Source: a virus. Taken from it: a stretch of DNA of 64,000 nt. The position numbers were made by a program, and so were the translations under genes. Below are positions 1 through 64,000 of the stretch, in pieces. How positions within the stretch are numbered: the first letter of the stretch is position 1; each line of letters begins with the position of its first letter. The stretch is taken from IMG/VR virus record IMGVR_UViG_3300006139_000001, one strand, 5' to 3'. The notes beneath the pieces are model-generated. The model had not been told where the DNA came from. It saw only the letters and a list, made by a program, of their open reading frames with translations, and did no database searches.

Positions 1-10
1 TTGTAAAAAA

Positions 11-790
11 TTGGCTTCTTGGACGCATGAAATTTTAAGAATGGAATTCGCTGGTTCAGATAGATACCGTTTATCTGGTTCTACAAGCCAACGTGCAAAT
101 GCCTCGTTCTTTGCAAATAATGCCCTACCTTTGTTAAGAAAAATGAATCCAACTGCTACAAATGTTGGTGGATGGGATGAAAGTGAAATGCGTAGGTTCT
201 TAAACACTCGTGTTTATGAGGCATTACCATATAATTGGCAAGCTGCAATTAAACAAGTAAAAATTTCTGCTTCTGCTGGTAATCAGTCATCGGAAATCGT
301 TATATCAAATGACTATATTTATTTGGCTGCAAATAGAGAACTTGGTGGATGGACTTCTACTCCTTATATCAACGAAGGTGATGCAATTAGTTATTTCACT
401 ACTAATGCAAGCAGAATTAAATTCTGTGGATTAATAGTTGATGAAAATGCTCAGTTTATTACAGAAAGTTCAGACCCAACTCAGCTAACTTCTTATACTG
501 TAAAAGAGGGCGATATATGGATTAATACTAATAATTCAAGTGTTGGTTATTATTATATGACAGCCGATACAGTTGCAAAACATAGCCGAATTGGGTATAG
601 AGATATTTCATCTGCTGATAATATACCAGCTTCTAATGGCGGTATGTGGGTTCGTGCGTACTACTGGTGGGAGCGTTCTCCGAATGCCTCTACCTCCACT
701 AACTTTGTTTATGTCACCACCAACGGCAACCCGTACAACAACGGCAACGCATCTAGCGCCTATGGCGTGGCTTTCGGCTTCTCAATCTAA
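11..790 (+). CDS. DGR target protein. The C-terminal ~50 aa are encoded by the variable region; an in-frame ATG at 41 is a possible alternative start, and an in-frame stop at 4-6 confines the start to this window.
   Basis: ORF ends at 790 with ...WVRAYYWWERSPNASTSTNFVYVTTNGNPYNNGNASSAYGVAFGFSI. The last 142 nt are near-identical to the template repeat at 1782-1923. Asn/Tyr/Gly-rich C-terminus typical of C-type-lectin-fold variable proteins. Confidence 0.6.
   Translation: MASWTHEILRMEFAGSDRYRLSGSTSQRANASFFANNALPLLRKMNPTATNVGGWDESEMRRFLNTRVYEALPYNWQAAIKQVKISASAGNQSSEIVISNDYIYLAANRELGGWTSTPYINEGDAISYFTTNASRIKFCGLIVDENAQFITESSDPTQLTSYTVKEGDIWINTNNSSVGYYYMTADTVAKHSRIGYRDISSADNIPASNGGMWVRAYYWWERSPNASTSTNFVYVTTNGNPYNNGNASSAYGVAFGFSI
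642..783 (+). repeat. DGR variable region (VR)
   Basis: 142 nt aligning to 1782-1923 with 11 mismatches. Every mismatch sits at an adenine in the downstream copy (A to T/C/G at TR 1802, 1833, 1850, 1857, 1860, 1874, 1883, 1884, 1896, 1901, 1919). There are no non-A differences. Confidence 0.85.
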
Positions 791-829
791 TATCCCTTAA
801 AATCTTTAATTTGTTATAAAATACGGAAT

Positions 830-859
830 CGGCTACATTTGCGAGAGCAGGTGTAGCCG
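830..859 (+). promoter_or_regulatory. GC-rich hairpin ~40 nt downstream of the VR (cggctaca...tgtagccg, 8-bp stem). Candidate DGR homing-enhancing structure.
   Basis: Perfect 8-bp inverted repeat read directly. Its position relative to the VR end matches where DGR cruciform/hairpin elements occur. Confidence 0.45.
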
Positions 860-887
860 AAATTTATATGCACTGATAGGAGGATTT

Positions 888-1727
888 ATGTCAGTTCGAG
901 TAAATGATAGACATTTATCAGATATAGAATATGAGAACACATACGGAAAAATAAACGAATATATTTCTTTAAAATTAAAAGGATTGCCAAAAAGATACAG
1001 ATATTTTTTAGGAAAGCCGTTTAACAAAGTTCTTAATGACATCTATAGAGATATTATTGAACTTACAAATCTATATATGATTGGCAAAGGTAAAAGTATT
1101 GCTCGATATAGGCTGTGTGTAAAAATATTAAAGTCATTTGAAGAAGTTATCAGTTTATCTTATACATATTGGAATTTATCTGGGAATAACCAAAACAAAA
1201 TCAAATATGTTAATGCACGAGTTAGAATATTTTGGACTGACCTTATAAATAAGGAGATAGCATTAATCGTTGGTGTTATGGGTAAATGTAATTCCGATAA
1301 GAAAGTTGCAGTTAATATTCCTATTATGAAACCACATACAAAAAGTGAAATTAACGATGTTATATTTTTAAAAAAGTTATCTACTTTACAAGAGATAATT
1401 TATAAAAGAGCAATTCATATAAGTAAAGATTACCAAGATGCTAAAGTAGAAATGCTTGTGGAATTATCAAGAAGTGCATTATTTAATGCTACGCAAGGGA
1501 ACGATATTTTTGTCAATCAAGATGAACAGTTATACAGCAAGCGTAAAAATTTTATATCTAATGCACTTGGTGATTTATATGCTATGAATAGACCTATAAA
1601 GGAACTGAGTTTTAACGATATATTTAGCGAAGATGAATTAGAAAATGTATGTAATCTATCTACTGAATGTATTAAAATTTTGAAATCTATTCAAGAAACA
1701 GATAAGAGTTTATTTAATAAACAATAA
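888..1727 (+). CDS. Hypothetical protein between VR and TR (possible DGR accessory gene; larger than a canonical Avd)
   Basis: 279-aa AT-rich ORF with an RBS-like aggagg 7 nt upstream of the ATG. Its position between target gene and TR matches where avd normally sits. Confidence 0.4.
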   Translation: MSVRVNDRHLSDIEYENTYGKINEYISLKLKGLPKRYRYFLGKPFNKVLNDIYRDIIELTNLYMIGKGKSIARYRLCVKILKSFEEVISLSYTYWNLSGNNQNKIKYVNARVRIFWTDLINKEIALIVGVMGKCNSDKKVAVNIPIMKPHTKSEINDVIFLKKLSTLQEIIYKRAIHISKDYQDAKVEMLVELSRSALFNATQGNDIFVNQDEQLYSKRKNFISNALGDLYAMNRPIKELSFNDIFSEDELENVCNLSTECIKILKSIQETDKSLFNKQ

Positions 1728-1781
1728 GTAATAGATACGTTATGATTTGTGATAACTGCGTGTCGCCGTGTGGTAGGTGTC

Positions 1782-1923
1782 GTATGTGGGTTCGTGCGTA
1801 CAACTGGTGGGAGCGTTCTCCGAATGCCTCTAACTCCACTAACTTTGTTAATGTCAACAACAACGGCAACCCGAACAACAACAACAACGCATCTAACGCC
1901 AATGGCGTGGCTTTCGGATTCTC
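1782..1923 (+). repeat. DGR template repeat (TR). Non-coding RNA template; the ORF-track entries 1742-1936 and 1749-1955 are not genes.
   Basis: Adenine-rich (AAC-rich) copy of the VR. All VR/TR differences fall on TR adenines. Located immediately upstream of the RT gene. Confidence 0.85.
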
Positions 1924-2231
1924 TGAAAACAAGTAACCTGAACAAATCTGTTTAGACGCATAGTGTTCATATAAAAGGTGAAGATTTTAATAATAGAGTT
2001 AATTTTTTGGAGAAGGAAATTATAACGTTTCAGAAAACGATTTTCTGATAAATATACTTGTTCACATAACGAACAGCGCTTTATGACGGCGGCTATGATT
2101 GCAAAGCTGAAAAGTTTATTTTCAAATATGGGCTGAACTGTATATCATAAAGCCTATGCTTTGAAAGAGTTCTACGGATATACAAAATATAGAACCATAG
2201 TAGAGAGTCATTAGTTATTTTATGCAGGGAG

Positions 2232-3437
2232 ATGAGTGTTGATGACGTGAAGAAATTTAAAATAACACTTGAAGAAGCTATTACATATCAAAACTATTTT
2301 CATGCATTAAAAGAATGCAATAAAAATGTTAATTATAAATATAGTGTTCAAGAATTTGATTGTAATTGTGTTGTTCAAATTACCAACACTATAAATACAA
2401 TCTGTGATGGGCTAATCCCTAATGTAAAAAGTATAAACCCTATTACTATCTTTGAAAGAGGTAAGCAAAGAATTATAACTCCAATAGATATTAGTGATAG
2501 GATAACTCAAAAAGTATTATGCGATAATGTTTTAGTACCTTCTATTTGCCCTCATTTAATATTTGATAATGGTGCAAGTATGAAAAATAAAGGAACAGAT
2601 TTTGCTAGAAGGAGAGTTAATTCATTTATAGAAGATGCGAAGCGAGAGTATGGTGGCGAAAACTTATATGCTCTCGTTTTTGATTTTAAGAGTTATTTTG
2701 ACAGCATTCCTCACGAACAATGTTATAGAGTGTTAAAGAAATATCTATATGACGAAAGACTTGTTGACCTGACAATCGGCATTATTGAATCTTATAAATT
2801 GCGCAATATAGCAACAATAGAAGATGATGAACAGCGTAAAAAAGCTCTTGAAACATTGCATAATCATAAGGATGTCGGTATATGTCTTGGAAGCCAAATA
2901 TCTCAAATTATGGCGGTAGCCGTTCCAAATGAATTTGACCATTATATTAAAGATGTATTGAGATTAAAATATTATGAGCGTTATATGGATGATGGGATTA
3001 TTATTTTGAATGACAAAAATAAATTATTGCAACTTAAAATAGAACTTGGAGATTTGGCAAAAAAGTATGGTTTAAAATTTAATGATAAGAAAACCTATGT
3101 TACAAAGCTAACGAAAGGTTTTACATTTTTAAAAATAAAATACCATATTAATTCTGAAGGTAAAACAATTAAAAGGCTTGTGCGTTCTGGTATAGTGAGG
3201 GAACGTAGAAAACTAAAGAAGTTCAGGGTGAAAGTTGAGGATAGTGGTATGTCATTAGATGATGTGTATAATAACATACAGTCTTGGAATGCGCATTCTA
3301 AGATTGCAAAATGCTATACAACATCTAAAAATATGTTCGGATTATATAATGAGTATTTTGATGGGTATAAAATGACCCAAAAGTATTTTAAAGATAATCC
3401 AAATACAATACGTAAAAGAAAGGTGGTTAGAGTATGA
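2232..3437 (+). CDS. Reverse transcriptase (DGR-type)
   Basis: RT motifs YALVFDFKSYFDSIPH (motif 2), LGSQISQ (DGR-type motif 4), RYMDDGIIIL (YxDD catalytic motif). Positioned directly after the TR. Confidence 0.85.
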   Translation: MSVDDVKKFKITLEEAITYQNYFHALKECNKNVNYKYSVQEFDCNCVVQITNTINTICDGLIPNVKSINPITIFERGKQRIITPIDISDRITQKVLCDNVLVPSICPHLIFDNGASMKNKGTDFARRRVNSFIEDAKREYGGENLYALVFDFKSYFDSIPHEQCYRVLKKYLYDERLVDLTIGIIESYKLRNIATIEDDEQRKKALETLHNHKDVGICLGSQISQIMAVAVPNEFDHYIKDVLRLKYYERYMDDGIIILNDKNKLLQLKIELGDLAKKYGLKFNDKKTYVTKLTKGFTFLKIKYHINSEGKTIKRLVRSGIVRERRKLKKFRVKVEDSGMSLDDVYNNIQSWNAHSKIAKCYTTSKNMFGLYNEYFDGYKMTQKYFKDNPNTIRKRKVVRV

Positions 3438-4195
3438 AGTATTATAAGTTACTTAATGATAAAGAATTTGTTGGTGTTGGGACTTCTTTTGATTTAAGAA
3501 AATTCCAGCTAAAACATAGCATTCTTCTAACAAGTGATGATGAATCAGCTCAATATATTCAAATTAATGATAGATTATACAGAGATGATTGGTTTTCTCC
3601 TGTTATTACGGAGTTAATAAACTATACTACTGCTAAAATTATTGTAATTGAAAAAGAAGAATACGATACTTTATTTGAGGCAATAGAAACTGGTAAAGAA
3701 ATAGAAATTACAAATGACGAGCAAGATGTCCAAGAAGAATTGCCGCCAATTAACAAAGATGAGGAAGTTACTATTGAATATATTAAGGCAATTAAAAATG
3801 CAGAAATGAGTGCAATATGTAACAAGACTATCACGGGTGGTTTTGATGTTATTTTAAGTGATGGAGCAAGTCACCACTTTTCATTAACAATTCAAGACCA
3901 ATTAAATCTCATTACACTATCTTCTATGATTTCAGCAGGAGAAACAGTAATCCCTTATCACGCCGATGGTGAACTTTGTAAAGGCTATTCAGCCGAAGAT
4001 ATTACTACAATCATAAATACTGCCACTGCATTTAAAACATTTCATGTAACTTACTATAACTCGTTAAGAGCATATATTGAATCAATAGATGATATTTCTG
4101 AAATAAATAGTATTGTATATGGTATGGATATTCCAGAAAAATATCAGTCTGATATTCTAAAGACATTACTGATGAAAAAATTACAGGAAAATTAA
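3434..4195 (+). CDS. Hypothetical protein
   Basis: 253-aa ORF overlapping the RT stop by 4 nt (atga), i.e. translationally coupled. No recognisable motif. Confidence 0.4.
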   Translation: MKYYKLLNDKEFVGVGTSFDLRKFQLKHSILLTSDDESAQYIQINDRLYRDDWFSPVITELINYTTAKIIVIEKEEYDTLFEAIETGKEIEITNDEQDVQEELPPINKDEEVTIEYIKAIKNAEMSAICNKTITGGFDVILSDGASHHFSLTIQDQLNLITLSSMISAGETVIPYHADGELCKGYSAEDITTIINTATAFKTFHVTYYNSLRAYIESIDDISEINSIVYGMDIPEKYQSDILKTLLMKKLQEN

Positions 4196-4196
4196 T

Positions 4197-4646
4197 ATGA
4201 AAATTAACAAAACAATTCTTTTGTTTTTAGTTGGATATTGTACATATATCGCAGTTGAAGTTACATATAGAAACATTTCATACCCAATTATGGGTGTTTG
4301 TGGCGGATTGGTAATAATATTACTTGATAAAATTAATGATAATATTTCTTGGGATATAGATATAATTATTCAAGGATTATGTGGTTCAGCGCTTGTTACA
4401 TTTTTTGAATTAGTAATTGGTGAAATTGCTTTGCATACAGAATTGTTGCCAGTTATGTGGAACTATTCAAATGTTCCTTTAAACTTTGACGGAGTAATTT
4501 GTTTTCCGTTTAGTGTTATATGGTTCTTTTTATCTTTGCTTGCTATATTTCTTGCAGATGCAATAAACTATTATATATTAGATGAACCACAAACTCCATA
4601 CTATAAATTATTTGGGAAAACTATTATCAAATTTAAAGAAAAGTGA
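4197..4646 (+). CDS. Small integral membrane protein (about 4 TM segments; holin-like?)
   Basis: 149 aa with several hydrophobic stretches (ILLFLVGYCTYIAV, GVCGGLVIILL, FPFSVIWFFLSLLAIFLA). Confidence 0.45.
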   Translation: MKINKTILLFLVGYCTYIAVEVTYRNISYPIMGVCGGLVIILLDKINDNISWDIDIIIQGLCGSALVTFFELVIGEIALHTELLPVMWNYSNVPLNFDGVICFPFSVIWFFLSLLAIFLADAINYYILDEPQTPYYKLFGKTIIKFKEK

Positions 4647-4665
4647 TTTATTATCATTTATAATT

Positions 4666-4706
4666 GGGGGTTACGAGACTAACAATCTTGTAACCCTATT
4701 TTTTTG
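4666..4706 (+). terminator. Rho-independent terminator-like hairpin plus T-run after the membrane-protein gene. Also a candidate att core (imperfect 9-bp inverted arms ggttacgag / cttgtaacc).
   Basis: ggttac(N15)gtaacc followed by tattttttt. Confidence 0.4.
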
Positions 4707-4891
4707 CGCTATTCGTTTGTAAAATATTCTATTAAGTAATAGGAGATTTTATAAAAGAATACCATATCTTGTGTTTCTTCAATATGTAATCGGCAGATAT
4801 TGAAGTGCTGGCTATCAAATTTTAATCTCCTTAATTAAGTGAATCCCCTGTTTCACATAGTTAAGGATATTGCCTACTAAAAAAAATATAA

Positions 4892-6502
4892 TCAGTCAAT
4901 CTTCCCGATAAAGCGGTAGAATATCTCAACCTCTTGCTCCTTGCCACCTTCCGTTTCTACAGATTCATGTACTATAATCTTTTCGATTAAAGCATTGAGC
5001 AATGGTGCTGTAAGTTCTTGTGGGTCAGTGTACTGCTTTATAAGAGCAATCCACTTTTCCTTGTTACTTGCGTTCTCTTTTTCTTCTTGAAGTTTGGCTG
5101 ACAATGTTTCAACGAGTTCATGAAGTTCATCTTGCTCTTGCTGGTATTTAGCTGTTAGCATATTGAAGTTTCTCTCATTGATTTTGTCTTGTAACCTATC
5201 TTCATAAAGTTTCGCAAAGAGCGTATCTAACTCTCTTAGTCTTTTCTCAGATTTCTTTATATCTGAAATTGCTCTTTGCCGGGAGGAAGCAAACTCTTTA
5301 TCGCCACTTTTTATAAGGTATGCGAGTAGCTTATCTTCATCTTTCTGAGCTATAGCCGTCCAATAACGAATTCTTGATAAAACATACTCATACAATGTGT
5401 CGTAACGAATATAGTGCATTGAACAGAAAACTTTGCCCATTTGACCATATTTGCTACACGAGAAGTAACTATATGGGTTTTTGTTTTGAGTATTCGTACC
5501 AAACCTCATTGACCATCCGCAATCAGCACACTTAACCAATCCAGCGAATATTTGTTGTTGAGTGTTTTTCATGTTCCTACGTCTTGACTCTATCATACCT
5601 TGGATTTGTTTAAATTCTTCTTTGCCAATAATAGGTTCATGTGTATTCTCGATTCTTAACCATTCGCTTTTAGGTTTTCTCACACGTTTCTTATTCTTAA
5701 ACGAAATAGTACTTTGCTTATTGTGAATTGTATTGCCGATATAGGTTTCATCCTTCAGAATGTGTTTAACCTGAGCAATCGTCCACATATATCGTTTGTT
5801 TTCTGGCTGTCCATCAAAAATGTGTGCAAATGTGCCATCTTTCTGATAGTTAATCCAAGCAGGTGTTGGTACTTGCTCTTTAATAAGAGCCTTAGTGATT
5901 TTTGCCGCACCAATTCCACTTAATGCGTATGTGAAGATTTTCTCAATAATCCATTTGGTTTCTTCATCGACGATGAGCTTTCCAACTGAGTCTGGACTTT
6001 TCTTATATCCAATTGGTGCATAAGCACAATAGCGTTCGCCCATTGCAAATTTGGTTTGAAATGCCGCATGAACCTTTTTGCTAATGTCTCTTGCATACCA
6101 TTCGTTGATGATATTTTTAAATGGCGCAAATTCGTTATCGCCATTAAGACTGTCCACACTGTCGTTTATAGCAATGAAGCGCACATTATGGCTTGGAAAA
6201 TACAGCTCTGTATATTGACCAGTGAGGATATAATTTCTACCAAGTCGAGAAAGGTCTTTCACGATTACACAGTTAATCTTACCATCCTCAATATCTTGAA
6301 TCATACGCTGAAAATCTGGTCGGTCAAAATTTGTACCAGACCAACCATCGTCAACATATTCGTCATAGACATTTATATGGTGGTCAATAGCATACTTTCT
6401 TAGCATTTGGCGCTGAGTGATAATACTTGAACTATCACCTTGCAATTCATCGTCTCTACTCAATCGTAGATAGAGTCCAGCATCATAAGTGGGTTCTGTC
6501 AT
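4892..6502 (-). CDS. Large serine recombinase (serine integrase)
   Basis: N-terminal resolvase domain YLRLSRDD...GTNFDRP...VIVKDLSRLGRN, followed by a long recombinase and zinc-ribbon region (CADCGWSM...CSKY) and a coiled-coil C-terminus. 536 aa. Confidence 0.85.
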   Translation of the reverse strand: MTEPTYDAGLYLRLSRDDELQGDSSSIITQRQMLRKYAIDHHINVYDEYVDDGWSGTNFDRPDFQRMIQDIEDGKINCVIVKDLSRLGRNYILTGQYTELYFPSHNVRFIAINDSVDSLNGDNEFAPFKNIINEWYARDISKKVHAAFQTKFAMGERYCAYAPIGYKKSPDSVGKLIVDEETKWIIEKIFTYALSGIGAAKITKALIKEQVPTPAWINYQKDGTFAHIFDGQPENKRYMWTIAQVKHILKDETYIGNTIHNKQSTISFKNKKRVRKPKSEWLRIENTHEPIIGKEEFKQIQGMIESRRRNMKNTQQQIFAGLVKCADCGWSMRFGTNTQNKNPYSYFSCSKYGQMGKVFCSMHYIRYDTLYEYVLSRIRYWTAIAQKDEDKLLAYLIKSGDKEFASSRQRAISDIKKSEKRLRELDTLFAKLYEDRLQDKINERNFNMLTAKYQQEQDELHELVETLSAKLQEEKENASNKEKWIALIKQYTDPQELTAPLLNALIEKIIVHESVETEGGKEQEVEIFYRFIGKID

Positions 6503-6762
6503 ACAATACCTCCTTATAATAGAACCCGCACTTACAATATTCTGCCTTTTAGTATTATATCATAAATGCGGGCGTTTTTCAATATTTATTATTTACATTT
6601 GTTTTTCTGATGTAATTGGTTCTTTTGTAGAAGTTGATTTAGCTTCCCTGCTTATAGCATCTTTAATAACATCTTCTAAACTTTTGCCATGTTTATTAAA
6701 GTGTTCTGAAATGATGATTTTTGTTCCGTTATGTATAAAATATTGTTTATTATTCTGTTCGC

Positions 6763-7155
6763 TCATATCCGTTTGCCCCTATCTGATAGACTCAAAAGAA
6801 ATATCGGAATCCCATTTTGGGCAGATTCGTAATCATTGAATACTCTAAGTTTTAATCCGCCTTTACTGTATAAAACAACGTCGGGAGTAGGATTTTGATG
6901 ATTACGGGTAAAGCAGTATGCGCATTTCTGCTTGTTATTGATTCTATACAATGTCATATGTTCTACTTTTGGTTGTTTGTTTACATAGGATATAACATAA
7001 TACTTCCTTCCGATTATCATCTGTTTTGAGCAGTATTCTTCTATGATTTGTAAAGCATCAGAAAGTCCAACGACATAGCTCCGTTGTTCGTCTGTCATGT
7101 TCGCTGAACTTTCAAGTGCAATTTTGCTTTTAAGGATTTCTATAATTTCCTGCAT
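6763..7155 (-). CDS. Hypothetical protein
   Basis: 130-aa ORF upstream of the integrase. No motif recognised. Confidence 0.35.
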   Translation of the reverse strand: MQEIIEILKSKIALESSANMTDEQRSYVVGLSDALQIIEEYCSKQMIIGRKYYVISYVNKQPKVEHMTLYRINNKQKCAYCFTRNHQNPTPDVVLYSKGGLKLRVFNDYESAQNGIPIFLLSLSDRGKRI

Positions 7156-7586
7156 TAACTCTTACCTGTACTTCCAAATCCACCACGGTCTGTATCTGCA
7201 AGATGTTCAACAGTCTGGAATTCAATTTCAGGCTGTTTCTTTACAATACGGAACTGGCAAATTCTATCGTTTTTGTGGATAACAGTATCTCTCAAAGCAA
7301 ATGCTGGGAAGCGCCACTGGTCATTATCGCCACAATAACTTTCATCAATAATGCCACAATGATTTGTCTGAATAACGCCAAAATTCTTAAATGTGCTGCT
7401 ACGAGGAACAACATGGGCTTCATAACCACTAGGAAGAATCATGCCGATACCAAGTTTGATAAGTTTGAATTCACCCTGCTTTAACTCAACTGTTTCAGCA
7501 GAACGAAGGTCAATCCAGTCACCCTTATCAATCTTTTCAATTCTTTCAATTTCGTCATTAAAATACTTAATCTTAATGGTTTCCAT
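7155..7586 (-). CDS. dut: dUTP pyrophosphatase (trimeric dUTPase)
   Basis: Motifs VVPRSSTF (motif II) and [10 protein letters not shown] (motif III). 143 aa. Confidence 0.8.
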
Positions 7587-7591
7587 TATGT

Positions 7592-8128
7592 TTACACTCC
7601 TAAATTTTTATGAATTACATAATCAGCAATTTTGTCATATTCTTCAACATTGCCTTTTACTGTCTTATATTTGATATTTCTACCTTGAAGTAGTTTTTCT
7701 AAAGGCTCTTTAAGGGAATCACTTTCGGCTTCGGTTTGGAGTCTACCTTTAGGGTTATACGGTTTATCTCTTAGCAGAAGATAAGAAATGTTATCAAATG
7801 AGTTAAAGCAATTCATTATGGTTTTATTGAAATCTTCACCAAGAACTTTGCTTTTGTTGTAAAAGATTGAAAGTGGTAAAGGGCTATCTGTAATGATTAC
7901 ATCTACCTTATCTCTGCATCTGCTCATTCTATAAAACTGTTTACCAAATAAGTAACACTGGTTATCTGGTTTGAAAACCTCTGAGTTTTCTTCCCAAACC
8001 TTATCTTTTGCGAATTCTGTAATGAGTTCTGCATTGATACCAGCCATTTTGATTTTACTGAATATGTACGCTGCACCAGTTGATTTACCGGCTGAAGGTA
8101 CACCGAAAAGATTTACTACTATCATCAA
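7592..8128 (-). CDS. P-loop NTPase / nucleotide-kinase-like protein
   Basis: Walker [11 protein letters not shown] near the N-terminus. 178 aa. Sits in the nucleotide-metabolism block. Confidence 0.5.
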
Positions 8129-8141
8129 TTATCCTCTTTGC

Positions 8142-8669
8142 TTAGTTGTCATATAAAACAACAGTATCGTTCTCAAATGATTTTTGTACATCAATAACTC
8201 TCTGATTTAGGCTACCGACCCACAAAACTTGTTTATGATTTATGTCTTGTTTATCAATCTGAAATTGCCCATCTGCAACAACATCTGATAATGCAACGGT
8301 CATTAGTCTCGTTAAAGCATATTGCGATGTTTGATTTATAATGTTTTCCCATTTATAACCAGTGAAAATCCAAATCTTCTTCTCTGGATATAAAGATTTA
8401 AGTCTTTGGATAATATGAAATACTGTTTCAACATTCTCGTCTGCAAGTGGTTCTCCGCCTAAAAATGAGATTCTTTGAATATACGGTTTATTAGCCAACT
8501 CAATAAATTTATCTTCAATTTCTGGTGTCCATTCATATCCACCACTGAAATCCCATGTTTCCTGATTAAAACATCCTTGACAATGGAAGTGACACCCTTG
8601 GACGAACAGGGAGATTCCCACTCCCTGCCCGTTTGAGATGTCCATTTTGCGGATTAGTGAATACCTCAT
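8142..8669 (-). CDS. nrdG: Anaerobic ribonucleotide reductase activating protein (radical SAM)
   Basis: CHFHCQGC (CxxxCxxC radical-SAM cluster motif). Directly downstream of nrdD, with a start/stop overlap at 8669. Confidence 0.8.
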   Translation of the reverse strand: MRYSLIRKMDISNGQGVGISLFVQGCHFHCQGCFNQETWDFSGGYEWTPEIEDKFIELANKPYIQRISFLGGEPLADENVETVFHIIQRLKSLYPEKKIWIFTGYKWENIINQTSQYALTRLMTVALSDVVADGQFQIDKQDINHKQVLWVGSLNQRVIDVQKSFENDTVVLYDN

Positions 8670-10894
8670 TAGACATCACCATCACTGTACGCTTTGTCAT
8701 CAATATGTAATACTCTCTCTTTGATTTCCTGTGTTCTACCCTGATTCCAGAAGTTAGTCCCGATATAGCCACACGTTCTTCTTGCAACACTCATCTTGTT
8801 CTGGTCACGGTTGCCACAATTTGGGCATTCCCAAATGAGCTTCCCAGAGGTTTTATCGGTAATGATTTTAATTTCCTTGTCATAACCGCAAACCATGCAG
8901 TAGTCGCTCTTAGAGTTGAGTTCTGCATACATAATATGATTGTAGATGAACTGCATTAACTGAATAACCACTTGAAGGTTGTCATTCATGTTCGGGATTT
9001 CAACATAGCTAATAGCACCACCAGGGGATAGCTTCTGGAATTTTGCTTCGAGTTCAAGTTTATCAAATGCGTTGATTTCCTCAAACACAGGAACATGATA
9101 TGAATTTGTAATATAGTTTCTATCGGTAATCCCATCGACTTCGCCAAAGCGCTTCTTTAGGCATTTTGCGAATTTATATGTAGTACTTTCGATTGGAGAA
9201 CCATACAAGCTATAATCAATATGTTCAGCTTCTTTCCACTGAGTACATTTATCATTAAGTGCTTGCATTACCTTCAGACCAAATTCTTCACCAATACCAC
9301 CATCTGTATGACTATTACCAGTCATATACTTCACGCATTCGTATAAACCAGCATAACCAAGGGAAATTGTGGAATATCCGTTATGAAGTAACTTATCAAT
9401 CGGTTCACCTTTTTTAAGTCTTGCAAGTGCGCCATGCTGCCACAGAATTGGAGCAACATCTGAAGGAGTTCCTTCAAGTCTCTTATGACGTAGCTGTAGT
9501 GCCTTATGGCAAAGTTCTGTACGGGTTTCAAACAGTTTCCAGAATGTGTCCATATCTTTGCCAGATGAAAGCGCAATATCAGGTAGATTGATAGTTACAA
9601 CACCCTGATTAAATCTTCCATAATACTGAGGTTTGCCCTTTTCGTTGATATAAGGAGTAAGGAAACTTCTGCAACCCATGCAGGGATAGCAATTACCATT
9701 TCCATTCTTATCAACCTTGTATTCAAGCATTTTCTTTTCAGAGATGTAATCTGGCACAAGTCGTTTTGCAGAACACTCAGCGGCAAGTTTAGTTAGATAG
9801 AAATACTTGCTATTCTCGTATACATTATCTTCCTCCAGAACATAGAGAAGTTTTGGAAATGCGGGAGTAACCCATGCGCCCTGTTCATTCTTTACACCCT
9901 GAATACGCTGCCTTAGTACTTCTTCGATAATAAGTGCGAGGTCTGCTTTTGTTCTATCATCTTTAGCTTCGCCGAGATACATAAATACAGATAAGAAAGG
10001 TGCTTGACCATTTGTTGTCATTAGTGTAACAACCTGGTACTGAATTGTTTGAACACCCTTGTTGATTTCATCTCTTAGGCGCTTATCAACAATATCCATA
10101 TATTCATTATAATCATCTTCGCTTTGTGGTTCATGTCCAGTAAATTCAATATATTCGGCTAATACCTGTTCTTTGATTTTCTTTCTGCTGACTTCAACAA
10201 ATGGAGCAAGATGAGTAAGGCTAATACTCTGACCGCCATACTGACTTGAAGCTACCTGTGCGATAATCTGAGTAGCGACATTACAAGCCGTTGAGAAACT
10301 ATGCGGTTTTTCAATCATAACATTGCTAATAACCGTACCATTTTGCAACATATCTTCAAGATTAATTAAGTCACAGTTATGTGTAGCATTCTGACCAAAA
10401 TAGTCCATATCGTGAAAATGGATAATACCATCTTCATGAGCTTGAATAATGTCTGGTGTAAGCAGCATTCTCATACTAATATCAGTGCTTTCGATACCAG
10501 CCATATAATCTCTTTGAGTAGTTACAAGCATTGCATTCTTATTGGAGTTTTCTTCATTCCAATATTCACTATTATGTTCTAACAACTCCATAATAGATTC
10601 ATCGGTTGAATTTTTTACATCTCTTTGAAACTCTCTAACTCTACGATAACCCTCATAAGATTTTGCAGTAAGCACTTCGCCTTTTGCAATCAGCTTATCA
10701 AAAACCATTTCTTCTACCATGTAGATGTCAAGGTCATTAACACCTTGCACTTCCGTCTCGATTTCACTAGCAATATTTCTTGCGATTTCTGGTTTAATAA
10801 TACCACTGCCAAATGTCATCGCCTTCATGATAGCTTCATAAATCTTTTCTTTGTTAAATGGGGCTTCGGAACAATCTCTTTTAATAATGTTCAT
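8669..10894 (-). CDS. nrdD: Anaerobic ribonucleoside-triphosphate reductase (class III RNR)
   Basis: 741 aa. C-terminal zinc ribbon CMVCGY...CPNCG and glycyl-radical motif RRTCGYIG. N-terminal ATP-cone-like region. Confidence 0.9.
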   Translation of the reverse strand: MNIIKRDCSEAPFNKEKIYEAIMKAMTFGSGIIKPEIARNIASEIETEVQGVNDLDIYMVEEMVFDKLIAKGEVLTAKSYEGYRRVREFQRDVKNSTDESIMELLEHNSEYWNEENSNKNAMLVTTQRDYMAGIESTDISMRMLLTPDIIQAHEDGIIHFHDMDYFGQNATHNCDLINLEDMLQNGTVISNVMIEKPHSFSTACNVATQIIAQVASSQYGGQSISLTHLAPFVEVSRKKIKEQVLAEYIEFTGHEPQSEDDYNEYMDIVDKRLRDEINKGVQTIQYQVVTLMTTNGQAPFLSVFMYLGEAKDDRTKADLALIIEEVLRQRIQGVKNEQGAWVTPAFPKLLYVLEEDNVYENSKYFYLTKLAAECSAKRLVPDYISEKKMLEYKVDKNGNGNCYPCMGCRSFLTPYINEKGKPQYYGRFNQGVVTINLPDIALSSGKDMDTFWKLFETRTELCHKALQLRHKRLEGTPSDVAPILWQHGALARLKKGEPIDKLLHNGYSTISLGYAGLYECVKYMTGNSHTDGGIGEEFGLKVMQALNDKCTQWKEAEHIDYSLYGSPIESTTYKFAKCLKKRFGEVDGITDRNYITNSYHVPVFEEINAFDKLELEAKFQKLSPGGAISYVEIPNMNDNLQVVIQLMQFIYNHIMYAELNSKSDYCMVCGYDKEIKIITDKTSGKLIWECPNCGNRDQNKMSVARRTCGYIGTNFWNQGRTQEIKERVLHIDDKAYSDGDV

Positions 10895-10927
10895 TCTAAC
10901 ACTCCTGTAATACTTTTTCTGATTTAA

Positions 10928-11323
10928 TTAAACAGACAAAAAACTTTGAATGTAATCAACAGCACTTTCATAGTTTGGTTCGAGATGAAAGATTACAGAT
11001 TTAATGTGCGGTTTTAATTCTGTATTTTGTTCTCCAATACCAATAACAAAAATGTGTTTATCGCCAAATGTATTTATAGAGTCGATGATACCAATTTCAT
11101 AAAGGTTGTTGTCATCAACTTCTTTTACATTTACAATTACAATATCACTGTTATAAATTTGCCGCTTATTCCATTCTACAAATTCTTTATCTTCTAATCC
11201 TACCTTATACAAAGGTGGGTGGATAAATGAAACCGCATTGCCACCTTGCAGATAGATTTCTTCAACCTGTCTACGCCATACCATATCATTTCCACCCATC
11301 GTATAAACCTTAATTCTTTTCAT
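10928..11323 (-). CDS. Nucleoside 2-deoxyribosyltransferase-like protein
   Basis: 131 aa, MKRIKVYTMGG...NSDIVIVNV...IGIIDS pattern resembling the NDT/DUF4406 fold. Context is nucleotide metabolism. Confidence 0.45.
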   Translation of the reverse strand: MKRIKVYTMGGNDMVWRRQVEEIYLQGGNAVSFIHPPLYKVGLEDKEFVEWNKRQIYNSDIVIVNVKEVDDNNLYEIGIIDSINTFGDKHIFVIGIGEQNTELKPHIKSVIFHLEPNYESAVDYIQSFLSV

Positions 11324-11912
11324 CTATGATACCCATATCAAATAGTGAAAGTTGTTCGTACTCAGGTTCGGGGGATTCTGTTTTAAGAATCTCTTGGAAA
11401 CACTTTAATACTTGGTTCTCATCCATATGGAACTTTGTATTATCAATTACATAATCGACTTCCTGGATTACTTCATCAAACTGCCCAACATCGGATAAAT
11501 TTCTTCTATATGCTTCATCAATATTATCACCACGAGCTAAGATATTGATTAGTCGAGAACGACGGTCAACATACACATAGATAGAGGTCACTTTATAGCC
11601 AAGTCGCTTTAGCGCTCTAAGACCAGCCGGAGTAAGAATAGCAATAGCATTTTCAGACTCACAATCAGTCTTTGCAGTACCATAAGACCAATCTCTATAT
11701 TTTGCGTGTTCAACGAAGAAGCCACGCTTTACAAATTCATCAAAGGTAGCTTGTGGAATGAAATGGTAATCAACTCCATCAACCTCTCCTTCTCTCATTG
11801 GTCTTGTGGTATATGTAACAATTTTGTGGTATTTCGGATTTGCTTCAATCAACATCTTCAAAAGAGTTGTTTTGCCAGAAGCAGATTCTCCAAGAATTAC
11901 AATCATACACAT
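11310..11912 (-). CDS. gmk: Guanylate kinase
   Basis: P-loop GESASGKTT plus the canonical GMP-kinase motif TTRPMREGEVDGVDYHF...YGT. Confidence 0.75.
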   Translation of the reverse strand: MCMIVILGESASGKTTLLKMLIEANPKYHKIVTYTTRPMREGEVDGVDYHFIPQATFDEFVKRGFFVEHAKYRDWSYGTAKTDCESENAIAILTPAGLRALKRLGYKVTSIYVYVDRRSRLINILARGDNIDEAYRRNLSDVGQFDEVIQEVDYVIDNTKFHMDENQVLKCFQEILKTESPEPEYEQLSLFDMGIIDEKN

Positions 11913-11920
11913 TCCCTTTC

Positions 11921-12268
11921 TTAGTCATATATTTCGGAAATATCAACTTCCAATGCATCTGCTTTTTCTGTAATGGTTAGGTCATCAAACACATCTTGGA
12001 GATATTCTTTTGCACAACCTTCGCAATAATCTTCTCCATCAATCCTATATGTAGCACCTTCTTTACCACATGAATCGCAATAATCTCTTGATACGTTTAT
12101 GTATGGGCATGAATTACCTAGACATCCCATTTCAGTAGGACAGCCCACACATTCATTTTCGTACTTACGCATTGGGCAACTCAATATCATCGAATACAAC
12201 AGGGATTCTCTGCTGTAGTTCTCTGCATAGTGGGATTGCAACTTCTCTAATCTGAGGATGAGCATCAT
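11921..12268 (-). CDS. Cys-rich small protein (zinc-ribbon-like). True start probably internal, since the 5' end overlaps thyX.
   Basis: Multiple CxxC pairs (CVGCP, CDSCG, CEGC). Confidence 0.3.
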   Translation of the reverse strand: MMLILRLEKLQSHYAENYSRESLLYSMILSCPMRKYENECVGCPTEMGCLGNSCPYINVSRDYCDSCGKEGATYRIDGEDYCEGCAKEYLQDVFDDLTITEKADALEVDISEIYD

Positions 12269-12845
12269 TCGTAGTTCTCAGCTTAAAGAATGTTCTCCAC
12301 TCTCTATAGTTAGCTGTAATAGTGATATTTGTTTTGGTTGAATTAGGAAGAACAGAACGAGCAATCTGCGGAGGTGCGCCAAGTTCAATCATTTTCATAT
12401 AATGTCTCTCAGCATCTTCCATAGCTCTCAACCACTCAGAATAAATTTCTCCAATAAGGTCTGCATCGAAGTTCTTCATCTTATTGTCGAGATTGATACC
12501 GCCAATTAGGTCGATTACAGCAATCTCACTACCATACTTATCTTTAGCATAGTTTACATATCTGGTGCTTTCTTGTGCAAAACTTGCAATTCTATGTCTT
12601 ACCATTTCGTGTGATACACCACGGTCACAAGTGAAAATAACAGACAATGTACTATGCTCAATCATAGCCTCATGATGGTTATTGATAAGCATTTTTACGA
12701 AACGTTTTGCACTTTCGCCATCTTCCGTAATCTTATCTTCTGACTTATAGCAAACACGTCCAATTCTTTCAATGTGTTTTAACTCATTAACGCCACCATC
12801 TGAAATTGGCGTAAGAATCTCATACCCTGCCTTTAAAATATTCAT
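12165..12845 (-). CDS. thyX: Flavin-dependent thymidylate synthase
   Basis: ThyX signature RHRIASFAQESTRY (RHRx7S). 226 aa. Confidence 0.8.
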   Translation of the reverse strand: MNILKAGYEILTPISDGGVNELKHIERIGRVCYKSEDKITEDGESAKRFVKMLINNHHEAMIEHSTLSVIFTCDRGVSHEMVRHRIASFAQESTRYVNYAKDKYGSEIAVIDLIGGINLDNKMKNFDADLIGEIYSEWLRAMEDAERHYMKMIELGAPPQIARSVLPNSTKTNITITANYREWRTFFKLRTTNDAHPQIREVAIPLCRELQQRIPVVFDDIELPNA

Positions 12846-12854
12846 CTAACACCC

Positions 12855-13085
12855 TCATTTCTTATTCGCTACACCCAATGACCGTTCACAAAAGTCAATA
12901 ATATCTTGAAGCCTCTCGTGTTCAGTTTTTGTGTTGTCTTTTGCCTTTTCGAGAACAACTCCGCAAATTGCCTTGCTACCAGCAAGTAAACCGGAGTCTC
13001 TGACTTTTTGCATTTGCTCTCTAATTTCTTTGTTAAGCTGCTTTTCTTGGCTTTTATTCATGTGATACCTCTTATTGTTGCTCAT
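12855..13085 (-). CDS. Hypothetical protein
   Basis: 76-aa ORF only. Confidence 0.3.
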   Translation of the reverse strand: MSNNKRYHMNKSQEKQLNKEIREQMQKVRDSGLLAGSKAICGVVLEKAKDNTKTEHERLQDIIDFCERSLGVANKK

Positions 13086-13533
13086 CGTACATCTTTGCGG
13101 TATTTATAAAAATCTGTTTAAGCTGAGAAGTCATATTAAACCGAGTCGTATTCACATCAATGCTTTTGAGAAGATTGCCATCATTATGTCGCATAGAAGA
13201 TGCTTTCCAATCACAGAACATCTCAACGAGGTCAACAAGAGTCATGTCATTGATGCCTTTTTCAAAATGCTCTGGATGATGTCTATAATTAGCATAATGA
13301 TGTTGTAATGCTGGTTTCATTTCTTCAAGAAATTGCATATATTCTTCGCTGCCATATGTAGTTTCTGCAAGTTTTGGAGTGTACTCAGCAAAGATTTCTA
13401 TTTCCGGACTTTCAAGTTTAAGTTTATCATGGTCTACTGCTCTGGTAATAAGTTTGCTTACAAATACCCTAATGACTTCTCTGACTTTTTCAATATGCTT
13501 GATTGTCTCAACTTGGCACTCCGCAATAGTCAT
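13072..13533 (-). CDS. Hypothetical protein (all-alpha; possibly an NTP-pyrophosphohydrolase-like fold)
   Basis: 153-aa ORF with no definitive motif. Mentioned because a MazG-like enzyme would be expected if the PurZ hypothesis were true; MazG identity is not established. Confidence 0.3.
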   Translation of the reverse strand: MTIAECQVETIKHIEKVREVIRVFVSKLITRAVDHDKLKLESPEIEIFAEYTPKLAETTYGSEEYMQFLEEMKPALQHHYANYRHHPEHFEKGINDMTLVDLVEMFCDWKASSMRHNDGNLLKSIDVNTTRFNMTSQLKQIFINTAKMYDEQQ

Positions 13534-13739
13534 AAGTTGCCTCCTATTTTATATACTTGTTGTTGAGCCTAACAGCGTGTTCGTTGCCTTATGCAATCAC
13601 TGTTGCCATCAAATGATGTCTCAGGGTTACTGGTTTGCTCAACCCTACTGGAAACCCTTTTTCGGATATTTTGTGTGTGGGAAACAAATAAAACAGCAAT
13701 TTTATTTGCATTCATTTGTTTTTCTGATTTACACAATCT

Positions 13740-13788
13740 ATTATAACATACTCCGCTCAATCTGTCAATGCTTTTTCTGATTTAATTC
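13740..13788 (-). promoter_or_regulatory. Consensus sigma-70/sigma-A promoter (TTGACA-17-TATAAT, minus strand) preceded by the conserved AATTAAATCAGAAAAA element
   Basis: rc(13763-13768)=TTGACA, 17-nt spacer, rc(13740-13745)=TATAAT. Conserved motif at 13771-13788. A second motif copy (variant) at 13721-13735. Confidence 0.6.
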
Positions 13789-15002
13789 TTCAATTCAATA
13801 AGATAATGGATAGTACATTGTTCTTCCTTATAGACAATTATTTCATCATTACGGAGCATACTTCCTTCGTGGGCATGTAAGCAATTTGCGCCAGGACAAT
13901 TTCTCTGTAGTGCTTCGTAGTTGAAATTATAATACTTGCTATCAAAAGAATACACATCATACGGCTTTCCATATGCGACATCCATTAAAGCCATGAACCC
14001 TGAGTTTGAACTACCTCTTGCCCAATAGCTACCAGATAGACTTGTGTAACCAAGTGACTTTCTTGCCTTTGGCGCATAATAAATACCATAACCAAACATC
14101 TTGCCAGTAATCACAGCATTTGTTGGTTTAAGCATCAAACCACTATTGATAATTGACCACCAGTTCTCATTGCGACTACCATGGAATAGTAACTTAGTAT
14201 CTTTGATATTATTTGCTTTTACAAATTCATCGTAACGTTTCTGAGTTTTAAGATTTTTAACTCTCCACGCTTTATAGAACTTATCTGCACAAGAACCAAG
14301 TGCCGCTTTAATTGTTGCAATGTCGTTGTTGTCGCATTCCTCAAATTCAAGACCAAGCTGTTCAAGGATAGTATAATCACATTTTTCAGTTTCTTTTTGC
14401 TCAGTCTCGTCGATAACCTGATGCTGTACTACCTGACCTCTCATAACGTCAAGAAGGTCTTGCTCTTTATCAATAATCTTCGCAAAATCATCTTTCGAGT
14501 TTGCCAGATAATACTTAACATTACTCATCTTGCGAGGAATCGTAACGAATAACTTTAGTAGAATGTCATTGAATTCGTCAACTGTTTTTGCATCAAGCAA
14601 ACTGGTCAAAATATTCTGCGCTTCATCAACCATTGCTTGTGTAACCTTATTGGATGAAATTGTATAGTTATCACTAATGGCTTTCTTAGCCATACTCTGC
14701 AATCTTTCAACAATCTCTGCGATTACTTTATTTTCGATTTCTCTGTATTTGCTATCAGTCTTAGGCTTCTCAACTTGTATTAAATCTTCAACTAAATCAC
14801 TTTGGTCAACATATCCTTTGCGTATTTTCTCGTTATATTTTGAATCCCATTGGCTCATAGGATATGTTCGGCGTTGTGGACTGCTCCCTACTCTACCGTA
14901 TTCGGCAGTCCAACTATCGCCATTAGGAATCTGTTTGTAATACTTATTGTTATTTGCAGAAGCCGTAACCATAACTAAATAGCGTGGTTTATAATCTGCC
15001 AT
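13782..15002 (-). CDS. Poly(ADP-ribose) polymerase homolog (WGR domain, helical regulatory domain, PARP catalytic domain)
   Basis: N-terminal WGR-like NNKYYKQIPNGDSWTAEYGRVGSSPQ. Catalytic H-Y-E triad intact: LLFHGSR, GKMFGYGIYYAP, RNDEIIVY. 406 aa. Confidence 0.8.
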   Translation of the reverse strand: MADYKPRYLVMVTASANNNKYYKQIPNGDSWTAEYGRVGSSPQRRTYPMSQWDSKYNEKIRKGYVDQSDLVEDLIQVEKPKTDSKYREIENKVIAEIVERLQSMAKKAISDNYTISSNKVTQAMVDEAQNILTSLLDAKTVDEFNDILLKLFVTIPRKMSNVKYYLANSKDDFAKIIDKEQDLLDVMRGQVVQHQVIDETEQKETEKCDYTILEQLGLEFEECDNNDIATIKAALGSCADKFYKAWRVKNLKTQKRYDEFVKANNIKDTKLLFHGSRNENWWSIINSGLMLKPTNAVITGKMFGYGIYYAPKARKSLGYTSLSGSYWARGSSNSGFMALMDVAYGKPYDVYSFDSKYYNFNYEALQRNCPGANCLHAHEGSMLRNDEIIVYKEEQCTIHYLIELKN

Positions 15003-15014
15003 AACAACAACTCC

Positions 15015-15452
15015 TTATAGTACATAAACTACAATCTCGATGTCTGAATCCTCAAACACATCCTCGATGACATCCACAACTCTATCCCAATCCAGCTTAT
15101 CAAGTCCTGCGCCAATTCTTGGCATAGCCAGCTTGGTAATATCCAAATTCTCACACTGTTCTCTCATATCAACAAGAGTTTCGTACAAGGAGTCGTATGT
15201 CGGCTTATGAAAACATCTTGCCTTAGTAACAAGGTTGAATACATTATCAACTAGTAGCGCTTCTCCTACATAGCCATACTTCTCTCCGTCCGCAATGGGA
15301 TAATCTCTGTACAGCTTGAAGCGCATATTGTACACTTCATCAAACTTCTTGGCAATGCCAGCACCAAGGGCAAAATCGCCAGAAATACAATGTGCAAGGT
15401 AATATCCCTGCGGTGCGGTAAACAAATCGCCGTTTTTCTCAGTAAAAGTCAT
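15015..15452 (-). CDS. Macro-domain protein (ADP-ribose binding/hydrolase, MacroD/DarG-like)
   Basis: YYLAHCISGDFALGAGIAKKF and MPRIGAGLD macro-domain motifs. 145 aa. Immediately downstream of the PARP gene. Confidence 0.8.
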   Translation of the reverse strand: MTFTEKNGDLFTAPQGYYLAHCISGDFALGAGIAKKFDEVYNMRFKLYRDYPIADGEKYGYVGEALLVDNVFNLVTKARCFHKPTYDSLYETLVDMREQCENLDITKLAMPRIGAGLDKLDWDRVVDVIEDVFEDSDIEIVVYVL

Positions 15453-15477
15453 AATTCATTCCTCCAAAAATATTTTG

Positions 15478-15780
15478 TTACTGAACTACATTGAAACTTC
15501 TCATGATTTGTGGATTTCTAAATTCTACAAATACTACTTCTGGTTCTTTCTTTGGTTTTATTTCTGCCTTTGCAAAGAACAACTTGACATATGTTAAGAT
15601 AACATTTGCAGTCGAATATAGAATTGCAACTGCGCCATCTCCATAGATATTATCAATGTAATATTCTTTGAAAGGATTGCAGAATAGTGAATTATCAATA
15701 GCCTCTTTTGGTGTTGCTGCCGAGACACGATATAACCGGATATTCTGCTCTAACACTCTAACAACTAAATATTCGCTCAT
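15478..15780 (-). CDS. Hypothetical protein
   Basis: 100-aa ORF overlapping the polymerase stop by 4 nt. Confidence 0.3.
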   Translation of the reverse strand: MSEYLVVRVLEQNIRLYRVSAATPKEAIDNSLFCNPFKEYYIDNIYGDGAVAILYSTANVILTYVKLFFAKAEIKPKKEPEVVFVEFRNPQIMRSFNVVQ

Positions 15781-18700
15781 ATGTTATCTACCTTTTCGTA
15801 CTTTGTTAGCCAAATTTCAGAAGTGCCAGGAATAGGCTCGTATGTACCATCTTCCAATCTTCTTGACTTTGGTTTTTTGTTTTGGCTTGATACACGGATA
15901 ATGTCACACTTTTCAAGTTTGTTTTTGTTGTAGGTTCTTTTATCAACCTTAACTTCAAGCATAGTACCATTTTTCAATGAATACACTTTTAATCTTGGTG
16001 AGTACTTTGTATCTACAGACATTATTGCTAACATCCTACTATATCTACTATCCGCAATATCGAGATAGCCAAGATGTTCTGTCTGGGCTTTAACCTTTTC
16101 CTTCAGGGTTCTTTTTTTGGATTCTATGTGCTTTGCAAGTTCCACTAAAAGACCTCTTGTATGTATCTTTGCGAACATCTTATCTGTTTCTCGTTCTGCA
16201 AATGGTCTTACAATATCATGTTTGATACCAAGGCTATCCAACTTATCTTTTTTGATTTGAACTTTACCACCAAATTCATCAAATAAACTTGAAAGTCTTA
16301 ACAGATAGTTCGCATCTCCAAATTCCTCAAAGAAATCAAGTTCAATAAGGATATTTAGTTGCCTGGAATTGAGACTCGTTTTCTCTTTGAGGTCATAGAG
16401 CAAATCAATGAAAGTGTTATAGCTGTTATCTTTTAATGCGTAGATTTCGTTCGCAACATTCGCATTCATAAACTTAATTGAAGAAATACCTTTGAATATC
16501 TGGTTTGTTTCCTTGTCAAAGCTATATTTTGCGATTGAATGTCTGAACTTAATTGGCGAAATCGTTATTCCACGCTTTTTTGCATAATCAATAATTGATA
16601 AGCTCTTTTCTTCTTTCCCCTCGAAGATATTCAGTGCTGTTGTAATAAATTCGAGAGGATAATAATACCTTAGATAGCCACAAATATAACCAATCCAAGA
16701 ATAAGGGTCTGCATGATTTTTTGAGAATAGATAAGCACTTGCATCTTCAATAACCTTGATGAAATTCACAATCAGTTTGTCTGATTCTTCTGATGAAACA
16801 CCATACTTCTCCATCATTGTTTTTGTAAAACCGGCTTTGATTTTCGGAATAAATTTCTCAGTACCAGTTTTCTTAGCAAATCCACGACGTACTATATCGG
16901 CTTCGCCCATTGTGTAACCACAAAATGAATGTAAGAACTCAATAATTTGTTCCTGGTAAACAAGATAGCCAAGGGTTGGCGCAAGAAAGTTGTTTAAAGC
17001 CTTATGCCCATTATCTTGATAAATACCTTGTGCAAGTTTATCACGGTACGACTCACCAGCCGGTCTGATAGCTCCGTTACCGATTGAAAGCAAATCCATA
17101 TATGATAAATTCTCATTACCTTCACGAATTCGCTTAATAGTTTCGTCGCTTAATAGTTGTCTTAAATATTGTGTAGCACTTTGAGACTCCCATTGGAATA
17201 TCATCGTAGTATCATCCCTAATGCTTTCCCATACTGCTGCATCGTCTGCTGGAATGTTATCCGGTGTTGCAAATGGAATACCAGCCATATCACAAGTTTT
17301 GTAAATTAGACCGATATTATCAAGACCAAGAATATCCAATTTGACGAAATTTAGAGAGTCAATCTCTTTCATGTTCAGAAGTGATATTGGATATTCATCG
17401 GAAGAAGTAGTAAAAGTGCCAAACCACTCATCAACCGGAATTGGAGAAACAACGCATCCCGCCGGATGATTACCAACAGAAACAACAACACCATTTACCA
17501 AATCAACATACTTAAACAGTTTCTTATACTGTTTTCTTAGTGATTCTTCATCTGTCTCAACTTGGTCACAAATTGCATCAACTTCTTTTAATGGAATCTC
17601 TAATGCTCTACCAATGTCACGAATAGCACCTTTTAGTGCAATAGTGTTGAACGTAACGATGTCACAGCAATACAATCCTTGCTTACCATACAGATAATCT
17701 TTAACAGCTTTTCTGTCCTCAGATAGCCAGTCAGAGTCAACATCTGCCAAGCTAACACGTTCCTTGTTCATGAAGCGCTCAAAGTTTAGGTTGTACTTAA
17801 CACTATCAATCTCCGTAATATATAGTAGATATGCGATAATACTGCCAGATACAGAACCACGAGAATAGCCGTATTTGATATTTAGCTTGCGCATCTCAGA
17901 TTTATAGTTTTCTTCAAGCAGCATAAAGTCAATAGCGCCATTGTGCTTGTAAACATCATATTCATAGTGAATTCTATCAAGATATTCCTGATAGTTTGGA
18001 TAATTCATTATTCCACGGCTTTTTACGCCTTCGTTTATTTTCTGCTTGAATACTTCTTCCGAATTCTCATACAATTTAGGGTATTTGGGTGAGTAATCCA
18101 GTTTGAATTCTTCGACCATATCTGCCATTACATTGGTGTTGTTAATTGCTTCGTAGACAACATCCATAGGTAAAGCATTTTGTTTTTTGAACGCTGTAAC
18201 TAATTGCTCAAACGACTTAAATGTTAAATCCCAATCGTCCTCATTTGCAAAGTGAACACCTTTTGCTTTTTGCAACATCAATCTACCATCAATGTGTTCA
18301 TCGTTTAAAGCATGTGTATCAGTTCCGGCAATAAGCGGTACTCCCATGTCTAAATGTAGCTGGTAGAGTAACTTATTATATTCTGCCTGGTCTTTGCAAT
18401 TGTGATGTTGGATTTCCAAAAAACATCTATGCTTATTCTTCTGAATAAAATTCAGAAATTTCTCTTTTGCTGAAGGTGTTCCGCTATACAAAACACCACC
18501 AAGACAAGCAGAGGTAACTATAATGTTATCAGATGTGGCAAAAAGTTCTTCAAACGAAATTCGTGGCATATAGTAGAAATGAAAATCATCTCTACAGAAT
18601 GATTTTGAAACAAGTTTGTTTAACTCTTTTACACCATCATAATTTTTCGCAATTAAGACAATATGGTAATTGTCTCTGCCTTTTTTATATCCTTCATCTT

Positions 18701-19085
18701 TAATTGTGTCTTTCTCAATAGGCACATCTTCTGATGTCTCTATATCTCTTGCGTATTGTATACCATCACTTGTTTCCCACGTTTCAAAAAATTGTATCTT
18801 TGTACCACCAAAAATACTTATCGCACTATATAGATGGGGCTTATTTTCGCTATCTTCTGTTAAATAAGCCTCAATAGCGTGGATATATTTCATACCACAA
18901 GATTCTATGTACTCTTTCTTTTTTAACCAGGCAAACAAAGAACCGTGTTCACTAAAAGCAAACGCTTTCATACCAAGTTTCTCTGCAACGTCAACATAAT
19001 CGTGAAAATCCGTGATACTATCAATATTTGTAACACCATTACTCAACATCGTATGAATATGATAAGGAGTATAGTTTTCAACCAT
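15777..19085 (-). CDS. DNA polymerase III alpha-type (DnaE-like) replicative polymerase with N-terminal PHP domain
   Basis: 1102 aa. PHP motif YHIHTMLSNG...AFSEHGS...HAIEAY. Polymerase palm/fingers region length consistent with the C-family. Confidence 0.8.
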   Translation of the reverse strand: MVENYTPYHIHTMLSNGVTNIDSITDFHDYVDVAEKLGMKAFAFSEHGSLFAWLKKKEYIESCGMKYIHAIEAYLTEDSENKPHLYSAISIFGGTKIQFFETWETSDGIQYARDIETSEDVPIEKDTIKDEGYKKGRDNYHIVLIAKNYDGVKELNKLVSKSFCRDDFHFYYMPRISFEELFATSDNIIVTSACLGGVLYSGTPSAKEKFLNFIQKNKHRCFLEIQHHNCKDQAEYNKLLYQLHLDMGVPLIAGTDTHALNDEHIDGRLMLQKAKGVHFANEDDWDLTFKSFEQLVTAFKKQNALPMDVVYEAINNTNVMADMVEEFKLDYSPKYPKLYENSEEVFKQKINEGVKSRGIMNYPNYQEYLDRIHYEYDVYKHNGAIDFMLLEENYKSEMRKLNIKYGYSRGSVSGSIIAYLLYITEIDSVKYNLNFERFMNKERVSLADVDSDWLSEDRKAVKDYLYGKQGLYCCDIVTFNTIALKGAIRDIGRALEIPLKEVDAICDQVETDEESLRKQYKKLFKYVDLVNGVVVSVGNHPAGCVVSPIPVDEWFGTFTTSSDEYPISLLNMKEIDSLNFVKLDILGLDNIGLIYKTCDMAGIPFATPDNIPADDAAVWESIRDDTTMIFQWESQSATQYLRQLLSDETIKRIREGNENLSYMDLLSIGNGAIRPAGESYRDKLAQGIYQDNGHKALNNFLAPTLGYLVYQEQIIEFLHSFCGYTMGEADIVRRGFAKKTGTEKFIPKIKAGFTKTMMEKYGVSSEESDKLIVNFIKVIEDASAYLFSKNHADPYSWIGYICGYLRYYYPLEFITTALNIFEGKEEKSLSIIDYAKKRGITISPIKFRHSIAKYSFDKETNQIFKGISSIKFMNANVANEIYALKDNSYNTFIDLLYDLKEKTSLNSRQLNILIELDFFEEFGDANYLLRLSSLFDEFGGKVQIKKDKLDSLGIKHDIVRPFAERETDKMFAKIHTRGLLVELAKHIESKKRTLKEKVKAQTEHLGYLDIADSRYSRMLAIMSVDTKYSPRLKVYSLKNGTMLEVKVDKRTYNKNKLEKCDIIRVSSQNKKPKSRRLEDGTYEPIPGTSEIWLTKYEKVDNI

Positions 19086-19097
19086 ATTACACTACCT

Positions 19098-19904
19098 CTA
19101 CTTCCATGTTGTGGTTTTTGCATACTCACAACTATTTCTGAAATTACAGAGATTGGTGCAATAGAAATAATCCAGTGTTACATCATAATCTGTTTCTTGC
19201 TCAATAGCATGAATCGTATCAACAAACCACTTTACCGCTGCATCATACTCATCTTTCTTAAATGGAATTGTTGCAAATTTGCCACCATCTTTGAAGTGAT
19301 TCCAAGTGATTTCTTTAGGAAACTCGCCATACTTCTCCATGACTGCGTATGAGTATAAGTACATCTGTTTCTTGTAGTTTTCAAAACTATGCTTTGACTT
19401 TGCCTTAACATCGCCATTTAGCTTAAATGGATATTCGCTTGACTTATTATCTACAACGACAATTTTGCCATCTCGTTTATCTCTAAGCAATAAGTCTATG
19501 TAACCAACAAAATCATAGCCTTCTAATTTGAATTTGACCTCTAGCTCAACGCCAAGAATCTCATAGTCGTTTAGCCAACCAAAGTCAACGTTTGCGAAAT
19601 AATCTGCACAAGTTTCAAATGTCTTATCCATCGTAGACTTTCTAGTTTTGTAGAAAACATTGTTATCAAAATTATCTACATAATACTGCGATGCTTCATC
19701 TGGCGTTAATTCACCATTGAAAATCATCGCAAGAATTTCATGAACAAAACTGCCGACTTCTGCATAGAAATTGCCCTCAGATAAATACTCGTTATCATCA
19801 TTGACAATGTAGTTTAAGTAAAATTCGTACTTGCAATGCTCAAAAGAAGTTAGTCTTGAATAAGACCATCGCATTTTGTCAATATCTTCTTTGTATTCGC
19901 ACAT
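19098..19904 (-). CDS. PD-(D/E)XK nuclease, Cas4/RecB-like, with Fe-S cysteines
   Basis: N-terminal CKYEF plus C-terminal CTNLCNFRNSCEY cysteine cluster. Central ELEVKF...GYIDLLLRDK...VVVDNKS nuclease core. Confidence 0.65.
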   Translation of the reverse strand: MCEYKEDIDKMRWSYSRLTSFEHCKYEFYLNYIVNDDNEYLSEGNFYAEVGSFVHEILAMIFNGELTPDEASQYYVDNFDNNVFYKTRKSTMDKTFETCADYFANVDFGWLNDYEILGVELEVKFKLEGYDFVGYIDLLLRDKRDGKIVVVDNKSSEYPFKLNGDVKAKSKHSFENYKKQMYLYSYAVMEKYGEFPKEITWNHFKDGGKFATIPFKKDEYDAAVKWFVDTIHAIEQETDYDVTLDYFYCTNLCNFRNSCEYAKTTTWK

Positions 19905-20926
19905 TAGACCACCTTCTTTCTACTGTTATATAATTCTTCCCAAATTTCTTCTCCAAGGTCTACAGGCGCATTCTTAGCATCTTTGCCACCAAGCAAATGT
20001 TTTTTGTCTTGAATTATATAGACATTCGTAATTCGTTTTAGCTTATCAATACTTTGTCGAACACTGCTATCTCTATAATCGACATCTGAATCATAGGCGA
20101 AAACGATGTTGACTTTGAGTTTTGCTAGCAAATCAACTTGTTCTTTTGTAAGCGTGTGCTTCTCGGCAGAGGCACAGTTTTTATACCCCCACCCATAGGC
20201 TTTCATGACTGATTTTATTGACTCAAAAATGATAATTTCATTTGCTTCTTTTACATATGGCAATGTAATATTCAATCCTTGAAAATAATCCATAACTCCA
20301 ACAGTAAAGTAGTTAATATACTTTGGTATTTTTAAAGCTTTAAAATTCTTGTTTCTGGTTCTACCCTTAACATTGATTAAGTTACCATTAATATCACAAA
20401 CTGGATAAACAATTCTGTTTTGACCGTTCTGACTGGCATCTATTCTAATATCAAATAAATCCATGACATCTTGCTTAATACCTTCATCAAGCCATTCTTG
20501 CACTGGCTCTTGTTCATATTTGTTAAATTCTTCCCAATCTAAAATTCGGTGTTGATATGGTGCTTGTTTTGGCTCATTCAAAGCTCTCATCTTTTTTAGA
20601 AATGTTATTGTGCTTGAATGACACATCTTAGATAGGTCAACTTCTGCTAACCTTGCTGCCTTTTCAACTGCATCCTCAAATTCCAGACCTTCAAAGTCAA
20701 TCAAATACCCAATAATGCCGCCAGAACGATGGCATGAAAAGCAGTAGTAAGAGTTTTTTGCGGGGGTAAAAGAAAGGGATGGCGTATTATCTGTATGAGC
20801 TGGGCAATGAGCAAAATAGTCATCACCTTTCTTCTCCAACTCCAAGGATTGGCTTACATAACCTAAAAGGTCAGCATTTTCGTTGATTTGTTGTAGCATC
20901 TCATCATCGTAATTATCCAACATCAA
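19904..20926 (-). CDS. DnaG-like DNA primase (CHC2 zinc finger plus TOPRIM)
   Basis: Zinc-binding motif CPAHTDNTPSLSF...CFSCHRSG. TOPRIM-like IIFESIKS...VFAYDSDVD. Confidence 0.75.
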   Translation of the reverse strand: MMLDNYDDEMLQQINENADLLGYVSQSLELEKKGDDYFAHCPAHTDNTPSLSFTPAKNSYYCFSCHRSGGIIGYLIDFEGLEFEDAVEKAARLAEVDLSKMCHSSTITFLKKMRALNEPKQAPYQHRILDWEEFNKYEQEPVQEWLDEGIKQDVMDLFDIRIDASQNGQNRIVYPVCDINGNLINVKGRTRNKNFKALKIPKYINYFTVGVMDYFQGLNITLPYVKEANEIIIFESIKSVMKAYGWGYKNCASAEKHTLTKEQVDLLAKLKVNIVFAYDSDVDYRDSSVRQSIDKLKRITNVYIIQDKKHLLGGKDAKNAPVDLGEEIWEELYNSRKKVV

Positions 20927-20943
20927 CGAACTTGCCTCCCTTC

Positions 20944-22287
20944 TTAGTAGTCATCCTGTCTGTAGTGTTGCTCGGCTTCCACAATCGTCATTGTGTCGCC
21001 TGAGAATACAAAATCAATGTAATCCTCATCATCATCTTCTTGCATTTGTCTACCAAGGCGATTTACATATATCTTTGCAAAAGCGTTTCCACACTGCATA
21101 CCATCTTTAGCAATCATCTCCTGGGTTTTGTATTCCCACTTGATACCAACAGACAGATAACGATTAATTTTCATACTGTCAGCAACTTCGCCGTTCCTAT
21201 TTAGCTGGCAAGCAGCAAGTACAGGAATATCGAGTTCACCGGCGATATTGTTCTTCAAAAAGTCGCATTTTGCACCAAGCAAGTTGTAGTTATCACTTGA
21301 TGATGTTTCATTGCTTTTCAAATAGTCATAAACAACAAACCCAAGACCGATTTTGTTTTGCAACATCTTACAGATAGAGTAAAGTCGCTCCATTGTAAGA
21401 TTTGGGTTGTAGATATGTACAAACGGCTGTTCCTTCAACCATGTAATGCAGTTTTGAATAACCTCGGCTTCTTCATCGCTATATCTACCATTTTTAATTC
21501 GCTTCATATCAATTCCTGTAAGGTGAGATAGAAGTCGCTCAGTATAAAGTCTTGTTGGCATTTCACTGTCAACAACCAATGTTGGTACGCCATTCTTTAA
21601 TTTGTGAACAACCTCGTTCATGAGGAATACTGATTTACCTTGCTTATACTTTGCCTGGATAACAACAAGTTCTCCTGGCTCATATGTAAAGTAATCAATG
21701 AATGACGGGAACTTAGATGGAATTCCATACATACCATCTGCTGTTCTTCTGCTAACAATGTCATCCCATATATTTTCAATATCGTTTCCAAGAGTGTGAA
21801 TCTCAGTGGTGACGATATATTTTTGTGTCAATTCGTCCAGTTCTGAATAAACCGAACTACTTAGTTTTTCAAGTGTGAAATCTGGTTTGTAACAGTTCGC
21901 ACTTATCTGGTTTAATGTCTTAATTAAATCTCTCTTGAAAGCAAGCGTGACAATGTTTTCGGCAAGCATTTTATATTCTTCCAGAGTATTTCTTGCCGCA
22001 CCTTTATACAGTTCAACGAACTCTTGAACCGATGGGAGATTGTATTTATCAATGGTTTTTTGTACTCCCTGATGACTCTGCAACTTATTTGAAATATTGT
22101 AGGCATCTATGTTTGTAATACCTTCTTTGTACAATTCCTGAATTGCCCAATAAATACAGGAATTTTCTTTACCAAAGAAATAATTCGGTTTCAAGTAGTC
22201 GGTATGTGTAATAAACTCTGGATGATAAATCAATGAGCCAATCACGCCACTCTCAGACTGAATATCTGAAAGTTCTGCAATATCCAT
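20944..22287 (-). CDS. DnaB-family replicative helicase
   Basis: 447 aa. Walker A GELVVIQAKYKQGKS. RecA-like core with Walker B LVVDSE. Confidence 0.75.
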   Translation of the reverse strand: MDIAELSDIQSESGVIGSLIYHPEFITHTDYLKPNYFFGKENSCIYWAIQELYKEGITNIDAYNISNKLQSHQGVQKTIDKYNLPSVQEFVELYKGAARNTLEEYKMLAENIVTLAFKRDLIKTLNQISANCYKPDFTLEKLSSSVYSELDELTQKYIVTTEIHTLGNDIENIWDDIVSRRTADGMYGIPSKFPSFIDYFTYEPGELVVIQAKYKQGKSVFLMNEVVHKLKNGVPTLVVDSEMPTRLYTERLLSHLTGIDMKRIKNGRYSDEEAEVIQNCITWLKEQPFVHIYNPNLTMERLYSICKMLQNKIGLGFVVYDYLKSNETSSSDNYNLLGAKCDFLKNNIAGELDIPVLAACQLNRNGEVADSMKINRYLSVGIKWEYKTQEMIAKDGMQCGNAFAKIYVNRLGRQMQEDDDEDYIDFVFSGDTMTIVEAEQHYRQDDY

Positions 22288-22300
22288 CGCTTACCTCCTA

Positions 22301-22822
22301 TTAGCCATTGTTTTTAATGATACTTTGAAATCCATTTGGCTTTTTGTTTAAGGAAAACTTTGGTGCAGCATCTTCCTTTTCAACTACAACAAAACTATCT
22401 TTGCTGTAGCCAGTTGCACTGAGCTTCTTCTTCGTGTAAGCATCTTTAATTTCTTTCTTATCAACGAAATACTTGAAACCAGCCGGATAATTCAAATTTA
22501 ATTTGTGTTCGATAATATAGTTCATTACGAACACAAGATAATCAGATTCAATACCTCTTGCGATAAGGTCATTAAGCACTCGGAACAACTGACTATACAC
22601 AACAGTCTTGTTAATATGTTCAAGCCAAAGGTTTTTGATAAGCTGAAGGTCTGCTTTAGTAGCTTCATCTTTCCATTCGCCGCTCACTTTCGCCTTATAG
22701 CAATCCTTGTGATAGTACATATTTCCTTTAACCACATACTCATCGCAAGTAATATCAATATCTTTAGTTGTGTGTTTACATTGCCGATAACGGCAAGTTT
22801 TAATGTCAGATTTCTTCGCCAT
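22301..22822 (-). CDS. Hypothetical protein with N-terminal zinc-finger-like Cys/His cluster
   Basis: CRYRQCKH...CDEY...HKDC at the N-terminus. 173 aa. Confidence 0.3.
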   Translation of the reverse strand: MAKKSDIKTCRYRQCKHTTKDIDITCDEYVVKGNMYYHKDCYKAKVSGEWKDEATKADLQLIKNLWLEHINKTVVYSQLFRVLNDLIARGIESDYLVFVMNYIIEHKLNLNYPAGFKYFVDKKEIKDAYTKKKLSATGYSKDSFVVVEKEDAAPKFSLNKKPNGFQSIIKNNG

Positions 22823-22824
22823 GC

Positions 22825-23442
22825 TTATTCTTCCTTTTCAAGTAAATACGTTGATTCTAAATCTGCTTCAAAAATCGCTAGAACAAGCGGATATTTTTTA
22901 ATAGCAAGAGATAGAGTGTTCCAATTTTCTTTTGCCTCTGTGAAACCCATATGCCATCTAATTGCATAGCGCTCAATTGGTTTCAGCTTAATGAATTCCT
23001 CAATCATCATCACAGACTTCTCGCCATGACCATATGGAATCTTGTCATCAACTGTATAACCAGGCACAGTTTCCCAATCGTATCTGCCAGCGCTATCAGA
23101 CTTCTTACCATGGTCGCTGTAGATTTTCTTGTTCTTCATCTCAACGGCATAGTAGTTAGACTTGCAAATATCGTGAAGAAGGGCAGCAATAATAATGCTT
23201 TCTCGCCCAACCTCGCCTAATCTATCTGCCCAAACAGGGTCATTGAGTTTATCTAAGAGGCAATCGGCTACATTCAAACTATGTTCCACTAAGCCACCCT
23301 CATGGCACGAATGAAATCTCGTGCTTGCAGGAGCGGTATAGAAGTCTGACTTTCTGAGATATTCAAGAAGTTTATCCATACCGTCCCTATCGCACTCAGA
23401 CAGCATAGCTTCAAATCTTTCAATATAATCTTGATTTGCCAT
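22825..23442 (-). CDS. HD-domain phosphohydrolase (dNTP hydrolase candidate)
   Basis: H...HD metal-binding pattern: FHSCHEGGLVEHSL...AALLHDICK. 205 aa. Confidence 0.7.
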   Translation of the reverse strand: MANQDYIERFEAMLSECDRDGMDKLLEYLRKSDFYTAPASTRFHSCHEGGLVEHSLNVADCLLDKLNDPVWADRLGEVGRESIIIAALLHDICKSNYYAVEMKNKKIYSDHGKKSDSAGRYDWETVPGYTVDDKIPYGHGEKSVMMIEEFIKLKPIERYAIRWHMGFTEAKENWNTLSLAIKKYPLVLAIFEADLESTYLLEKEE

Positions 23443-23458
23443 GCTTATTACCTCTCAA

Positions 23459-23920
23459 TTAAAACGGAAGTTCATCCTCGTCATCTGCATCTTCCTGCGC
23501 AGCAGCTTTGGTCTTTGCCTTACTACCAGTAGCAGACTTCTTACCCTTGCCAGTACTCTTTGCGCTGGAGTTATTTGAACTATCGCCACCATTGTTATCG
23601 GGAATTTCAAACCCAAAGATAACGCAGTTGGTGTACAGCTTCTTAGTCTTGGTATCGTAATTGTTTGTTACATCACAAGAAGAAATCTTTACTGAGACAC
23701 CCTTATCACTTTGAGAGTCAAATTCCTCTCTCGTAGGAAGTCCAAGGTCTTTTGCGGCTTCATGAGCCGAACCAACAAGACGGACATATCCATCGCTGAA
23801 CTCAACATCATACTTGCCGGTTTCCTTATTCTTTCTACTAACACTGACATTTGCCGTACTATACTTGCCCTCGTCGTTTACACTCCAAATTCGTGCAAAA
23901 GCACCCTGTCTAAATCCCAT
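23459..23920 (-). CDS. ssb: Single-stranded DNA-binding protein
   Basis: OB-fold-sized N-terminal domain, Gly/Ser/Lys-rich linker, and acidic C-terminal tail DADDEDELPF typical of SSB. Confidence 0.7.
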   Translation of the reverse strand: MGFRQGAFARIWSVNDEGKYSTANVSVSRKNKETGKYDVEFSDGYVRLVGSAHEAAKDLGLPTREEFDSQSDKGVSVKISSCDVTNNYDTKTKKLYTNCVIFGFEIPDNNGGDSSNNSSAKSTGKGKKSATGSKAKTKAAAQEDADDEDELPF

Positions 23921-23930
23921 ATGTAATTCC

Positions 23931-24566
23931 TCACTTTCTAACCGCTAAAAGCTGCTTCTCTAAGTTGGTCAGAATATCAACATCTTCGATGTTGTTGTAG
24001 TTACCGGTGATAAGGTCATCGTCCAGATTTGGATTAGCCTGTTTCTCCGCCGCCTTACAAAGTTCAGCAACCTTTGCTTTTGATTTATCGGATAGAGCCA
24101 CCTTCTTGGCAGCAAGTTCCTTAATCTTCTCTTTTAGTTCGATAGTCTTAGAAGTTTCTTCCGGCAAATCCTCGCCCTCATAGATGTACAAACCAAGACC
24201 ATGTAATGCACACGCCTTAACCAGACAGCGCTTTAAGCTCTTGTTGGCATCAACGGAAGTAATCTGGTCAGCAGGAATACTCTTATTCTTGAAATCCATG
24301 ATTGCAAGAGTCTCAACAATCTCTTGACCGTTTACCGTTACACCAACTTCAACCCAGCCGGTTCTACCATCATCATGCCAGTAGCGAGTATTGCCTCCTT
24401 CATCCATAACCTGCGGATAAATCTTGTACGTCGCATCTGGATACTTCTTCTTAACCTCTGCCCACGCAGAAGCCCAAGATAGATACGATAAACCATTCTT
24501 TGTCTTAATCTTGGTAGAAACATCAACTGCGTTCAAAATGTCAAATACACTTTTATTTTCAGCCAT
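23931..24566 (-). CDS. Putative single-strand annealing / recombination protein (Rad52/Sak-like)
   Basis: N-terminal NGLSYLSWASAWAEVKKKYP pattern reminiscent of Sak/Rad52-family annealases. Adjacent to ssb. Assignment from memory of the family, not verified. Confidence 0.4.
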   Translation of the reverse strand: MAENKSVFDILNAVDVSTKIKTKNGLSYLSWASAWAEVKKKYPDATYKIYPQVMDEGGNTRYWHDDGRTGWVEVGVTVNGQEIVETLAIMDFKNKSIPADQITSVDANKSLKRCLVKACALHGLGLYIYEGEDLPEETSKTIELKEKIKELAAKKVALSDKSKAKVAELCKAAEKQANPNLDDDLITGNYNNIEDVDILTNLEKQLLAVRK

Positions 24567-24711
24567 TTCTCATTTACCTTTCATTTCTTTTTCTGATTTA
24601 ATTCTTCGCTCTAAACTAAGCGTCTCTTACCGAACAATCAATAGAATCACCTTTTCTTTATTTTGAAATATCTATATTAAACACCCTTGCGGATGGGATT
24701 GTTTGATGAAC

Positions 24712-25568
24712 TTAATAATTTGTAATTAGTACCTCAACACTACTGTTCGCAGATTTATCCTTGGTTTGGTAGTTGCAATTTTTATAGTCCATATTTAGAT
24801 AGTGGACATTGTACTTTTTGCACCATTGCTTTAGAATATCATTAGATTTGCCTTTATGTTCTAACACATTTGAAAGCGCCCATTTATATTCCGCTGCATT
24901 CAGTTCATCCAGATAATCAAGGAGTTTCTTTTCGTAGTCGGCAGACCATTTACAAAAATAGTCTCTTTCATATGCGCCGACAGTAATCAGATATGGTGGG
25001 TCAACATACACAAAAGCATTCTCAGGATTACACAACGAGCCTATATCTACATCAACGAAGTCCTTAGATAGAAATAAAATGTTGCTTTTATTTTTGACTT
25101 CTATATAGGATTTTAGCTTTTCTCTTAGTTGCGGACTAAAGTAGCTTCGTCCTGCGCCAGATGGCATATTGTACTCACCTTTTGAGTTAAAAGCTATCTG
25201 ATAGTTAAAAGCGTGTGTTAGTAGGCAATATAGGAGAACTGCATTTTCTCTGCTGGTCATTGCACCTAAATGCTCATTGTAATATTGTCGCAAATTCAGG
25301 AAACCTTGTTTGTTTTCTTTTGAGAGTTGCCATCTATTAATGACATTATCTACATCTGCAACAAAGTCGCTATCCAGGTTTTTGAAGATATTAACCAGCG
25401 GAGCAGATTTCTCGTTGTATATGTATTTGTTTGCTTCTGTATTAAATGTTACTTCGCCACTCCCCCGAACAAATCTACAAATGTATCAATGTCTGACGGG
25501 AAAAGAGGAAGTATTTGTGGTAATAGTTTGTACTTTGCTCCAATGTAGTTGAATGGATTCTTGTACAT
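24712..25568 (-). pseudogene. DNA adenine methyltransferase (Dam family) interrupted by a frameshift at a G5 tract (plus-strand C5 at 25462-25466)
   Basis: ATG at 25568 opens MYKNPFNYIGSKYKLLPQILPLFPSDIDTFVDLFGG, then a stop. With six instead of five G the frame continues ...FGGSGEVTFNTEANKY... into ORF 24712-25293, which carries the DPPY motif (VDPPYLITVGAYERDY). Preceded by an RBS and a consensus promoter. Confidence 0.75.
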
Positions 25569-25573
25569 AAGCT

Positions 25574-25620
25574 ATTATACCTCCTTTTCTCTGCTATGTC
25601 AATAGTTTTTCTGATTTAAT
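25574..25620 (-). promoter_or_regulatory. Consensus promoter (TTGACA-17-TATAAT) plus conserved upstream element, driving the Dam gene
   Basis: rc(25597-25602)=TTGACA, spacer 17, rc(25574-25579)=TATAAT. The ATG at 25568 lies only 5 nt after the -10, suggesting a leaderless or near-leaderless transcript. Motif at 25606-25620. Confidence 0.55.
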
Positions 25621-25622
25621 TT

Positions 25623-26746
25623 TTAATTGCAGACAGTTATATCTTCATTGACATCATCTGCATATTTATCAATCATCTTCCAACGAAAATGTCTATCATT
25701 TGGCACAAGCCCAAGTTCTTCAAGAAGAAAGCGTCTATCATAATCGTGAACTGTATGACCATCAGACTTGAATGTTGTTGGACTATCTAAATCCCATTTG
25801 AGCAATAAAGCCCAAAGGTTAGGATAGTCTTTTCTTAATATTCTTAACTGGTCAACGCCTTGATTATGGCAGAACCAACAACCGCCTCTTGTAGCGGTTG
25901 TATATATTGGTGAGAGCAAATTATTTTCTTCACACCATTGTCTGCAATATGCTTCATCCCATCCAATATCTACCAATGGAAGAATCTTGTCTGGAACACT
26001 GTGCCTTTTAATACGCTCTGGCTCATCGGCTGCTATTCCAAGGTACTGCACGATATTTTTCTTTGCGCCTCGCACAGTGGCGCTATCTGAAAACCCTCTG
26101 TTTGAGCTGAGTACACCAATTCCCTCTGCCGATTGAGATTGGAAATCCGTAAGGCAGCAAGTTTGAGGTCGCTGTTGCACCAAGTTCCTCTTGGGATTGG
26201 GAATCCGAGAATTGATTGTTCGCATTGCAGCGACTTTGAGTTGTGAGTTCGCTCCGCAACCTGCTCCGTGTCTCTGCCAACCGTCTCTCTCTTGTGGTTT
26301 CTTCCTGCGATTCGGAATGTGATAGAATAGCTTCTCGTAAGTCACCTTTTCCAATTCTTGACAGGGCATTGACTTTGAGCCTACTGTTACACCACGCTCC
26401 GAGCGTGTACGGGAAACCATAGATTCGGTTTTTGTTTTTTCCTGTGTTAATCCATTCATAGAATTGGATTTCGTAGGTAAGTTTCTTACCCCCGAACAGC
26501 GCAGATATGTTCAACCTCGATACCATATTTCTCTTTGATAATCTTGTCGGCGTAAGCCTTGAACTCTACCATAGGTGGTAAATCAGCCGGAATAGTATCG
26601 GTAGCCCATACTTCTGCGTGAATAATTCTGTCGAGAGGATAACCGAGTTCTTTGATGGCTTCCAAACACGCTATGCTGTCTTTGCCATATGACAATGACA
26701 ATATATATTCTGTATTTGGTTCTCTTTGCATCGATAATCCTTTCAA
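25623..26746 (-). pseudogene. PAPS-reductase / PP-loop ATPase family gene in two pieces, separated by a ~0.4 kb non-protein-like insert. N-part 26486-26731 (SYGKDS PP-loop); C-part about 25623-26075.
   Basis: N-piece MQREPNTEYILSLSYGKDSIACLEAIKELG... ends at a stop at 26486, immediately after a G5 tract. C-piece resumes with PAPS-reductase-like ...KKNIVQYLGIAADEPERIKR...GGCWFCHNQG. ATG at 26731 with an AAAGGA RBS. Confidence 0.6.
26076..26485 (-). other. GC-rich (~50% GC) intervening segment inside the PAPS-reductase-like gene. Internally repetitive (degenerate 30-60-nt tandem units) and open in two frames. Candidate self-splicing intron, iteron array or other RNA/DNA element.
   Basis: Composition sharply different from the flanking AT-rich coding DNA. 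Translation is low-complexity. Direct repeats ccaattccctctgccgattgagattggaaatccg / ccaagttcctcttgggattgggaatccgag, and ttTGAGgtcGCTGTTgCAC recurring three times. Confidence 0.4.
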
Positions 26747-26822
26747 TTTCTTTTTCCTTTTGTTATCTGTGCTATAACTTTACATCTATGTTTTATCTGC
26801 AACAAACGGTAACACGCAATTA

Positions 26823-28088
26823 TCAGTCCAATGTTTTTTCTGATTTAATCTTTTGAATTATATTTGACTTCCCATTAAAGTCATAATATTGTTGAGCAAT
26901 ATGTGGGTAAAGCGCCTCAACCATCTCCATCGCTCTCCACTCTGAACCTTTTATACCAATATCTTTTAGATACTGCTCAACATCTCTTTTGTAAAGTTTA
27001 TATCCATTTTTTCTCATCCCTCTACATTGACAAAATAATCGGAATGTAAATGTATTAAATATTGATGGTTGGTTACACCAAGCAGCAACAGCAGCATAAA
27101 ATGATGAAAACTCAGACTCATATACCTTTTCAAAACGCATTATATATGGCTTTGCACCATATTTGCTTAATATATCAATCCTATCAAACAGATTTTTTAT
27201 ATCTGTTTCCCAAAACGAGTTATCATATTTATCTTTCTTGTCGCATCCACAGAAAACATAAAATTTCAATTCTCTTTTCCAATTTGGTACGGTTTTTCTT
27301 ATCAATTCAAGTTTGGATATTATCAAATCTTTATCTTCAATATTATCAAATGCAAATATCATTTCTCCATCGTACTTCCACTTGGAAATTTCAAGTATTT
27401 TTTCTACTGTCAGCAATCTTTCATCTAACCCTTGTTTAAACTGAAATCTCTTTCCGCTATTAATTACTGGTTGTATTAGTTCTTTCCACTTTGCATATCC
27501 AAAGAAATTATCGTCTAAGAAACATACTTTTGGTCTACTATCATCTAAGAATTCGCTCAAAGAGCTTGCCTGAACAGCACCTTTATAATTCCTATTCACA
27601 CAATAATAACAACCTCTAAAACATTTTCTTGTAAGATAACCAATAGAATAATCAAGATAATATGTAAATTCAGAGCGTTTTGCTCCATTGGCTATTGCAT
27701 TGTTTACCCATTCATCGTATAGATGATAGTCTGGCATGATATGTTCTATCTCATTTGGCAGAGATGGCGCTTTATCATAAAAAAAACCAGTTCCACCGTA
27801 TTCGATATTTGGTTGTTTTAGAAATTCATTATCCTTATACCATTCTGAAATATTATCAGATGTTTTATTTGATTTATCTTCTGGCTCTCCTGGAATTTCT
27901 GTATCGGTAAATACTTTTGAGATATATACCTTATCAAATACTTCTAAACCTTCATAATCGGTTTTTAGTATAACATTGTCACCAAGTTTTTTATGATAAG
28001 CCGATATTTTCATGGAACACAAATTCGGAAATCTGTGCTTTTTCTTGCCTACAATATCAGCATCTATAACCGCAATTTTTCTACTCAA
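26823..28088 (-). CDS. Radical SAM enzyme (possibly with an N-terminal cobalamin-binding-like domain)
   Basis: CFRGCYYC (CxxxCxxC) about 160 aa into a 421-aa protein. N-terminal RKIAVIDADIVGKKK...KISAYHKKLGDNVIL resembles B12-binding-domain starts of class B radical SAM enzymes. Tentative. Confidence 0.55.
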   Translation of the reverse strand: MSRKIAVIDADIVGKKKHRFPNLCSMKISAYHKKLGDNVILKTDYEGLEVFDKVYISKVFTDTEIPGEPEDKSNKTSDNISEWYKDNEFLKQPNIEYGGTGFFYDKAPSLPNEIEHIMPDYHLYDEWVNNAIANGAKRSEFTYYLDYSIGYLTRKCFRGCYYCVNRNYKGAVQASSLSEFLDDSRPKVCFLDDNFFGYAKWKELIQPVINSGKRFQFKQGLDERLLTVEKILEISKWKYDGEMIFAFDNIEDKDLIISKLELIRKTVPNWKRELKFYVFCGCDKKDKYDNSFWETDIKNLFDRIDILSKYGAKPYIMRFEKVYESEFSSFYAAVAAWCNQPSIFNTFTFRLFCQCRGMRKNGYKLYKRDVEQYLKDIGIKGSEWRAMEMVEALYPHIAQQYYDFNGKSNIIQKIKSEKTLD

Positions 28089-28115
28089 TTTGCACTCCTA
28101 TATTTTTCAATTATT

Positions 28116-28361
28116 TTATAGTCCTGTATTTTGATTCTTGGTAACAGTAACATGCGTACCGCTTGTGTTTCCGATGAGTCTATTTGCACGTCTTATACTA
28201 TCTGCAAATTCATCGGCTTCATCTTTATTAGTAAATGCTTGATAGCATTGTTCTGTTTGACCGTAAAATTCACCATAGCGACGTGTCCATTCTACAACCC
28301 AAATGTCAATACCACTCTTTAAAGTGTGAGTTCCTTTCTTAAAAATTTTAATTATAGACAA
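28116..28361 (-). CDS. Hypothetical small protein
   Basis: 81-aa ORF. Confidence 0.3.
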   Translation of the reverse strand: MSIIKIFKKGTHTLKSGIDIWVVEWTRRYGEFYGQTEQCYQAFTNKDEADEFADSIRRANRLIGNTSGTHVTVTKNQNTGL

Positions 28362-28574
28362 TTTTCATTACTCCTATCAATAATTTCTATATTGAATAAT
28401 TCGTTTTGCTTATTTGGTAGAATATCATAATTTTCAAATGGAAGTAAATCAGGAACTCCATTAACAACATTTATACCAATTTTATTATTCATTCTAATTT
28501 TGACACGTTGGTATGTAACAATATATTTGTTTTTTGAATCCGAAAATATTTGATTTTGTAAACCTCAAACTATT

Positions 28575-28859
28575 TTAATATTTTGGGTCGATAGCGACAG
28601 TACCAACAATTTGCATAGGTCTAATAATACAATTAAACCATTCTGTATCTCGAATATCCTCTGTTGTATATACAAAATTTACTCGCCTACCTTTGAAATT
28701 TGTAAATGGTTTAACCCAATAAAAGTACAAAATAGGTGTTTCATATACAAATTCATTAGTGGAGTTAATTTTTACCACACCATTCGGAGCATTTATTGCA
28801 ACAAAACTTTTTGCAGTTTCTATATCTTCAAAAACTAAAGCAATTTTTATACGATTCAT
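28575..28859 (-). CDS. Hypothetical small protein
   Basis: 94-aa ORF. Confidence 0.3.
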   Translation of the reverse strand: MNRIKIALVFEDIETAKSFVAINAPNGVVKINSTNEFVYETPILYFYWVKPFTNFKGRRVNFVYTTEDIRDTEWFNCIIRPMQIVGTVAIDPKY

Positions 28860-29038
28860 TTTGCATTCAAATAACCTTTAAAATTAATTCCACAATTTCG
28901 TTTTACAAGTTCATCCCATAGTTCATTCCAATTTTTGCAAACAAATAATAGTTCTCTATCTTTATTATCATAAACTTGCAAATTGTTTTGCTCATCAATA
29001 TAAGCATTCAATGTACCTTTGTTGTCCATAATGTATAA

Positions 29039-29428
29039 TCATCCTTTCTTTTTACCATAATCAATAGTTTCTATAAATGAAGCAACTCTTTTTCCATTTT
29101 TGTGAGCATAAATATTTCTAAACTCTAAACAATGAGCTTCAACATTTATCATTCTCCCATCAATTTTTGTAGTTAATATAACTTTCTCTTTGGGATTTTG
29201 TGTTATGTATTCATGCGGTGTCCATTCTCTTATGAGCGCACCATCACTTCTAACCCAAGTCCTACATAGAATTTCGTAATCAGTTTTGTCACAAGTTGCA
29301 ATTATATCTTTATTGATTTCAGCACTCTTTGTTTCAATTATATGCACTTCTAAATTAACTACCATCCATAAATTTAAACCAAAATGGTATTCCAGCTCTA
29401 AACGGATATATTGTAAAATCTTTAGCAC
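29039..29428 (-). CDS. Hypothetical protein
   Basis: 129-aa ORF. Confidence 0.3.
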   Translation of the reverse strand: MLKILQYIRLELEYHFGLNLWMVVNLEVHIIETKSAEINKDIIATCDKTDYEILCRTWVRSDGALIREWTPHEYITQNPKEKVILTTKIDGRMINVEAHCLEFRNIYAHKNGKRVASFIETIDYGKKKG

Positions 29429-29628
29429 TCCATACTTGCATTGCGTGTTGATGTTTTCCTTTATCTATCTTTATCTTATTTGAATCCTTAAAAAGCATAT
29501 CAATATGCGCCGGACTATAACGACTATTATTGTTTATTAAAGTTAGAATATAAGATTTTTCTGTTTCTTTTACAGAAATAATAATCTCATATCCAAACAT
29601 ACCATCTTCCGTTGCCATATATTGACCA

Positions 29629-30096
29629 CTAATCAACATTTTCAATAAGCCTTCTTCCACACTCAGGACAGAATTTCATCTTATATATACCAACATCAAT
29701 ATTGCGTCCAAGACTTTCTTCCCATTTTGAAACAATAAGCACAGTCGGTTTACCATCGCCAGACCTAATATGCATCCCATATCCTTCAGTGGTTTCGCCA
29801 ACACTAATATAACTCAAATCATTATCTGACGTTAATTCTGGCTCAACCGTAGCATTGCAGCAAACATGGCAATAATTACGAGCATCTTCTTCTTTTTCAA
29901 TAATCTCTAATTTTATTCTGCTATACCCAGCGCACGCTAAACGAAGTTTAATATACTTTACATCTAATTCTGCTGCATCATACGAATAATACTCTCCAAC
30001 CGTTTTTGTTTCATCTGGATTTCCATAAATGCTGTCTTTTGTTTTCCAAACATCTATCTTTATTGAATAACTCATGTCATACCTCACATTAAACAA
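29629..30096 (-). CDS. Hypothetical protein with zinc-ribbon cysteines
   Basis: CHVCC...CPECG pairs. 155 aa. Confidence 0.3.
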   Translation of the reverse strand: MFNVRYDMSYSIKIDVWKTKDSIYGNPDETKTVGEYYSYDAAELDVKYIKLRLACAGYSRIKLEIIEKEEDARNYCHVCCNATVEPELTSDNDLSYISVGETTEGYGMHIRSGDGKPTVLIVSKWEESLGRNIDVGIYKMKFCPECGRRLIENVD

Positions 30097-30362
30097 TCTT
30101 TAACTATTCGCTTTTTCTGTATATGGTCATATTCGGCAAACTTATCCCACTCAACAAGACAACTTTCTGGTTCAACAATACCAGTCCAGTCGTAATATTT
30201 ACCATTATATAAGTAGACAAAATGACCATCTATTACATCATAATAAACAATTCCTCCAGGAAACTTATCTTTAAGAATTAAAGCGAAATAGTAGCAATTT
30301 CCACTTATCCAATCACAATCCTTTGTGAAACGACGTTGGATAAATTCTAAAACTTCGTCCAT
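30084..30362 (-). CDS. Hypothetical small protein
   Basis: 92-aa ORF. Confidence 0.3.
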   Translation of the reverse strand: MDEVLEFIQRRFTKDCDWISGNCYYFALILKDKFPGGIVYYDVIDGHFVYLYNGKYYDWTGIVEPESCLVEWDKFAEYDHIQKKRIVKDCLM

Positions 30363-30365
30363 ATC

Positions 30366-30752
30366 TCAATCTTTATCAGTGATGCAAAAATTCTTTAAAT
30401 TATCTAGTATATGAAAACGAATAAGGCATAAAATCATTTGGTATATATCTCCTTCGCAACTATCCCATTCAAAATAAACTGAATTTTCTCTTACCATTTC
30501 AATTAGTTCATCAATTTTATCTTCAAAACATTCTGATGCCTCTGCTCCTGTATCGGTTGTTACCCAAGTGTCGTATGCCGTTTCTTCTCGCCTAATTCGT
30601 GGTTCTAACTCAGTTTTAATGCGGAACTCATAATGTTGTCTAGTGTCTTGCTCTTTTTTAAGTTTTATATTTAACTCTCGAATTATATCCCGTTGTTCAT
30701 CAATTTTGTATTTAAGTTGGCGTATGTATTCTTCATATTCTTTTTCGCTCAT
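30366..30752 (-). CDS. Hypothetical protein (coiled-coil N-terminus)
   Basis: 128-aa ORF. Confidence 0.3.
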   Translation of the reverse strand: MSEKEYEEYIRQLKYKIDEQRDIIRELNIKLKKEQDTRQHYEFRIKTELEPRIRREETAYDTWVTTDTGAEASECFEDKIDELIEMVRENSVYFEWDSCEGDIYQMILCLIRFHILDNLKNFCITDKD

Positions 30753-31546
30753 ATTTTACCTCGCAACACTGATAACAAATAGTTATCGAGATAGTTTTCT
30801 AGTATTTTGTCGGCAGATTTCAATATTTCATCATTGCTATTATCAAATAATTCTTCTGCTATTCCGCCACCTATTGCACATAGAGTATCTGTATCACATT
30901 TCAAACTAAAAACATTTCTTATAAATTCTGTGTAGCTATTTGCTTCATAAACACATCTAATTGCAACTGGCACACTCCCTTGGCATGTTTCATTCCAAAG
31001 ATAGTCGTGTTTGATTTCGTTAATGCTTAAAGCTGCACTATATGTATATTTGTCTTTTGGATAATGTGAAATAGTATACTGTAAAATATCATCTCGTGTA
31101 TATCCATTTTTCGCCATCCAAATACACATTGCTGTTATGATTGCACCTTTCAATCCTTCCGGATGGTTATGTGTGCATTCTGCGGATTTTTTAGCATACT
31201 CAATTACTTTATCTATTGTTTTAAAATGGTCTGCGACAAATGATACTCTCATAGCAGAGCCATTACCATAACTTTCATATGGTTTATCTTCTTGTTCATC
31301 AATCCATTCAGCAAAACGACTACCATAACCAACATCACGATATTTCAATCCAAAGAACTGATATGATTGTGCAAATGGAATATTATGTTCAATCGCATAT
31401 TTTGTAGCAATGCTCATTACTGTGTCATCTGTAAACTTGCATTTATCTGATAATAGTGCAGCGGTTTTGTCATTAAAACCTTCTGGTTTTTTGAATTCAT
31501 ATTGAGAACCAATAATGTCGCCAAGTATTGCTCCTTTAATTGCCAT
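30749..31546 (-). CDS. ADP-ribosylglycohydrolase (ARH/DraG family)
   Basis: N-terminal GAILGDIIGSQYEF and the family signature YGNGSAMRVS. 265 aa. Confidence 0.75.
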   Translation of the reverse strand: MAIKGAILGDIIGSQYEFKKPEGFNDKTAALLSDKCKFTDDTVMSIATKYAIEHNIPFAQSYQFFGLKYRDVGYGSRFAEWIDEQEDKPYESYGNGSAMRVSFVADHFKTIDKVIEYAKKSAECTHNHPEGLKGAIITAMCIWMAKNGYTRDDILQYTISHYPKDKYTYSAALSINEIKHDYLWNETCQGSVPVAIRCVYEANSYTEFIRNVFSLKCDTDTLCAIGGGIAEELFDNSNDEILKSADKILENYLDNYLLSVLRGKI

Positions 31547-31563
31547 GTTGTTTACCTCGTAGT

Positions 31564-31881
31564 TTACTTATCAATTTCAATCAAAACTTGATTGTTTGCA
31601 TCATATAAATATGGAAATCCGGTTGATGCATAATATGGCGACATATAACCATATCCTTGATAGCCTTCGTATTCATTAAAAACTAAATAAACAATTTTAG
31701 TACTACGGTCATAATACAAATTTTTATATCCAGTTATGGCAATAAGATTTGTGTTATTTTCATAATTCTTGTTGCCCTCAGATGGTTCGCAAGCAACCAA
31801 AGTAAAGCACATTATTAATACCAATAGAAAAGCAAATACCTTTTTCATTATTAACACCCACCTATTCTTACGACTTGTCAA
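31564..31881 (-). CDS. Lipoprotein
   Basis: Signal peptide with lipobox MKKVFAFLLVLIMCFTLVAC. Confidence 0.5.
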   Translation of the reverse strand: MTSRKNRWVLIMKKVFAFLLVLIMCFTLVACEPSEGNKNYENNTNLIAITGYKNLYYDRSTKIVYLVFNEYEGYQGYGYMSPYYASTGFPYLYDANNQVLIEIDK

Positions 31882-32101
31882 ATACCATAGAAATAAGCAT
31901 CACGAGCAAAATAACAATTAAAATTACAAGTACGATTGTAAACGGAATCCAAAGCGGAGATAGTACCCATAACCAAGACCACTCAATTATATGGCATAGC
32001 TTTAGAACAATAAATACAATGGCTAATAAACCACAAAAACCGATACCCCCGCTCCTTGCGGAACTATTATTGCTGTTACTATTACTGTTATTGTAAGACA
32101 T
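31868..32101 (-). CDS. Small membrane protein with Asn/Ser-rich N-terminus
   Basis: SYNNSNSNSNNSS followed by two hydrophobic helices. Confidence 0.35.
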   Translation of the reverse strand: MSYNNSNSNSNNSSARSGGIGFCGLLAIVFIVLKLCHIIEWSWLWVLSPLWIPFTIVLVILIVILLVMLISMVFDKS

Positions 32102-32116
32102 AACTTATATCCTTTC

Positions 32117-32596
32117 TTATAAGACAATATTGTTCTTTTCCATAGCAGCGTAAAATTCGCTACCTTTCATTTCGACAAATCCTTCTGGTGTTTCAACATC
32201 AATAGGGCAATCAAATGTGCAATAAATCACACTATCATAGTCAAATAACCTATACTGGCTTCTTCCGACATAATTGAATAAGAATGGAACAAATGGCTTG
32301 TCAATATATTCAACACCTTCATCAGCACATTTCTTAACCCATGCCTTATTCATTTCAGAGTTTTTCTTGAATCTACCTTGGTCTTTAAGTGTGAATTGAT
32401 TTCCATACTTATCCTCATCTTCTTTTTCTGGTACAATCCATAACAAAGTGTGACTCGGATGAAATTTTGTTGCCTTGATACCATGTTCTTTTGTGAATTC
32501 ATCAAATGCTTTCAAAATTCTCTTTTCAGATTCAACATAGCGCCAATAGTCGCTACCCACTTTACTATCATTTGAAATAATATAAAACTTCTCCAT
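32117..32596 (-). CDS. Hypothetical protein
   Basis: 159-aa ORF. Confidence 0.3.
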   Translation of the reverse strand: MEKFYIISNDSKVGSDYWRYVESEKRILKAFDEFTKEHGIKATKFHPSHTLLWIVPEKEDEDKYGNQFTLKDQGRFKKNSEMNKAWVKKCADEGVEYIDKPFVPFLFNYVGRSQYRLFDYDSVIYCTFDCPIDVETPEGFVEMKGSEFYAAMEKNNIVL

Positions 32597-32605
32597 ATGT
32601 TCTCC

Positions 32606-33625
32606 TTAGTGCGCTGCCAAATCAGCTTCGTTCAGTTTCATGACTTCATCAAAGAATTCTTCTCCGACCTGAACCTTGACTCTACGCTCAATACTCTTAC
32701 TCTGTTTCCAAGAAGTAAACGGCATCATATGGTAATAAATTAAGTTTGCAATATGTAATCTATCTGTATAGGGAATGTGTAAGACATCCATATAGAAGAA
32801 GGAATCGTATGAGCCGCAATTCTGGTGGTTATAATAATGGCATTCAGTATCAACCTCACCACGAGAATTCAAATGTGACTTCGTAAACACTTTGCCAATA
32901 TCATGAAGAAGTGCAGCAGTTCTCAGCGCAAGGTTATTAGGAAAATGCTCCCTTACATATTCTGCTGCTTCAAGACAATGACCACCGATAGTTGACTTAT
33001 GATGACTATTCTCCTGGTCAATATCGTTTGCATTAATTTCACCATAAAAGAAGTTATCTAAAGTAAACTTGTTCTTATCAATATCACCATAATTGTAAGC
33101 CAGAACAATATTGTCGAATCCCTCATCCATAGCTGGAGGACTCCAACTCAGATACATCCTCTTAATCGCATCTTCCGGCACTTTGCGCTCTCTATTGCTA
33201 TTCTGCTGAAGGACAACTTCATAAGGAGTAAGAACACAAACGCAAACCTTGTGGCAATCAATATTCTTCAACTCCTGAAGGAATGCTTTGCGACGCTTCT
33301 TGTTAATATTAGTTGCGTCATATACAACATCTTTGCCGTTGCGCAAATCTTCTTTGATACGACGGTGAAGTTCATTAAACAAATCACCGTTATGCTCTTG
33401 GTTATTCTCATCACCATAAAGTTCAACTCTGAGCGCATCGGAAGAATGGATAATAGGTTTTACAAAATCGCCATCTCTCTTGGTTACAAGGGTTTCAGCA
33501 ACAAAAGACTTGCCACTACCGGCTAACCCTTCCATCATAAATAAAACGGGAATTTTATTTGCATTTTCGCACTCATAAACGCTCCTAATAGGAGGGTTTG
33601 CATTTTCAAAATTCTTGTCACTCAT
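32606..33625 (-). CDS. P-loop kinase fused to HD phosphohydrolase domain (polynucleotide kinase/phosphatase-like RNA end-healing enzyme candidate)
   Basis: Walker A MMEGLAGSGKSFVAE N-terminally. C-terminal HD motif AALLHDIGK with upstream His residues. 339 aa. Confidence 0.6.
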   Translation of the reverse strand: MSDKNFENANPPIRSVYECENANKIPVLFMMEGLAGSGKSFVAETLVTKRDGDFVKPIIHSSDALRVELYGDENNQEHNGDLFNELHRRIKEDLRNGKDVVYDATNINKKRRKAFLQELKNIDCHKVCVCVLTPYEVVLQQNSNRERKVPEDAIKRMYLSWSPPAMDEGFDNIVLAYNYGDIDKNKFTLDNFFYGEINANDIDQENSHHKSTIGGHCLEAAEYVREHFPNNLALRTAALLHDIGKVFTKSHLNSRGEVDTECHYYNHQNCGSYDSFFYMDVLHIPYTDRLHIANLIYYHMMPFTSWKQSKSIERRVKVQVGEEFFDEVMKLNEADLAAH

Positions 33626-33646
33626 CGTAAACGCCCCCTTTCTTGG

Positions 33647-33892
33647 TCATTTTTTTGTCAAATACATCGAAAATCCGTATTTGAGAGGCACAATTTTAAT
33701 ATATCGTGTTGTGTAGTGCCGAAGGATAGTACAAATCTCAAAAACATTTTCGTTATAGCCAATACCATATTGAATAACATCTTTTTCTTTATTCGCCGCA
33801 ATGTACTGAACTATTCGACCTGCTTTATACCATGATTTATTGTCAAACGACTTCTCGTTGATGGATAATTTCATACGCTTCTTTCCAATCAT
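33647..33892 (-). CDS. Hypothetical small protein
   Basis: 81-aa ORF. Confidence 0.25.
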   Translation of the reverse strand: MIGKKRMKLSINEKSFDNKSWYKAGRIVQYIAANKEKDVIQYGIGYNENVFEICTILRHYTTRYIKIVPLKYGFSMYLTKK

Positions 33893-34406
33893 TTACCCGA
33901 TATATTCCATTCGCACTTGCGTTATAACTTCTATTGTGTGGAGCTGTCATTAGAATTTTGATAAAGTTCCCATTTTCAAGATTGTGGATTCCATCATCAA
34001 TCAAATAATCGGCTTGAATCATTTGCTTATTACTTGCAACAATTACATGATTCCACTTGATATAAGGAAAATATCGCTTAACTATGTATTCGTACTTTGC
34101 ACGAACATTTCTGTAATCAGTAGATGTACAAAGGAAAATGTTATATCCTTCATTAAACAATTTCTCTACATATTCCATAGCATCAGGCTTTGGTTTGACT
34201 GTTTCCCAAAAACCGTCATGATGCAGAGGTTCAAAAACCTGCTCTCTTGTCAACGACGGATAGAACATACACATATCCCAACCTGTAATGTCATCAACAG
34301 AAACATTCATGTTGAATCTGCTATTTAGGCAATACACCCAAGCCTGTAGCAATTCTTCGATTGTGTCATCTATATCAATTAACAACACTGGCATTTCTTT
34401 ATTCAA
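33843..34406 (-). CDS. HAD-superfamily phosphatase (DxDxT)
   Basis: N-terminal VLLIDIDDTIEE, the HAD motif I, as in the T4 Pnk phosphatase domain. 187 aa. Confidence 0.5.
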   Translation of the reverse strand: MNKEMPVLLIDIDDTIEELLQAWVYCLNSRFNMNVSVDDITGWDMCMFYPSLTREQVFEPLHHDGFWETVKPKPDAMEYVEKLFNEGYNIFLCTSTDYRNVRAKYEYIVKRYFPYIKWNHVIVASNKQMIQADYLIDDGIHNLENGNFIKILMTAPHNRSYNASANGIYRVNDWKEAYEIIHQREVV

Positions 34407-34966
34407 TCAGTAACCTCATTTCCAAAACAATCCCAGCCAGGTCTTGTATTTCTTGCATACATCTCTAACTTCTTCAAATCTGGATAAAGTCGCTCAATAA
34501 TTTCATAGGCGATTTCTGGTTTTTTACTATGTTTCGTAACTTTTTCTCTGAAAACCGTATGTATTTTGCCACGTTCATCTTTAGCTACCGGAGTTAATTT
34601 ACCCTTGTACATATAAAGTAAATATTCATGTCCATATCTCACAGTGAACGCAGCGGGAATACCAGTTACCTTATCCCAAATCATTCTTGCGTGGAGTTTA
34701 TAACCAAGACTTTCGGCTATTTCTTGTGCTTCAAATAAGTATTTGTCTATTGTCCATAGAAATAGGATTGAGTTCTCCCCCGAAGCATTTGTTGCAAGCT
34801 GTAGATGCTCTTTGATTTCATCTAAGCTGCAAACAGGATAATCAAGAGGTTTGCCACTACTATTTTCACGAACAGATTTCTTTCCACCTTTACTTTGTTT
34901 CCAAGGTGGGTCAGCATAAATCAAATCATGCTGACCCTGGATATTATGCAAATCATTTACTACCAT
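34403..34966 (-). CDS. MT-A70-family N6-adenine methyltransferase
   Basis: DLIYADPPWKQSKGGKK, the DPPW catalytic motif. 187 aa. Confidence 0.65.
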   Translation of the reverse strand: MVVNDLHNIQGQHDLIYADPPWKQSKGGKKSVRENSSGKPLDYPVCSLDEIKEHLQLATNASGENSILFLWTIDKYLFEAQEIAESLGYKLHARMIWDKVTGIPAAFTVRYGHEYLLYMYKGKLTPVAKDERGKIHTVFREKVTKHSKKPEIAYEIIERLYPDLKKLEMYARNTRPGWDCFGNEVTD

Positions 34967-34977
34967 TGTTTTCGCCT

Positions 34978-35322
34978 TTAGCTTAAAAGTGCTTCAAAAT
35001 TGGCAATAATCTTTTCATTGCCAGTGCGCAATTCGCCAAGAGAACCATTGGTTGACTGAAGGCTTGCAATCTTCTCAACATTTCTTTCGCATTCTTCCGC
35101 AATCTCTGAATTGGCGGCTTTCAGTTCATCAATAGTGGTACGAATAATATTTACAGCATTAGCCGATTTCTGCTGTAATGTTTCTAATGCGGTTTGTGAT
35201 TTAGTAAGTCTCATTTTGTTATTCTCCTTGTTTTTGTTTATAGTAAAAGTAGTAGCAATAGCCACCACATTGAGTAGTTGATAGCCAAGTAAACAGCCAA
35301 TCCAACTACAAAAATGTACCAA
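34978..35322 (-). CDS. Hypothetical coiled-coil protein (start likely internal, at MRLTKSQ)
   Basis: ORF only. Confidence 0.25.
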   Translation of the reverse strand: MVHFCSWIGCLLGYQLLNVVAIATTFTINKNKENNKMRLTKSQTALETLQQKSANAVNIIRTTIDELKAANSEIAEECERNVEKIASLQSTNGSLGELRTGNEKIIANFEALLS

Positions 35323-35337
35323 ACATATTTCATATCA

Positions 35338-36648
35338 TCATTCTGCATCGTAAATCAGTTCCTCGGCTTCTTCAATGTCAGGAGCATCAGCAGTGTCCTT
35401 AATAATGCCCTCCAGCACCTTGAATGCAAAAGATTTCGTTTTATAAGCCGTAAACTTAGAACGATTGTCGATTCTCACAACTATGCCTTCAGTAACATGA
35501 CTACCATTGGCAAGCGGTTCGGGAATATCAAGATACTGTGCACATCTTTCGTTCAAATCTTCCCAAGTGGTATAAAGGAATTTTTCAAGAAGCGGAACAT
35601 ATTCGCAACCAAGACGGTCACACCATTTAATCGTTTCCTCGGTAGGAATTTCAATGGTAATGCCATCATCATTGGTCATTGTAATGCGATAGATATAGCA
35701 CCTATTTTCGCCAGGATTGCAACCATATGTAAAAATCGTTTCAGCACCATACTGTTTGGTGAACTCTTTATCCTTAACCTTAGAATTGCTACACTTAGGC
35801 ATAATCGGAGTGTTTTCATCAATCCAGCCGACAATTTCACCATACACGGTCATTCCCTTTGGAAGTTTATCAACAAAGAAGTCGTTGTACTTCTTACGGA
35901 ACGCATTAGAACCATAGTAACCACCGTCGTAATCTCTCAAAACAACACGGCGAGTACCACTGATAATCTGAAACTTAGAAGTAACCTTATCCGGCATATG
36001 GAATAACTTCTTCAAAATAGGATTGCGCTTGGTTGTAGTGAATTCCAGGCAGTTGCTTACACGGAAAGAAGTACCATGCAACTTGCGAGTAAGATAGATA
36101 ATATCGTTCTCTCTAAATGCTTGCTGGTTATATGCAAGCTGCTCCGTATCAATATGCTCTGTGAAGAAAGGATAAGAAATCTTCTGGTGTTCCTCTTTCT
36201 TATTCTTAGAAATTTTTACACCACCAGAATGAGTTCTTCGATTACCACGAGGAATATACTTTTTGCAAATCTCATGACCATCAAGAACCGTAATCTGGTC
36301 GCCATCTTTCAGGCTTTCAACATCGGTATACTTCGCCAAAACAGCGACGGGAAGTACCAAACCATCAGATTTCTCACCACGGAGTTTTAATGCTCGAATA
36401 TTTCTCTTGTCGGGTTCAAGATAACCACCGACATTATTACCATTTTCATCTTTCCTGCGAACCAAGTTATTGTCATTTGCAAATTCTTCACTAAGCTGAC
36501 CATCCACAGGAAAATAAATAACTCTATCCCCCGCAGCGTAGCTCATATCGACAATAACGTTGTTCCCGAAAATCTCACAACACTGTAGCCTGTCGGCGTT
36601 AGAATGCTTATGGATTTCTTTAATTGTCGTAATATAAGCACAATACAT
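35338..36648 (-). CDS. ATP-dependent RNA ligase (Rnl2-like nucleotidyltransferase)
   Basis: Motif I LTRKLHGTSFR (KxHGxx, lysine adenylation site as in T4 Rnl2). Motif IV TEGIVVRIDN. Motif V KTKSFAFK. 436 aa. Confidence 0.6.
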   Translation of the reverse strand: MYCAYITTIKEIHKHSNADRLQCCEIFGNNVIVDMSYAAGDRVIYFPVDGQLSEEFANDNNLVRRKDENGNNVGGYLEPDKRNIRALKLRGEKSDGLVLPVAVLAKYTDVESLKDGDQITVLDGHEICKKYIPRGNRRTHSGGVKISKNKKEEHQKISYPFFTEHIDTEQLAYNQQAFRENDIIYLTRKLHGTSFRVSNCLEFTTTKRNPILKKLFHMPDKVTSKFQIISGTRRVVLRDYDGGYYGSNAFRKKYNDFFVDKLPKGMTVYGEIVGWIDENTPIMPKCSNSKVKDKEFTKQYGAETIFTYGCNPGENRCYIYRITMTNDDGITIEIPTEETIKWCDRLGCEYVPLLEKFLYTTWEDLNERCAQYLDIPEPLANGSHVTEGIVVRIDNRSKFTAYKTKSFAFKVLEGIIKDTADAPDIEEAEELIYDAE

Positions 36649-36660
36649 TAATCTTTCTCC

Positions 36661-36888
36661 TTACTTTTTCTTTTTCTTTGCTGTGCACTTTAGTTGGTGC
36701 TTTCTATCAGAAGTATTAGAATTAATATCTGTCTTTTTCTGATTTACTTCTTTATCCTTAAAAATAAGAGGTATCTTTTTGGACTCATACCAGCAACGTG
36801 GACATCGGTGAAATTCGTATGCTTTACTATCGTAAAAGCTCATTACACGTTTCATGACCTGGTTGCATTTCCTACAGAACATAATCAC
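36661..36888 (-). CDS. Small zinc-ribbon protein
   Basis: CRKC...CPRC. Lys-rich tail. 75 aa. Confidence 0.3.
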   Translation of the reverse strand: MIMFCRKCNQVMKRVMSFYDSKAYEFHRCPRCWYESKKIPLIFKDKEVNQKKTDINSNTSDRKHQLKCTAKKKKK

Positions 36889-36914
36889 AATACTCCTTTC
36901 TTGACTTCATATAC

Positions 36915-36964
36915 ATTATAGCACATTCCGTTCTGTTTGTCAATACTTTTTCTGATTTAATTTA
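36915..36964 (-). promoter_or_regulatory. Consensus promoter TTGACA-17-TATAAT plus conserved upstream element
   Basis: rc(36938-36943)=TTGACA, rc(36915-36920)=TATAAT. Motif at 36945-36964. Confidence 0.55.
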
Positions 36965-38168
36965 TGATTTTTTGTGAATACTCTAATAGTGTATCATGTT
37001 CGTTTGTTAGGCGTTCTTCGATAACAGCAGATAGCAAAGCATTTAACACAACACCAATTTCCTTACCGGAATAACCAACAGCTTTTATGTCCTTTCCATC
37101 TACCTTTAGATGTGATATTTTATAACATTCATTCCTGCACTTTGGCAAACATTCTCCCATACTATCGGCAAATACATAATAGGTTGTAGTGCTATCAAGA
37201 TATGAAGTGCATCTTAGTGCAGAAACAACATCATCTGCTATAGTATCATTATAATTAAGTACACGCCTTATTACAATCTGCGGAACAAGTTCATCGTCGC
37301 TGTAAGCACGAATATTATATGTCCACTTACGAATACCGCAAACATTCTTGATAGTTTTGTTATCAAACTTCAAGCGCTGCAATATCTCTTTTTGCTTATC
37401 TTCATCAAAATTGAACAACAAGGCAATTCTAACATTTGTGGATGTATCAAAAATACCTATCATTGTCATTGCGCTATTAACCATTCTATCTGTAAGTTCT
37501 GGAACAACAACTTGTAGAATTTTACCCATAACAACAGAATAACCATGCGATAGCGCTTTTGTTATTTCTGAATTGATACGCTCTACTGAAATGTTTTTTA
37601 GAAGATTCTTGTTTTCATAAATTGACCGTAATGTTTTTGATTCAATATCATATCCAAGAGTAATTGAAAATCTGATTGCTCTGAGGATTCTAAGTGCGTC
37701 CTCACTAAATCTATCATCTGGTTTTCCAACACATTTAATTACTTTATTCTTTATATCACTTTTACCACCAAAGAAATCAATCAAACCAATAGAAGGATTA
37801 TATGCCATTGCATTGATTGTAAAATCTCTGCGTCTCAAATCCTCTTTTAAGCTATTTGTAAATGTTACTTCTACTGGATGCCTATTATCTTCGTATTCAC
37901 CATCTATTCGATAAGTTGTTACCTCGTACTGTTCATCATCCATAACAATAGTAACCGTTCCATGTTTTAATCCAGTTGGAATGATTTTGTTGTCACTAAA
38001 AACTTCTACAATTTGCTTCGGCAAGGCAGAAGTGCAAATATCCCAATCATGCGGCACTAAGCCTATGATGCTATCACGGACGCATCCGCCAACAACATAG
38101 GCTTCATAACCACATTTATTGAGCTTATTCAAAATGTACTTTGCGTTGTTAGGTAATCTTAATTCCAC
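36957..38168 (-). CDS. tRNA nucleotidyltransferase (class II CCA-adding enzyme / poly(A) polymerase head domain)
   Basis: YVVGGCVRDSIIGLVPHDWDICT (GGxVRD...DxD). 403 aa. Confidence 0.75.
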   Translation of the reverse strand: MELRLPNNAKYILNKLNKCGYEAYVVGGCVRDSIIGLVPHDWDICTSALPKQIVEVFSDNKIIPTGLKHGTVTIVMDDEQYEVTTYRIDGEYEDNRHPVEVTFTNSLKEDLRRRDFTINAMAYNPSIGLIDFFGGKSDIKNKVIKCVGKPDDRFSEDALRILRAIRFSITLGYDIESKTLRSIYENKNLLKNISVERINSEITKALSHGYSVVMGKILQVVVPELTDRMVNSAMTMIGIFDTSTNVRIALLFNFDEDKQKEILQRLKFDNKTIKNVCGIRKWTYNIRAYSDDELVPQIVIRRVLNYNDTIADDVVSALRCTSYLDSTTTYYVFADSMGECLPKCRNECYKISHLKVDGKDIKAVGYSGKEIGVVLNALLSAVIEERLTNEHDTLLEYSQKIIN

Positions 38169-39112
38169 GGATTATTCACTTCCTCCAAGAATTTGGCAAG
38201 TTTACCATCATGATAGAACACCAAATCATTCTCAGTAATAGGTTTACCAAAGTAATGCTTAACAATCTGGTGGAAGATTTCGGCATTCAGACACTTAAAT
38301 TCAACATCGTTAGAGTCGCTGTTATGAATCTTCATATATCCATCAGTGCCTTCAATCTTGTACAATTCAAACATTTCAACCCTTACAAGCTGACCGATAC
38401 CAAGAGGGCAACTATTTACAGACGTTTTCAACTCGGAAAGAGAAAATCCACAGCCTGCTCCATATTCACGAGGGACACTAATAATAATCTCATCTTCACC
38501 TAGACTGAAAACAGAAACACCAGAAATTGTATCCATAATATGCTTGCACAAAATATTCATAAGGTAATGTTCATATCTAATCTGCTTTTTGGGGTTGCAA
38601 GCGCCAAGAATAACCTGGCGAATATATTTGCTATGTATAATATGCTGGTTATCGGTAAACTTAGCCATAAACTGTTCCCAAGTATCTGCTCCATCAAAAA
38701 TCTTGGTAGAGTAATGCTTCATCGCAGAGAAGTTCGCTTTTTTCATATCAATAGATATAAACGCACTACCGTCGTTGTCCTCTACATATACATTCCTCTT
38801 AGAAACAACATACTCAGTTGGGTGGTTATCATTAATAAAAGCGTTGTATTCATCCTTTGCCTTAATAAAGTCAATAATAGAGTCTTTAACTTTATTGTAA
38901 TATTCAAAATAATCCTGCTCATTTGCAAATCGCTGCAATTCAGCACAAAACACATCGAACTTATCTACACAATCGAACAGGATGTCGATGGTTTGCAAAC
39001 GCTCATAAAAATATGGATTATCAAAGACAACAATAGGCAAATTGCTATCTTTGCAGAAACGCTTTTTCAGCGCAATGGAATTCATTACTTCTTCTCTGGT
39101 CATATGTAGCAT
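38159..39112 (-). CDS. Hypothetical protein
   Basis: 317-aa ORF overlapping the CCA-enzyme start by 10 nt (same operon). Confidence 0.3.
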   Translation of the reverse strand: MLHMTREEVMNSIALKKRFCKDSNLPIVVFDNPYFYERLQTIDILFDCVDKFDVFCAELQRFANEQDYFEYYNKVKDSIIDFIKAKDEYNAFINDNHPTEYVVSKRNVYVEDNDGSAFISIDMKKANFSAMKHYSTKIFDGADTWEQFMAKFTDNQHIIHSKYIRQVILGACNPKKQIRYEHYLMNILCKHIMDTISGVSVFSLGEDEIIISVPREYGAGCGFSLSELKTSVNSCPLGIGQLVRVEMFELYKIEGTDGYMKIHNSDSNDVEFKCLNAEIFHQIVKHYFGKPITENDLVFYHDGKLAKFLEEVNNPWN

Positions 39113-39118
39113 CCTCCT

Positions 39119-40171
39119 TTAACCTAAACAAACCTTTTCATTCACACTTGCAACAAAGTCGTTCACCTTATTCATATCAACTCGCTCCGGCAGAATTGTG
39201 TTCTCTTTGTCGTAGTCAAGGCGTTTCTCTAAACCATCAACCATTTCATAGAACTCTGCTGTTGGCTGTCTATTTTCATCAAGATACTCACCATTGCGAA
39301 TTGCCATTAGTAAATCATGTTCTGTCTCTCGATAAGTATTGATTTCGCCTTTTTCAAGAATGTCAAAACACATAAAGTACAATCTTACTAGGTGCATCAT
39401 GTGTTTGCCTAGCTTATCATGCGCAATAGCTTTTTCATTTCTCTTGCCGATTTTACCATAAGCCTTGACAATGGCGTGCATCTCAGACCACATATCCTTA
39501 AAGTCACGCAATGGATAATGTGTAAGGTTTACATCCATAAAGATTTCAGAATCGTAATCCTCTCTGAAGGACTTATCAATAAACAACTTGATTGCATCTT
39601 CTGGATGTTCAAAATACTTCGCCTTATAATCAACGGATGCGTGTTCAATACTTTTTAAGATATTTGCTTCTTGCTGGCTTTGTGAAACGAGACGAGCTGC
39701 TTTATTTTCTAAACGACGCAACTGTGCATTAGCATATCCACCGAATGAATGTACAGCAGCCTGAGACAAAAATAGGCTCTTATTTGCCAATAACTGCTCC
39801 CCCGCATACGAAAGATACAAATAGTGTTCCGACTTTAACCCAAGAATCTCGATTGTGTTTGGATTACATGAGCATAGCAACTTTATAATCTTATCAAACG
39901 AATATACGGTTGTATCTGTTTCCACTTCAACAACCTGCTCAAAATCTTTCCCAATAAAAATGTTACGGCGTGAATTTGTTGCTACACCACGAACATCAAG
40001 GTCAGAATTTTCATTACTTGTACCATAGGCATGACTACCACCAAGACCAAGCAAAATGATATTGCCACCAAGATTTTCGTTATATCTCAAAAAATCGTAC
40101 TCTGTAGATTGTAGCTTTCTCTTTATTTCAGTTAGATTCATTTTCATCCTCCTCGATTGTATACTTGACAT
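39119..40171 (-). CDS. Pol-beta-superfamily nucleotidyltransferase (GS...DxD), first gene of the RNA-repair operon
   Basis: LLGLGGSHAYGTSNENSDLDVRGV nucleotidyltransferase core followed by a ~230-aa helical region. 350 aa. Specific family (CD-NTase, ANT, tRNA-end NTase) not resolvable by eye. Confidence 0.55.
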   Translation of the reverse strand: MSSIQSRRMKMNLTEIKRKLQSTEYDFLRYNENLGGNIILLGLGGSHAYGTSNENSDLDVRGVATNSRRNIFIGKDFEQVVEVETDTTVYSFDKIIKLLCSCNPNTIEILGLKSEHYLYLSYAGEQLLANKSLFLSQAAVHSFGGYANAQLRRLENKAARLVSQSQQEANILKSIEHASVDYKAKYFEHPEDAIKLFIDKSFREDYDSEIFMDVNLTHYPLRDFKDMWSEMHAIVKAYGKIGKRNEKAIAHDKLGKHMMHLVRLYFMCFDILEKGEINTYRETEHDLLMAIRNGEYLDENRQPTAEFYEMVDGLEKRLDYDKENTILPERVDMNKVNDFVASVNEKVCLG

Positions 40172-40260
40172 TTTAGAAAATCCGATGTATAATATGCGTA
40201 TATCGGGTCACATTTTCTAAACCGTACTCTAAGTATAGCAGATAATTTTCTAATTGTCAA
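40165..40260. promoter_or_regulatory. Divergent promoter/operator switch region: plus-strand TTGACA(40165-40170)-17-TATAAT(40188-40193); minus-strand TTGACA(rc 40255-40260)-17-TATACT; three copies of the 9-bp operator-like word TTAGAAAAT
   Basis: Word at 40173-40181 (plus orientation), 40212-40220 and 40245-40253 (reverse orientation). They flank or overlap the -10/-35 boxes between the Xre repressor gene and the minus-strand operon. GGAGG RBS before ATG 40171. Confidence 0.6.
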
Positions 40261-40303
40261 GAGGAAATTTAGAATATTTGACCGCACTTTAGGAGGAAAC
40301 ATT

Positions 40304-40663
40304 ATGGAATCCATTTTATATCAGAGAATAAAAGCATTATGTGAAAGAAAAGGAATAAGCATTGCAAAATTAGAATCAGAATTAGGATTTGGTAACGCTT
40401 CTATCAAAAAATGGGGTCGTGTCAGCTCTCCATCTGTAGATAAGATAATAAAAGTCGCTGGTTATTTTGACGTTTCGGTAGATTACTTACTTGGTAGGAC
40501 AGATATAGAGGGTTCTATATCTGAGGTAATTGGCGACGAAGATATTATTTCATTCCAAAGAGCAAGACAGAAAATGACTCAAAAGGATAAAGAGCGTATG
40601 ATGCAAATGCTTAAACTTGGCTTTGAGTATGCTTTCTCTGACCAGGAGGGCGATGGTAAATAA
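40304..40663 (+). CDS. XRE-family helix-turn-helix transcriptional regulator (phage repressor-like)
   Basis: HTH LCERKGISIAKLESELGFGNASIKKWG. 119 aa. Confidence 0.75.
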   Translation: MESILYQRIKALCERKGISIAKLESELGFGNASIKKWGRVSSPSVDKIIKVAGYFDVSVDYLLGRTDIEGSISEVIGDEDIISFQRARQKMTQKDKERMMQMLKLGFEYAFSDQEGDGK

Positions 40664-41272
40664 ATGGTGCGATATGTCTATATAAATAATTTGGTGCTTG
40701 ACATTTATGAAATGCTACCAAAGATTCAGTTTCCTCTCGATATTAAAAGTGTTATCAATTATTTCCCTAACTGTAGATATATGTCTTATCAAGATTTTGC
40801 AAAGATTAATAGATGCTCAATCGAAGATGTTATTCAAATTTGCGAAAGCAAATCTGGTTGCACACATTACGACATAATGCAAAATAGATACTTAATTCTT
40901 TGCAATCAGTCAACACAGGACAACAATAACATTGGTAGGCAACGTTGGACTTGTGGGCATGAAATTGGTCATGTGGCTTGTAATCATCATGCTATATCTG
41001 CTTATGAGAAACTTTCAGAAAACAGCCTATTGCAGATTGACAATGCCGAATATGAAATGGAAGCCGATTATTTTGCTGCCACCATATTAGCACCATTTCC
41101 ATTATTTAAGTTGTTTGATGTTAAGTCTGCTATTGACATTCAAAACATATTTGGTCTTTCTACGGAAGCATCTTTGTATAGGTATAAACAATATTTAAAA
41201 TGGCTCAAAACAAGAGTTAAAACTTCCTGGGAAAATGATATGATAAGACTTTATAAGCAGAAGAATATTTAA
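40664..41272 (+). CDS. ImmA/IrrE-family metallopeptidase (anti-repressor protease)
   Basis: HEXXH zinc motif CGHEIGHVACNHH. Immediately downstream of the Xre gene. Confidence 0.7.
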   Translation: MVRYVYINNLVLDIYEMLPKIQFPLDIKSVINYFPNCRYMSYQDFAKINRCSIEDVIQICESKSGCTHYDIMQNRYLILCNQSTQDNNNIGRQRWTCGHEIGHVACNHHAISAYEKLSENSLLQIDNAEYEMEADYFAATILAPFPLFKLFDVKSAIDIQNIFGLSTEASLYRYKQYLKWLKTRVKTSWENDMIRLYKQKNI

Positions 41273-41323
41273 CCATTCATTTTTAATCATCTCACGGAGA
41301 AACTAACCGTGGGGTGATTTTTT

Positions 41324-41755
41324 ATGAATGAACAAGAATACAAGCATATTCGCAATTTAGCGTGGGATTTACTGATTGATGCAAACATCTCACAGTTGCC
41401 GGTTGATATAAATGCTATTGCGGCTTTATATGATTTGCAGCATTTAGTTGATAATCGTAAGTCCCTATATGACAATACTCTTTTTGTTGCCGAAGGTATC
41501 TTGAAAATTTTTGGATTGACAAACCATAAATTCACAAGATACCTCACAGTCAGAATTCTTGCTCCAATGATTGTTTTCAAAGAGTTAGGTGTCAATTCTG
41601 CGGAAGAAATGAGCAATCTTTCTGGACTTCCAATAGACTTGGCAAAGCAACGTTTTGAGCGCTTTGAAATGCTCTTAGTACGGAATGCTTTTGAAACCTC
41701 ACGCCTTGAAACCATTGTATTATCACAATTCCGTGAATGGTTGAATAATCGTTAA
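41324..41755 (+). CDS. Hypothetical protein
   Basis: 143-aa ORF with a strong RBS-like ggggtga upstream. Confidence 0.3.
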   Translation: MNEQEYKHIRNLAWDLLIDANISQLPVDINAIAALYDLQHLVDNRKSLYDNTLFVAEGILKIFGLTNHKFTRYLTVRILAPMIVFKELGVNSAEEMSNLSGLPIDLAKQRFERFEMLLVRNAFETSRLETIVLSQFREWLNNR

Positions 41756-42423
41756 TCTTTGTTTTCAAGAACAAAGATAGAAGAATCAAGAATCAAAAAC
41801 GGACGAACACCGCAGCAATAGCCACAAACGCCCCAATTCAGAAAGCCATCGGAGTAGACATAGCAAACGTCACGAGAATAATCATTGCTCGGAGTGGATG
41901 CAGGAGTGATAGTCCACCACCAGTCAGGATAGTTAGACTTCAAACCAAGGATTTTATGATATTTTGCGTACTCACTTGCAGATAAAAGAGTAATTTTATC
42001 AGTACAAGCACCATAGTCATCCAAACCATCAAGAGAGGTCAAATCTCGCTCCATAGGGATGATATTATTCGCTCCAACTAGCTTAGAAATTTTGTTGTAG
42101 TATTCGCCGTTTAGCAGAGTGCGGATAGGTGACTGTTTCCAATCAGCGCAATCTCCAAACTTCTTATCACTATATGCGAACTGCTTTGAAATGACTCTCG
42201 TACCAGACTCAGTTTGTTCTAAAACGATGAATTCCTCATCACCAATCTTAAAGACATCCTTCGGTTTCAGAGTGGAGAGCTGCACTTTCCCCATATTCAG
42301 AATGTCATTGATTTGTGCAGAATCAATGTCAATGATAACTTTACCATCTTCAATTGTGACATTTGCCTTATCAATCGTAATCTTCATTTTACCTTTCTCC
42401 TTTTTCTTGCGATTAAAGAACAT
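41752..42423 (-). CDS. Hypothetical protein
   Basis: 223-aa ORF. Confidence 0.3.
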   Translation of the reverse strand: MFFNRKKKEKGKMKITIDKANVTIEDGKVIIDIDSAQINDILNMGKVQLSTLKPKDVFKIGDEEFIVLEQTESGTRVISKQFAYSDKKFGDCADWKQSPIRTLLNGEYYNKISKLVGANNIIPMERDLTSLDGLDDYGACTDKITLLSASEYAKYHKILGLKSNYPDWWWTITPASTPSNDYSRDVCYVYSDGFLNWGVCGYCCGVRPFLILDSSIFVLENKD

Positions 42424-42485
42424 ATGCTAAACCTTCTCTTTTCAACGGTTTTGTATTGCGGATTTTGGTTTTGTAAAACAGTGTT

Positions 42486-43541
42486 TTACTCTCCATTATT
42501 ATTTGTATCAATACCAAACATTATAGAACTGCTATCACCAGACACATACTGCGGAAGCTGACCATTCCACTTTTTAATCCACATTTCCTGTAAAATCTGT
42601 TCAGTAATAGATTTTTCAAGTAGCTCATTAGCCTCTGCTTCTGCCTCTGCTGCAATGACCTTTGCTTCTGCTTCGGCTTCTGCATTGGTCTTTTTAACAG
42701 TAGCGTCTGCCTCTGCTTTTTCGATTGCTCTTTGGTTTTCAATAGCTTGCTGTTCGGCTTCAAGTTGTGCTTGCTGCTTTGCCGCAATAGCCTGGTTATA
42801 CGAATCTTCAAAATCGGCGTTGCTGATAATCACCTTGTTAATATATACAACATTCTCACCATACTTCTCATCGAGAGATTTTTGAAGATTCTCCATAGCA
42901 ATAGGTTCAATAATAGAACGGTTAGTTGCATCTGTATCAGATAGGCTCTTGCTACTTGCCTTTATAGCAGATGCTACAATGCTCTGATTAATAAGTGCAT
43001 CTTTATAATTAGCTACGTTTGCATAAATCCAAGCAGACTTCTCAGGATTAATTTGATATGTGATAATAACTCCATCATAGTAAATAGCGGTTCGCTTAGA
43101 AGTCTCAGACCAAATTTGCCCATCAAATGTAATATCCTGCTGTTTATTATTCACCTTTTCAATAGATTGTATATAAGGTAACTTCCAGTTGAAACCATTT
43201 TGAACAGTAACAGAATCAATCTGTCCAAATGTAGTGCGTACACCAGTGTAACCAGTTGGAATAATTACGATTGCGCAAGAGAATGTAAATAGTACGATAG
43301 CTACCAAAACGCCAACAATAGTGTACTTAGTTTTTACCTTGGTATATGTACCATCGCCATGATACGAATTTCTAACCTTTCTTGCTCGTGCAGAGTTAAT
43401 CATAACTGGAATTACAATAGCTACGACAAAAATTAAGATAGCCACAATTTTCAAAAATACTGTCATTTTTGTTTTAATCTCCTTATCTTGATGATTGAAT
43501 ATCATCTGAATATTTAGTTTTTGAAGTATATATATTATCAA
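42486..43541 (-). CDS. SPFH/band-7 (prohibitin/HflK-like) membrane protein
   Basis: N-terminal TM segments, SPFH core, and a long Ala/Glu/Gln-rich coiled coil (AKQQAQLEAEQQAIENQRAIEKAEADA...). Confidence 0.65.
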   Translation of the reverse strand: MIIYILQKLNIQMIFNHQDKEIKTKMTVFLKIVAILIFVVAIVIPVMINSARARKVRNSYHGDGTYTKVKTKYTIVGVLVAIVLFTFSCAIVIIPTGYTGVRTTFGQIDSVTVQNGFNWKLPYIQSIEKVNNKQQDITFDGQIWSETSKRTAIYYDGVIITYQINPEKSAWIYANVANYKDALINQSIVASAIKASSKSLSDTDATNRSIIEPIAMENLQKSLDEKYGENVVYINKVIISNADFEDSYNQAIAAKQQAQLEAEQQAIENQRAIEKAEADATVKKTNAEAEAEAKVIAAEAEAEANELLEKSITEQILQEMWIKKWNGQLPQYVSGDSSSIMFGIDTNNNGE

Positions 43542-44694
43542 AATACTGCCTTAAATCATTTATTGTACAATTACCAGCAATATCATTGGTATAATTGAGA
43601 TGAGAAACCAAAAGAGAAATTGTTGCATCTTGGATAACACTCTTTGATAAACCAATATCTTTTTGTACTCTGCCCAAGAATTCATCAAGGTCGAATTTTC
43701 CATATCTGATAGATTCTTGAAAATCGTTATGCACATTCGTTTTATCTTCAATGCAAGGATTTATTTCTTCTTTTTGGCACTCAGTAGGAAACGCACCCGC
43801 TCCATGTCTTGTAAAATAAGACCTCGTTATGTAACAGATTTCAACATCAAAACCATATGGCTTAATTCGATTTATGGGGATAAATGAAGTTGTTTTGCTT
43901 GCTGTAATATATGGAAGTGCTTTTTTGTTATCCTCGTCAAGTTCAAGTCCCTGCGCACCCTCAAAAACAATGATGTCATACATAGAGATAAGTTTATCAA
44001 ATGAAATCTGAATAACCTCTCTCTGCATTTGTCTAAGGTCTGACAAATAATGTTTAGCTAAACCATAAGAATTAATAAGTTTTTGATATTCTTCTGGTAT
44101 CTCTGTTATACCATAGCTGGCAAGTCGTTCTGGGAGATACTTATAAGCAATATCATGCAAATAACGAATGATTTCGTAATCTGTTTTGTGCTGTAATTCG
44201 CCGTATTTTAATGAATACCTTCCATCTTCGTATCGCTTTTGTGTTTCCCAAATACCATATCCACAAGAGCCATGCCTATTGTTTGCCCTTGATGTTTCAA
44301 CAATTTGGTTGATAAACATATCGTATGGTGTTGTTACTCTGCATTCCGGCGAAATATAACACTTTGGGAATTCATATCCAAATTCTTTCATTATGGTGCA
44401 GAGTGTTTCTTTTTCTTCAACAAACACCATAGGGTTCACCATAAAGTCTTGGTCAAAGTAAGTATGAGCATTATCAAATGAGCCAGAACCGAAGTGATGG
44501 AAAATGTGTCGAATGCCATTTTTCAATTCTACTGTATGACCTCTTTGACATCCACCATTAAAGAGAATATTTAAACAGAATTTGTTATCTTGATTTGCTT
44601 TTTGTGAAAAGTAGTGAGTTGCAAGACCTTTGCCTTCATCTCCATAATTGCTACCTACTACTACTTTGACCTCAACTTTACTCATATCTATCAC
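43483..44694 (-). CDS. Adenylosuccinate-synthetase-family protein (PurA homolog; candidate PurZ)
   Basis: N-terminal VVVGSNYGDEGKGLATHYF (GDEGKGK P-loop of PurA) and NGGCQRGHTV (PurA QGGHNAGHT region). 403 aa, shorter than bacterial PurA (~430). Confidence 0.7.
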   Translation of the reverse strand: MIDMSKVEVKVVVGSNYGDEGKGLATHYFSQKANQDNKFCLNILFNGGCQRGHTVELKNGIRHIFHHFGSGSFDNAHTYFDQDFMVNPMVFVEEKETLCTIMKEFGYEFPKCYISPECRVTTPYDMFINQIVETSRANNRHGSCGYGIWETQKRYEDGRYSLKYGELQHKTDYEIIRYLHDIAYKYLPERLASYGITEIPEEYQKLINSYGLAKHYLSDLRQMQREVIQISFDKLISMYDIIVFEGAQGLELDEDNKKALPYITASKTTSFIPINRIKPYGFDVEICYITRSYFTRHGAGAFPTECQKEEINPCIEDKTNVHNDFQESIRYGKFDLDEFLGRVQKDIGLSKSVIQDATISLLVSHLNYTNDIAGNCTINDLRQYFDNIYTSKTKYSDDIQSSR

Positions 44695-45548
44695 CAGGAA
44701 ATTTCAGTATTGGATTCAGCAACAACTTCATCCTTTGCGTCAGTAACAATGTTTACAATCGCATTGGAGATATTATTCAAATTAACAACACGAAAATGCC
44801 TTTCATCGAGATATTCACCAAACGATTTCTTAATATGTTCTTCGTGCCAATTATAGCTTGTTTCTCTGTCATCAACGGCAAGATGGTAAATATCAAACTT
44901 AGCACTTGCAGCTTCATACAAAGAATCAGTCTCAACATCACCCTGCAACTTATCACCGGTTACACGGCTTAAAGCACTATGTGGAAGATAGGGATTCAGA
45001 GGTTCATCGCCCATTGTAATGATAATGCCCTTCTTGCCACGTTTCCAGCAATCCAATTTTGTGTGCTTCAAGCCAAAATACCAAGCGCCAGTATAAGACT
45101 CATAGGCATTTCCGCCTCCGCCACCTTCAAAATAAATCTTGTCAAGTTGTTCTGCAATACGAACATCAGATTCAAACTGAGATGCCTGAATTGGTGCAGA
45201 GTCATACGCTAAGTCGCCAATCCCCATAACAAGAAACTCAACATCAGCAACTTTCTCATAGAGCTTGGTCATTACTTCATTCAGCTTTTTAGCAACCTCT
45301 GCCGCAGCGCTTCCCATACTTCCAGTAACATCAAGAGCAAGAATTACAGGAATTGTATTGGGATGCTCTGCGCTATCACAGCACTCACGCACAACATTAT
45401 AAGGGTCTAACTCAGGCTGAATTCTGTGTGATTTAAATAAATCCTGTGCCGAATAGCTAGAATGAAGTGTCCCATCATTAAGAACCGTTCTACCTACAGA
45501 TTTTGAGTAAGAAGAATATGCACTAGTAGTCCAAGAACCGCCACCCAT
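44691..45548 (-). CDS. von Willebrand factor A (vWA) domain protein
   Basis: MIDAS-like ILALDVTGSMGSAA. 285 aa. Confidence 0.5.
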   Translation of the reverse strand: MGGGSWTTSAYSSYSKSVGRTVLNDGTLHSSYSAQDLFKSHRIQPELDPYNVVRECCDSAEHPNTIPVILALDVTGSMGSAAAEVAKKLNEVMTKLYEKVADVEFLVMGIGDLAYDSAPIQASQFESDVRIAEQLDKIYFEGGGGGNAYESYTGAWYFGLKHTKLDCWKRGKKGIIITMGDEPLNPYLPHSALSRVTGDKLQGDVETDSLYEAASAKFDIYHLAVDDRETSYNWHEEHIKKSFGEYLDERHFRVVNLNNISNAIVNIVTDAKDEVVAESNTEISW

Positions 45549-46153
45549 TATTCATCCTCCGTTTCCTTATCACCATCGTCATCATCGGTGTCAAAATCGA
45601 ACATACCGTCAAACATATCGGCAAATCCGTTGCTACCCATCATCATAAAGGGAAGCATAGCACCCATTCCGCCAGATGTATTTCCAGAAGTCATACCGTT
45701 TCCGGTAGCACCCTTCATCATCTCTGACATGAGCATATAAGACATCATCTTATTCATGCCTTTCTTGCCCTTCATAATGTCAGAACCGAACATAGAAACA
45801 ATCTTGCCATAAAAATAGGTGTTACCCATAAACACATGACGCTCTGGCAAAATATTCTCAACCGTAGAATCCTCATAGTTGATAACCTTAATTGTGTCCT
45901 TATCATTAGAAACAACACACTTCGGCTTTCCAGAAACGATGATGATGTCACCAGGTTCAACCTTGTTGGTAGGAATAACAAAGAAGAATTCCTCTCCAAC
46001 GTTGAAAACAAAGTTATTGCAATTCGTCAGTCGGTTAGTTTTAAGATTATAAGTCTTATAACCACCATTGGTTTTAACTGCGATGCCCCCGTTCATGGAG
46101 AGTCTGCACATCCCATTGGCAACCTTGCCAAACATTCCATTAAACATATCCAT
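45548..46153 (-). CDS. Hypothetical protein with Gly/Met-rich region and acidic tail
   Basis: 201-aa ORF. C-terminus DTDDDDGDKETEDE. Confidence 0.3.
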   Translation of the reverse strand: MDMFNGMFGKVANGMCRLSMNGGIAVKTNGGYKTYNLKTNRLTNCNNFVFNVGEEFFFVIPTNKVEPGDIIIVSGKPKCVVSNDKDTIKVINYEDSTVENILPERHVFMGNTYFYGKIVSMFGSDIMKGKKGMNKMMSYMLMSEMMKGATGNGMTSGNTSGGMGAMLPFMMMGSNGFADMFDGMFDFDTDDDDGDKETEDE

Positions 46154-46185
46154 TTTTAGTTCCTCCGTTATATGTAATTTTTAAT

Positions 46186-46425
46186 TTAATGGCATAATAC
46201 ATACTTTGTGTATCGAGCTTCATTCCCATATCTATCGGTGCATACCATATCTTCACCATTGATATTGAACTGTTTGCGTAAATTGTAGATAATGGCACTC
46301 AGTCTTGTTGCGCCATATAAGTCAATCGCCTCCAGGCTTGTAATTGAACCGAACTTCTGCAAATGTTCTAACACTTTTTCTGTCTTATTCATTGACCTTG
46401 TGTTTCTCGTTCTTCGCTTCATCAT
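46186..46425 (-). CDS. Small basic protein (winged-helix DNA-binding?)
   Basis: 79 aa. RBS GGAGG 8 nt upstream. Conserved motif directly upstream. Confidence 0.35.
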   Translation of the reverse strand: MMKRRTRNTRSMNKTEKVLEHLQKFGSITSLEAIDLYGATRLSAIIYNLRKQFNINGEDMVCTDRYGNEARYTKYVLCH

Positions 46426-46490
46426 TACTAATCCTCCAATCGTTTTTCTGATTTAATTATTTGGATACTCGAATAAGGTGTTTGTTTGGT

Positions 46491-47165
46491 TCACCTTACA
46501 TTAGACATTATATCATACTTTTTTGGATTTGTCAATACTTTTTCGGATTTAATTCTAATTTCTTTTCGTTGCATTATCCACCAGTAATCAACTTGCTTGT
46601 AATCTCTACCAAAATAGTAGATATAGATATAATCATCTTTTTCAGAAACAAACAATCTACCATTGTAGCTGACCGGCGCTCTTTTGATTGACTTCATGAT
46701 TTTTCTGGCAATCTTGTCAACAGTACTTTGTGTCATACCCCAATTTCCATCGAAATATGGTTCAATCCAATTATTAAAATTGAGCCGATGTTCTTTATAT
46801 TCTTCTCGCTGCTTTAGTATACTCTTATAAGCCACCTCCAGTTCTTCAATAGTGTGCGGCTCTTTAGAATACCTAAAATCCTCTTTCTTTTCCTGGATTT
46901 CTTCTAAGTTCAAAATAGTATTGAAAAAAGATGTACCAAACGGCTCTATCTGTTTATGTATATAGAGATAATCCATATACATATTAAATTCTTCCTCATC
47001 GTAGTCTGGCTCTGAATCATAGAAATGCTCAGTAAATTCTCTTACAAAGTAATGCTGAAAAAGCCAATCAATGAACTTATTGCTTGGCTTCAATCGTCTA
47101 AATGTTAAATCCTCTGTCCTGTTAATATGTAGCGCCTTTTCAATCAAATCAGTACGTATATTCAT
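46491..47165 (-). CDS. Hypothetical protein
   Basis: 224-aa ORF. SD AAAGGAG and a consensus promoter upstream. Confidence 0.35.
   Translation of the reverse strand: MNIRTDLIEKALHINRTEDLTFRRLKPSNKFIDWLFQHYFVREFTEHFYDSEPDYDEEEFNMYMDYLYIHKQIEPFGTSFFNTILNLEEIQEKKEDFRYSKEPHTIEELEVAYKSILKQREEYKEHRLNFNNWIEPYFDGNWGMTQSTVDKIARKIMKSIKRAPVSYNGRLFVSEKDDYIYIYYFGRDYKQVDYWWIMQRKEIRIKSEKVLTNPKKYDIMSNVR
46507..46555 (-). promoter_or_regulatory. Consensus promoter TTGACA-17-TATAAT plus conserved upstream element (overlaps the 3' end of the upstream ORF)
   Basis: rc(46530-46535)=TTGACA, rc(46507-46512)=TATAAT. Motif variant tttttcGgatttaat at 46538-46552. Confidence 0.5.
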
Positions 47166-47188
47166 TGCTAATCTCCTTTGTTGTACTT

Positions 47189-47238
47189 ATTATATCACAC
47201 TTTATAGCGAATGTCAATACTTTTTCGGATTTAATTTG
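47189..47238 (-). promoter_or_regulatory. Consensus promoter TTGACA-17-TATAAT plus conserved upstream element
   Basis: rc(47212-47217)=TTGACA, rc(47189-47194)=TATAAT, then AAAGGAG and ATG 47165. Motif at 47220-47235. Confidence 0.55.
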
Positions 47239-47417
47239 TTGTCTTTTTTATAAACAAGATACAAGTAAGAATAACCACCTATATTTCCTACTGGTGCAGC
47301 ATTCAAACACATTGCAATCTCGTTAGAATCATATACTCTATTACCCTGTCTATACTGTTTACCAAAGTTTATATCACCGAATCCCCAGACCAGTTTGGGT
47401 TTGCTTTCATTACTCAT
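47214..47417 (-). pseudogene. Fragment resembling the C-terminal TRD/motif-IX region of a C5-cytosine methyltransferase
   Basis: QGNRVYDSNEIAMCLNAAPVGNIGGYSYLYLV closely parallels the M.HhaI region QGERIYSTRGIAITLSAYGGG...GGYLV. 67-aa ORF that stops before motif X. Confidence 0.4.
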
Positions 47418-47564
47418 TATACGCCTCTATCAGTTTATATGAATTTCTTAAAGCACAGCTACCCACCGTAGTAGTTATTGTACCTATCGTGTTTTGGTCA
47501 GCTCTTACATTACTATTATAATCATCGTAGATAATTATACTTTTATCTCCCCCCGCAAGATTGC

Positions 47565-49236
47565 TTATGTTACGCTCACTTGCGGAATGGTAAAATTTTC
47601 ACTGTTAATATCATCAAATAATCTATCTAAACCGACTTCAAAAGCGCCGATACCAGAGAAGTAACTACCAACTTTCAAATCATCAAACAAATAAGGCATC
47701 GCTTCGTATAGCTCTTTGAATATGTAATACAGAACATTTGTGACGATAGAGTTACCAGCTTGTTTATATAGCTGGCTATTGCTTACTCCTGCTTTCTCAG
47801 CTCTGTCAAATGCTTCATCTGAAAAACCCATAAGCCTCCAGCATTCTTTTGGCGTTAGTTTTCTAATTCTATAACCAACATCATTATTTTCAATCACTCG
47901 TTTGTCACCCCCGAATCAATGGTTCTAATCGTACCGATTGCATCATCTTTGAATGTTCGTAGACCTTCATCCATACGTCTTTCACATACCATTTTCATAT
48001 CATTTACCTTAACCAACACTTTAGGTTCTCGCTCTCCCCCCTGACAAGTGTTTATTGTTGGAGCAATACCGCCAATAGAATACACTCTGCCACATTGAGG
48101 ATTGCTAAATGTTGGTGTTCCTTTTCTTAAATTTCCTAATTGGATTATCTTGTTCATTATCATTCTCCAAAATCATTATTGAAGTTTTGATACCCAACGC
48201 TGCACATAAGGTAGGTGCAACACCCCCCCGCACCATATACAATGTTGGACTGATGCTTACCAGTTCCTTTTTCTAAAAAACCTACTTCTTCGATATTTCT
48301 CATAATTACTTCTTTGATAAGGCTACAACTCCATTCATACTTTGGTTTCCAAATCCTTTATAGTCTCTGGCAAGAAGTGTATTTGCAACTTCGGTTTCTC
48401 TATCGAAAACGCTACATTGTTTTGAGAAAAGTCCAGGCATTAAATCTGAACCATATCCCATTGATGTCGGTCTACACTTCCTCTCTCCCCCCCGCCCTTA
48501 TGGTGTTGGATATTTCTTTATCAAGTTTGCCACTTGATACAAGGTCATCAATAAGTGCTTTAGCTTGTGGAGTGTTGATATAATATTTCTCGTCAACTTC
48601 ATCTTCAAGAATATCTTTCAGCCTTAGACCATTATCAAACGGTTCTGGGAATTTGAACTTACCGTTATCAAACTCCTTCAGAATAATAATCAGATATACA
48701 CGTTCACGGTTTTGTGGAATACCGTAGTCTTTTGCATTTAACACCTGGAAATATGTATTATAGCCGTACTCGTGCAGCTCACCTAAAAACATCTGGAATG
48801 TCTCTTTGAACTGTTTACCGACGATGTTTTTGACATTTTCATAGATACCCCATTTAGGTTTATTGGCTCTAATAATTCTGAGCCATTCAACAAGTAACGA
48901 ACTTCTTGTTTTGTCAAGGCTCTCGCTGCCGCAATTCGGGCATTGATGTCTCTTTGAATAATGCACGGTGAGTGGATTGTATTCGTGACCACAATTAGAA
49001 CACTGCCACTTGCTACCTGCTTGCTTACCGGCTACTGAGAAATCTTGACACGGACTACCGCCACAAATCATATTAAATGGTTTTAGACTTGTCTCATCTA
49101 CTTTTGTTATATCTCCAAGATTTAAGGAATCATCAACACCATGCACAGCGCAGTAACTTTTCACAGCGTACTTATCAAACTCACAAAAATTCGCAAGTTC
49201 ATAACCTTTTCTTGAAGTGCTGTTTTTATTATCCAT
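47565..49236 (-). pseudogene. C5-cytosine DNA methyltransferase coding region broken into at least 3 ORFs (48472-49236, 47894-48163, 47565-47897) with G7 tracts at the breaks, and motif I located after motif X
   Basis: 48472-49236: PCQ (GGSPCQDFSVAGK), ENV, QNRERVYLI, starting right after the motif-I position (GYELANFCEFDKYA). 47894-48163: GRVYSIGGIAPTINTCQGG. 47565-47897: motif X RKLTPKECWRLMGFSD...AGNSIVTNV, then in frame motif I LKVGSYFSGIGAFEVGL. Minus-strand G7 tracts at 48487-48493 and 48223-48229. A -1 shift at each restores MTase-like sequence (…ANTLLARDYKG…, …IVYGAGGVAPTLCAALG…). Confidence 0.6.
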
Positions 49237-49377
49237 TTTCTATCTAAACACTCCTTATTCCAATACTTTTATCAACACCTAATAAATAATCAACTTACAC
49301 CATTCCTGTAACCTCTCAAAGTAGGAGAGGTTACTTTTGTTATTTCGTCGATAAAAACAGCATTTTATTATCTTTTA

Positions 49378-49701
49378 TTAAGCAAATGGGTCATATTCCT
49401 TTGGGTCTGCTTTATTTGCCCAATCAACCCACTTTAAAACTTTTTCACGTAATTCATCGTCTAGAAGAAATGGCTCTCGCACAAGAATAAGGTGTGAATC
49501 ATTCTTCATCATTTCTGCATTGCTAACAATTTCTTCGTAGTCAACTGGAAATAACAACATTTTTGAATAAACTCTATCTCCACGAGAATTAATTCGTCGT
49601 GTAAAAGTTGCTTCTCTAAATTCAAATTTTTTAGTAAGATGCGGATTCATTTCCAAGTCATATTCAACTATATAACCTATTTTCATAGATGCTCTGCTCA
49701 T
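49378..49701 (-). CDS. Hypothetical protein
   Basis: 107-aa ORF. Confidence 0.3.
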   Translation of the reverse strand: MSRASMKIGYIVEYDLEMNPHLTKKFEFREATFTRRINSRGDRVYSKMLLFPVDYEEIVSNAEMMKNDSHLILVREPFLLDDELREKVLKWVDWANKADPKEYDPFA

Positions 49702-49706
49702 ATATT

Positions 49707-49901
49707 TTACCTCCTACAGTTCATACAGTATTGATACGCTTCAATCTGACCTTCAAGAAATTTAATCTGAGCATTTTGTCCAACAATAGTTTCACGGCTT
49801 TGTTTTGATTCAATTTCACACTTACAAAGTTCATCTTTAAGTTTATCAACTTGACAACGCAACTCCTGATTTTCACACTTTAGTGCATTTAATTCGTCCA
49901 T
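49707..49901 (-). CDS. Small coiled-coil protein
   Basis: 64-aa ORF. Confidence 0.25.
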   Translation of the reverse strand: MDELNALKCENQELRCQVDKLKDELCKCEIESKQSRETIVGQNAQIKFLEGQIEAYQYCMNCRR

Positions 49902-49924
49902 ATGTAATCTCCTATCTTATTTTT

Positions 49925-50989
49925 TTACACAATTTCCTTGCATTTTTTCTCCCACGGAAATACACCATTACCAAAGTGACCAAACATTGCAGTAGGATAG
50001 TACTTAATATCTTTCAAATTAAGGTCACGAATAATATTAGATGGAGCGCATTCAGGATAAACCCAGTTAAGGTCAGTAATATTACCTTTGTCGGTTCTTA
50101 CATAAATACCAAGTGGGACATCTAAGCCAATGGCATAAGATAGCTGGATTTCGCACCAGCTAATATCTGGTTTAGATTCAAGACATTCAATAGCAAGCTG
50201 TCTTGCTTTGTATGCGGCACTACGGTCAACCTTTGTCGGGTCTTTACCGCTAAAGGCGCCTCCACCAACATTTGCAAACGATTGGTAATTATCAACCACA
50301 ATCTTTCTGCCGGTCAGACCTGCATCACCATCAAAACCTCCAATAAGGAACTTACCAGTGGGATTGATATGAAAAGATTCAATATTATCAATGTCATATT
50401 CGTGACAAACCTCAGTTACAAAGTCAATTAGAATCTTATCGGTTTCTTCTCGTTCAACCTCTGTATTCTGATAAGAGATAGTGAAGTCTTTAATACCAAT
50501 CAGTTTTTTGTCATTATCGTAAATACCAGTAATTTGAGCTTTACCATCTGGCAAAAATCTTTTATCATTGTGACATAGTGCATCATAAAACTTTGATAAT
50601 GTCTGAAGGATAACCATTGCTTTGGGTAAATACTGTGGCGTTTCTCTGCAAGCATAGCCGAACATCATTCCCTGGTCGCCAGCTCCACCAGTATCTACAC
50701 CCTGCGCAATATCTGGCGACTGCATTCCAATATTGTTGATAATCTCATAATTAGTCTTATAACCAATATCACGGAGAACAGATTTGACTACCGTTTCTAT
50801 GTTCACGTTTGCCGCCGAAGTGACTTCACCTGTGATAAAGATTTTACCCTTGCCACCAACTACTTCAATTCCGCAACGACTATTCTTATCCTGTTCAAGA
50901 AACGCATCAAGCAAAGCATCGCTAATCTGGTCGCAAACTTTGTCTGGATGTCCTCTAAACACAATCTCATTACTGTAAAAATAACTCAT
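49925..50989 (-). CDS. metK: S-adenosylmethionine synthetase
   Basis: MetK hallmarks GHPDKVCDQISDA, GAGDQG, GGGAFSGKDPTKVDRSAAY. 354 aa (somewhat shorter than bacterial MetK). Confidence 0.8.
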   Translation of the reverse strand: MSYFYSNEIVFRGHPDKVCDQISDALLDAFLEQDKNSRCGIEVVGGKGKIFITGEVTSAANVNIETVVKSVLRDIGYKTNYEIINNIGMQSPDIAQGVDTGGAGDQGMMFGYACRETPQYLPKAMVILQTLSKFYDALCHNDKRFLPDGKAQITGIYDNDKKLIGIKDFTISYQNTEVEREETDKILIDFVTEVCHEYDIDNIESFHINPTGKFLIGGFDGDAGLTGRKIVVDNYQSFANVGGGAFSGKDPTKVDRSAAYKARQLAIECLESKPDISWCEIQLSYAIGLDVPLGIYVRTDKGNITDLNWVYPECAPSNIIRDLNLKDIKYYPTAMFGHFGNGVFPWEKKCKEIV

Positions 50990-50993
50990 TCCA

Positions 50994-51266
50994 TTACTCC
51001 TTTGTGGGATTATAAACGCCTTGTTTTTCTATATAAACTTCAAAGCCGCCATCAACATTATCATTACATCTAACAAATGAATCTGGTTCTTCTCGAAGAA
51101 CAACACGGTTTTTAATCATGCACTCTATAATAGACTTATAAGTTTTAGCATTTTGCCTACGCTTGTGACACTTTAGGTCAGATTGAATATCTTCAATAAC
51201 TTTCAACACATCTTGTAATGCCGCTGTATATCCTTGAACGTAGGTAAAAGGGAACATTTTGTCCAT
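50994..51266 (-). CDS. Hypothetical protein
   Basis: 90-aa ORF. Confidence 0.3.
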   Translation of the reverse strand: MDKMFPFTYVQGYTAALQDVLKVIEDIQSDLKCHKRRQNAKTYKSIIECMIKNRVVLREEPDSFVRCNDNVDGGFEVYIEKQGVYNPTKE

Positions 51267-51268
51267 AT

Positions 51269-52642
51269 TTATATCTCCGTAATTTTATCTGCAACGTATA
51301 ACCCCATTGCGGCAGACTGACTTAAACCACGTGCAATTCCAGCACCATCGCCAATAAGATAGATATTATCGTAAATCATAAAGTTCTCATCATGTTTTGG
51401 TTTGATAGAGTAATATTTGCTCTCCAACCCATATAGCAAGGTATCATCGTTTGCCGTACCAGGAGCAACTTCATCAAGTGCATAAATTGTTTCAATAATA
51501 TTAGTCAAAATCCTATGTGGCAGTGCAAGAGATAAGTCGCCAGCAGTAGCTTTTAGTGTTGGCTTGACTGTATTTTGAGAAAGCCTATGGTCATTGGTTC
51601 TTCTACCACGAATTAAATCGCCAAACCTCTGCACAAGTACATTCCCGTTACCAATAAGATTAGCCATCATACTAAAACTTTTTGCATATACGGTTGGGTC
51701 ATTAAATGGTTCTGTAAAATTGATAGATGATAGAATGGCAAAATTGCAGTTCTCAGTTTTCTTATCAATATCTGAAAATGCGTGACCATTCGCCGTAATT
51801 ACACTACCATTATTTTCTGCGCTTACAATACCACCTTGGTTAAAACAAAACATTCGAGTCTTATCTTCAAAAGTCTTTGTTCGATACAGAATCTTAGGCT
51901 CGTAAATCTTAGAAGAAAACTCTCGCCAAATTGCATCTTCCATCTCTACACGAACACCAATATCAACAGCGTTTGAAACCACTGGAACGCCAAACTGTTT
52001 ACAAACATTCTGTACAAACTCTGCACCATTTCTGCCGGTGGCAAGGATAATCTTGTTTGTAAAATAATTTACATTCTTGCTTGATAACTGATAGCCACCA
52101 TCATCACACTTACTGATTTCAAGAATTTCTGTATCTGGTACTAACTCAACATAGTGGTTATACAACCAATTAATCAGCCTACTCATAATATCTAAGTTAT
52201 TGTCTGTACCAAAGTGTTTTACATTCATATCGAGCAACTGAAGGTTATGCTGTAAGCATTTTAGCTTTAATTCTTCATTTGTGCCGAATGTAGGAATATT
52301 CACACCTTCAGGGACAAAACAATCAAGAATATCATTTGCTGCGTTTATATAATCTATAGCGGTTTGTTCTCCAAGTTCATCGCCAAGAGTGCCACCATAA
52401 GCTGTACCAAGATTGTATTTACCATCAGAGAATGCACCTGCTCCGGCAAACCCACTTGTAATTGCACAGACATTGCAATGAGTGCAAGACATGCCATTTG
52501 ATGATGGACATTTTCGCTCATCAATCATCTTACCTCTGTCAATAACAGCAATCTTTAAATTGTTATCCCTTACTTTTAGACCATAAGCAGCCATAAGACC
52601 ACCAATGCCAGCGCCAACAATAATTACATCGTATTTGCTCAT
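51269..52642 (-). CDS. FAD-dependent oxidoreductase (COG2509-like)
   Basis: N-terminal dinucleotide-binding fold YDVIIVGAGIGGLMAA. Cys cluster CTHCNVC. 457 aa. Confidence 0.55.
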   Translation of the reverse strand: MSKYDVIIVGAGIGGLMAAYGLKVRDNNLKIAVIDRGKMIDERKCPSSNGMSCTHCNVCAITSGFAGAGAFSDGKYNLGTAYGGTLGDELGEQTAIDYINAANDILDCFVPEGVNIPTFGTNEELKLKCLQHNLQLLDMNVKHFGTDNNLDIMSRLINWLYNHYVELVPDTEILEISKCDDGGYQLSSKNVNYFTNKIILATGRNGAEFVQNVCKQFGVPVVSNAVDIGVRVEMEDAIWREFSSKIYEPKILYRTKTFEDKTRMFCFNQGGIVSAENNGSVITANGHAFSDIDKKTENCNFAILSSINFTEPFNDPTVYAKSFSMMANLIGNGNVLVQRFGDLIRGRRTNDHRLSQNTVKPTLKATAGDLSLALPHRILTNIIETIYALDEVAPGTANDDTLLYGLESKYYSIKPKHDENFMIYDNIYLIGDGAGIARGLSQSAAMGLYVADKITEI

Positions 52643-52650
52643 AATTTATC

Positions 52651-53145
52651 TTACTTCTCACTAAAAATTTCTTTAATTTCACCATTCTTGTAATAGATTC
52701 TTGCGTCAGGTGTAGTCCAACCATACTCATTAGCAAGATACTGCGCATATTCTTCGATGTTCTTGAACGCAATAGTACCAACATATTGTCTAGCGGAACT
52801 ATAAGAAGGAGTTTCAAATTCAGGCTGCTTAATAACGGTATATTTCCCATATTTACGATTCCATTCATCAATTACTGCATCTCTACCATGGAAATCATAC
52901 GAAGAAACCTTATAACCATCGGAATTGAGTTTTTCGATGTCGATTTCATCATAATAAGAACTCCATCTATCGCCGCAACATGGGCAATCTATACCCTTGC
53001 TTACACCATCCCAATAACAACCAAGGCTCTCGGCAATTTCAAGTGCATCTCCCCCGCAATCTGCCTCAATAAACAAACGATGGCATACTTTATCATTCAC
53101 GATAAAAGCACCGCCAGAATTATTCTGGTCAAACAAATAGAACAT
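52651..53145 (-). CDS. Hypothetical protein
   Basis: 164-aa ORF. Confidence 0.3.
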   Translation of the reverse strand: MFYLFDQNNSGGAFIVNDKVCHRLFIEADCGGDALEIAESLGCYWDGVSKGIDCPCCGDRWSSYYDEIDIEKLNSDGYKVSSYDFHGRDAVIDEWNRKYGKYTVIKQPEFETPSYSSARQYVGTIAFKNIEEYAQYLANEYGWTTPDARIYYKNGEIKEIFSEK

Positions 53146-53180
53146 AATAAACTCTCCTTTATTTTCTTTGTTTTTCTGAT

Positions 53181-54089
53181 TTAATTTATATATGTAAAGA
53201 TATATGCTATTACATCAACTGTCCAGCCATCTCCAATCAAGTCTGCTGCATCTTTTTCCGAAAGATTCTTTATATACTTTTCAGGAATAGTTTGTAATTT
53301 TGCTCGTTCCTCTTTCCAAAGGTATCTTGCACAATCAAATACATTTCCACTGTAATTATCAAATATCTCTGCTTTTGGTTTTGCGTTCCCAACAACTCTT
53401 TCAAACTCTTTCTTGCATTCTTCAAATTTCTCTTTGTTTGGGAATATCATCGTTGAAAAAGCCTTGTAAAACCATCTGTAAAACCTTTTGCTTGAAGTCC
53501 AATTACAACCATTGTAATAACCGTGAGAATCATTCTTCATTAAACAGCGAGATTTTTTATATGGGTAATAACCTTCAATTAAAATGTCGTTCACACTTAC
53601 ATCTTTTGTTGGAAAATTATCCACTGAAAAAGGTATGTTCGTCCAATAAAGTCTATCTCTCATTTGTGCGGTTATCTGTTTAGAATTTATACGAACCGGT
53701 TTTACTCCAAGCGATTCGGTTATAACTTGTTCGTCATCTTTCTTCATAATGACATTTTCCATTAGGAAATATCTTGGATTAACCTCATGTAAAACTCTAT
53801 TACATTCTAAAAACAAACCAGACCGAATCCTATCTTCAAGACCAATTCTTCTTTCTATTTTCATTGCTCTGCTAAAACTTTGGCAAGGAGAACCGAACAT
53901 TACCAAATCAAATGTTTCTTCAAACTTCCCAAAATCAGTGAATAAAATGCCATCTTTGTATTGAACATTATTTACATCTCCAATATGTATCGTGTCTGGA
54001 AAATTTTCTTTGGTCGTCCTAATTGCTATTTCTTTTATTTCAGAAGCATAATACTTCTTTACTTTGATGCCGACCTTTTCAAGCGCCAT
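53181..54089 (-). CDS. C5-cytosine methyltransferase-like protein lacking a translated motif I
   Basis: PCQ (MFGSPCQSFSRA), ENV (FLMENVIM), QxRxR (QMRDRLY), and a motif-X-like C-terminus. The open frame upstream of ATG 54089 encodes a degenerate motif I (ITVLSLCDGISCGR) but has no start codon back to the stop at 54171-54173. Confidence 0.55.
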   Translation of the reverse strand: MALEKVGIKVKKYYASEIKEIAIRTTKENFPDTIHIGDVNNVQYKDGILFTDFGKFEETFDLVMFGSPCQSFSRAMKIERRIGLEDRIRSGLFLECNRVLHEVNPRYFLMENVIMKKDDEQVITESLGVKPVRINSKQITAQMRDRLYWTNIPFSVDNFPTKDVSVNDILIEGYYPYKKSRCLMKNDSHGYYNGCNWTSSKRFYRWFYKAFSTMIFPNKEKFEECKKEFERVVGNAKPKAEIFDNYSGNVFDCARYLWKEERAKLQTIPEKYIKNLSEKDAADLIGDGWTVDVIAYIFTYIN

Positions 54090-54318
54090 TCTTCCACAAC
54101 TAATACCATCACATAGACTTAAAACTGTAATTCCATCTTGTGATGATAAAATATCTTTTTTATTACACCGCTAACCTTCAAAGTTTGAGAGGTTAAAAGC
54201 GTAAATAAAACCGATAGAACATATTGCTCAATGCTAAACTCCCAAATTAGGAGGATTTATGGAAGAAACAAGTGTTAAAAAAGATATTTACTCTTTGCCT
54301 CTCCCAATTACATTTCAT

Positions 54319-54366
54319 ATTATAGCACATTTCTATCGGTTTGTCAATAGTTTTTCTGATTTAATC
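54319..54366 (-). promoter_or_regulatory. Consensus promoter TTGACA-17-TATAAT with extended TGc -10, plus conserved upstream element
   Basis: rc(54342-54347)=TTGACA, rc(54319-54324)=TATAAT. Motif at 54351-54365. Confidence 0.55.
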
Positions 54367-54376
54367 TATGTGTTTT

Positions 54377-54739
54377 TTATTCTTGCCATTCGCTGCAATC
54401 AAAACCATTATCCTTCAACCAATTAGCAACTAAATGTCTGTGGCAAAAATCAGATGGTTTTTCATAACATACCAAGGCAATATCTTTTGTATCTGCCATA
54501 CCAAGAAGTTCTTTTACAACTTCTTTAGCGCTCAAAGTGTTTAATACCAATTTGTCATAGTTCTCAATATAATAATCATTGTCGTGGGTTTCTTTCCACA
54601 TCTTAAAGAATTCCCATTTTGGAGCTAACTTCTTATAAGACAAACCGGTATAAAACTTTGGCAAGCCACCACAAATTGCGATTGGTGTTATTGTCCCTGG
54701 CAACTTCCTTAATTTTGCAAAGTACGTTGTATAAATCAT
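54377..54739 (-). CDS. DUF488-like protein
   Basis: LVCYEKPSDFCHRHLVANWL pattern. 120 aa. Confidence 0.35.
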   Translation of the reverse strand: MIYTTYFAKLRKLPGTITPIAICGGLPKFYTGLSYKKLAPKWEFFKMWKETHDNDYYIENYDKLVLNTLSAKEVVKELLGMADTKDIALVCYEKPSDFCHRHLVANWLKDNGFDCSEWQE

Positions 54740-54742
54740 TGT

Positions 54743-56743
54743 TTATCCCTCGCACATTTTAATGAATTGTTCCTCAGTAATAATAGCAGTTCCAAACTTT
54801 GCTGCTTTCTGATTTTTACTTGAACCGCTATCAGGCTCATTTGTAATCAGATAGTTTGTTTTTGAAGTGACACTCGATACAACCTTGCCTCCAAACTTCT
54901 CAATATCATCAACAAGCCTATCTCTATTTTCATACTTAAACAGCTTTCCAGTAATGCAGAATGTCTTACCGCCAAATTTATTGTTTGTCGTTTCATCTTC
55001 ACTATCTTCTGCAATATTTAAGATAGAAATTAGCGGCTCAATTTTACTCAAATTGCTCTGCACATAAACATTGATTGCTGCACTCATAGAACTACCGAAA
55101 TTTTCAAGTACAGTCCAATCGTAGTTACTGCAAGCCAGGTCAACAAATACTCTAAAAATTCCTTTGTCGCTTTGAATTGCCGAGCAATGCTTTGATATTG
55201 TTTTTGCAGTAGACTTACCAATACCAGGAATACCAATCGCAACAAGAATATTGGAGAACTTGCAATTAATACTATCATCAATAGCTTTTATCAGGTTATC
55301 AACACTTGCTTTGCCAAAACCATCAATTTTTGCAATCTCGTCACGGTAATCCTTTAGATGATATATACTTGCAAAATCAGTAATGAAACCTCTATCCATG
55401 AGCGTTTTTAAGCGTTCTTCGGAAATACCAACGATATTCATTGCTTCTCTATGCGCAAAGTTTGAAATTCTATCGTGGTTAATACCTGGGCAATTGTTGT
55501 TTGTACAGAACAACATCTCTCTGCCAGTATCATTTTTTAGTGTAAGAGGTTGACCACAATTAGGGCAAACCGTTGGTAACTTATAATTGTTGCTTCTCGT
55601 TAGATTATCTGTAATCTGCGGAATAATCTGATTTGCCTTAATAATAGTAAGTGTATCACCAATACCAAGTTCAAGCTCTTTGATAATACTAACATTGCTA
55701 AGTGTCGCTCTGCAAACGGTAGTACCATCAATTTCAACTGGCTCAACAATAGCAACTGGATTAACCATACCAGTTCGGCTCGTACTCCACTCAATATCAA
55801 TCAGTGTTGTTTCATTGCGCTCCTGGTAAAACTTGAAAGCCAAAGAATGTTTTGGATGATGACCAGTACTACCGAGGCTATTACCATAATCAACATCATC
55901 AAATGCACCAACAATACCATCAAGAGGATATTTCATATTATCACATTCATCTTTTAGCTTGTTTGTTACCATATTAAAATAACCAGTGCATTCCATATGG
56001 CTTACAAAATTATGCTCACCACAATAATACGGAACTACTTCAAAACCAAGACTTTTTAAAAAACCAAAACCCGCACTATATGTTTTTACATACGGAAGAA
56101 TATCACCATTTTCATCTTTTGCACTATACAGCTTCCACGCAATAAACCTAACATGGCGATTAGCAGCAATCTTACTGTCAAGCTGGCGAACAGTACCGCT
56201 TACAAGATTTCTCGGATTCTTGTATTGGGTATTCTCATTCTTGTTAATCTGTTCAAAAGTGCCATAATCAATAATACATTCACCATCAATGATAAGTTCA
56301 CCAAGGAAAGGAATTGTAGCTGGAAGATTAGCAAATGTTTTTACATTATGCGTAATATCCTCTCCTACTTCACCATTGCCACGGCTCTCACCAAGAACGA
56401 GTTTACCTCCGCTATACTTAATAGATGCAGTCAACCCATCCATTTTAGCCATAAGACAAAAAGCGTAACCATTGAAATAATCAGCAAATTCCCGAATGTC
56501 AGTTGTCTTTCCAAGAGAAAGCAATGGATGATTATGCTTAACCTTATTTAACTTACTTACTACTTCATATCCAACAGTAGCAGTAGGAGAATCTGCATAC
56601 ACAATGCCAGTAGTCTGCTCCATCTCTGCAAGCTGGTCGAAAAGTAAATCATATTCCTTATCGGAAACAAGACTCATATTGTCGTTGTAATATGAGTCTC
56701 TATATTTGTTTAGCTTATCCACAAGCGTTCTCATTTCATTCAT
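54743..56743 (-). CDS. ligA: NAD-dependent DNA ligase
   Basis: Adenylation site MAKMDGLTASIKY (KxDG). GESRGNGEVGEDIT. Zinc finger CPNCG...CTNNNCPG. C-terminal BRCT GKTFCITGKL. 666 aa. Confidence 0.85.
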   Translation of the reverse strand: MNEMRTLVDKLNKYRDSYYNDNMSLVSDKEYDLLFDQLAEMEQTTGIVYADSPTATVGYEVVSKLNKVKHNHPLLSLGKTTDIREFADYFNGYAFCLMAKMDGLTASIKYSGGKLVLGESRGNGEVGEDITHNVKTFANLPATIPFLGELIIDGECIIDYGTFEQINKNENTQYKNPRNLVSGTVRQLDSKIAANRHVRFIAWKLYSAKDENGDILPYVKTYSAGFGFLKSLGFEVVPYYCGEHNFVSHMECTGYFNMVTNKLKDECDNMKYPLDGIVGAFDDVDYGNSLGSTGHHPKHSLAFKFYQERNETTLIDIEWSTSRTGMVNPVAIVEPVEIDGTTVCRATLSNVSIIKELELGIGDTLTIIKANQIIPQITDNLTRSNNYKLPTVCPNCGQPLTLKNDTGREMLFCTNNNCPGINHDRISNFAHREAMNIVGISEERLKTLMDRGFITDFASIYHLKDYRDEIAKIDGFGKASVDNLIKAIDDSINCKFSNILVAIGIPGIGKSTAKTISKHCSAIQSDKGIFRVFVDLACSNYDWTVLENFGSSMSAAINVYVQSNLSKIEPLISILNIAEDSEDETTNNKFGGKTFCITGKLFKYENRDRLVDDIEKFGGKVVSSVTSKTNYLITNEPDSGSSKNQKAAKFGTAIITEEQFIKMCEG

Positions 56744-57497
56744 GCTTATATTCCTCCCAAGGTATTCTTACCTTATATTTGTTCTCATAATATGTAGTTC
56801 TGACACCACAGGTTTTACACCAATTATCCAAGAAGTCTTGTAATTCTTTTCGTGCTGTGTCACTTATATCATCACTTGCATCTTCATATAAATCATCTGT
56901 CGCATTTGAAATAACATCATAAGCGTCAATACTCATATCAACAGGGTCAGTCGCCCAAACAAATTCAGGTCGCTCATCTTCATTAACTTCGCCATTTTCG
57001 TGCCAATAGTCAAAGAATTCTTCCCAATCACTAAAATAGCCATTGTCATAACCATAATCATCAGAATAGAAAAAATAAGATTTTTCTAATACATCTGGCG
57101 GTGCAAACGGAGCATCAATTAAAGCCTGTTTTCTTTTTCTTGCGTATTCTTTCTCATTAATCTCTCGTTGCTTCTTACAATTATGCTTTAGAAAACCACG
57201 TTCAATTATTTCACCACATTGTTCGCAACGATGGATAATACCATTAAAGCAATGTGGACAGAATATAACAGATTGGTGATTATATGGGAATAAGCCAAGT
57301 CTTTTGTCTGGGTCATCAGATAAACCGTATGGATTATCTCTAATCACCAAACCAGTTCCGTGACAATATGGACAGATTTCTTCGTTTCTATGTAAATCTT
57401 TTCGCAAATTCGCATTTATAAGGCTTTCCATATATTCTTTATCAGTTACATACTCTGTTTTTGGTTTTACAAAGTTACTCATTTTCATTCCTCCCAC
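56736..57497 (-). CDS. Hypothetical zinc-finger protein with acidic C-terminal half
   Basis: CPYCHG...CPHC...CEQCG. 253 aa. Confidence 0.3.
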   Translation of the reverse strand: MGGMKMSNFVKPKTEYVTDKEYMESLINANLRKDLHRNEEICPYCHGTGLVIRDNPYGLSDDPDKRLGLFPYNHQSVIFCPHCFNGIIHRCEQCGEIIERGFLKHNCKKQREINEKEYARKRKQALIDAPFAPPDVLEKSYFFYSDDYGYDNGYFSDWEEFFDYWHENGEVNEDERPEFVWATDPVDMSIDAYDVISNATDDLYEDASDDISDTARKELQDFLDNWCKTCGVRTTYYENKYKVRIPWEEYKHE

Positions 57498-57870
57498 TAT
57501 ACCTTTTAACCCTAACTTTTAGATTATATTTATGAGCAAGGTTTATCATATGTTTTGTACCTTTACTATGACCATCCCAAAATGCAACAAGTGCATCTGC
57601 ATTTTTAGCCATCTGTTCATTTCTTATATAACCCGCTCTTTTACCATATAAATCCCAATTCGCTGGATAATAGTCTACTTGATAACCTTTTGATTTCGCA
57701 TACTTCTCACCAAGGCTATCAGTTCCATGTGCCATTCCACACACAACAACAATATTTACCTTAACATTGGAAAGAAGATTATCCATCGTCTTTTCTAACA
57801 AAGGATAATCGTCAAATTTCCTCCCTCCAGAAATAATAACTCTAAATGTGGTTAGCGCACACACGGGCAA
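57475..57870 (-). CDS. SLOG/DUF2493-like nucleotide-binding protein
   Basis: IISGGRKFDDY...VVCGMAHGTDSLGEKYA pattern. 131 aa. Tentative. Confidence 0.35.
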   Translation of the reverse strand: MPVCALTTFRVIISGGRKFDDYPLLEKTMDNLLSNVKVNIVVVCGMAHGTDSLGEKYAKSKGYQVDYYPANWDLYGKRAGYIRNEQMAKNADALVAFWDGHSKGTKHMINLAHKYNLKVRVKRYSGRNENE

Positions 57871-57886
57871 GACCTCCTAAATTGTG

Positions 57887-58348
57887 TCACGTAGGACAAT
57901 AATCATAGATGCCTTTAGATTGTAAAATTTCTAAAACAATATCTATGTAAGCACTTGCTGCATCTGTTTCACTTAGAGCATCTTTTGCATTAATAAGGCT
58001 CTGTATCATTCGCTCTAATTCAACGCCATCAATCAGGCAAACACCGCCTTCATACTGGTCTGATACCTGGAAAGCAAGTAAAGTAGGATTCTTAATTAAG
58101 ATGTAGGAAACCTTATCCTCATAATAAGAAATTGTCACATCAGAAAAAGTAGAATAGCAACCATTTCCTTTTGTAGCAATATCAACACAAACTTGCTCGT
58201 AATGTTCATTTTCTTTTTCAGTAACTCGCCCAGACGTTTCAAGAGCATCCGTAGTATCTACGCTTTCTGACAAGGTACTTCTATTTGTACAACCAGCAAA
58301 TGAAACACACAAACACAAACAAATTAAAATCGCAATTATCTTTTTCAT
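57887..58348 (-). CDS. Lipoprotein
   Basis: MKKIIAILICLCLCVSFAGC lipobox. Confidence 0.5.
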   Translation of the reverse strand: MKKIIAILICLCLCVSFAGCTNRSTLSESVDTTDALETSGRVTEKENEHYEQVCVDIATKGNGCYSTFSDVTISYYEDKVSYILIKNPTLLAFQVSDQYEGGVCLIDGVELERMIQSLINAKDALSETDAASAYIDIVLEILQSKGIYDYCPT

Positions 58349-58920
58349 TATGATTCATCTCCTACTTTACTTAAAATATCTTCAAGTGTTCTTGGTGTAT
58401 AATCCATATAGTCAACCATGCAACCAACATTGTACATATGACTATCCTTTTCATATAGTGCTTTCATTTCATATTGCACTCGCTTCATCATATTCCACTC
58501 AAAACTGATATGAACATGACCATACAAGTGATACCACCCATAATAATGATGGTTATAACACGGAATAGGATAGTGGCTCAGAACAACACCAACCTTGTCA
58601 TTTAGTTGGATTTCCTTGTAGTCAACAATTTCTACAAATAAATCTCTTACACCTTTGTTTTTAAGTAATTTCTTATCGTGATTGCCAATACATAGATGTT
58701 TAATACCGTTGAGCTGATTAAAAATCTCAATCGTCTTTGTGGCATTGTACCAGCTAATATCGCCAAGAATCCAAACCTCATCGTCAATACCTACCGCTTC
58801 ATTCCAGCGCCGAATTAGTTCGTTATCGTGTTCTTCGATATTCTTAAATGGTCTATTATCAAATGCCAAACAGTTGATATGCCCAAAGTGTAAATCTGAA
58901 ATATAAAATGTCTTTCCCAT
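58348..58920 (-). CDS. Calcineurin-like metallophosphoesterase
   Basis: FYISDLHFGH...WILGD...GNHD motifs. 190 aa. Confidence 0.7.
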   Translation of the reverse strand: MGKTFYISDLHFGHINCLAFDNRPFKNIEEHDNELIRRWNEAVGIDDEVWILGDISWYNATKTIEIFNQLNGIKHLCIGNHDKKLLKNKGVRDLFVEIVDYKEIQLNDKVGVVLSHYPIPCYNHHYYGWYHLYGHVHISFEWNMMKRVQYEMKALYEKDSHMYNVGCMVDYMDYTPRTLEDILSKVGDES

Positions 58921-59093
58921 CAGAATTCATTCCTATCTTTTACTCTATCCTTATCAGCACTATTACAATACTTTGCCTGTCCGCAATCCTCACAATCGGT
59001 ATTGCCATTAGCAGAGATAAGCGCCATTAAGAAAAATCCAATCAGACATCCGACAAATATACCAATAATTAGACCACCTAAAAATCCCATAGT

Positions 59094-59324
59094 TTACTCC
59101 TTTTCTTTCTTGTAGAAATTACACTTACTCTCATCTCCACCACAAGTACATTCTTCACGTTCTTTAGTCCCGTAACAAACTGTCTTTCCATACTCTACTA
59201 CAAAACTACTGCACTTATTTTTGTTTGCAGCTTTCTTTGGATTACAAATCTCTGAGCATGGTTTGTTATAATATGTACATAACCCACATGGTGCGTGATA
59301 ATTACAAAACGCTACATCAAACAT
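59094..59324 (-). CDS. Cys-rich small protein
   Basis: 76 aa with about 10 Cys. Confidence 0.3.
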   Translation of the reverse strand: MFDVAFCNYHAPCGLCTYYNKPCSEICNPKKAANKNKCSSFVVEYGKTVCYGTKEREECTCGGDESKCNFYKKEKE

Positions 59325-59408
59325 TTCCTCACCTACACAACATATAGTGTTTATTTTTTCTATTAGCTCAATATATTGATAATTTTTGATAATAAAACTG
59401 ATATTTTA

Positions 59409-59642
59409 TTATGATTTACTTCTTACATTTTGGTGCAAGCCAATAATAGAGCGATAATAGACTTTTTCATCCATATCTCCATTTCTCTGATACATAAATC
59501 CAGCATCTAAGTTTCCACACTGTTCGCATTCATAATGATAGATTGGAATACCATATCCATCTCTAATGTTTGCAACCGTACCTTTGGGTAGCTTATCTAT
59601 TTCTTTTTCAAATCCACATTTAGGACAATAAAAGTAAAACAT
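59409..59642 (-). CDS. Zinc-ribbon small protein
   Basis: CPKCG...CEQCG. 77 aa. Confidence 0.3.
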   Translation of the reverse strand: MFYFYCPKCGFEKEIDKLPKGTVANIRDGYGIPIYHYECEQCGNLDAGFMYQRNGDMDEKVYYRSIIGLHQNVRSKS

Positions 59643-59651
59643 ATATTACCT

Positions 59652-60266
59652 TCACTTTCTTTTTACAATCGGAGTCGTTATCCATCGCATAAATAGCGCT
59701 CCAACACCATTAAAAATAGACACAACAAAAATGAAATACAAAAAATTTACAACCTGTTCAAATGAGTCAATAGCTAATACACAATAATTCATATCAGCAA
59801 TACTATGTTCAAACCCACATAGAATAAAGGCTGATACACAAAGAAAAATTCCTAAGATTCCACTCAATGAATCTGGATGCCTTGAATAGTTATCAACGGC
59901 TAAGAACATCAAGAAACCACATAGTATTGATAACAGCGCAATAGATATAAATTCTTGCTGTAGTTTATTTGAAACAAGTTCTGCTGCTATAATTTTCAGC
60001 TCTGGTTTTGCGAACCGAATCATTGTAGAAACTGCAATGCTCCCAATAAGATTACCTATCCAAATCACCAAACAATTCGGTTTGTTCCTTGTCCTAACCG
60101 CATACCCTATCTTGCCTGTGAATAGATACATCCCAAAAGAACAAATCATAAACAATCCTATCGAGAATAATATTGCTCCGATAATTTTGTTATCAAGTAC
60201 AAGGTATATAGTAGAGCCAATTCCAATCATCATTCCGGCTAAAATCGAATTTCTTAAAGAATCCAT
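59652..60266 (-). CDS. Integral membrane protein (about 6 TM; channel/transporter-like)
   Basis: 204 aa, highly hydrophobic. Confidence 0.4.
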   Translation of the reverse strand: MDSLRNSILAGMMIGIGSTIYLVLDNKIIGAILFSIGLFMICSFGMYLFTGKIGYAVRTRNKPNCLVIWIGNLIGSIAVSTMIRFAKPELKIIAAELVSNKLQQEFISIALLSILCGFLMFLAVDNYSRHPDSLSGILGIFLCVSAFILCGFEHSIADMNYCVLAIDSFEQVVNFLYFIFVVSIFNGVGALFMRWITTPIVKRK

Positions 60267-60278
60267 AATTCAACTCCG

Positions 60279-61043
60279 TTATTTTAGTCTAACAATATCC
60301 TCGTACAGAATATGAAACTTGCCAATAATTCTATCATTTCTATGGTAATGACCACACCACCAGGAATCAAATAGCAACCCATTTTGCAACAGCTTATTGA
60401 AATACATTGTTAAACTGTCACCATTACGATAACCAGCAATAGAAGCTATCTCTTGCGGTAAACAATGAGAAATAACATAGTCAACCTTATATCCAGCATC
60501 GCTCAGAGTTTTCTCACCAAATTCCATTTCTTCTTGGCTTGGTAGTTCTTCTTTCCACCATGACAGATGGTTTACTCTAAACAGTTTGCCTTGACGTGTC
60601 ATTCTGTTATATGTTTTTGCAAACTCATCGTGTGATTCAAAATCTGAAACATTCAGAACACCATCTGAAATATCATGGGAACTTGCGCCACCCATGCAGA
60701 AGAACTTTTTACCTTCAAAATCAAAGATGTAGCCACGCATTAGATGATAAATATTGTCTCTAATCTTATGAGCTTTACCACCATGGAAGTCAACAACTTC
60801 AAATTCGTTGCTATGGTAATATCTATCGTAATTCTCATGGTTGCCATCTACATAGCATAGAGTAAATTGTTTTTCACTTAACCAATTCAACCAGTATCTT
60901 TCTTGCGCATTGTCACTCCAAATTCCGCCAAAATCGCCCAGAATAATAACTATATCATCTCTCGTCATTTCCTTTTGTTCTGGAAATATTCTTGTGCTAA
61001 ACCTTGTAAAATCAGCATGAGTGTCACCTGTTATGTATATCAT
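60279..61043 (-). CDS. Metallophosphoesterase (Ser/Thr phosphatase-like)
   Basis: MIYITGDTHAD...ILGDFGG...DGNHEN motifs. 254 aa. Confidence 0.7.
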   Translation of the reverse strand: MIYITGDTHADFTRFSTRIFPEQKEMTRDDIVIILGDFGGIWSDNAQERYWLNWLSEKQFTLCYVDGNHENYDRYYHSNEFEVVDFHGGKAHKIRDNIYHLMRGYIFDFEGKKFFCMGGASSHDISDGVLNVSDFESHDEFAKTYNRMTRQGKLFRVNHLSWWKEELPSQEEMEFGEKTLSDAGYKVDYVISHCLPQEIASIAGYRNGDSLTMYFNKLLQNGLLFDSWWCGHYHRNDRIIGKFHILYEDIVRLK

Positions 61044-61236
61044 TCTTCATTCTCCTAATTTCAGCTTCACTACACTTTGGGAATGGACAATCTTCACAAT
61101 TAAAATCGCATCCGCCGCAACGCCCGTCATTCCTAATGATTGAAACAATAACCAAAATGGCTACTGCAATCGCAATTATGAAAGCAATAATGTTTAGTAT
61201 TGCATTAATCATTTCTTTGCCCTCCATAATAAACAA
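61024..61236 (-). CDS. Small membrane protein with C-terminal Cys cluster
   Basis: 70 aa. TM helix then CGGCDFNCEDCPFPKC. Confidence 0.3.
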   Translation of the reverse strand: MFIMEGKEMINAILNIIAFIIAIAVAILVIVSIIRNDGRCGGCDFNCEDCPFPKCSEAEIRRMKNDIHNR

Positions 61237-61273
61237 TAGGGAGTTGTTACGCTCCCTATTGCATCAGTCGATA

Positions 61274-61900
61274 TTACTCTGCGGAAGCGTTTAGTTCTCT
61301 CATAGCACGAGCATAAGCCTCTGCTTGGATTCCGATAAGATATTCTCTCTCAGCAGCTTCACGCTTCGCTCTCTTTGCCGCTTTCTTCTGAGCCAGCTTT
61401 GCCATCTTAGTTTTAATTCGTTCGGCTTCCTCTGCATTCTTTACAGCCTTTTTCTGTGCGTCCTCATATACCTTCAGACCATGACGGACAATCTTGTTGT
61501 AAACGGAATTACCATGACCATAGCACTTTCCGGAAAGAAGTCGCTTAGTTACACAAATTGAAATACCATATTCAAGACTATAAGTATCATTTGCACTTAG
61601 AACGGCTTTTTCAGAAGTACCATCTGCAAATGAAACAACAACAACCTTAACTTCACCGTTATTCTCAATCGTGCGAACATCAACAATCTCCGGCATTACA
61701 CATACACCGTTCGGTGAATTCGGATGAGCAACCACAACCTTGCCACCAACGAATTTAACAACATTCTTTGCGCCATTCGCAAATTCAGTTGTCTTTTCCG
61801 CAATTTCTTTAAGTTTATCTGCAATTGGTGCATAGCTATAAAAATCATTTAGAAAACTTACACCAGCATAACAACCAGGATTCCACAAATTAGTACTCAT
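61274..61900 (-). CDS. Hypothetical protein with Lys/Ala-rich C-terminal helix
   Basis: 208-aa ORF. Confidence 0.3.
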   Translation of the reverse strand: MSTNLWNPGCYAGVSFLNDFYSYAPIADKLKEIAEKTTEFANGAKNVVKFVGGKVVVAHPNSPNGVCVMPEIVDVRTIENNGEVKVVVVSFADGTSEKAVLSANDTYSLEYGISICVTKRLLSGKCYGHGNSVYNKIVRHGLKVYEDAQKKAVKNAEEAERIKTKMAKLAQKKAAKRAKREAAEREYLIGIQAEAYARAMRELNASAE

Positions 61901-61964
61901 TTTTCTTCCTCCAGTAATGTAAATTAAATTCTTATAAAATCAAGAGAAAACTATTCTCTTTTAA

Positions 61965-62039
61965 TGGTAAGCTGTATGGGAGTCGAACCCATGCTTCTGC
62001 CGTGAAAGGGCAGCGTCTTAACCACTTGACTAACGGCTC
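61965..62039 (-). tRNA. tRNA-Glu (anticodon UUC), CCA encoded
   Basis: rc reads GAGCCGT-TA-GTC..GAC-G-CTGCC-CTTTCAC-GGCAG-AAGC-ATGGG-TTCGACT-CCCAT-ACAGCTT-A-CCA. One C:A mismatch in the acceptor stem. Confidence 0.6.
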
Positions 62040-62042
62040 ATA

Positions 62043-62119
62043 TGGCAGGAGAGGAAGGACTTGAACCCTCATCTACATCTGTTTTGGAGACAGGCGTTTT
62101 ACCATTAAACTACTCTCCT
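62043..62119 (-). tRNA. tRNA-Trp (anticodon CCA), CCA encoded
   Basis: Acceptor AGGAGAG/CTCTCCT. Anticodon loop CTCCAAA. T-arm GAGGG-TTCAAGT-CCTTC. Confidence 0.55.
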
Positions 62120-62122
62120 TTA

Positions 62123-62198
62123 TGGTCTGAGTGGCGGGACTCGAACCCGCAGCCTCGTGAACCCAAATCACGCCGTCTACCAGTTGACGTACACCCAG
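62123..62198 (-). tRNA. tRNA-Pro (anticodon UGG), CCA encoded
   Basis: Acceptor CTGGGTG/CACTCAG. Anticodon stem-loop CGTGA-TTTGGGT-TCACG. T-arm GCGGG-TTCGAGT-CCCGC. Confidence 0.65.
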
Positions 62199-62282
62199 AT
62201 ATAAATTCCTGTGACCAGCAGGAATCATATTTTTTATATCACGGACTCACATCTAAACAGTATTGATTGCCGTAAAGGTCTT

Positions 62283-62359
62283 TGGAGCGGATAAAGGGAC
62301 TTGAACCCTCACCACCTGCTTGGAAGGCAGGTATGCTAACCATTAAACACTATATCCGC
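62283..62359 (-). tRNA. tRNA-Gly (anticodon UCC), CCA encoded
   Basis: Acceptor GCGGATA/TATCCGC. Anticodon stem-loop CCTGC-CTTCCAA-GCAGG. T-arm GAGGG-TTCAAGT-CCCTT. Confidence 0.7.
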
Positions 62360-62363
62360 ATAA

Positions 62364-62450
62364 TGGTGCGGGAGAAGGGATTTGAACCCTCACGGTGGTT
62401 ACACCAGCGGATTTTAAGTCCGCTGCGTCTGCCGATTCCGCCACTCCCGC
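62364..62450 (-). tRNA. tRNA-Leu (anticodon UAA), long variable arm, CCA encoded
   Basis: Acceptor GCGGGAG/CTCCCGC. Anticodon stem-loop GCGGA-CTTAAAA-TCCGC. Variable arm GGTGTAACCACC. T-arm GAGGG-TTCAAAT-CCCTT. Confidence 0.7.
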
Positions 62451-62663
62451 ATAAGTCACAAGTGGATTAAAAATCGTCATCGTTAATCATTCAAATCCGT
62501 CGATTTGACACTTGTGAGAATATCCAACTTGGCTCTACATCACTATGGCAAATTGGTTGCCAAATGGTTTACTAACTCCATCAAAAGGTGCTGACAATTT
62601 GGACATGTAGCAGCCATACATGATTTGAATTTATGCTAAGTAGAGAGGTCACATAAATTCTAA

Positions 62664-62756
62664 TGGCGACAGCGGTAGGATTTGAACCCACGGGCGGCTC
62701 ATCACCGCCGCCTGATTTCAAGTCAGGTGCAATAAACCAAGCTCTGCCACGCTGCC
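62664..62756 (-). tRNA. tRNA-Ser (anticodon UGA), long variable arm, CCA encoded
   Basis: Acceptor GGCAGCG/CGCTGTC. Anticodon stem-loop CCTGA-CTTGAAA-TCAGG. Variable arm CGGCGGTGATGAGCCGCCCG. T-arm GTGGG-TTCAAAT-CCTAC. Confidence 0.65.
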
Positions 62757-62759
62757 ATA

Positions 62760-62834
62760 TGGTACTCCGTAATGGAATCGAACCAATATCTATCGCTTAT
62801 AAGGCGATTGCTCTAACCTCTGAGCTAACGGAGC
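62760..62834 (-). tRNA. tRNA-Ile (anticodon UAU, reads AUA), CCA encoded
   Basis: Acceptor GCTCCGT/ACGGAGT. Anticodon stem-loop ATCGC-CTTATAA-GCGAT. T-arm TTGG-TTCGATT-CCAT. Confidence 0.55.
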
Positions 62835-62837
62835 ATA

Positions 62838-62913
62838 TGGTGGAACTAATGGGAATTGAACCCATGACCTCCTGCTTGCAAGGCAGGTGCTCTCCCATCT
62901 GAGCTATAGCCCC
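62838..62913 (-). tRNA. tRNA-Ala (anticodon UGC) with G3:U70 identity pair, CCA encoded
   Basis: Acceptor GGGGCTA/TAGTTCC. Anticodon stem-loop CCTGC-CTTGCAA-GCAGG. T-arm ATGGG-TTCAATT-CCCAT. Confidence 0.7.
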
Positions 62914-62916
62914 ATA

Positions 62917-62993
62917 TGGTGCGTCAGGAGGGACTCGAACCCACGACCTACAGATTAGAAGTCCGTTGCTCTATCCAACTGAGCTACTGGCGC
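62917..62993 (-). tRNA. tRNA-Arg (anticodon UCU), CCA encoded
   Basis: Acceptor GCGCCAG/CTGACGC (one C:A mismatch). Anticodon stem-loop ACGGA-CTTCTAA-TCTGT. T-arm GTGGG-TTCGAGT-CCCTC. Confidence 0.6.
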
Positions 62994-63001
62994 ATAGTTT
63001 G

Positions 63002-63025
63002 TTCGGCTCTCTGTTTCAGGTAAAA
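63002..63025. repeat. Left arm of a perfect 24-bp inverted repeat (ttcggctctctgtttcaggtaaaa)
   Basis: Exact reverse complement found at 63469-63492. Confidence 0.8.
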
Positions 63026-63468
63026 ACCGATTGATTATTTTGTTTTCTGGTAAAGGTTGTAGCAACCAATGTTTTTGTTAATGCGGTTAATCCGCTTTTA
63101 TATCATTAAATCTAAATCAATTTCAATTTGATTAGCATCATAAGATACCCTATTATCTTCAAAGAACAGAGATTTGTGATGGTTATGCAAGTGACACATA
63201 TTGTACTCTGTACGCATAATAAATATCGAACTCATGCAGTAATGCAAATCGTGACTTTTGATTCTTGATATGATTGGCGCTTTTTGCCCCTAATTTGAAT
63301 TATGTACTTTCTTCAAGTAGACTTGAAAGCCTAATTATAAATCCCAAAGTATATTCAATCATTTTCGCTCAATGCGAAGTAGATAGAAAAATGTTCGGAG
63401 AAAACTATTATCGCTAATAGTAGCAGATATGTTCTGCCAAACACAGAAAGTCAAAACAACTTCTTCGA

Positions 63469-63492
63469 GCTTTTACCTGAAACAGAGAGCCG
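63469..63492. repeat. Right arm of a perfect 24-bp inverted repeat (ttttacctgaaacagagagccgaa)
   Basis: Exact reverse complement of 63002-63025. The arms enclose a 443-bp AT-rich non-coding segment. Confidence 0.8.
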
Positions 63493-63507
63493 AAATGCTA
63501 TCATTCG

Positions 63508-63996
63508 TTACTCTGTTGCTTCGAGGTCTACAATAAACTCCGCCATCACATCGTCAAAGGATTCGTTTACATCGAAACGAGGCTCATAATCTACCTTGGT
63601 ATTAATCATTGCAGCATCAATTTCGGAAGAAACTTCATCAGCTTTAGTAATCATGGTGCGCATAACTTTCTTTGCACTATCACGGTCAAAGGCATCCTTG
63701 CTCTCAACCTCAATATCATACACATATGCCATCTGATTGCCTTCAACATTGAACTTGTAATCACGCCCCTGTTCAACACGCTTGCCAGGAATATAACGGA
63801 GCATACTCTTAATTGAGCTATTCACAGATTGGCGGAACTTGTTGGTTTCAATAGCGGAGTCAAGGTCAAAACCAATAGATGTTTTTGCATTTCCGATTGC
63901 GGTTGTGAGTTTTTCACGTTCAGAAACAAGCCACTCCATAAAGGCAATAACCTTGTCATTTGGATAGAACTCGCCATTCTCAACGGTTTCATCCAT
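63508..63996 (-). CDS. Hypothetical acidic protein (ATG at 63996, near the window end; true start may lie beyond the window)
   Basis: 162-aa ORF only. Confidence 0.35.
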   Translation of the reverse strand: MDETVENGEFYPNDKVIAFMEWLVSEREKLTTAIGNAKTSIGFDLDSAIETNKFRQSVNSSIKSMLRYIPGKRVEQGRDYKFNVEGNQMAYVYDIEVESKDAFDRDSAKKVMRTMITKADEVSSEIDAAMINTKVDYEPRFDVNESFDDVMAEFIVDLEATE

Positions 63997-64000
63997 GTCT

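Follow-up and report, generated by a model that had tools for sequence, protein, structure and literature searches.

Introduction

Bacterial phase-variable methyltransferases (phasevarions, and the polyG/polyC genes of Campylobacter, Helicobacter, and Neisseria) are set ON or OFF by the length of a repeat in the open reading frame (ORF), and their G/C homopolymers stand in AT-rich genomes against codon bias and are polymorphic in length between close relatives. In phage genomes, contingency loci have been described only recently, and the examples found in the literature are tail-fiber genes and T2 agt. Campylobacter Fletchervirus phages are reported to carry polyG tracts of 7 to 11 G in receptor-binding protein genes, and these tracts alter host recognition (Sorensen et al. 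2021, Cell Rep 35:109214, cited in bioRxiv 10.1101/2025.10.21.683753). In the T2 agt contingency locus, the repeat is A9 and lies in the glucosyltransferase gene of a T-even coliphage; its reversion rates were measured, and it balances two type IV restriction systems against each other (bioRxiv 10.1101/2025.10.21.683753). A polyG tract in a methylase gene of Bordetella phage BPP-1 is reported to have been noted but never analyzed (Liu et al. 2004, cited in bioRxiv 10.1101/2025.10.21.683753).

The locus described here is a Dam-type methylase gene broken at a G run, together with two companion regions, in a viral genome from IMG/VR (record IMGVR_UViG_3300006139_000001); the whole stretch of 64,000 nucleotides that was analyzed is termed the window. 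It shares with the bacterial genes a repeat in the ORF, G homopolymers placed against codon bias, and length polymorphism, but the enzyme is an orphan T4-Dam-like protein of a gut-Clostridia phage rather than a bacterial chromosomal mod or hsd product, and the run encodes glycines of motif I instead of lying in the 5′ leader region and is only 5/6 long in the window. Fletchervirus tracts are alike in kind, being phage-borne G runs that give rise to frame-shifted subpopulations, whereas the runs studied here lie in DNA-modification genes and in phages of a Gram-positive host. T2 agt likewise has a homopolymer in a phage DNA-modification gene, an ON/OFF trade-off between restriction of modified and of unmodified DNA, and a bet-hedging logic; by comparison, the present case involves G runs, several genes at once, and evidence that is entirely comparative. 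BPP-1 also has a G run in a phage methylase gene, although the enzyme family and the host differ.

Results

The Dam gene is divided between two frames at a G5 run

The features of the locus are summarized in Table 1. A first-pass annotation of the window had proposed that the ATG at 25568 opens a Dam N-terminus that runs into a stop, and translation of the minus strand bore this out, giving MYKNPFNYIGAKYKLLPQILPLFPSDIDTFVDLFGGVAK followed by a stop after 39 codons; within the N-terminus quoted there, IGSKY was incorrect and reads IGAKY. As had also been predicted, one G added to the run yielded a 285-aa protein that includes DPPY. This reconstructed protein matched PF02086 end to end (positions 1 to 248 of 253, E 2e-33), the T4 Dam structure 1yfj over residues 7 to 278 (E 1e-41), and PHROG 56 (E 2.5e-53). 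The frame break falls within motif I, leaving F-G-G in frame 0 and moving S-G-E-V to frame -1, so that motif I and DPPY are not in one polypeptide; the length of the run sets the frame (39 aa with G5, 285 aa with G6). As written, the gene encodes a 39-aa peptide, and most likely no methylase is made.

Gly-Gly of the AdoMet-binding motif I (DLFGGSG) is encoded by this homopolymeric stretch of G. In T4 Dam, the closest solved relative (PDB 1yfj and 1q0s), motif I reads DLFCGG, and DPPY is found in both enzymes. The promoter of the window gene matches the sigma-70 consensus at 12 of 12 positions, its -10 element ends 5 nt ahead of the ATG, and it is kept in L046, a 95%-identical phage. The earlier reading of this promoter as leaderless-type holds for the consensus and the spacing, but a leaderless start is not the sole option, as a strong Shine-Dalgarno (SD)-like AAGGAGG is present in the spacer. 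The TTAAATCAGAAAAA-type motif next to the promoter had 14 matches in the window, all on the minus strand, versus 0.25 expected. T4 dam is not known to have a G run at motif I.

Table 1. Coordinates of features of the Dam, PAPS-reductase-like, and C5-cytosine methyltransferase (Dcm) regions in the window
Feature	Position	Strand	Remarks
Dam gene, whole	24712-25568	minus	T4-Dam-like N6-adenine DNA methyltransferase
Dam N-terminal frame, 39 codons + TAA	25449-25568	minus	Ends within AdoMet motif I (DLFGG, then VAK and stop); stop at 25449-25451
Dam G5 run at frame break	25462-25466	minus	G6 restores D-L-F-G-G-S-G-E-V
Dam downstream frame, 249 codons + stop	24712-25461	minus	-1 frame relative to ATG; DPPY at 25002-24991
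Dam promoter, sigma-70-type consensus	25574-25602	minus	-35 TTGACA 25602-25597, 17-nt spacer, -10 TATAAT 25579-25574
SD-like AAGGAGG within Dam promoter spacer	25580-25586	minus	11 nt upstream of ATG; read from sequence
TTAAATCAGAAAAA motif directly upstream of -35	25606-25619	minus	1 of 14 copies, promoter-associated repeat
Terminator-like hairpin + T-rich tail after Dam stop	24682-24695	minus	Consensus scan only
PAPS-like frame A	26486-26746	minus	Start TTG 26746 or ATG 26731; P-loop SLSYGKDS; ends AVRG + TAA
PAPS-like G5 run	26489-26493	minus	Allelic series among relatives
PAPS-like frame B	26083-26526	minus	Conserved middle segment KKLTYEIQFYEW..YGFPYTLGAWCNSRLKVNAL (v1); stops at 26083, before C-terminal domain
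(AG)n dinucleotide run within PAPS-like insert	26283-26293	minus	Selected frame switches from B to C across run
PAPS-like frame C	25623-26459	minus	Open for 278 codons; C-terminal domain KKNIVQYLGIAADEP...CWFCHNQG
C5-cytosine methyltransferase (Dcm) cluster, several frames	47150-49236	minus	Breaks at G runs 48487-48493, 48223-48229, 47908-47912

The length of the Dam run varies among relatives

Dam loci of 54 distinct relatives were compared, and the run was G5, G6, or G7 in some and G7 to G10 in others. The window's own subtype comprised G5 in 10, G6 in 2, and G7 in 2. Where the run was long and uninterrupted, G8 kept the gene ON in 17 loci, and G7, G9, or G10 put it OFF in 8; all 8 of these out-of-frame loci (8/25) break at the run itself. 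When the Gly codons were interrupted, 12 of 15 genes were ON, and only one of the three exceptions (L166) was broken at the run. Backgrounds that are at least 99% identical over 200 nt upstream were found to differ in the run (G8 in 15 with G9 in 3; G8 in 2 with G7 in 2), and one such background holds three different forms of it. Contigs of low coverage, such as L132 (3.6×), may owe some of the G7-G10 differences to faulty assembly. L005 (G5) and L132 (G7) differ by four substitutions in 846 nt. By these comparisons of assembled sequences, the run length is polymorphic among close relatives.

The G5 break recurred in roughly seven diverged lineages and in no fewer than 10 independent gut-metagenome assemblies. 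The same break followed by an intact 249-codon downstream frame was found in L005/L128, L131, L026/L027/L177/L178, L157/L169, L165, and L173-L175, from different samples and assemblers, and in L173-L175, Dam was called as a split of 39 aa and 228 aa. Read sets of the relatives are SRR20792769 for L046, SRR22923238 and SRR35641743 for L173/L174, SRR28895630 for L176, and SRR20632240 for L001. Among protein clusters, P0155 (G5) has 68 members and its full-length sibling P0124 (DLFGGSGEV) has 52, and about 40 of the best 120 Dam clusters consist of N-terminally truncated gene calls. Most alleles in the protein database are ON, and many full-length DLFGGSGE(V/L) proteins are present there. The Dam frame break is real. 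Megablast of 24000-28200 against GenBank phages gave no match, a search of IMG/VR for exact matches to the Dam tract of the window, the run length being left free, found none, and a scan of GTDB genomes returned three loci only, from Clostridia and Lachnospiraceae metagenome-assembled genomes.

Dam is under purifying selection, and GATC is absent from the genome

Comparison of the downstream Dam frame between the window and L046 gave a dS of 0.26 and a dN of 0.020 (dN/dS 0.08). Between the G5 lineages, synonymous sites are saturated, yet dN stays at 0.19 to 0.29, and in L046, the Dam frame has been restored by a 2-nt deletion adjoining the run. Shallow contrasts within G5 clades, when pooled, showed 10 synonymous and 8 non-synonymous changes. 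The substitution pattern indicated that Dam is under purifying selection and that the gene is not long dead.

GATC, GGCC, and CGCG were each found 0 times in 64 kb, versus 205, 63, and 58 expected, respectively. The three sites are likewise absent from close relatives and from most other relatives sampled, including zero GATC in the sampled 2- to 21-kb stretches of the window's close relatives. Thus, a GATC-specific Dam would be without a target on the phage DNA. However, the equivalent of the guanine-contacting Arg116 of T4 Dam is Ala in the alignment and is not conserved, so that GATC specificity is not assured and the target need not be GATC. The phage also carries a PurZ-like gene, so its DNA may contain 2-aminoadenine; a genome free of A would alter what such a methylase could do.

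The PAPS-reductase-like gene is split over three frames

The first-pass annotation had also pointed to a shared 10-nt context at both breaks, and the 64 kb do contain two exact copies of TGTTCGGGGG and no more (25462-25471 and 26489-26498), against 0.84 copies expected even if one mismatch is allowed. The upstream fragment of the PAPS-like gene stops right after its G5 run, as described there (EHICAVRG, TAA at 26486-26488), and one extra G fuses it with the downstream ORF into a single 369-aa ORF. In the window, the product would be 81 aa with G5, 369 aa with G6, and 216 aa with G7. Among relatives with identical flanks, the run is G5 in the window and L046, G6 in L001, G6+A in L002, and G7 in L004; the natural G6 allele of L001 encodes protein P0006, and the G5 with its TAA is identical in L046, a phage from another sample.

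It had been argued that G6 at both sites would leave two ordinary intact genes, but this is wrong for the PAPS-like gene. Homology and the synonymous-substitution pattern, in which an excess in the post-run stretch was found for frame B alone, showed that the frame following the run is B, and this frame needs G7 (RGGKKLTYE); even with G7, the window gene still ends early, at 26083. Between the window and L046, frame A differed by 13 synonymous versus 4 non-synonymous changes and frame C by 20 versus 5, and two run changes are needed for full length in L046. Over the stretch from 26459 to 26083, about 125 codons are open in frame B and in frame C alike. We rejected a prfB-like +1 frameshift at GGG-TAA, since the stop of frame B at 26083 lies ahead of the C-terminal domain. 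A split enzyme of three polypeptides was weighed as well: each frame has an ATG near its junction, and these ATGs stem from conserved Tyr-Gly and Tyr-Glu-Trp codons.

The window gene carries SLSYGKDS, and an intact short homolog (P0005, 77% identical) matched PHROG 424 (E 3e-36), the phage profile for the PAPS-reductase-like/adenine nucleotide alpha-hydrolase family. Pfam returned no match, even at E ≤ 1, for P0005, P0006, or the stitched window protein, nor did it match the PAPS-like pieces, the intact homologs, or a radical-SAM-like neighbor. PHROGs did supply names. Relatives in IMG/VR, at most 66% identical, are without the G run, which is therefore specific to the close lineage. The (AG)n run of the insert is 12 nt longer in L001. 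Simple repeats occur at the same loop across the gene family: in other lineages, a (GA)n repeat at the matching position specifies (ER)n, with (GA)14 in L056 versus (GA)17 in L057/L060. Between the conserved halves, the catalytic middle segment (YGFP..WC(N/T)..LK) recurs in additional, degenerate copies that are spread over all three frames. These internal copies were seen at the protein level only; Tandem Repeats Finder and a repeat finder detected weak short pairs only (73 to 87%) in this region, and an Rfam search of 24000-29000 at E ≤ 1 yielded no intron or ribozyme that would account for the insert.

Such an arrangement would permit a multi-frame switch addressed by simple repeats rather than a simple ON/OFF one, in which the two repeats, G and (AG)n, would decide which middle-segment copy is in frame, and combinations of run lengths would give alternative isoforms, such as P0006 (G6) versus P0001 and P0003 (G6A or G7), and not only null alleles. 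We give this reading little credence.

G runs are enriched in the broken genes

The Dcm cluster, 22 kb from Dam, carries G6-G7 runs and has at least five breaks, of which several lie off G runs; two of the breaks need one base less, not one more. Its run at 47908-47912 is the third TTCGGGGG of the window, and the fourth, which lies in an MT-A70 methylase gene, is a G5 that keeps the frame in the window as it does in L046. A stitched 512-aa multispecific C5-methylase, like rho11s and H2, was also considered and dropped, as close relatives have the enzyme split into parts of about 310 and about 196 aa.

Runs of at least five G numbered 7 in about 4.1 kb of Dam, PAPS-like, and Dcm sequence and 6 in 43 kb of other ORFs, an enrichment of about 12-fold. 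GGG accounts for 6.7% of glycine codons, and among the 64 Gly-Gly dicodons of 49 intact ORFs, it comes first in only 2. In the window, all G runs outside the Dcm cluster are exactly 5 long; its large ORFs contain six other G5 runs, as well as A/T runs of 7 to 8, and none of these breaks the frame. G5 runs also lie in the primase (20186-20190) and RNA ligase (36528-36532) genes.

Discussion

On balance, we think it somewhat probable that the G runs of Dam and the PAPS-like gene are slipped-strand contingency sites that were captured OFF in the window. The Dam run would be a hot spot for slipped-strand mispairing, at which a G may be gained or lost during replication of the phage DNA, so that the gene would toggle between an in-frame state (G6) and out-of-frame states (G5 and G7). 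The PAPS-like gene would have its own G run along with the (AG)n run, and the Dcm cluster further G runs; the DNA-modification genes of these phages would then behave as contingency loci, and the window genome would have been captured with all of them OFF. The benefit may be bet-hedging between hosts with classical restriction, which would favor methylation, and hosts or lysogens in which methylation is costly or attacked by methylation-dependent nucleases, provided that the change is reversible within a population, as we suppose. Of the three origins offered in the first-pass annotation, a phase-variable switch, or at least a slipped-strand hot spot, gains support from the run-length polymorphism in near-identical backgrounds and from the enrichment of G runs against codon bias.

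The main rival, which we regard as unlikely, is irreversible decay: the methylases would have become redundant after the purge of GATC, GGCC, and CGCG and would be in the course of loss, with indels arising first at G runs and the G5 alleles being young pseudogenes. The complete absence of the three sites is what such a history would leave, and several further observations agree with it, namely the Dcm breaks that lie off G runs, the need of the PAPS-like gene for more than one change to regain its conserved frame (two run changes in L046), the hint of somewhat relaxed selection in the 10:8 ratio within G5 clades, and the prevalence of G5 in the subtype together with the exact G5 length of all non-Dcm runs, which fits a contraction sink. 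Decay is, however, at odds with the strong purifying selection between the window and L046 on Dam and on both PAPS-like halves, though both phages carry the PAPS-like G5, and with the 249-codon frame that is intact in about seven G5 lineages saturated at synonymous sites. L046 has moreover regained its Dam frame via a compensating deletion, most database alleles are ON, and decay does not predict a G-run enrichment against codon bias in exactly these genes; the Arg116 equivalent, moreover, is not conserved, so that the enzyme need not target GATC.

Recoding, in which ribosomes or RNA polymerase would slip -1 on the G run so that G5 is functional and the run length tunes the amount of product, seems to us quite improbable. 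By this scheme, GGA would re-pair on GGG in Dam, and GGG on GGG before TAA in the PAPS-like gene. In about seven lineages, G5 persists together with TTC..AGTGG despite saturation of the other synonymous sites, ahead of a downstream frame under purifying selection; this speaks for recoding, as does the PAPS-like P-site GGG, which re-pairs perfectly one base back with the stop in the A site and would give the natural G6 protein P0006. The two sites resemble the dnaX (-1) and prfB (+1) frameshift sites in having two overlapping frames for one protein, and in the PAPS-like gene, the stop directly follows the run, as in prfB. Unlike those sites, however, Dam reads C GGG GGA and the PAPS-like gene T CGG GGG TAA, neither of them an X XXY YYZ heptamer; single-tRNA re-pairing alone is possible at both, and the +1 frame of the PAPS-like gene misses the C-terminal domain. 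RNAalifold on six G5 lineages detected no conserved downstream hairpin or pseudoknot and no covariation (-2.55 kcal/mol, covariation term +0.08), and the conserved frame after the PAPS-like run is B, not -1. Full-length ON genes are frequent, and the lineages in question also hold G6 and G7 alleles, so purifying selection can be explained with no recoding, and the many full-length proteins in the database weaken the argument from G5 predominance. Transcriptional slippage is known at run lengths far above G5. Programmed frameshifting, another of the origins first offered, thus finds no positive support. Homopolymers are error-prone on several sequencing platforms, and three G5 breaks in the context TTCGGGGG, each needing one more G, would suit a G-run-specific error that collapsed a true G6 at both sites. 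Such an artifact is nevertheless effectively excluded, as the Dam G5 recurs in many independent, mostly short-read assemblies from different samples and lineages, the other G5 and A/T runs of large ORFs and the fourth TTCGGGGG are in frame, and two Dcm breaks call for one base fewer.

If slipped-strand switching is the cause, its pace deserves comment. Homopolymer runs in classical phase variation usually comprise 7 or more bases. The G5 of the window is below this usual length for high-frequency slippage, and sister clades have G7 to G10 at the same codons; switching from G5 is probably slow. G5, the commonest state of the subtype (10/14), could be a contraction sink toward gene loss and not a switch, and the Dcm breaks off G runs and the two run changes needed by the L046 PAPS-like gene look more like decay than like switching.

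For the annotation of the window genome, the finding means that the breaks are real. In this clade of human-gut Clostridia phages, the cofactor-binding glycines of an orphan Dam are written as a slippery G run, and companion DNA-modification genes have G or (GA)n repeats of their own. If the switching proposed here is true, automatic correction or removal as errors would be wrong for methylase genes that look frameshifted in viromes, and the clade would offer a natural test system for bet-hedging against restriction and methylation-dependent defense, in which ON and OFF alleles are about equally frequent (the clusters of 52 and 68 members). In the gut virome, the epigenetic state of a phage would then vary stochastically and be heritable.

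Breaks of the Dam and PAPS-reductase-like genes at G5 runs

All features of the Dam/PAPS-reductase-like locus lie on the minus strand, with the coordinates listed in the table. As the first-pass annotation had claimed, addition of one G to the Dam run restored a 285-aa enzyme including the DPPY motif, while the N-terminal IGSKY it quoted was a misreading of IGAKY. The repaired protein covered profile positions 1-248 of 253 of Pfam PF02086 (E 2e-33), and its closest solved relative was phage T4 Dam (1yfj; E 1e-41). The 10-nt context said to be common to both breaks, TGTTCGGGGG, occurred in exactly two copies in the window. The perfect consensus promoter was likewise found (12/12), ending 5 nt upstream of the Dam ATG as in the leaderless-type start suggested earlier; however, AAGGAGG lies inside its spacer, 11 nt from the ATG, so a longer transcript translated in the ordinary way from this Shine-Dalgarno is just as possible.

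Coordinates of features in the window
Feature	Position	Strand	Description
Dam promoter	25602..25574	minus	TTGACA-17-TATAAT
Dam first frame	ATG 25568	minus	MYKNPFNYIGAKYKLLPQILPLFPSDIDTFVDLFGGVAK*, 39 aa
Dam frame break	25462-25466	minus	G5 run
Dam DPPY motif	25002-24991	minus
PAPS-like frame A	26746/26731..26486	minus	N-terminal PP-loop part; ends ..EHICAVRG at second TGTTCGGGGG copy
Stop of frame A	26486-26488	minus	TAA
PAPS-like frame B	26526..26083	minus	KKLTYEIQFYEW..YGFPYTLGAWCNSRLKVNAL, named v1
PAPS-like frame C	26459..25623	minus	KKNIVQYLGIAADEP..CWFCHNQG
PAPS-like insert	26083-26460	minus	also in L001, L002, L004, L046
Radical-SAM region	26823-28088
Adenylosuccinate-synthetase homolog	43483-44694	minus	PF00709 E 6e-34; PHROG 1211 E 2e-53
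HD phosphohydrolase and MetK	22825-23442, 49925-50989
Dcm cluster	49236..~47200 (47150-49236)	minus	SPCQDFSVAGK, ENVKN, QNRERV ... RKLTPKECWRLMGF, QAGNSI; split over several frames
Dcm break 1	48487-48493	minus	G7AGAGAGG; in frame as G8AGAGG in close relative L127
Dcm break 2	48223-48229	minus	G7; G6 would give VYGAGGVAPTL
Dcm break 3	47908-47912	minus	GATTCGGGGGT; TTAGGAGGT in L127
TTAAATCMGAAAAA copies (examples)	25606-25619, 26835-26848, 24588-24601, 47221-47234, 46539-46552	minus

The phage has a GC content of ~36%, its genes are almost all encoded on the minus strand, and it gave few genome matches (Clostridia and Lachnospiraceae MAGs), its metagenome matches being from human gut. Genes for Sak annealing, SSB-like and HD hydrolase proteins surround Dam; judging by synteny with the closest relative L046, the next ones encode DnaB, primase, Pol III alpha and a PD-(D/E)XK nuclease. 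Upstream lie the PAPS-reductase-like gene and a radical-SAM protein matching PHROG 9298. Dam in relatives is also preceded by a Pfam PAPS_reduct protein (L173-L175, 1-1302; L177, 573-1331), and in L173-L175 by a class-V aminotransferase/cysteine-desulfurase-like gene as well; Dam may travel with a module for nucleic-acid modification that depends on sulfur or SAM. The motif TTAAATCMGAAAAA has 14 copies (0.25 expected), all on the coding strand at gene starts or ends and at least two followed by TTGACA-17-TATAAT; it probably serves the phage as a repeated promoter or UP-type element. PHROG 1211, matched by the adenylosuccinate-synthetase homolog, is annotated as a PurZ-type enzyme of the 2-aminoadenine pathway, and the phage also encodes a MetK of phage type and an HD phosphohydrolase that may be DatZ-like. 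This DNA might contain 2-aminoadenine in place of adenine; the PurZ assignment is uncertain because the P-loop sequence, GDEGKG, is that of PurA.

Run-length variation among Dam relatives

The Dam G5 arrangement recurred in relatives as TTC-G5-AGTGG, with a first frame of 39-44 codons and, downstream, all 249 codons of the second frame up to ..ANSSVEVLITNY, two of the contigs being cut off before the stop codon. These contigs (L005/L128; L131; L026/L027/L177/L178; L157/L169; L165; L173/L174/L175) came from various samples and assemblers, and L177, within a 349-kb contig, is therefore a prophage. Member sequences number 68 in the G5 cluster P0155, whose gene is called as 39 + 228 aa, and 52 in its full-length sibling P0124 (DLFGGSGEV). 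Inside large ORFs of the window another six G5 runs keep the frame, as do A/T runs of length 7-8, so this is not a homopolymer-error assembly. The frame breaks are real; the sequencing error allowed for in the first-pass annotation did not survive these comparisons, and an artefact is highly improbable.

Sister clades encode motif I, DLFGGGGEV, as TTC-G8-TGGAGAA or TTCGGA-G8-AGAA. Among 54 distinct Dam loci (duplicates removed), uninterrupted runs of at least 7 G were ON as G8 (n = 17) and OFF as G7 (n = 4), G9 (n = 3) or G10 (n = 1), while loci with interrupted Gly codons (GGAGGAGGT, GGAGGGGGT, GGTGGCGGC) were ON in 12/15 and scored OFF in 3/15. The window's subtype (G run, then AGY) was ON as G6 (n = 2, one otherwise interrupted) and OFF as G5 (n = 10) or G7 (n = 2). 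All OFF loci with uninterrupted runs were broken at the run itself; the three interrupted ones showed, respectively, apparent contig-end truncation, a break at another place in the gene, and an additional G in the run (L166). Backgrounds of at least 99% identity over the 200 nt upstream held 15 G8 with 3 G9, or 2 G8 with 2 G7, and one held three different tract forms. L005 (G5) and L132 (G7) are separated by 4 substitutions in 846 nt; G7 was also found in L176, and an intact G6 allele in L170. Gene calls were N-terminally truncated in ~40 of the best 120 Dam protein clusters. The only G6 allele of the L005 lineage, L045 (identical in sequence to L168), is broken after ..EKSKQLV by unrelated sequence from ~3170, which may be an insertion or rearrangement.

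Selection and G-run enrichment

Downstream of the run, Dam of the window and of L046 differed with dS 0.26 and dN 0.020; Dam is not long dead. Comparisons between G5 lineages showed saturation of synonymous sites and dN 0.19-0.29. The L046 Dam (10001-10855; 284 aa, 95% aa identity) is intact, its frame regained by the absence of 2 nt beside the G5 run (TTCGGGGG--TGGTGAAG), which gives DLFGGGEV, a motif I one residue shorter. The same frameshift appears to have undergone compensatory repair in L046. L046-type Dam forms cluster P0121 (19 members).

GGG made up 6.7% of the Gly codons in 49 intact window ORFs and started only 2/64 of their Gly-Gly dicodons. Those ORFs (43 kb) held 6 runs of at least 5 G, against 7 in the ~4.1 kb that make up Dam, PAPS and Dcm; an eighth lies in frame in an MT-A70 methylase gene. 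A C directly precedes 12 of the 15 minus-strand runs, four of which are TTCGGGGG, every one in methylase or PAPS genes, and outside the Dcm cluster all are exactly 5 long; a contraction limit or context bias of the phage replicase could underlie this pattern.

The Dcm cluster encodes C5-cytosine methylase sequence, and three of its breaks coincide with G runs. All four runs of at least 6 G are within this cluster, whose third break is a third TTCGGGGG, one base short. L127 has a layout of 311 + 59 + 196 aa, and N-terminal parts of ~309 aa occur commonly in databases; the enzyme may therefore be naturally split.

Allelic series of the PAPS-reductase-like gene

One extra G, proposed earlier to fuse the upstream frame with the downstream ORF, indeed produced a 369-aa ORF. 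Intact homologs of shorter length, for example P0005 (270 aa; PHROG 424, E 3e-36), read AVRGGKKLTYE..WCNS.LK..KKNIVQYLG and are without the insert. Across five close relatives the run formed an allelic series, flanked identically in all (GCTGTTC[run]TAAGAAACTTACC): with G5, the window and L046 stop after frame A; G6 in L001 leads from frame A to C (P0006, 372 aa); and G6+A in L002/L003 (P0001, 344 aa) and G7 in L004 (P0003, 375 aa) lead to frame B. Substitutions in the v1 region were of synonymous type in frame B only (synonymous:non-synonymous for window versus L001, 6-8 : 1-2 in frame B and 0-1 : 8 in frame C), and 3' of the (AG)n run the excess shifted to frame C. The conserved architecture is therefore frame A, frame B via G7, and, from the AG run on, frame C. 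A single change (G6) would give the window gene a long ORF, but the conserved reading is two repeat changes away, and G7 by itself meets a stop at 26083; full length in L046 would take two run changes. Between these two G5 loci the ratios were 13:4 (N part) and 20:5 (C part), indicating that both parts are still under purifying selection.

The family is studded with simple repeats. A second run, within the insert, distinguishes P0003 from P0004 (G6 versus inferred G8). Other lineages carry (GA)n or (ER)n at the loop of the window's G run, with such repeats in P0021, P0035, P0038, P0065 and others; the same-loop (ER)n of L053/L054 (near 2754) is encoded by (AG)6, and the insert repeat is (GA)14 in L056 (at 1611) versus (GA)17 in L057 (1810) and L060 (2820). 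The insert contains degenerate extra middle-segment copies in various frames (YGFPYTLGAWCNSRLKV, GAGCGANSQLKVAAM, GFPIPRGTWCNSDLKLAAL, YGFPISIGRGNWCTQLKQ), its DNA is better conserved among relatives than the flanking coding parts, and frames B and C are both open across ~375 nt; in L002, deletions between copies shift the frame.

Restriction-site avoidance and explanation of the breaks

GATC, GGCC and CGCG are absent from the window (205, 63 and 58 expected), and CTAG occurs at 0.2 of expectation. The three absences extend to close relatives and most other sampled relatives (L001, L004, L046, L127, most Dam loci), with one Dam subgroup retaining GATC at depleted number. This is extreme restriction-site avoidance. 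In the alignment to T4 Dam, the position of its guanine-contacting Arg116 is not conserved in the window's Dam, so the target may differ from GATC.

The best explanation, which we consider somewhat probable, is that the breaks are slipped-strand contingency sites caught OFF. The runs in which they lie differ in length from one close relative to another and are over-represented in DNA-modification genes, both of which favour the phase-variable switches suggested at first; the runs would gain or lose a G by slipped-strand mispairing, the present genome having been captured OFF. The absence of GATC speaks instead for decay at mutational hot spots, since a GATC-specific Dam would have no phage DNA to protect, but purifying selection and the frame restoration in L046 argue that the enzyme is still in use, and we regard decay as unlikely. 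Recoding is distinctly less plausible: the Dam run has no slippery heptamer and no conserved structure downstream in six G5 lineages, leaving the programmed frameshifting of the first-pass annotation unsupported.

Contingency sites of this kind have known analogues in bacterial phase-variable methylases, in the T2 agt contingency locus, in polyG tracts of Campylobacter phages and in a polyG tract noted in a BPP-1 methylase gene. The present case would join known contingency-type systems, with an unusually broad comparative signal.

Follow-up and report, generated by a model that had tools for sequence, protein, structure and literature searches.

The window, i.e., the whole 64,000-nt stretch of viral DNA taken from IMG/VR record IMGVR_UViG_3300006139_000001, carries an ADP-ribosylglycohydrolase (ARH) gene preceded by a ribosome-binding site. 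The stop codon of this gene overlaps the start codon of the next open reading frame (ORF) in the tetranucleotide ATGA, suggesting that translation of the two may be coupled. The downstream ORF encodes a coiled-coil-like protein of 128 aa. It had no Pfam match above the cut-off, and its homologues were detected in three of 90 ARH loci, those of the closest relatives only. This ORF was considered as a conserved small partner of ARH and rejected, being unrelated to the ~108-aa ORF that follows ARH in Porphyromonas and Bacteroides phages. The other neighbors of ARH in the window are a lipoprotein-like ORF, a YunG-like ORF, and a gene for a kinase fused to an HD phosphohydrolase (kinase-HD). Farther away are genes for an RNA ligase, a set of tRNA-repair proteins, a PARP, a macro domain protein, the DNA ligase LigA, and a SLOG (YAcAr) domain protein. 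The positions of all features are collected in Table 1.

Table 1. Features of the window and functional residues of the ARH protein. Coordinates are nucleotide positions in the window, except for the catalytic and metal-site residues, which are numbered along the protein.
Feature	Position	Strand	Evidence and remarks
PARP (WGR and catalytic domain)	13782..15002	-	Pfam
Macro domain, DarG/TARG1-like, divergent	15015..15452	-	Pfam, NCBIfam, PADLOC
128-aa coiled-coil-like ORF	30366..30752	-	Downstream of ARH; its ATG overlaps the ARH stop codon
ARH coding sequence	30749..31546	-	265 aa, ATG start; ORF, PF03747, PHROG 6572, conserved motifs, AF2 model, dN/dS
ARH catalytic/metal-site residues	E17; T39-D40-D41; T125-H126; D218-T219-D220-T221		Alignment of 25 homologues
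ARH ribosome-binding site GAGGT	31554..31558	-	7 nt 5' of the ATG; acctc on the plus strand
Pnkp-like P-loop kinase (AAA_33) fused to HD phosphohydrolase	32606..33625	-	Pfam AAA_33 8.9e-21, HD 5.6e-5
RNA ligase	35338..36648	-	Pfam RNA_ligase 1.3e-9, PHA02142 OB domain
Sigma-70-type promoter match	36915..36943	-	TTGACA, 17-nt spacer, TATAAT, TG extension; upstream of RNA ligase
CCA-adding enzyme	36957..38168	-	Pfam
Conserved 317-aa protein of the tRNA-repair trio	38159..39112	-	
RlaP nucleotidyltransferase	39119..40171	-	Pfam
NAD-dependent DNA ligase LigA	54743..56743	-	Pfam adenylation domain 2e-46, plus OB and BRCT
SLOG (YAcAr) gene	57475..57870		NAD/ADP-ribose network domain

The assignment of the gene to the ARH family is far beyond chance. 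Pfam profile PF03747 (ADP_ribosyl_GH) matched the protein with an E-value of 1.3e-26 and a score of 94.3 bits (cut-off 26.2). The match spans residues 2–230 of the protein and positions 2–275 of the 287 in the profile; membership was accepted on the grounds that the curated gathering score was exceeded and most of the domain was covered. A second match was to PHROG 6572, 'ADP-ribosylglycohydrolase' (7.8e-39). The initial annotation, made from the sequence without database searches, had named this enzyme at this locus and proposed the PF03747 search as the check that could overturn the name; with the two matches, the identification stands. Both motifs on which it had relied are found in the ORF: GAILGDIIGSQYE corresponds to residues 5–17 and YGNGSAMRVS to residues 93–102. 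NCBIfam yielded a sole, sub-threshold match, to the Tri1 model (20 bits vs a cut-off of 490), and none of the PADLOC defense models matched ARH. A megablast search with positions 28000–36000 of the window returned no match among GenBank phages; the phage thus has no close cultured relative there.

Residues of the active site are conserved. In an alignment of 25 ARH homologues sharing 51–87% identity, G9, D10, G13, S14, and E17 were invariant, as were T39, D40, and D41; H126 (with T125 nearly so); and D218, D220, and T221. These motifs align with FYE, YTDDT, TH, and GGDTDT of ARH3, which make up the two-metal site and contain the catalytic glutamate. E17 was aligned to the Glu of ARH3 'SFYE', the catalytic E41 in the ARH3 numbering that we took from PDB entry titles (E41A, D77A, D314A). 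The AF2 model of the protein (pLDDT 92.5, pTM 0.92) is all-helical, with 14 helices. When the model was compared with the PDB using Foldseek, 58 matches had E-values of 0.001 or lower, and all 50 listed matches had the ARH fold (probability 1.00, TM 0.61–0.75). The best was ARH3 (E 2e-8, TM 0.71), followed by MJ1187, Tri1, and DraG. The dN/dS ratio between ARH and its closest homologue (87% identical) was 0.066, indicating strong purifying selection. The gene is a real, intact member of the ADP-ribosylhydrolase family, and from the conservation of its catalytic residues we infer that the product is an active enzyme.

The label 'ARH/DraG-like' given to the protein at the outset proved half right. 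It is an ARH, but its resemblance to DraG is distant: the family profile matched the solved structure of ARH3 at 7e-22, those of MJ1187 and Lmo0067 at 1e-12 and 7e-12, and those of ARH1, DraG, and Tri1 at just 1e-5, 1e-3, and 2e-3, respectively, so 'ARH3-like' is the better description. A phmmer comparison of the protein with ARH3 gave 3e-12. ARH3 (ADPRHL2/ADPRS) is a vertebrate hydrolase of ADP-ribosylserine, poly(ADP-ribose) (PAR), and OAADPr. The window protein shares with it the motifs GD..G..(Y/F)E, TDDT, YGNG(G/S)AMR, TH, and DTDT. The two differ in that the window protein is of prokaryotic or viral origin, is ~21% identical to ARH3, and has 265 aa as opposed to about 350–363 aa. Approximately 85 residues, corresponding to peripheral helices, are missing, and ARH3 residues ~190–258 are matched by only ~36 residues. 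The window protein does not have the full-length architecture (~350 aa) of ARH3 and, judged by its sequence, is ARH3-like rather than an ARH3 orthologue. We know of no characterized member of this compact, ~260-aa subfamily, and the low identity and the missing residues mean that the specificity of ARH3 is not transferable to it.

DraG (with DraT) and Tri1 (with Tre1) are arginine-specific ARH enzymes, each acting with a cognate ADP-ribosyltransferase (ART). The window protein has the same fold and metal-site motifs as these two (Foldseek TM ~0.7), but its sequence relation to them is far weaker than that to ARH3. Unlike in the DraG–DraT and Tri1–Tre1 pairs, no cognate ART gene adjoins ARH, either among its neighbors in the window or in the 90 related loci with 10-kb flanks. 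The only ART in the window is the PARP, 15 kb off. Since the protein is nearer to ARH3 than to DraG, an arginine-linked target is the less likely option. ARH-type enzymes strip ADP-ribose from serine, PAR, OAADPr, and 5'- or 3'-phosphate ends of nucleic acids (PMC11833690; PMC9503650). The 2'-OH-linked ADP-ribose placed on RNA by RhsP2 is not removed by them (PMC11833690).

The relatives of this protein are numerous. More than 7,700 were found in a search of 5.8 billion proteins, and the best 120 of these were all single-domain proteins of about 259–286 aa. We detected relatives in 465 IMG/VR viral contigs, mostly of gut phages of 130–180 kb, and in at least 592 bacterial species from a species-representative genome set (~40–50% identity). 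The bacterial carriers span Clostridia, Bacteroidota, Synergistota, Desulfobacterota, and other groups. The window gene belongs to a compact (~260 aa) subfamily that anaerobic gut bacteria and their large phages commonly carry. Among 50,697 GenBank phage records, eight carry this type of ARH: a 176-kb fecal phage and a 7.3-kb phage fragment (both from human fecal samples), three phages of 462–735 kb, and two Porphyromonas phages and Bacteroides phage Versailles, in which the gene is already annotated as an ADP-ribosylglycohydrolase. The Porphyromonas and Bacteroides phages are temperate and 48–58 kb in length. In these phages, the ARH gene closes the early block and is present without PARP or RNA-repair genes. 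A PARP match was absent in seven of the eight GenBank phages.

Phages were already known to carry the ARH family; placing the window gene in it is routine and does not define a novel type of system. In the survey by Iyer et al. (2022, PMC9503650), about 5% of jumbo phages had ARH ('ARG') domains, and phage ARGs unpaired with an ART were said to have no direct evidence for their activity. The window protein is a direct member of PHROG 6572 and resembles these ARG domains in being stand-alone, with no adjoining ART. Unlike the ARGs of that survey, which were rare, the compact subtype described here occurs in hundreds of IMG/VR contigs and in small Bacteroidota phages.

In bacteria of the phylum Bacillota, the commonest neighbor of ARH is a protein of 330–385 aa with a MacroD-type macro domain (Pfam Macro 1e-35), whose best PDB matches are OAADPr deacetylases. 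Its gene is located 1.2–2.1 kb upstream of ARH, either adjoining it or separated by one small gene, and was found in 11 of about 70–80 bacterial loci (11/69 as computed). The subfamily is thus tied to ADP-ribose chemistry in cells too. These macro-plus-ARH operons resemble the window phage in that they have an ARH of the same compact subfamily (40–50% identity) and in that the phage, too, encodes two ADP-ribose erasers of different folds. The arrangement differs: the bacterial macro protein is of the MacroD type and is encoded upstream of ARH, whereas that of the phage is DarG-like, 15 kb off, and paired with PARP. In the seven loci of the closest Oscillospiraceae homologues, a conserved protein of 137–177 aa is encoded 3' of ARH; no homologue of the 165-aa ORF found 3' of bacterial ARHs was detected in phage ARH loci. 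The possibility that the closest bacterial ARH loci are prophages of the phage family of the window was rejected, with one weak match (24% identity) in common.

PARP, a macro domain, and LigA had been listed alongside ARH in the initial annotation as an unusually complete NAD/ADP-ribose 'toolkit'. All three genes are present, and the distance between the ARH and macro genes in the window is 15.3 kb, in agreement with the ~15 kb first given. The macro domain scored 21.4 bits with Pfam Macro, against a cut-off of 22, and was matched by the DarG models of NCBIfam (4.4e-12) and PADLOC (3.9e-15). Besides these four genes, the only other domain of the NAD/ADP-ribose network detected in the window was SLOG (YAcAr), which was tied to ADP-ribose derivatives by Iyer et al. 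(PMC9503650). Pfam searches of the ~90 ORFs of the window identified no KptA/Tpt1, 2H, Nudix, sirtuin, TIR, or NAD-salvage genes. A DUF488 gene adjoins LigA.

The SLOG gene and the bacterial MacroD-type neighbors, of the OAADPr-deacetylase type, are what might be expected if ARH were a small-molecule hydrolase, degrading OAADPr, ADP-ribose-1''-phosphate, alpha-NAD+, or an ADP-ribose-based immune signal. ARH3 itself hydrolyzes OAADPr (cited in PMC9503650). We nevertheless consider such a function very improbable, as the window has no sirtuin, TIR, or KptA gene to generate such molecules and phyletic patterns have been used to argue that viral ARH domains act preferentially on macromolecular adducts (PMC9503650, sections 3.4.2 and 3.7.2).

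Whether the toolkit genes form one unit was assessed from their neighborhoods in related phages. The ARH sample comprised 90 loci with 10-kb flanks, forming 41 groups at 80% ARH identity; the PARP and RlaP searches were capped at 80 loci each. Macro adjoins PARP in 77 of the 80 PARP loci, so the PARP–macro pair is a genuine unit. LigA is found within 6.5 kb of PARP in 32 of the 80, and 21 of those are ordered LigA–macro–PARP. In contrast, neither PARP nor macro was detected within 10 kb of ARH in any of the 90 ARH loci. The genes of the toolkit do co-occur, in large genomes, but they are not a demonstrated module, and ARH is an accessory gene of its own, with a movable position. It was also proposed that the phage may reverse more than one kind of ADP-ribosylation, ARH acting on other linkages than the macro domain; given the established enzymology, this would be a reasonable supposition.

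In essence, the toolkit view would make ARH a partner dedicated to the PARP of the phage. This WGR-PARP would write mono- or poly(ADP-ribose) on protein or on DNA or RNA ends, and macro and ARH would each erase different linkages of this one phage-made mark. ARH3 erases the serine-linked ADP-ribose made by PARP1/2 and terminal PAR units, and the window does encode PARP, macro, and ARH. At least six related phages have ARH and PARP on one contig, 20–30 kb apart. They are closer in one sub-lineage of nine near-identical contigs, where the order is PolIII-alpha, LigA, macro, PARP, and then ARH, 2.6–5 kb downstream of PARP. The unrelated 462-kb phage LR756500.1 encodes both as well, 12.6 kb apart. 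A dedicated partnership is nonetheless unlikely in our estimate. The tight PARP–macro pair excludes ARH, and the 90 ARH loci are devoid of PARP within 10 kb. PARP-positive contigs longer than 100 kb are often missing from the list of ARH contigs, and the reverse was also seen. The GenBank phages that have ARH but no PARP, including the 48–58 kb ones, and the bacterial members, which have no neighboring PARP, argue in the same direction.

The commonest neighbors of ARH homologues in related phages are the genes of the tRNA-repair trio, which in the window occupy positions 36957..40171 on the minus strand. When neighbors were clustered de novo across the 41 ARH groups, RlaP and the CCA-adding enzyme were each found in 13 groups and the 317-aa protein in nine, in at least four arrangements and on either side of ARH. 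An RNA ligase and a Pnkp-like kinase are located within 3–6 kb of ARH in other loci, and LigA directly adjoins it in four groups. In the window, the kinase-HD gene, which also matched the NCBIfam model for the kinase region of bacterial Pnkp (4.5e-15), is a candidate for the healing of RNA ends and belongs to the gene string that contains ARH. The promoter match preceding the RNA ligase gene is perfect (12/12) and has no equal in positions 28000–37000; promoter-like sites overall were not enriched (36 vs a mean of 42 in shuffles). This match may start a same-strand string that includes the RNA ligase, kinase-HD, and, 5.4 kb downstream, ARH.

This setting raises the possibility that ARH takes part in end healing, stripping ADP-ribose caps from the 5'- or 3'-phosphate ends of cleaved tRNA and other RNA (or DNA) before repair. 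A host defense based on an ADP-ribosyltransferase, or the phage WGR-PARP, would put the caps in place, and kinase-HD, RNA ligase, RlaP, the CCA-adding enzyme, or LigA would then restore the molecule. Such a role is biochemically plausible, as ARH-type enzymes remove ADP-ribose from 5'- and 3'-phosphate ends of both RNA and DNA in vitro (PMC11833690) and RlaP extends damaged RNA 3' ends with nucleotides (PMC12776372). The survey of ARG domains describes no tie between them and RNA-repair genes (PMC9503650). The reciprocal test was weak: ARH was within 3 kb of RlaP in 13 of the 80 RlaP loci, all 13 being the closest relatives of the window, whereas the 317-aa protein and the CCA-adding enzyme were present in 56–58 of the 80. 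ARH as a core part of the trio is on this basis a minority reading, and its link with the trio is confined to one lineage. Neither bacterial loci nor small phages showed co-location of ARH with RNA-repair genes. RlaP is also found near PARP–macro in other phages, which suggests a reshuffling of the PARP–macro, LigA, RlaP trio, and RNA ligase–kinase modules inside a single auxiliary region; the proximity of ARH to the repair genes may therefore be regional. Since, moreover, no KptA/Tpt1, 2H, or Nudix genes were detected in the window, we judge end healing to be distinctly improbable as the function of ARH. If it were true, phage tRNA repair would gain ADP-ribose removal as one of its steps.

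In our assessment, the gene probably encodes a compact, ARH3-like ADP-ribosylhydrolase that is catalytically competent and dependent on divalent metal, and that acts as a stand-alone accessory eraser, not as a dedicated partner of PARP and macro. The stand-alone behavior is supported by the varying position of ARH among related phages, the lack of an adjoining ART gene, the small Porphyromonas and Bacteroides phages that carry ARH by itself, and the rarity of PARP among the GenBank carriers. The co-residence of PARP and ARH in the phage family (at least six, plus nine, contigs) and in the 462-kb phage counts against it. Like ARH3 and other ARH enzymes, the protein would cleave the bond at C1'' of ADP-ribose, releasing free ADP-ribose and restoring the unmodified target. 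The linkage would most likely be O-linked (serine, ribose–ribose, acetyl) or, at nucleic-acid ends, phosphate-linked, with arginine a less likely acceptor. The stand-alone eraser would be a movable accessory gene of a Clostridia-type phage of ~130–180 kb, expressed with the early/auxiliary gene string. The marks that it removes may be written by host ADP-ribosyltransferases, making it a counter-defense enzyme, or, as a secondary possibility, by the PARP of the phage itself. Neither PADLOC nor the literature pointed to a known defense system that this ARH counters.

One active front of the phage–host conflict is ADP-ribosylation, whether of proteins, DNA, or RNA; examples are DarT, CmdT, Tre1, and the Alt and Mod enzymes of phage T4. 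Phage-encoded macro and NADAR erasers have already been studied; to our knowledge, stand-alone phage ARH enzymes have not. The compact ARH3-like subfamily is very abundant, with hundreds of carriers among gut phage contigs and hundreds more among bacterial species, so a substrate profile of one member would annotate thousands of genes.

The PolIII-alpha of the window phage is nearest to that of Clostridioides phage pCD1602_4 (50% identity), followed by those of Bacillus siphophages of ~160 kb (45%). A large serine recombinase is also encoded in the window.

The DarG-like macro domain gene was tightly paired with the WGR-PARP gene in 77 of the 80 PARP loci listed for related phages (L171-L250), as it is in the window. 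In 21 of these 80 relatives, the gene for the NAD-dependent DNA ligase LigA lay directly beside the pair, in the order PolIII-alpha, LigA, macro, PARP. By analogy, the set of LigA, macro domain and PARP resembles a minimal, phage-borne PARP2/3-type DNA-break module. A membrane protein of the formate/nitrite-transporter family, encoded near LigA, is uncommon phage cargo.

In Porphyromonas and Bacteroides phages, an ORF of ~108 aa overlapped the 3' side of the gene for the ADP-ribosylhydrolase (ARH) (L331, 5770-6096; L332, 5761-6084). These two ORFs were homologues of one another (30% identity, E 2e-8), with no relationship to any of the neighbors of ARH in the window, and may encode a lineage-specific ARH partner in these phages. 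Some ARH homologues from Lachnospiraceae and Clostridium carried an extra C-terminal domain of ~190 aa, and these extended genes (L133, 7926-9284; L164, 5555-6889) were located downstream of a MacroD-type macro gene.

The coordinates of other features of the window are collected in the table below.

Features identified in the window, with coordinates in nt
Feature	Coordinates	Details
Diversity-generating retroelement (DGR)	11..3437	complete
DGR variable repeat (VR)	642-783	3' end of ORF 11..790
DGR accessory ORF	888..1727	between ORF 11..790 and reverse transcriptase
DGR template repeat (TR)	1782-1923	142 nt
Reverse transcriptase	2232..3437	downstream; RVT_1 1e-13; motifs LGSQISQ and YMDD
Large serine recombinase	4892..6502	Resolvase, Recombinase, zinc ribbon, DUF4368
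PARP-macro pair	13782..15452	
RNA-repair suite	32606..43541	kinase-HD (Pnkp-like), RNA ligase, CCA-adding enzyme, 317-aa protein, RlaP, SPFH/Band-7 protein
XRE-HTH and M78 peptidase pair	40304..41272 (+)	
Adenylosuccinate-synthetase-like gene	within 43483..46153	403 aa
C5 methyltransferase, C-terminal end match	47565..47897	
C5 methyltransferase, N-terminal part	48472..49236	zinc-ribbon insertion
SAM synthetase	49925..50989	
DUF488 gene	54377..54739	active N3a subclade; one flank of LigA
SLOG/YAcAr gene	57475..57870	other flank of LigA
Formate/nitrite-transporter-family protein	59652..60266	
tRNA array	61965..62993 (-)	Glu, Trp, Pro, Gly, Leu, Ser, Ile-UAU, Ala, Arg-UCU

The RNA-repair suite was large, and a divergent XRE-HTH and M78 peptidase pair was embedded inside it. 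Its conserved 317-aa protein, for which a Pfam search returned no match, was nearly always encoded between RlaP and the CCA-adding enzyme (56 of the 80 RlaP loci listed). ARAGORN and Rfam concurred on the array of nine tRNA genes.

The adenylosuccinate-synthetase-like protein scored higher with PurA models (99 bits) than with the one for PurZ, which reached 33 bits and matched just the N-terminus; the protein may be a PurZ-like enzyme for 2-aminoadenine DNA. Two conserved ORFs (285 and 201 aa) accompanied its gene in related phages (L006, L007, L009, L012, L018, and L019). Methyltransferase sequence was noted at 47565..49236 and 53181..54089. Several adjacent ORFs shared C5-cytosine methyltransferase sequence among them, and this gene may be split or interrupted. 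A second, intact C5 methyltransferase, an MT-A70 gene, and a Dam-like gene were also encoded in the window.

The large serine recombinase points to a temperate or integrative element. In the DGR, the TR and the 3' end of ORF 11..790 were 92% identical across 142 nt, and at all 11 TR/VR mismatches the TR base was adenine.

Follow-up and report, generated by a model that had tools for sequence, protein, structure and literature searches.

Phage modules that combine RlaP (an RNA-ligase-associated Pol-beta nucleotidyltransferase), a CCA enzyme, a ligase, a polynucleotide kinase (PNK) and tRNAs have already been described as counter-defence systems in a survey of jumbo phages, which also lists Thg1 among the phage repair nucleotidyltransferases (PMC7824862). 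RlaP of the Pseudomonas RtcB-RlaP-RtcA system adds one or two untemplated NMPs to an RNA 3'-OH with a preference for a cleaved-tRNA mimic and, according to the same report, had RNA as its only substrate among E. coli macromolecules (PMC12776372). In a further account, which cites Munir and Shuman 2017, HD-Pnk combines 2',3'-phosphoesterase and 5'-kinase activities and its gene neighbours that of a ligase; the Runella enzyme acts on both DNA and RNA ends (PMC6097658). RNA-repair phage modules are thus known; what is new at the locus presented here is a conserved, unannotated protein of polymerase-like fold, encoded between two RNA nucleotide-adding enzymes. We consider it probable that the locus specifies an RNA repair system of two sub-modules, most probably directed at tRNA, which lies in an early block behind the phage switch, is silenced in the lysogen and resembles counter-defence; its substrates, the order of its steps, any catalysis by the polymerase-like protein and the counter-defence role are what we infer from the observations below.

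The features discussed are collected in Table 1. All of the minus-strand open reading frames claimed in the initial annotation are present in the window (the whole stretch of 64,000 nucleotides of viral DNA that was analysed), and HMM annotation of each confirmed the domain calls except for the family of the ligase. The region forms the first early-gene block after the switch between lysis and lysogeny in a temperate phage of gut Clostridia, probably of Ruminococcus or Lachnospiraceae hosts. Co-directional genes extend beyond 32606 to about 6.8 kb, and replication genes (DnaB, DNA polymerase, NrdD) follow the repair block. Among about 130 related loci (those used for the synteny comparison carry L-numbers, L001 and so on), two conserved sub-modules are found. 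Sub-module A, served in the window by the promoter at 40260-40232, comprises RlaP, a 317-aa protein and the CCA enzyme; sub-module B, with a promoter of its own at 36943-36915, joins a Zn-ribbon protein to the ligase and Pnk-HD. The gene for an ADP-ribosylglycohydrolase lies between the switch and RlaP in most relatives.

Table 1. Coordinates of features in the window
Feature	Coordinates	Strand	Evidence or character
Serine integrase gene	4892-6502		co-oriented with block
ADP-ribosylglycohydrolase, candidate accessory gene	30749-31546	-	PF03747, E 1e-26
Pnk-HD: N-terminal 5'-OH polynucleotide-kinase-like P-loop, C-terminal HD phosphoesterase of CCA-enzyme type	32606-33625	-	4gp7, TIGR04075, TIGR02692
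NT5C-family HAD 5'(3')-deoxyribonucleotidase	33843-34406	-	PF06941, E 9e-30; DIDDT
MT-A70-fold adenine methyltransferase	34403-34966	-	PF05063; DPPW
ATP-dependent RNA ligase, Rnl5 architecture	35338-36648	-	PF21189 + PF09414; phrog_968, E 1.5e-69
Zn-ribbon protein, 75 aa	36661-36888	-	translation; CxxC...CxxC
Internal sigma-A-type promoter, perfect, before Zn-ribbon and ligase genes	36915-36943	-	
Class II CCA-adding enzyme	36957-38168	-	NF009814, 298.6 bits (cut-off 290)
317-aa polymerase-palm-like protein, conserved RlaP partner	38159-39112	-	unannotated family
RlaP	39119-40171	-	PF10127, 58 bits (cut-off 23); phrog_388, E 1e-52
Rightward promoter of XRE/ImmA genes	40165-40193	+	TTGACA-17-TATAAT, 12/12 matches
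Leftward promoter, drives RlaP and genes behind	40260-40232	-	TTGACA-17-TATACT, TG-extended -10, 11/12 matches
Four operator half-sites, TTTAGAAAAT-like	40172-40181, 40212-40221, 40245-40253, 40268-40277 (region 40172-40283)		inverted and direct repeats
XRE-family HTH repressor, ImmR-like	40304-40663	+	PF01381, E 1e-6
ImmA/IrrE-type metalloprotease, presumed anti-repressor	40664-41272	+	PF06114, E 7e-9; HEIGH motif
SPFH/Band-7 gene	42486-43541		
NAD-dependent DNA ligase, separate from block	54743-56743		
Nine-tRNA array: Glu, Trp, Pro, Gly, Leu, Ser, Ile-UAU, Ala, Arg	61965-62993	-	all encode CCA

The promoter/operator region that had been proposed at 40165-40260 is real and consists of face-to-face consensus promoters and four operator half-sites. 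The leftward promoter retains its position and architecture in 14 related loci, and the opposing rightward promoter is likewise conserved in relatives. One operator half-site is contained in each promoter spacer, and all four half-sites keep their position in relatives and change in step with the XRE protein, as in L016 and L038 (TCGAGAAAAT); the gene for this protein is syntenic in most relatives. The arrangement looks like the ImmR/ImmA-type immunity switch of the phage. As in the ImmR/ImmA switches of Firmicute phages and ICEs, an HTH_3 repressor is followed by a Peptidase_M78 protein with HEXXH, and opposing promoters carry repeated operator half-sites; the promoters here are face-to-face (overlapping and convergent), whereas those of the described switches are back-to-back. 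In the lysogen, XRE repressor bound to the four half-sites over both promoters would silence the block, and ImmA-type proteolysis would relieve this repression. The repair enzymes would therefore be among the first proteins made, a timing that fits counter-defence against tRNA-targeting host nucleases. As the XRE/ImmA cassette probably governs the whole early region, repressor control is not specific to repair.

Within sub-module A, the protein first described as a Pol-beta-type nucleotidyltransferase is RlaP on the basis of its PF10127 score and contains the motif GGSH...DLD; its true start is probably 40147 or 40141, just 3' of GAGGAGG. The CCA-adding enzyme was also correctly called, as its NF009814 score exceeds the curated cut-off and the motifs GGCVRD, DWD, RRD and EDALR are present, with PDB matches to 6ibp (E 1e-63) and 1miv (E 1e-53). 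The start of its gene overlaps the stop of the 317-aa gene by 10 nt. Sub-module A probably rebuilds damaged RNA 3' ends: RlaP would extend a 3'-OH by one or two nucleotides without a template, and the CCA enzyme would restore the CCA tail. Members of a clade at 40-50% identity have a CCA enzyme that includes an HD domain; in 17 of 47 loci the next gene encodes a DHH/DHHA1 phosphoesterase, and for most loci the search for a ligase adjoining the cassette was negative, a combination that points to 3'-end work and not to nick sealing.

It could be speculated that these genes instead have a housekeeping role in the routine maturation and turnover of tRNAs and transcripts that the phage itself encodes, given that the phage has nine tRNAs and that CCA enzymes also maintain CCA ends in normal turnover. 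The tRNA array, previously taken to be adjacent to the block, lies 21.7 kb from 40260; its tRNAs were said to be nine of the U34 type with encoded CCA, and the 3' CCA is indeed encoded in all nine, but U34 is found in eight, tRNA-Trp having CCA as its anticodon. Because the CCA is already encoded, these tRNAs can mature without the CCA enzyme, and Firmicute hosts have a CCA enzyme of their own. A kinase, phosphoesterase and ligase set is not known to take part in normal tRNA maturation in bacteria, the module stands immediately after the switch, and in a 33%-identical branch a triad of permuted order (317-aa protein, RlaP, CCA-HD; L150) lies beside an Acb2/Tad1 anti-defence gene. A housekeeping function is for these reasons unlikely, and repair of damaged RNA is preferred.

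The 317-aa protein, listed initially as an unknown, does lack a family match, but fold and synteny identify it as a conserved, polymerase-palm-like partner of RlaP, with M4 (39103) its probable start. Its immediate upstream neighbour is RlaP at 82 of 101 distinct loci, its immediate downstream neighbour is the CCA gene at 64 of 104, and one natural RlaP::317-aa fusion was found, which could be an assembly or frameshift artefact. About one-fifth of the family has no RlaP or CCA gene nearby, including chromosomal Lachnospiraceae copies and distant phage, archaeal and giant-virus members, and in L035 and L036, the closest relatives, the genes for RlaP and the CCA enzyme are gone but those for the 317-aa protein and the ligase remain. 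The predicted fold (pLDDT 91) is a polymerase palm with fingers-like helices, in which a beta-strand ends at D122 and a beta-hairpin bears D207-E208. Across 62 sequences down to 23% identity, these residues, together with S161-K162-Y163-x-R165, K273 and D296, either never vary or show conservation of at least 90%. The modelled beta-alpha-(helical insert)-beta-hairpin topology, with acidic residues at motif A-like and motif C-like positions, is shared with right-hand (palm) polymerases, above all those of the B family (RB69 gp43, Pol II, Pol alpha), and with the inactive homolog HSV UL8; unlike them, the protein is one-third the size, has no exonuclease, N-terminal or thumb domain, shows no significant sequence similarity and occurs in a context of RNA repair, not replication.

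Whether the palm is catalytic can be weighed from both sides. No similarity to any polymerase was detectable by hhalign (probability <1% for the family against T4 gp43) or by a Pfam sweep of the 62 family members, which returned nothing consistent, and the best Foldseek PDB matches include HSV UL8, an inactivated B-family polymerase homolog in the herpesvirus helicase-primase; the protein could therefore be non-catalytic. A UL8-like, polymerase-derived scaffold or RNA-binding subunit that brings RlaP, the CCA enzyme or the ligase to sites of RNA damage would also suit the small size, the missing domains, the tight translational coupling with RlaP and the single RlaP fusion, and we regard it as a possible, less favoured reading. 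Against it, D122, D207 and E208 form a triad-like set exactly at the metal-ligand positions of palm polymerases, the (near-)invariance of this set and of K162, R165, K273 and D296 is typical of an active site, and one giant-virus homolog carries a fused DEDDy 3'-5' exonuclease, an activity classically paired with polymerases for proofreading. Our preferred guess is that the 317-aa protein would act with RlaP as a third nucleotidyl-transferase-like component, either in structure- or template-guided fill-in or as a subunit that confers specificity on RlaP. It was not found described in the literature searched, a search outside which Burroughs and Aravind 2016, reportedly an account of RlaP-containing RNA repair systems, fell.

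Sub-module B contains an RNA ligase with the expected motifs, as first annotated, but its family is Rnl5 (DraRnl/NgrRnl) and not Rnl2. An N-terminal OB domain precedes the nucleotidyltransferase domain with KLHG (K189), EGIVVR and KTK, as in the Rnl5 ligases Deinococcus DraRnl and Naegleria NgrRnl, and matches were obtained to the NgrRnl N-terminal domain (E 4e-5) and to TIGR02306 (DraRnl; E 9e-14, 51 bits, below the cut-off of 151). The phage ligase differs in being about 100 aa longer, very divergent and preceded by the conserved Zn-ribbon protein, which by tblastn is found immediately before the ligase in many relatives. The claimed fusion of a P-loop kinase to HD is confirmed by the motifs GLAGSGKS, SSD, DATN and H..HD, by matches to the CthPnkp kinase (4gp7, E 9e-12), TIGR04075 (Pnkp) and the HD region of TIGR02692, and by more than 100 full-length homologs of the same architecture. 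phrog_6931 matches Pnk-HD in two stretches, reflecting a permuted domain order. As in the Runella slithyformis HD-Pnk/LIG cluster, (PMC6097658), an HD 2',3'-phosphoesterase and a P-loop 5'-OH kinase are joined in one protein that adjoins an ATP-dependent ligase; here the order is reversed, with the kinase N-terminal, and Tpt1 or MTase-HIT partners are lacking. The ligase and Pnk-HD genes are adjacent in L001, L019, L027 and L028, while in the window the methylase and nucleotidase genes separate them by 1.7 kb. The domains first termed partly unusual are mostly of known kinds (RlaP is a named nucleotidyltransferase, the kinase-HD a permuted Runella HD-Pnk). From these matches, sub-module B would repair endonucleolytic breaks by end healing and sealing: the HD domain would remove a 2',3'-cyclic or 3'-phosphate, the kinase would phosphorylate a 5'-OH, and the ligase would join 3'-OH to 5'-PO4.

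Such a pair, possibly with the whole block, might alternatively serve phage DNA metabolism, for example the healing and sealing of nicks or RNA-primed ends, perhaps in a genome with modified bases. The DNA/RNA end healing ascribed to Runella HD-Pnk would allow this, the replication genes come next, and a PurZ-like gene, DNA methylases and the nucleotidase are close by. We nevertheless find it very unlikely: RNA was the sole E. coli macromolecule used by RlaP in the report noted above, the CCA enzyme passes a cut-off curated for CCA tRNA nucleotidyltransferases, Rnl5 ligases reportedly need an RNA 3'-OH strand (work of the Shuman laboratory on DraRnl and NgrRnl), a separate, NAD-dependent enzyme is available to the phage as DNA ligase, and bacterial Pnkp and tRNA kinases are what the kinase domain resembles most. 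An RNA substrate remains our preferred assignment.

A rival reading along the lines of the initial annotation makes the block a single operon of nine genes whose enzymes all work on RNA ends, with MT-A70 as an RNA m6A methylase and HAD as the 3'-phosphatase, a T4 Pnkp/Rnl1 analogue functionally tied to an adjacent tRNA array. The genes are all co-directional and tightly packed, the HAD protein has DxDxT, the chemistry of T4 Pnkp, and in most relatives the MT-A70 and NT5C genes lie no more than a few kb from the module. This reading is still unlikely. There are at least two transcription units, since the perfect internal promoter between the CCA and Zn-ribbon/ligase genes divides the block; it is conserved with its flanks in L035-L037 and L087, and perfect consensus promoters number seven in the window, where chance alone would give 0.16. 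The domains of both proteins are confirmed, but the MT-A70 protein matches the PADLOC type II MTase model (E 1e-33) and PHROG DNA methyltransferase families and is most likely a type II DNA methylase, whereas the HAD protein matches NT5C over its full length and looks like a dNMP nucleotidase; the kinase already has a fused HD phosphoesterase. Both genes shift position and order among relatives in which the RlaP/317-aa/CCA and ligase/Pnk-HD units are intact, so they are probably interspersed passengers and not RNA-repair components. The RNA end-healing and sealing inventory behind a repressor-controlled promoter is therefore upheld by HMM, PDB-sequence and synteny evidence, with ligase family, array adjacency, MT-A70/HAD roles and single unit amended.

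When placed beside known systems, the locus resembles the RlaP-containing ones (PMC7824862, PMC12776372), in which RlaP also occurs with an RNA ligase, polynucleotide kinase, phosphoesterase, CCA enzyme and phage tRNAs, an SPFH/Band-7 gene lies nearby, and nucleotides lost from cleaved tRNAs are proposed to be restored before ligation. It differs in the coupling of RlaP to the 317-aa protein, in a 5'-PO4/3'-OH ligase of the Rnl5 type in place of RtcB, Rnl1 or Rnl2, and in its occurrence in gut Clostridia phages of about 100-170 kb and not jumbo phages. With T4 Pnkp and Rnl1, which counter PrrC, it shares an early-expressed phage 5'-kinase, 3'-end phosphoesterase and ATP-dependent RNA ligase, but the phosphoesterase is HD and not HAD, the ligase is Rnl5-like and not Rnl1, and three extra nucleotide-adding or polymerase-like proteins are present. 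For the 317-aa protein, Thg1-like proteins, which carry out templated 3'-5' repair of 5'-truncated tRNAs, offer the same concept: a small enzyme built on a palm domain, with metal bound through a D...DE pattern, puts back nucleotides lost from tRNA ends.

A protein of 317 aa, encoded between RlaP and a CCA-adding enzyme, is a conserved neighbor of RlaP in loci related to the module. When all module proteins were compared by tblastn with 22 virome, 30 genome, and 80 metagenome loci, 82 of 101 distinct loci had the RlaP gene as the immediate upstream neighbor of the 317-aa gene, and 64 of 104 had the CCA gene directly downstream of it. In the window these three genes (sub-module A) are tightly packed: 6 nt lie between the end of RlaP and the start of the 317-aa gene, and the latter overlaps the CCA gene by 10 nt. 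A second set (sub-module B) comprises a Zn-ribbon gene, which stands in front of every ligase of the window's type, the ligase, and a kinase-HD fusion (Pnk-HD), which directly follows the ligase in four related loci (L001, L019, L027, and L028); in L019 the ligase also lies directly behind the RlaP/317-aa pair.

Features of the window discussed here, with strand and supporting matches
Feature	Coordinates	Strand	Match, motif, or remark
DGR-type reverse transcriptase, then tail-fibre-like gene	2232-4195	+	phrog_1423, E 6e-64
Large serine recombinase/integrase	4892-6502	-	phrog_95, E 1e-99
406-aa protein, putatively PARP-like	13782-15002	-	PHROGs label 'polymerase'
ADP-ribosylglycohydrolase	30749-31546	-	PF03747, E 1e-26
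Kinase-HD fusion (Pnk-HD)	32606-33625	-	GLAGSGKS, SSD, DATN; H...HD
NT5C-family HAD	33843-34406	-	PF06941; DIDDT; full-length deoxyribonucleotidase family match
MT-A70 methylase	34403-34966	-	PF05063; DPPW
RNA ligase	35338-36648	-	PF09414 and PF21189; KLHG (residue 189), EGIVVR, KTK
Class II CCA-adding enzyme	36957-38168	-	NF009814, 298.6 bits against cut-off 290; PDB 6ibp, E 8e-63
317-aa ORF	38159-39112	-	no family hit
RlaP	39119-40171	-	PF10127, 58.1 bits against cut-off 23; GGSH...DLD
Consensus promoter, RlaP-XRE gap	40165-40193	+	
Consensus promoter, RlaP-XRE gap	40260-40232	-	
143-aa ORF	41324-41755	+	downstream of ImmA
SPFH/Band-7 membrane protein	42486-43541	-	2.3 kb upstream of module
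PurA/PurZ-like adenylosuccinate-synthetase homolog and companions	43483-46153	-	phrog_1211 'PurZ', E 2e-53
tRNA array	61965-62993		nine tRNAs
Perfect TTGACA-N17-TATAAT promoters	13740-13768, 25574-25602, 36915-36943, 40165-40193, 46507-46535, 47189-47217, 54319-54347		

The arrangement varies among relatives. In a clade at 40 to 50% identity, the CCA enzyme beside the 317-aa gene carries an HD domain, a DHH/DHHA1 phosphoesterase follows the cassette in 17 of 47 loci, an SPFH/Band-7 or calcineurin-like phosphoesterase gene is sometimes nearby, and no ligase was detected adjoining the cassette in most of the 47. A branch with 33% identity has the triad reordered (317-aa, RlaP, CCA-HD) and adjoining an Acb2/Tad1 anti-defence gene. 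The closest relatives found, two contigs of rabbit-gut Clostridia MAGs with 88% identity (L035, 7881-10781; L036, 2157-5060), have RlaP and the CCA gene reduced to short remnants but retain intact 317-aa, Zn-ribbon, and ligase genes; the 317-aa protein is thus able to outlast the loss of RlaP. Chromosomal Lachnospiraceae copies and remote members of the family stand alone, and the neighborhoods of remote homologs (Salicola phage SCTP-2, MT835533, LR756502, an Asgard MAG, and others) were mostly uninformative. The cultured phages PVP-SE1 and BCP78 have RlaP with no 317-aa-like neighbor. One remote member lies among translation-related genes (L148, JGI 3300045300, 653-8820), with a class II aminoacyl-tRNA synthetase, an HD_4 protein (RelA/SpoT-type hydrolase), and a release factor as neighbors; this 110-kb contig appears to belong to a very large phage or virus.

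The 317-aa family is large, with more than 1400 clusters at 90% identity and at least 1850 (1852) at 50%. Its members are almost all 300 to 330 aa long and unnamed, and they range across Clostridia and their phages and, remotely, giant viruses, Asgard archaeal MAGs, and a eukaryote. Pfam, PHROGs, NCBIfam, and PADLOC returned no match to the protein, and a PDB sequence search with the family profile returned nothing. An AlphaFold model from a 36-sequence alignment (pLDDT 91, pTM 0.86) predicts the topology of a polymerase palm, in which a β-strand ending in D122 is followed by a helix, a helical insert would bear S161-K162-Y163-x-R165, and a β-hairpin turn would bear D207-E208. A 62-sequence alignment that extends to 23% identity shows no change at S161, K162, D207, E208, or D296, and at least 90% conservation at S120, D122, N127, Y163, R165, G170, P174, and K273.

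Comparison with the B-family DNA polymerases gave agreement in fold but not in sequence. The model has the palm-plus-fingers fold of that family, and look-alike strings can be picked out by eye (SIDMKKANF, SKYIRQVILG, and GEDE), but the motifs DxxSLYPS, KxxxNSxYG, and YGDTDS are absent, as are the exonuclease and thumb. Alignment of the family profile by hhalign was negative against T4 gp43 (probability 0.4%) and against the window's own 406-aa 'polymerase', and a Pfam sweep of 62 members at E values up to 10 gave two weak Y-family IMS matches alone and no DNA_pol_B. There being no detectable sequence similarity to polymerases, we therefore place the protein in no polymerase family. Among viral predicted structures, the model matches full-length giant-virus proteins, the best being a Klosneuvirus 'R3H domain protein' (TM 0.84, E 2e-18), and in a Medusavirus protein the fold is joined with a DEDDy 3'-5' exonuclease. 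The 50 BFVD matches listed include none from T4 (not NrdC.10 either), whose proteins BFVD may lack. Fusion also occurs with RlaP itself, in an 839-aa metagenomic family representative (P0258).

We lean slightly toward a catalytic role for the 317-aa protein. More tentatively, the family could be a new one of miniature right-hand polymerases that, with RlaP and the CCA enzyme, would form a three-transferase system for rebuilding tRNA 3' ends or anticodon-loop nucleotides. Were this so, the system would restore nucleotides destroyed by toxins of the host or of competitors. It would do at 3' ends what Thg1-like repair does at 5' ends, and it would lend RlaP a specificity that RlaP alone lacks. 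The searchable literature contained no description of a 317-aa RlaP partner, and an earlier mention in the 2016 survey by Burroughs and Aravind is possible.

The minus-strand ORFs named in the initial annotation all exist, and HMM matches and motifs agree with the domains assigned to them, the ligase family excepted. Residues 44 to 59 of RlaP, GGSHAYGTSNENSDLD, correspond to the Pol-β hG[GS]...DxD catalytic motif, and the ligase gene follows 2.5 kb downstream in the same orientation. RlaP extends an RNA 3'-OH by one or two NMPs and favors a mimic of cleaved tRNA, an activity demonstrated for the Pseudomonas RlaP alone (PMC12776372). The CCA enzyme carries the motifs GGCVRD, DWD, RRD, and EDALR at residues 27, 41, 113, and 156; all nine phage tRNAs already encode CCA, so this enzyme would serve repair and not maturation. 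The ligase had been described as Rnl2-like, which its layout contradicts: an N-terminal OB domain (residues 5 to 101) precedes the NTase domain (184 to 411), whereas Rnl2 begins with the NTase domain and ends in a specific helical domain. A PDB sequence search with the ligase found no Rnl2 structure and matched the N-terminal domain of NgrRnl (E 4e-5), and the DraRnl model TIGR02306 scored 51 bits against a cut-off of 151, with its N-terminal half alone aligning. The ligase thus has the Rnl5 layout (OB plus NTase with lysine motif I), as a divergent relative and not an ortholog.

Two other genes of the stretch are treated here as passengers, the MT-A70 methylase probably acting in anti-restriction and the NT5C-family HAD in nucleotide metabolism. 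This is because their placement varies, from the interval between CCA and ligase genes to behind the ligase or kilobases of variable genes away, and because their matches are to type II DNA methyltransferase models (E 1e-33 for MT-A70) and to deoxyribonucleotidases. The ADP-ribosylglycohydrolase may belong to the repair or counter-defence module because most relatives have it right between RlaP and the XRE/ImmA switch; it could, for example, strip ADP-ribose from RNA ends or proteins. The same phage genome encodes a 406-aa protein that matches human PARP1/PARP2 over their catalytic and helical regulatory domains (residues 101 to 349 of the phage protein, E about 1e-11) and is, by this match, a predicted PARP-like ADP-ribosyltransferase. 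In 7 metagenome loci the RlaP/317-aa cassette has an SPFH gene upstream of it, and the presence of one near the module fits the proposed role of SPFH proteins as scaffolds in RNA repair systems.

The reading of the last gene as a kinase-HD fusion is borne out, and an unrelated NTPase is not what the comparisons indicate. The kinase domain, at residues 28 to 162, aligns with the Clostridium thermocellum Pnkp kinase 4gp7 (E 9e-12), an alignment that includes the catalytic SSD and DATN segments, and the kinase also matches the bacterial Pnkp model TIGR04075. The HD domain, at about residues 205 to 339 (PF01966), matches that of actinobacterial CCA enzymes (TIGR02692, positions 235 to 380). E. coli Cca owes its activity as a 2',3'-cyclic phosphodiesterase and phosphatase to such a domain. 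The match of the window protein to PHROG 6931 falls into two stretches, and in that profile the kinase comes last, at the C-terminal end; the protein is therefore a domain-permuted form of the HD-Pnk type. Metagenomes contain more than 100 full-length homologs of the same architecture. The HD domain was also considered as a DatZ-like dATPase of a possible Z-genome pathway, a reading we reject because the domain matches that of CCA enzymes, is fused to a Pnkp-type kinase, and travels with the ligase.

The control region lies in the 132 bp between RlaP and the XRE gene, which hold two consensus promoters face to face, with four TTTAGAAAAT-like half-sites around and inside the promoter spacers. 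The same architecture recurs in 14 related loci, whose repressors are 47 to 95% identical, and the four half-sites vary together from locus to locus (for example TCGAGAAAAT in L016 and L038), which is good comparative evidence that they are operators. The plus-strand genes encode an HTH_3 (XRE) repressor and an adjacent Peptidase_M78 protein (HEIGH), a predicted ImmR/ImmA-type pair on the basis of the genes and of the repeated operators over promoters, and together with the integrase they look like the immunity switch of the phage. The 143-aa ORF that follows is weakly similar to ImmA, its tblastn matches overlap those of ImmA in L019, L037, and L041, and it is probably a second, truncated ImmA-like gene of the switch cassette. 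Repressor control of the repair genes is hence supported, but it is probably not specific to repair, as these genes are merely the first in an early leftward transcript. The proposal of one operon is too simple, since a perfect promoter lies between the CCA gene and the Zn-ribbon and ligase genes. This internal promoter and its flanks are kept in close relatives, and co-directional genes run far past 32606. The window has seven perfect promoters, six of them on the minus strand, where chance would give 0.16, and a series of early and middle phage units appears to use host sigma-A consensus promoters.

The nine tRNAs had been placed next to the repair genes and described as U34-type with encoded CCA. 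Their array in fact lies 21.7 kb from the module; a 3' CCA is encoded in all nine, but U34 is present in eight (tRNA-Trp has the anticodon CCA). An unusual member is tRNA-Ile with the anticodon UAU. The array is tightly packed apart from gaps of 84 nt (62199-62282) and 213 nt (62451-62663), in which ARAGORN and Rfam found no match even at E values up to 1. Rfam returned the nine tRNAs and nothing else in the window, hence neither a Y-RNA nor a tRNA-like cofactor in the vicinity of the SPFH gene.

The window is phage-like, with 35% GC and nearly all genes on the minus strand, and encodes NrdD, a DNA polymerase, DnaB, an NAD-dependent DNA ligase, several DNA methylases, and a PurZ-like gene. Related contigs of 80 to 170 kb come from gut and rumen viromes, and others belong to genomes or MAGs of Clostridia (for example Ruminococcus, Lachnospiraceae, and Acetatifactor). 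Ruminococcus sp. YE282 and Lachnospiraceae bacterium A4 are among the carriers of related elements. From this gene content and these sources, the element is a temperate phage of gut Clostridia, the serine integrase supporting the temperate lifestyle; megablast against INPHARED gave no near-identical phage and no close relative. The reverse transcriptase locus is a probable diversity-generating retroelement aimed at a receptor-binding protein. The PurA/PurZ-like protein, weakly matched by the NCBIfam PurZ model, hints at 2-aminoadenine (Z) DNA; two conserved genes of no named function, phrog_2971 and then a 201-aa ORF, accompany it, and the set is syntenic in relatives.

When these results are taken together, we consider it likely that the module is an RNA-repair system. 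Phage ligase, PNK, phosphoesterase, RlaP, CCA enzyme, and tRNA sets have been read as a counter to tRNA-cleaving defences (PMC7824862). HD-Pnk heals both kinds of ends (PMC6097658), and sub-module B could accordingly be envisaged to convert breaks with 2',3'-cyclic-phosphate and 5'-OH termini into 3'-OH and 5'-phosphate ends and then seal them, while sub-module A would put back nucleotides at 3' ends. The authors of the first biochemical study of RlaP expect untemplated addition to give mostly wrong products (PMC12776372). For this fidelity problem the 317-aa partner is a concrete candidate: because it is tightly coupled to RlaP and has a polymerase fold, it could be the source of the missing specificity, whether by adding nucleotides itself in a guided manner or by serving as a subunit.

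The repair operon alone would be of moderate interest, which the unannotated polymerase-like family raises. If the partner is an enzyme, it would be among the smallest polymerase-like catalysts known and would represent a new RNA-repair activity common to phages, bacteria, and giant viruses; if it is inert, the module remains one more RlaP repair system of the ordinary kind. RNA repair by phages is a recognized counter-defence, known chiefly from work on T4 and from a survey of jumbo phages. The locus illustrates an elaborate version in temperate gut-Clostridia phages, connected directly to the immunity switch. The key survey of RlaP systems is reportedly that of Burroughs and Aravind in 2016.

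Among known systems, T4 Pnkp/Rnl1 shares the working logic of the module but not its parts, as the module has neither the HAD phosphatase nor Rnl1. The P-loop of the 5'-OH kinase is common to both, whereas the fused HAD (DxDxT) 3'-phosphatase of T4 Pnkp is replaced by HD, and the window's HAD is a separate protein, an NT5C nucleotidase. Runella HD-Pnk also has HD and kinase in one polypeptide and, as in relatives of the window, a ligase neighbor; the ligase/HD-Pnk arrangement (PMC6097658) is mirrored in the four loci where Pnk-HD follows the ligase. The domain order differs, HD then Pnk in Runella against an N-terminal kinase and a C-terminal HD here. In a broad sense the module is a member of the RlaP-type RNA repair systems, set apart from those described by its Rnl5-type ligase with a Zn-ribbon partner, by its permuted Pnk-HD, by its position at the head of an early transcript of a temperate Clostridia phage, and chiefly by the predicted polymerase-palm-like partner of RlaP.
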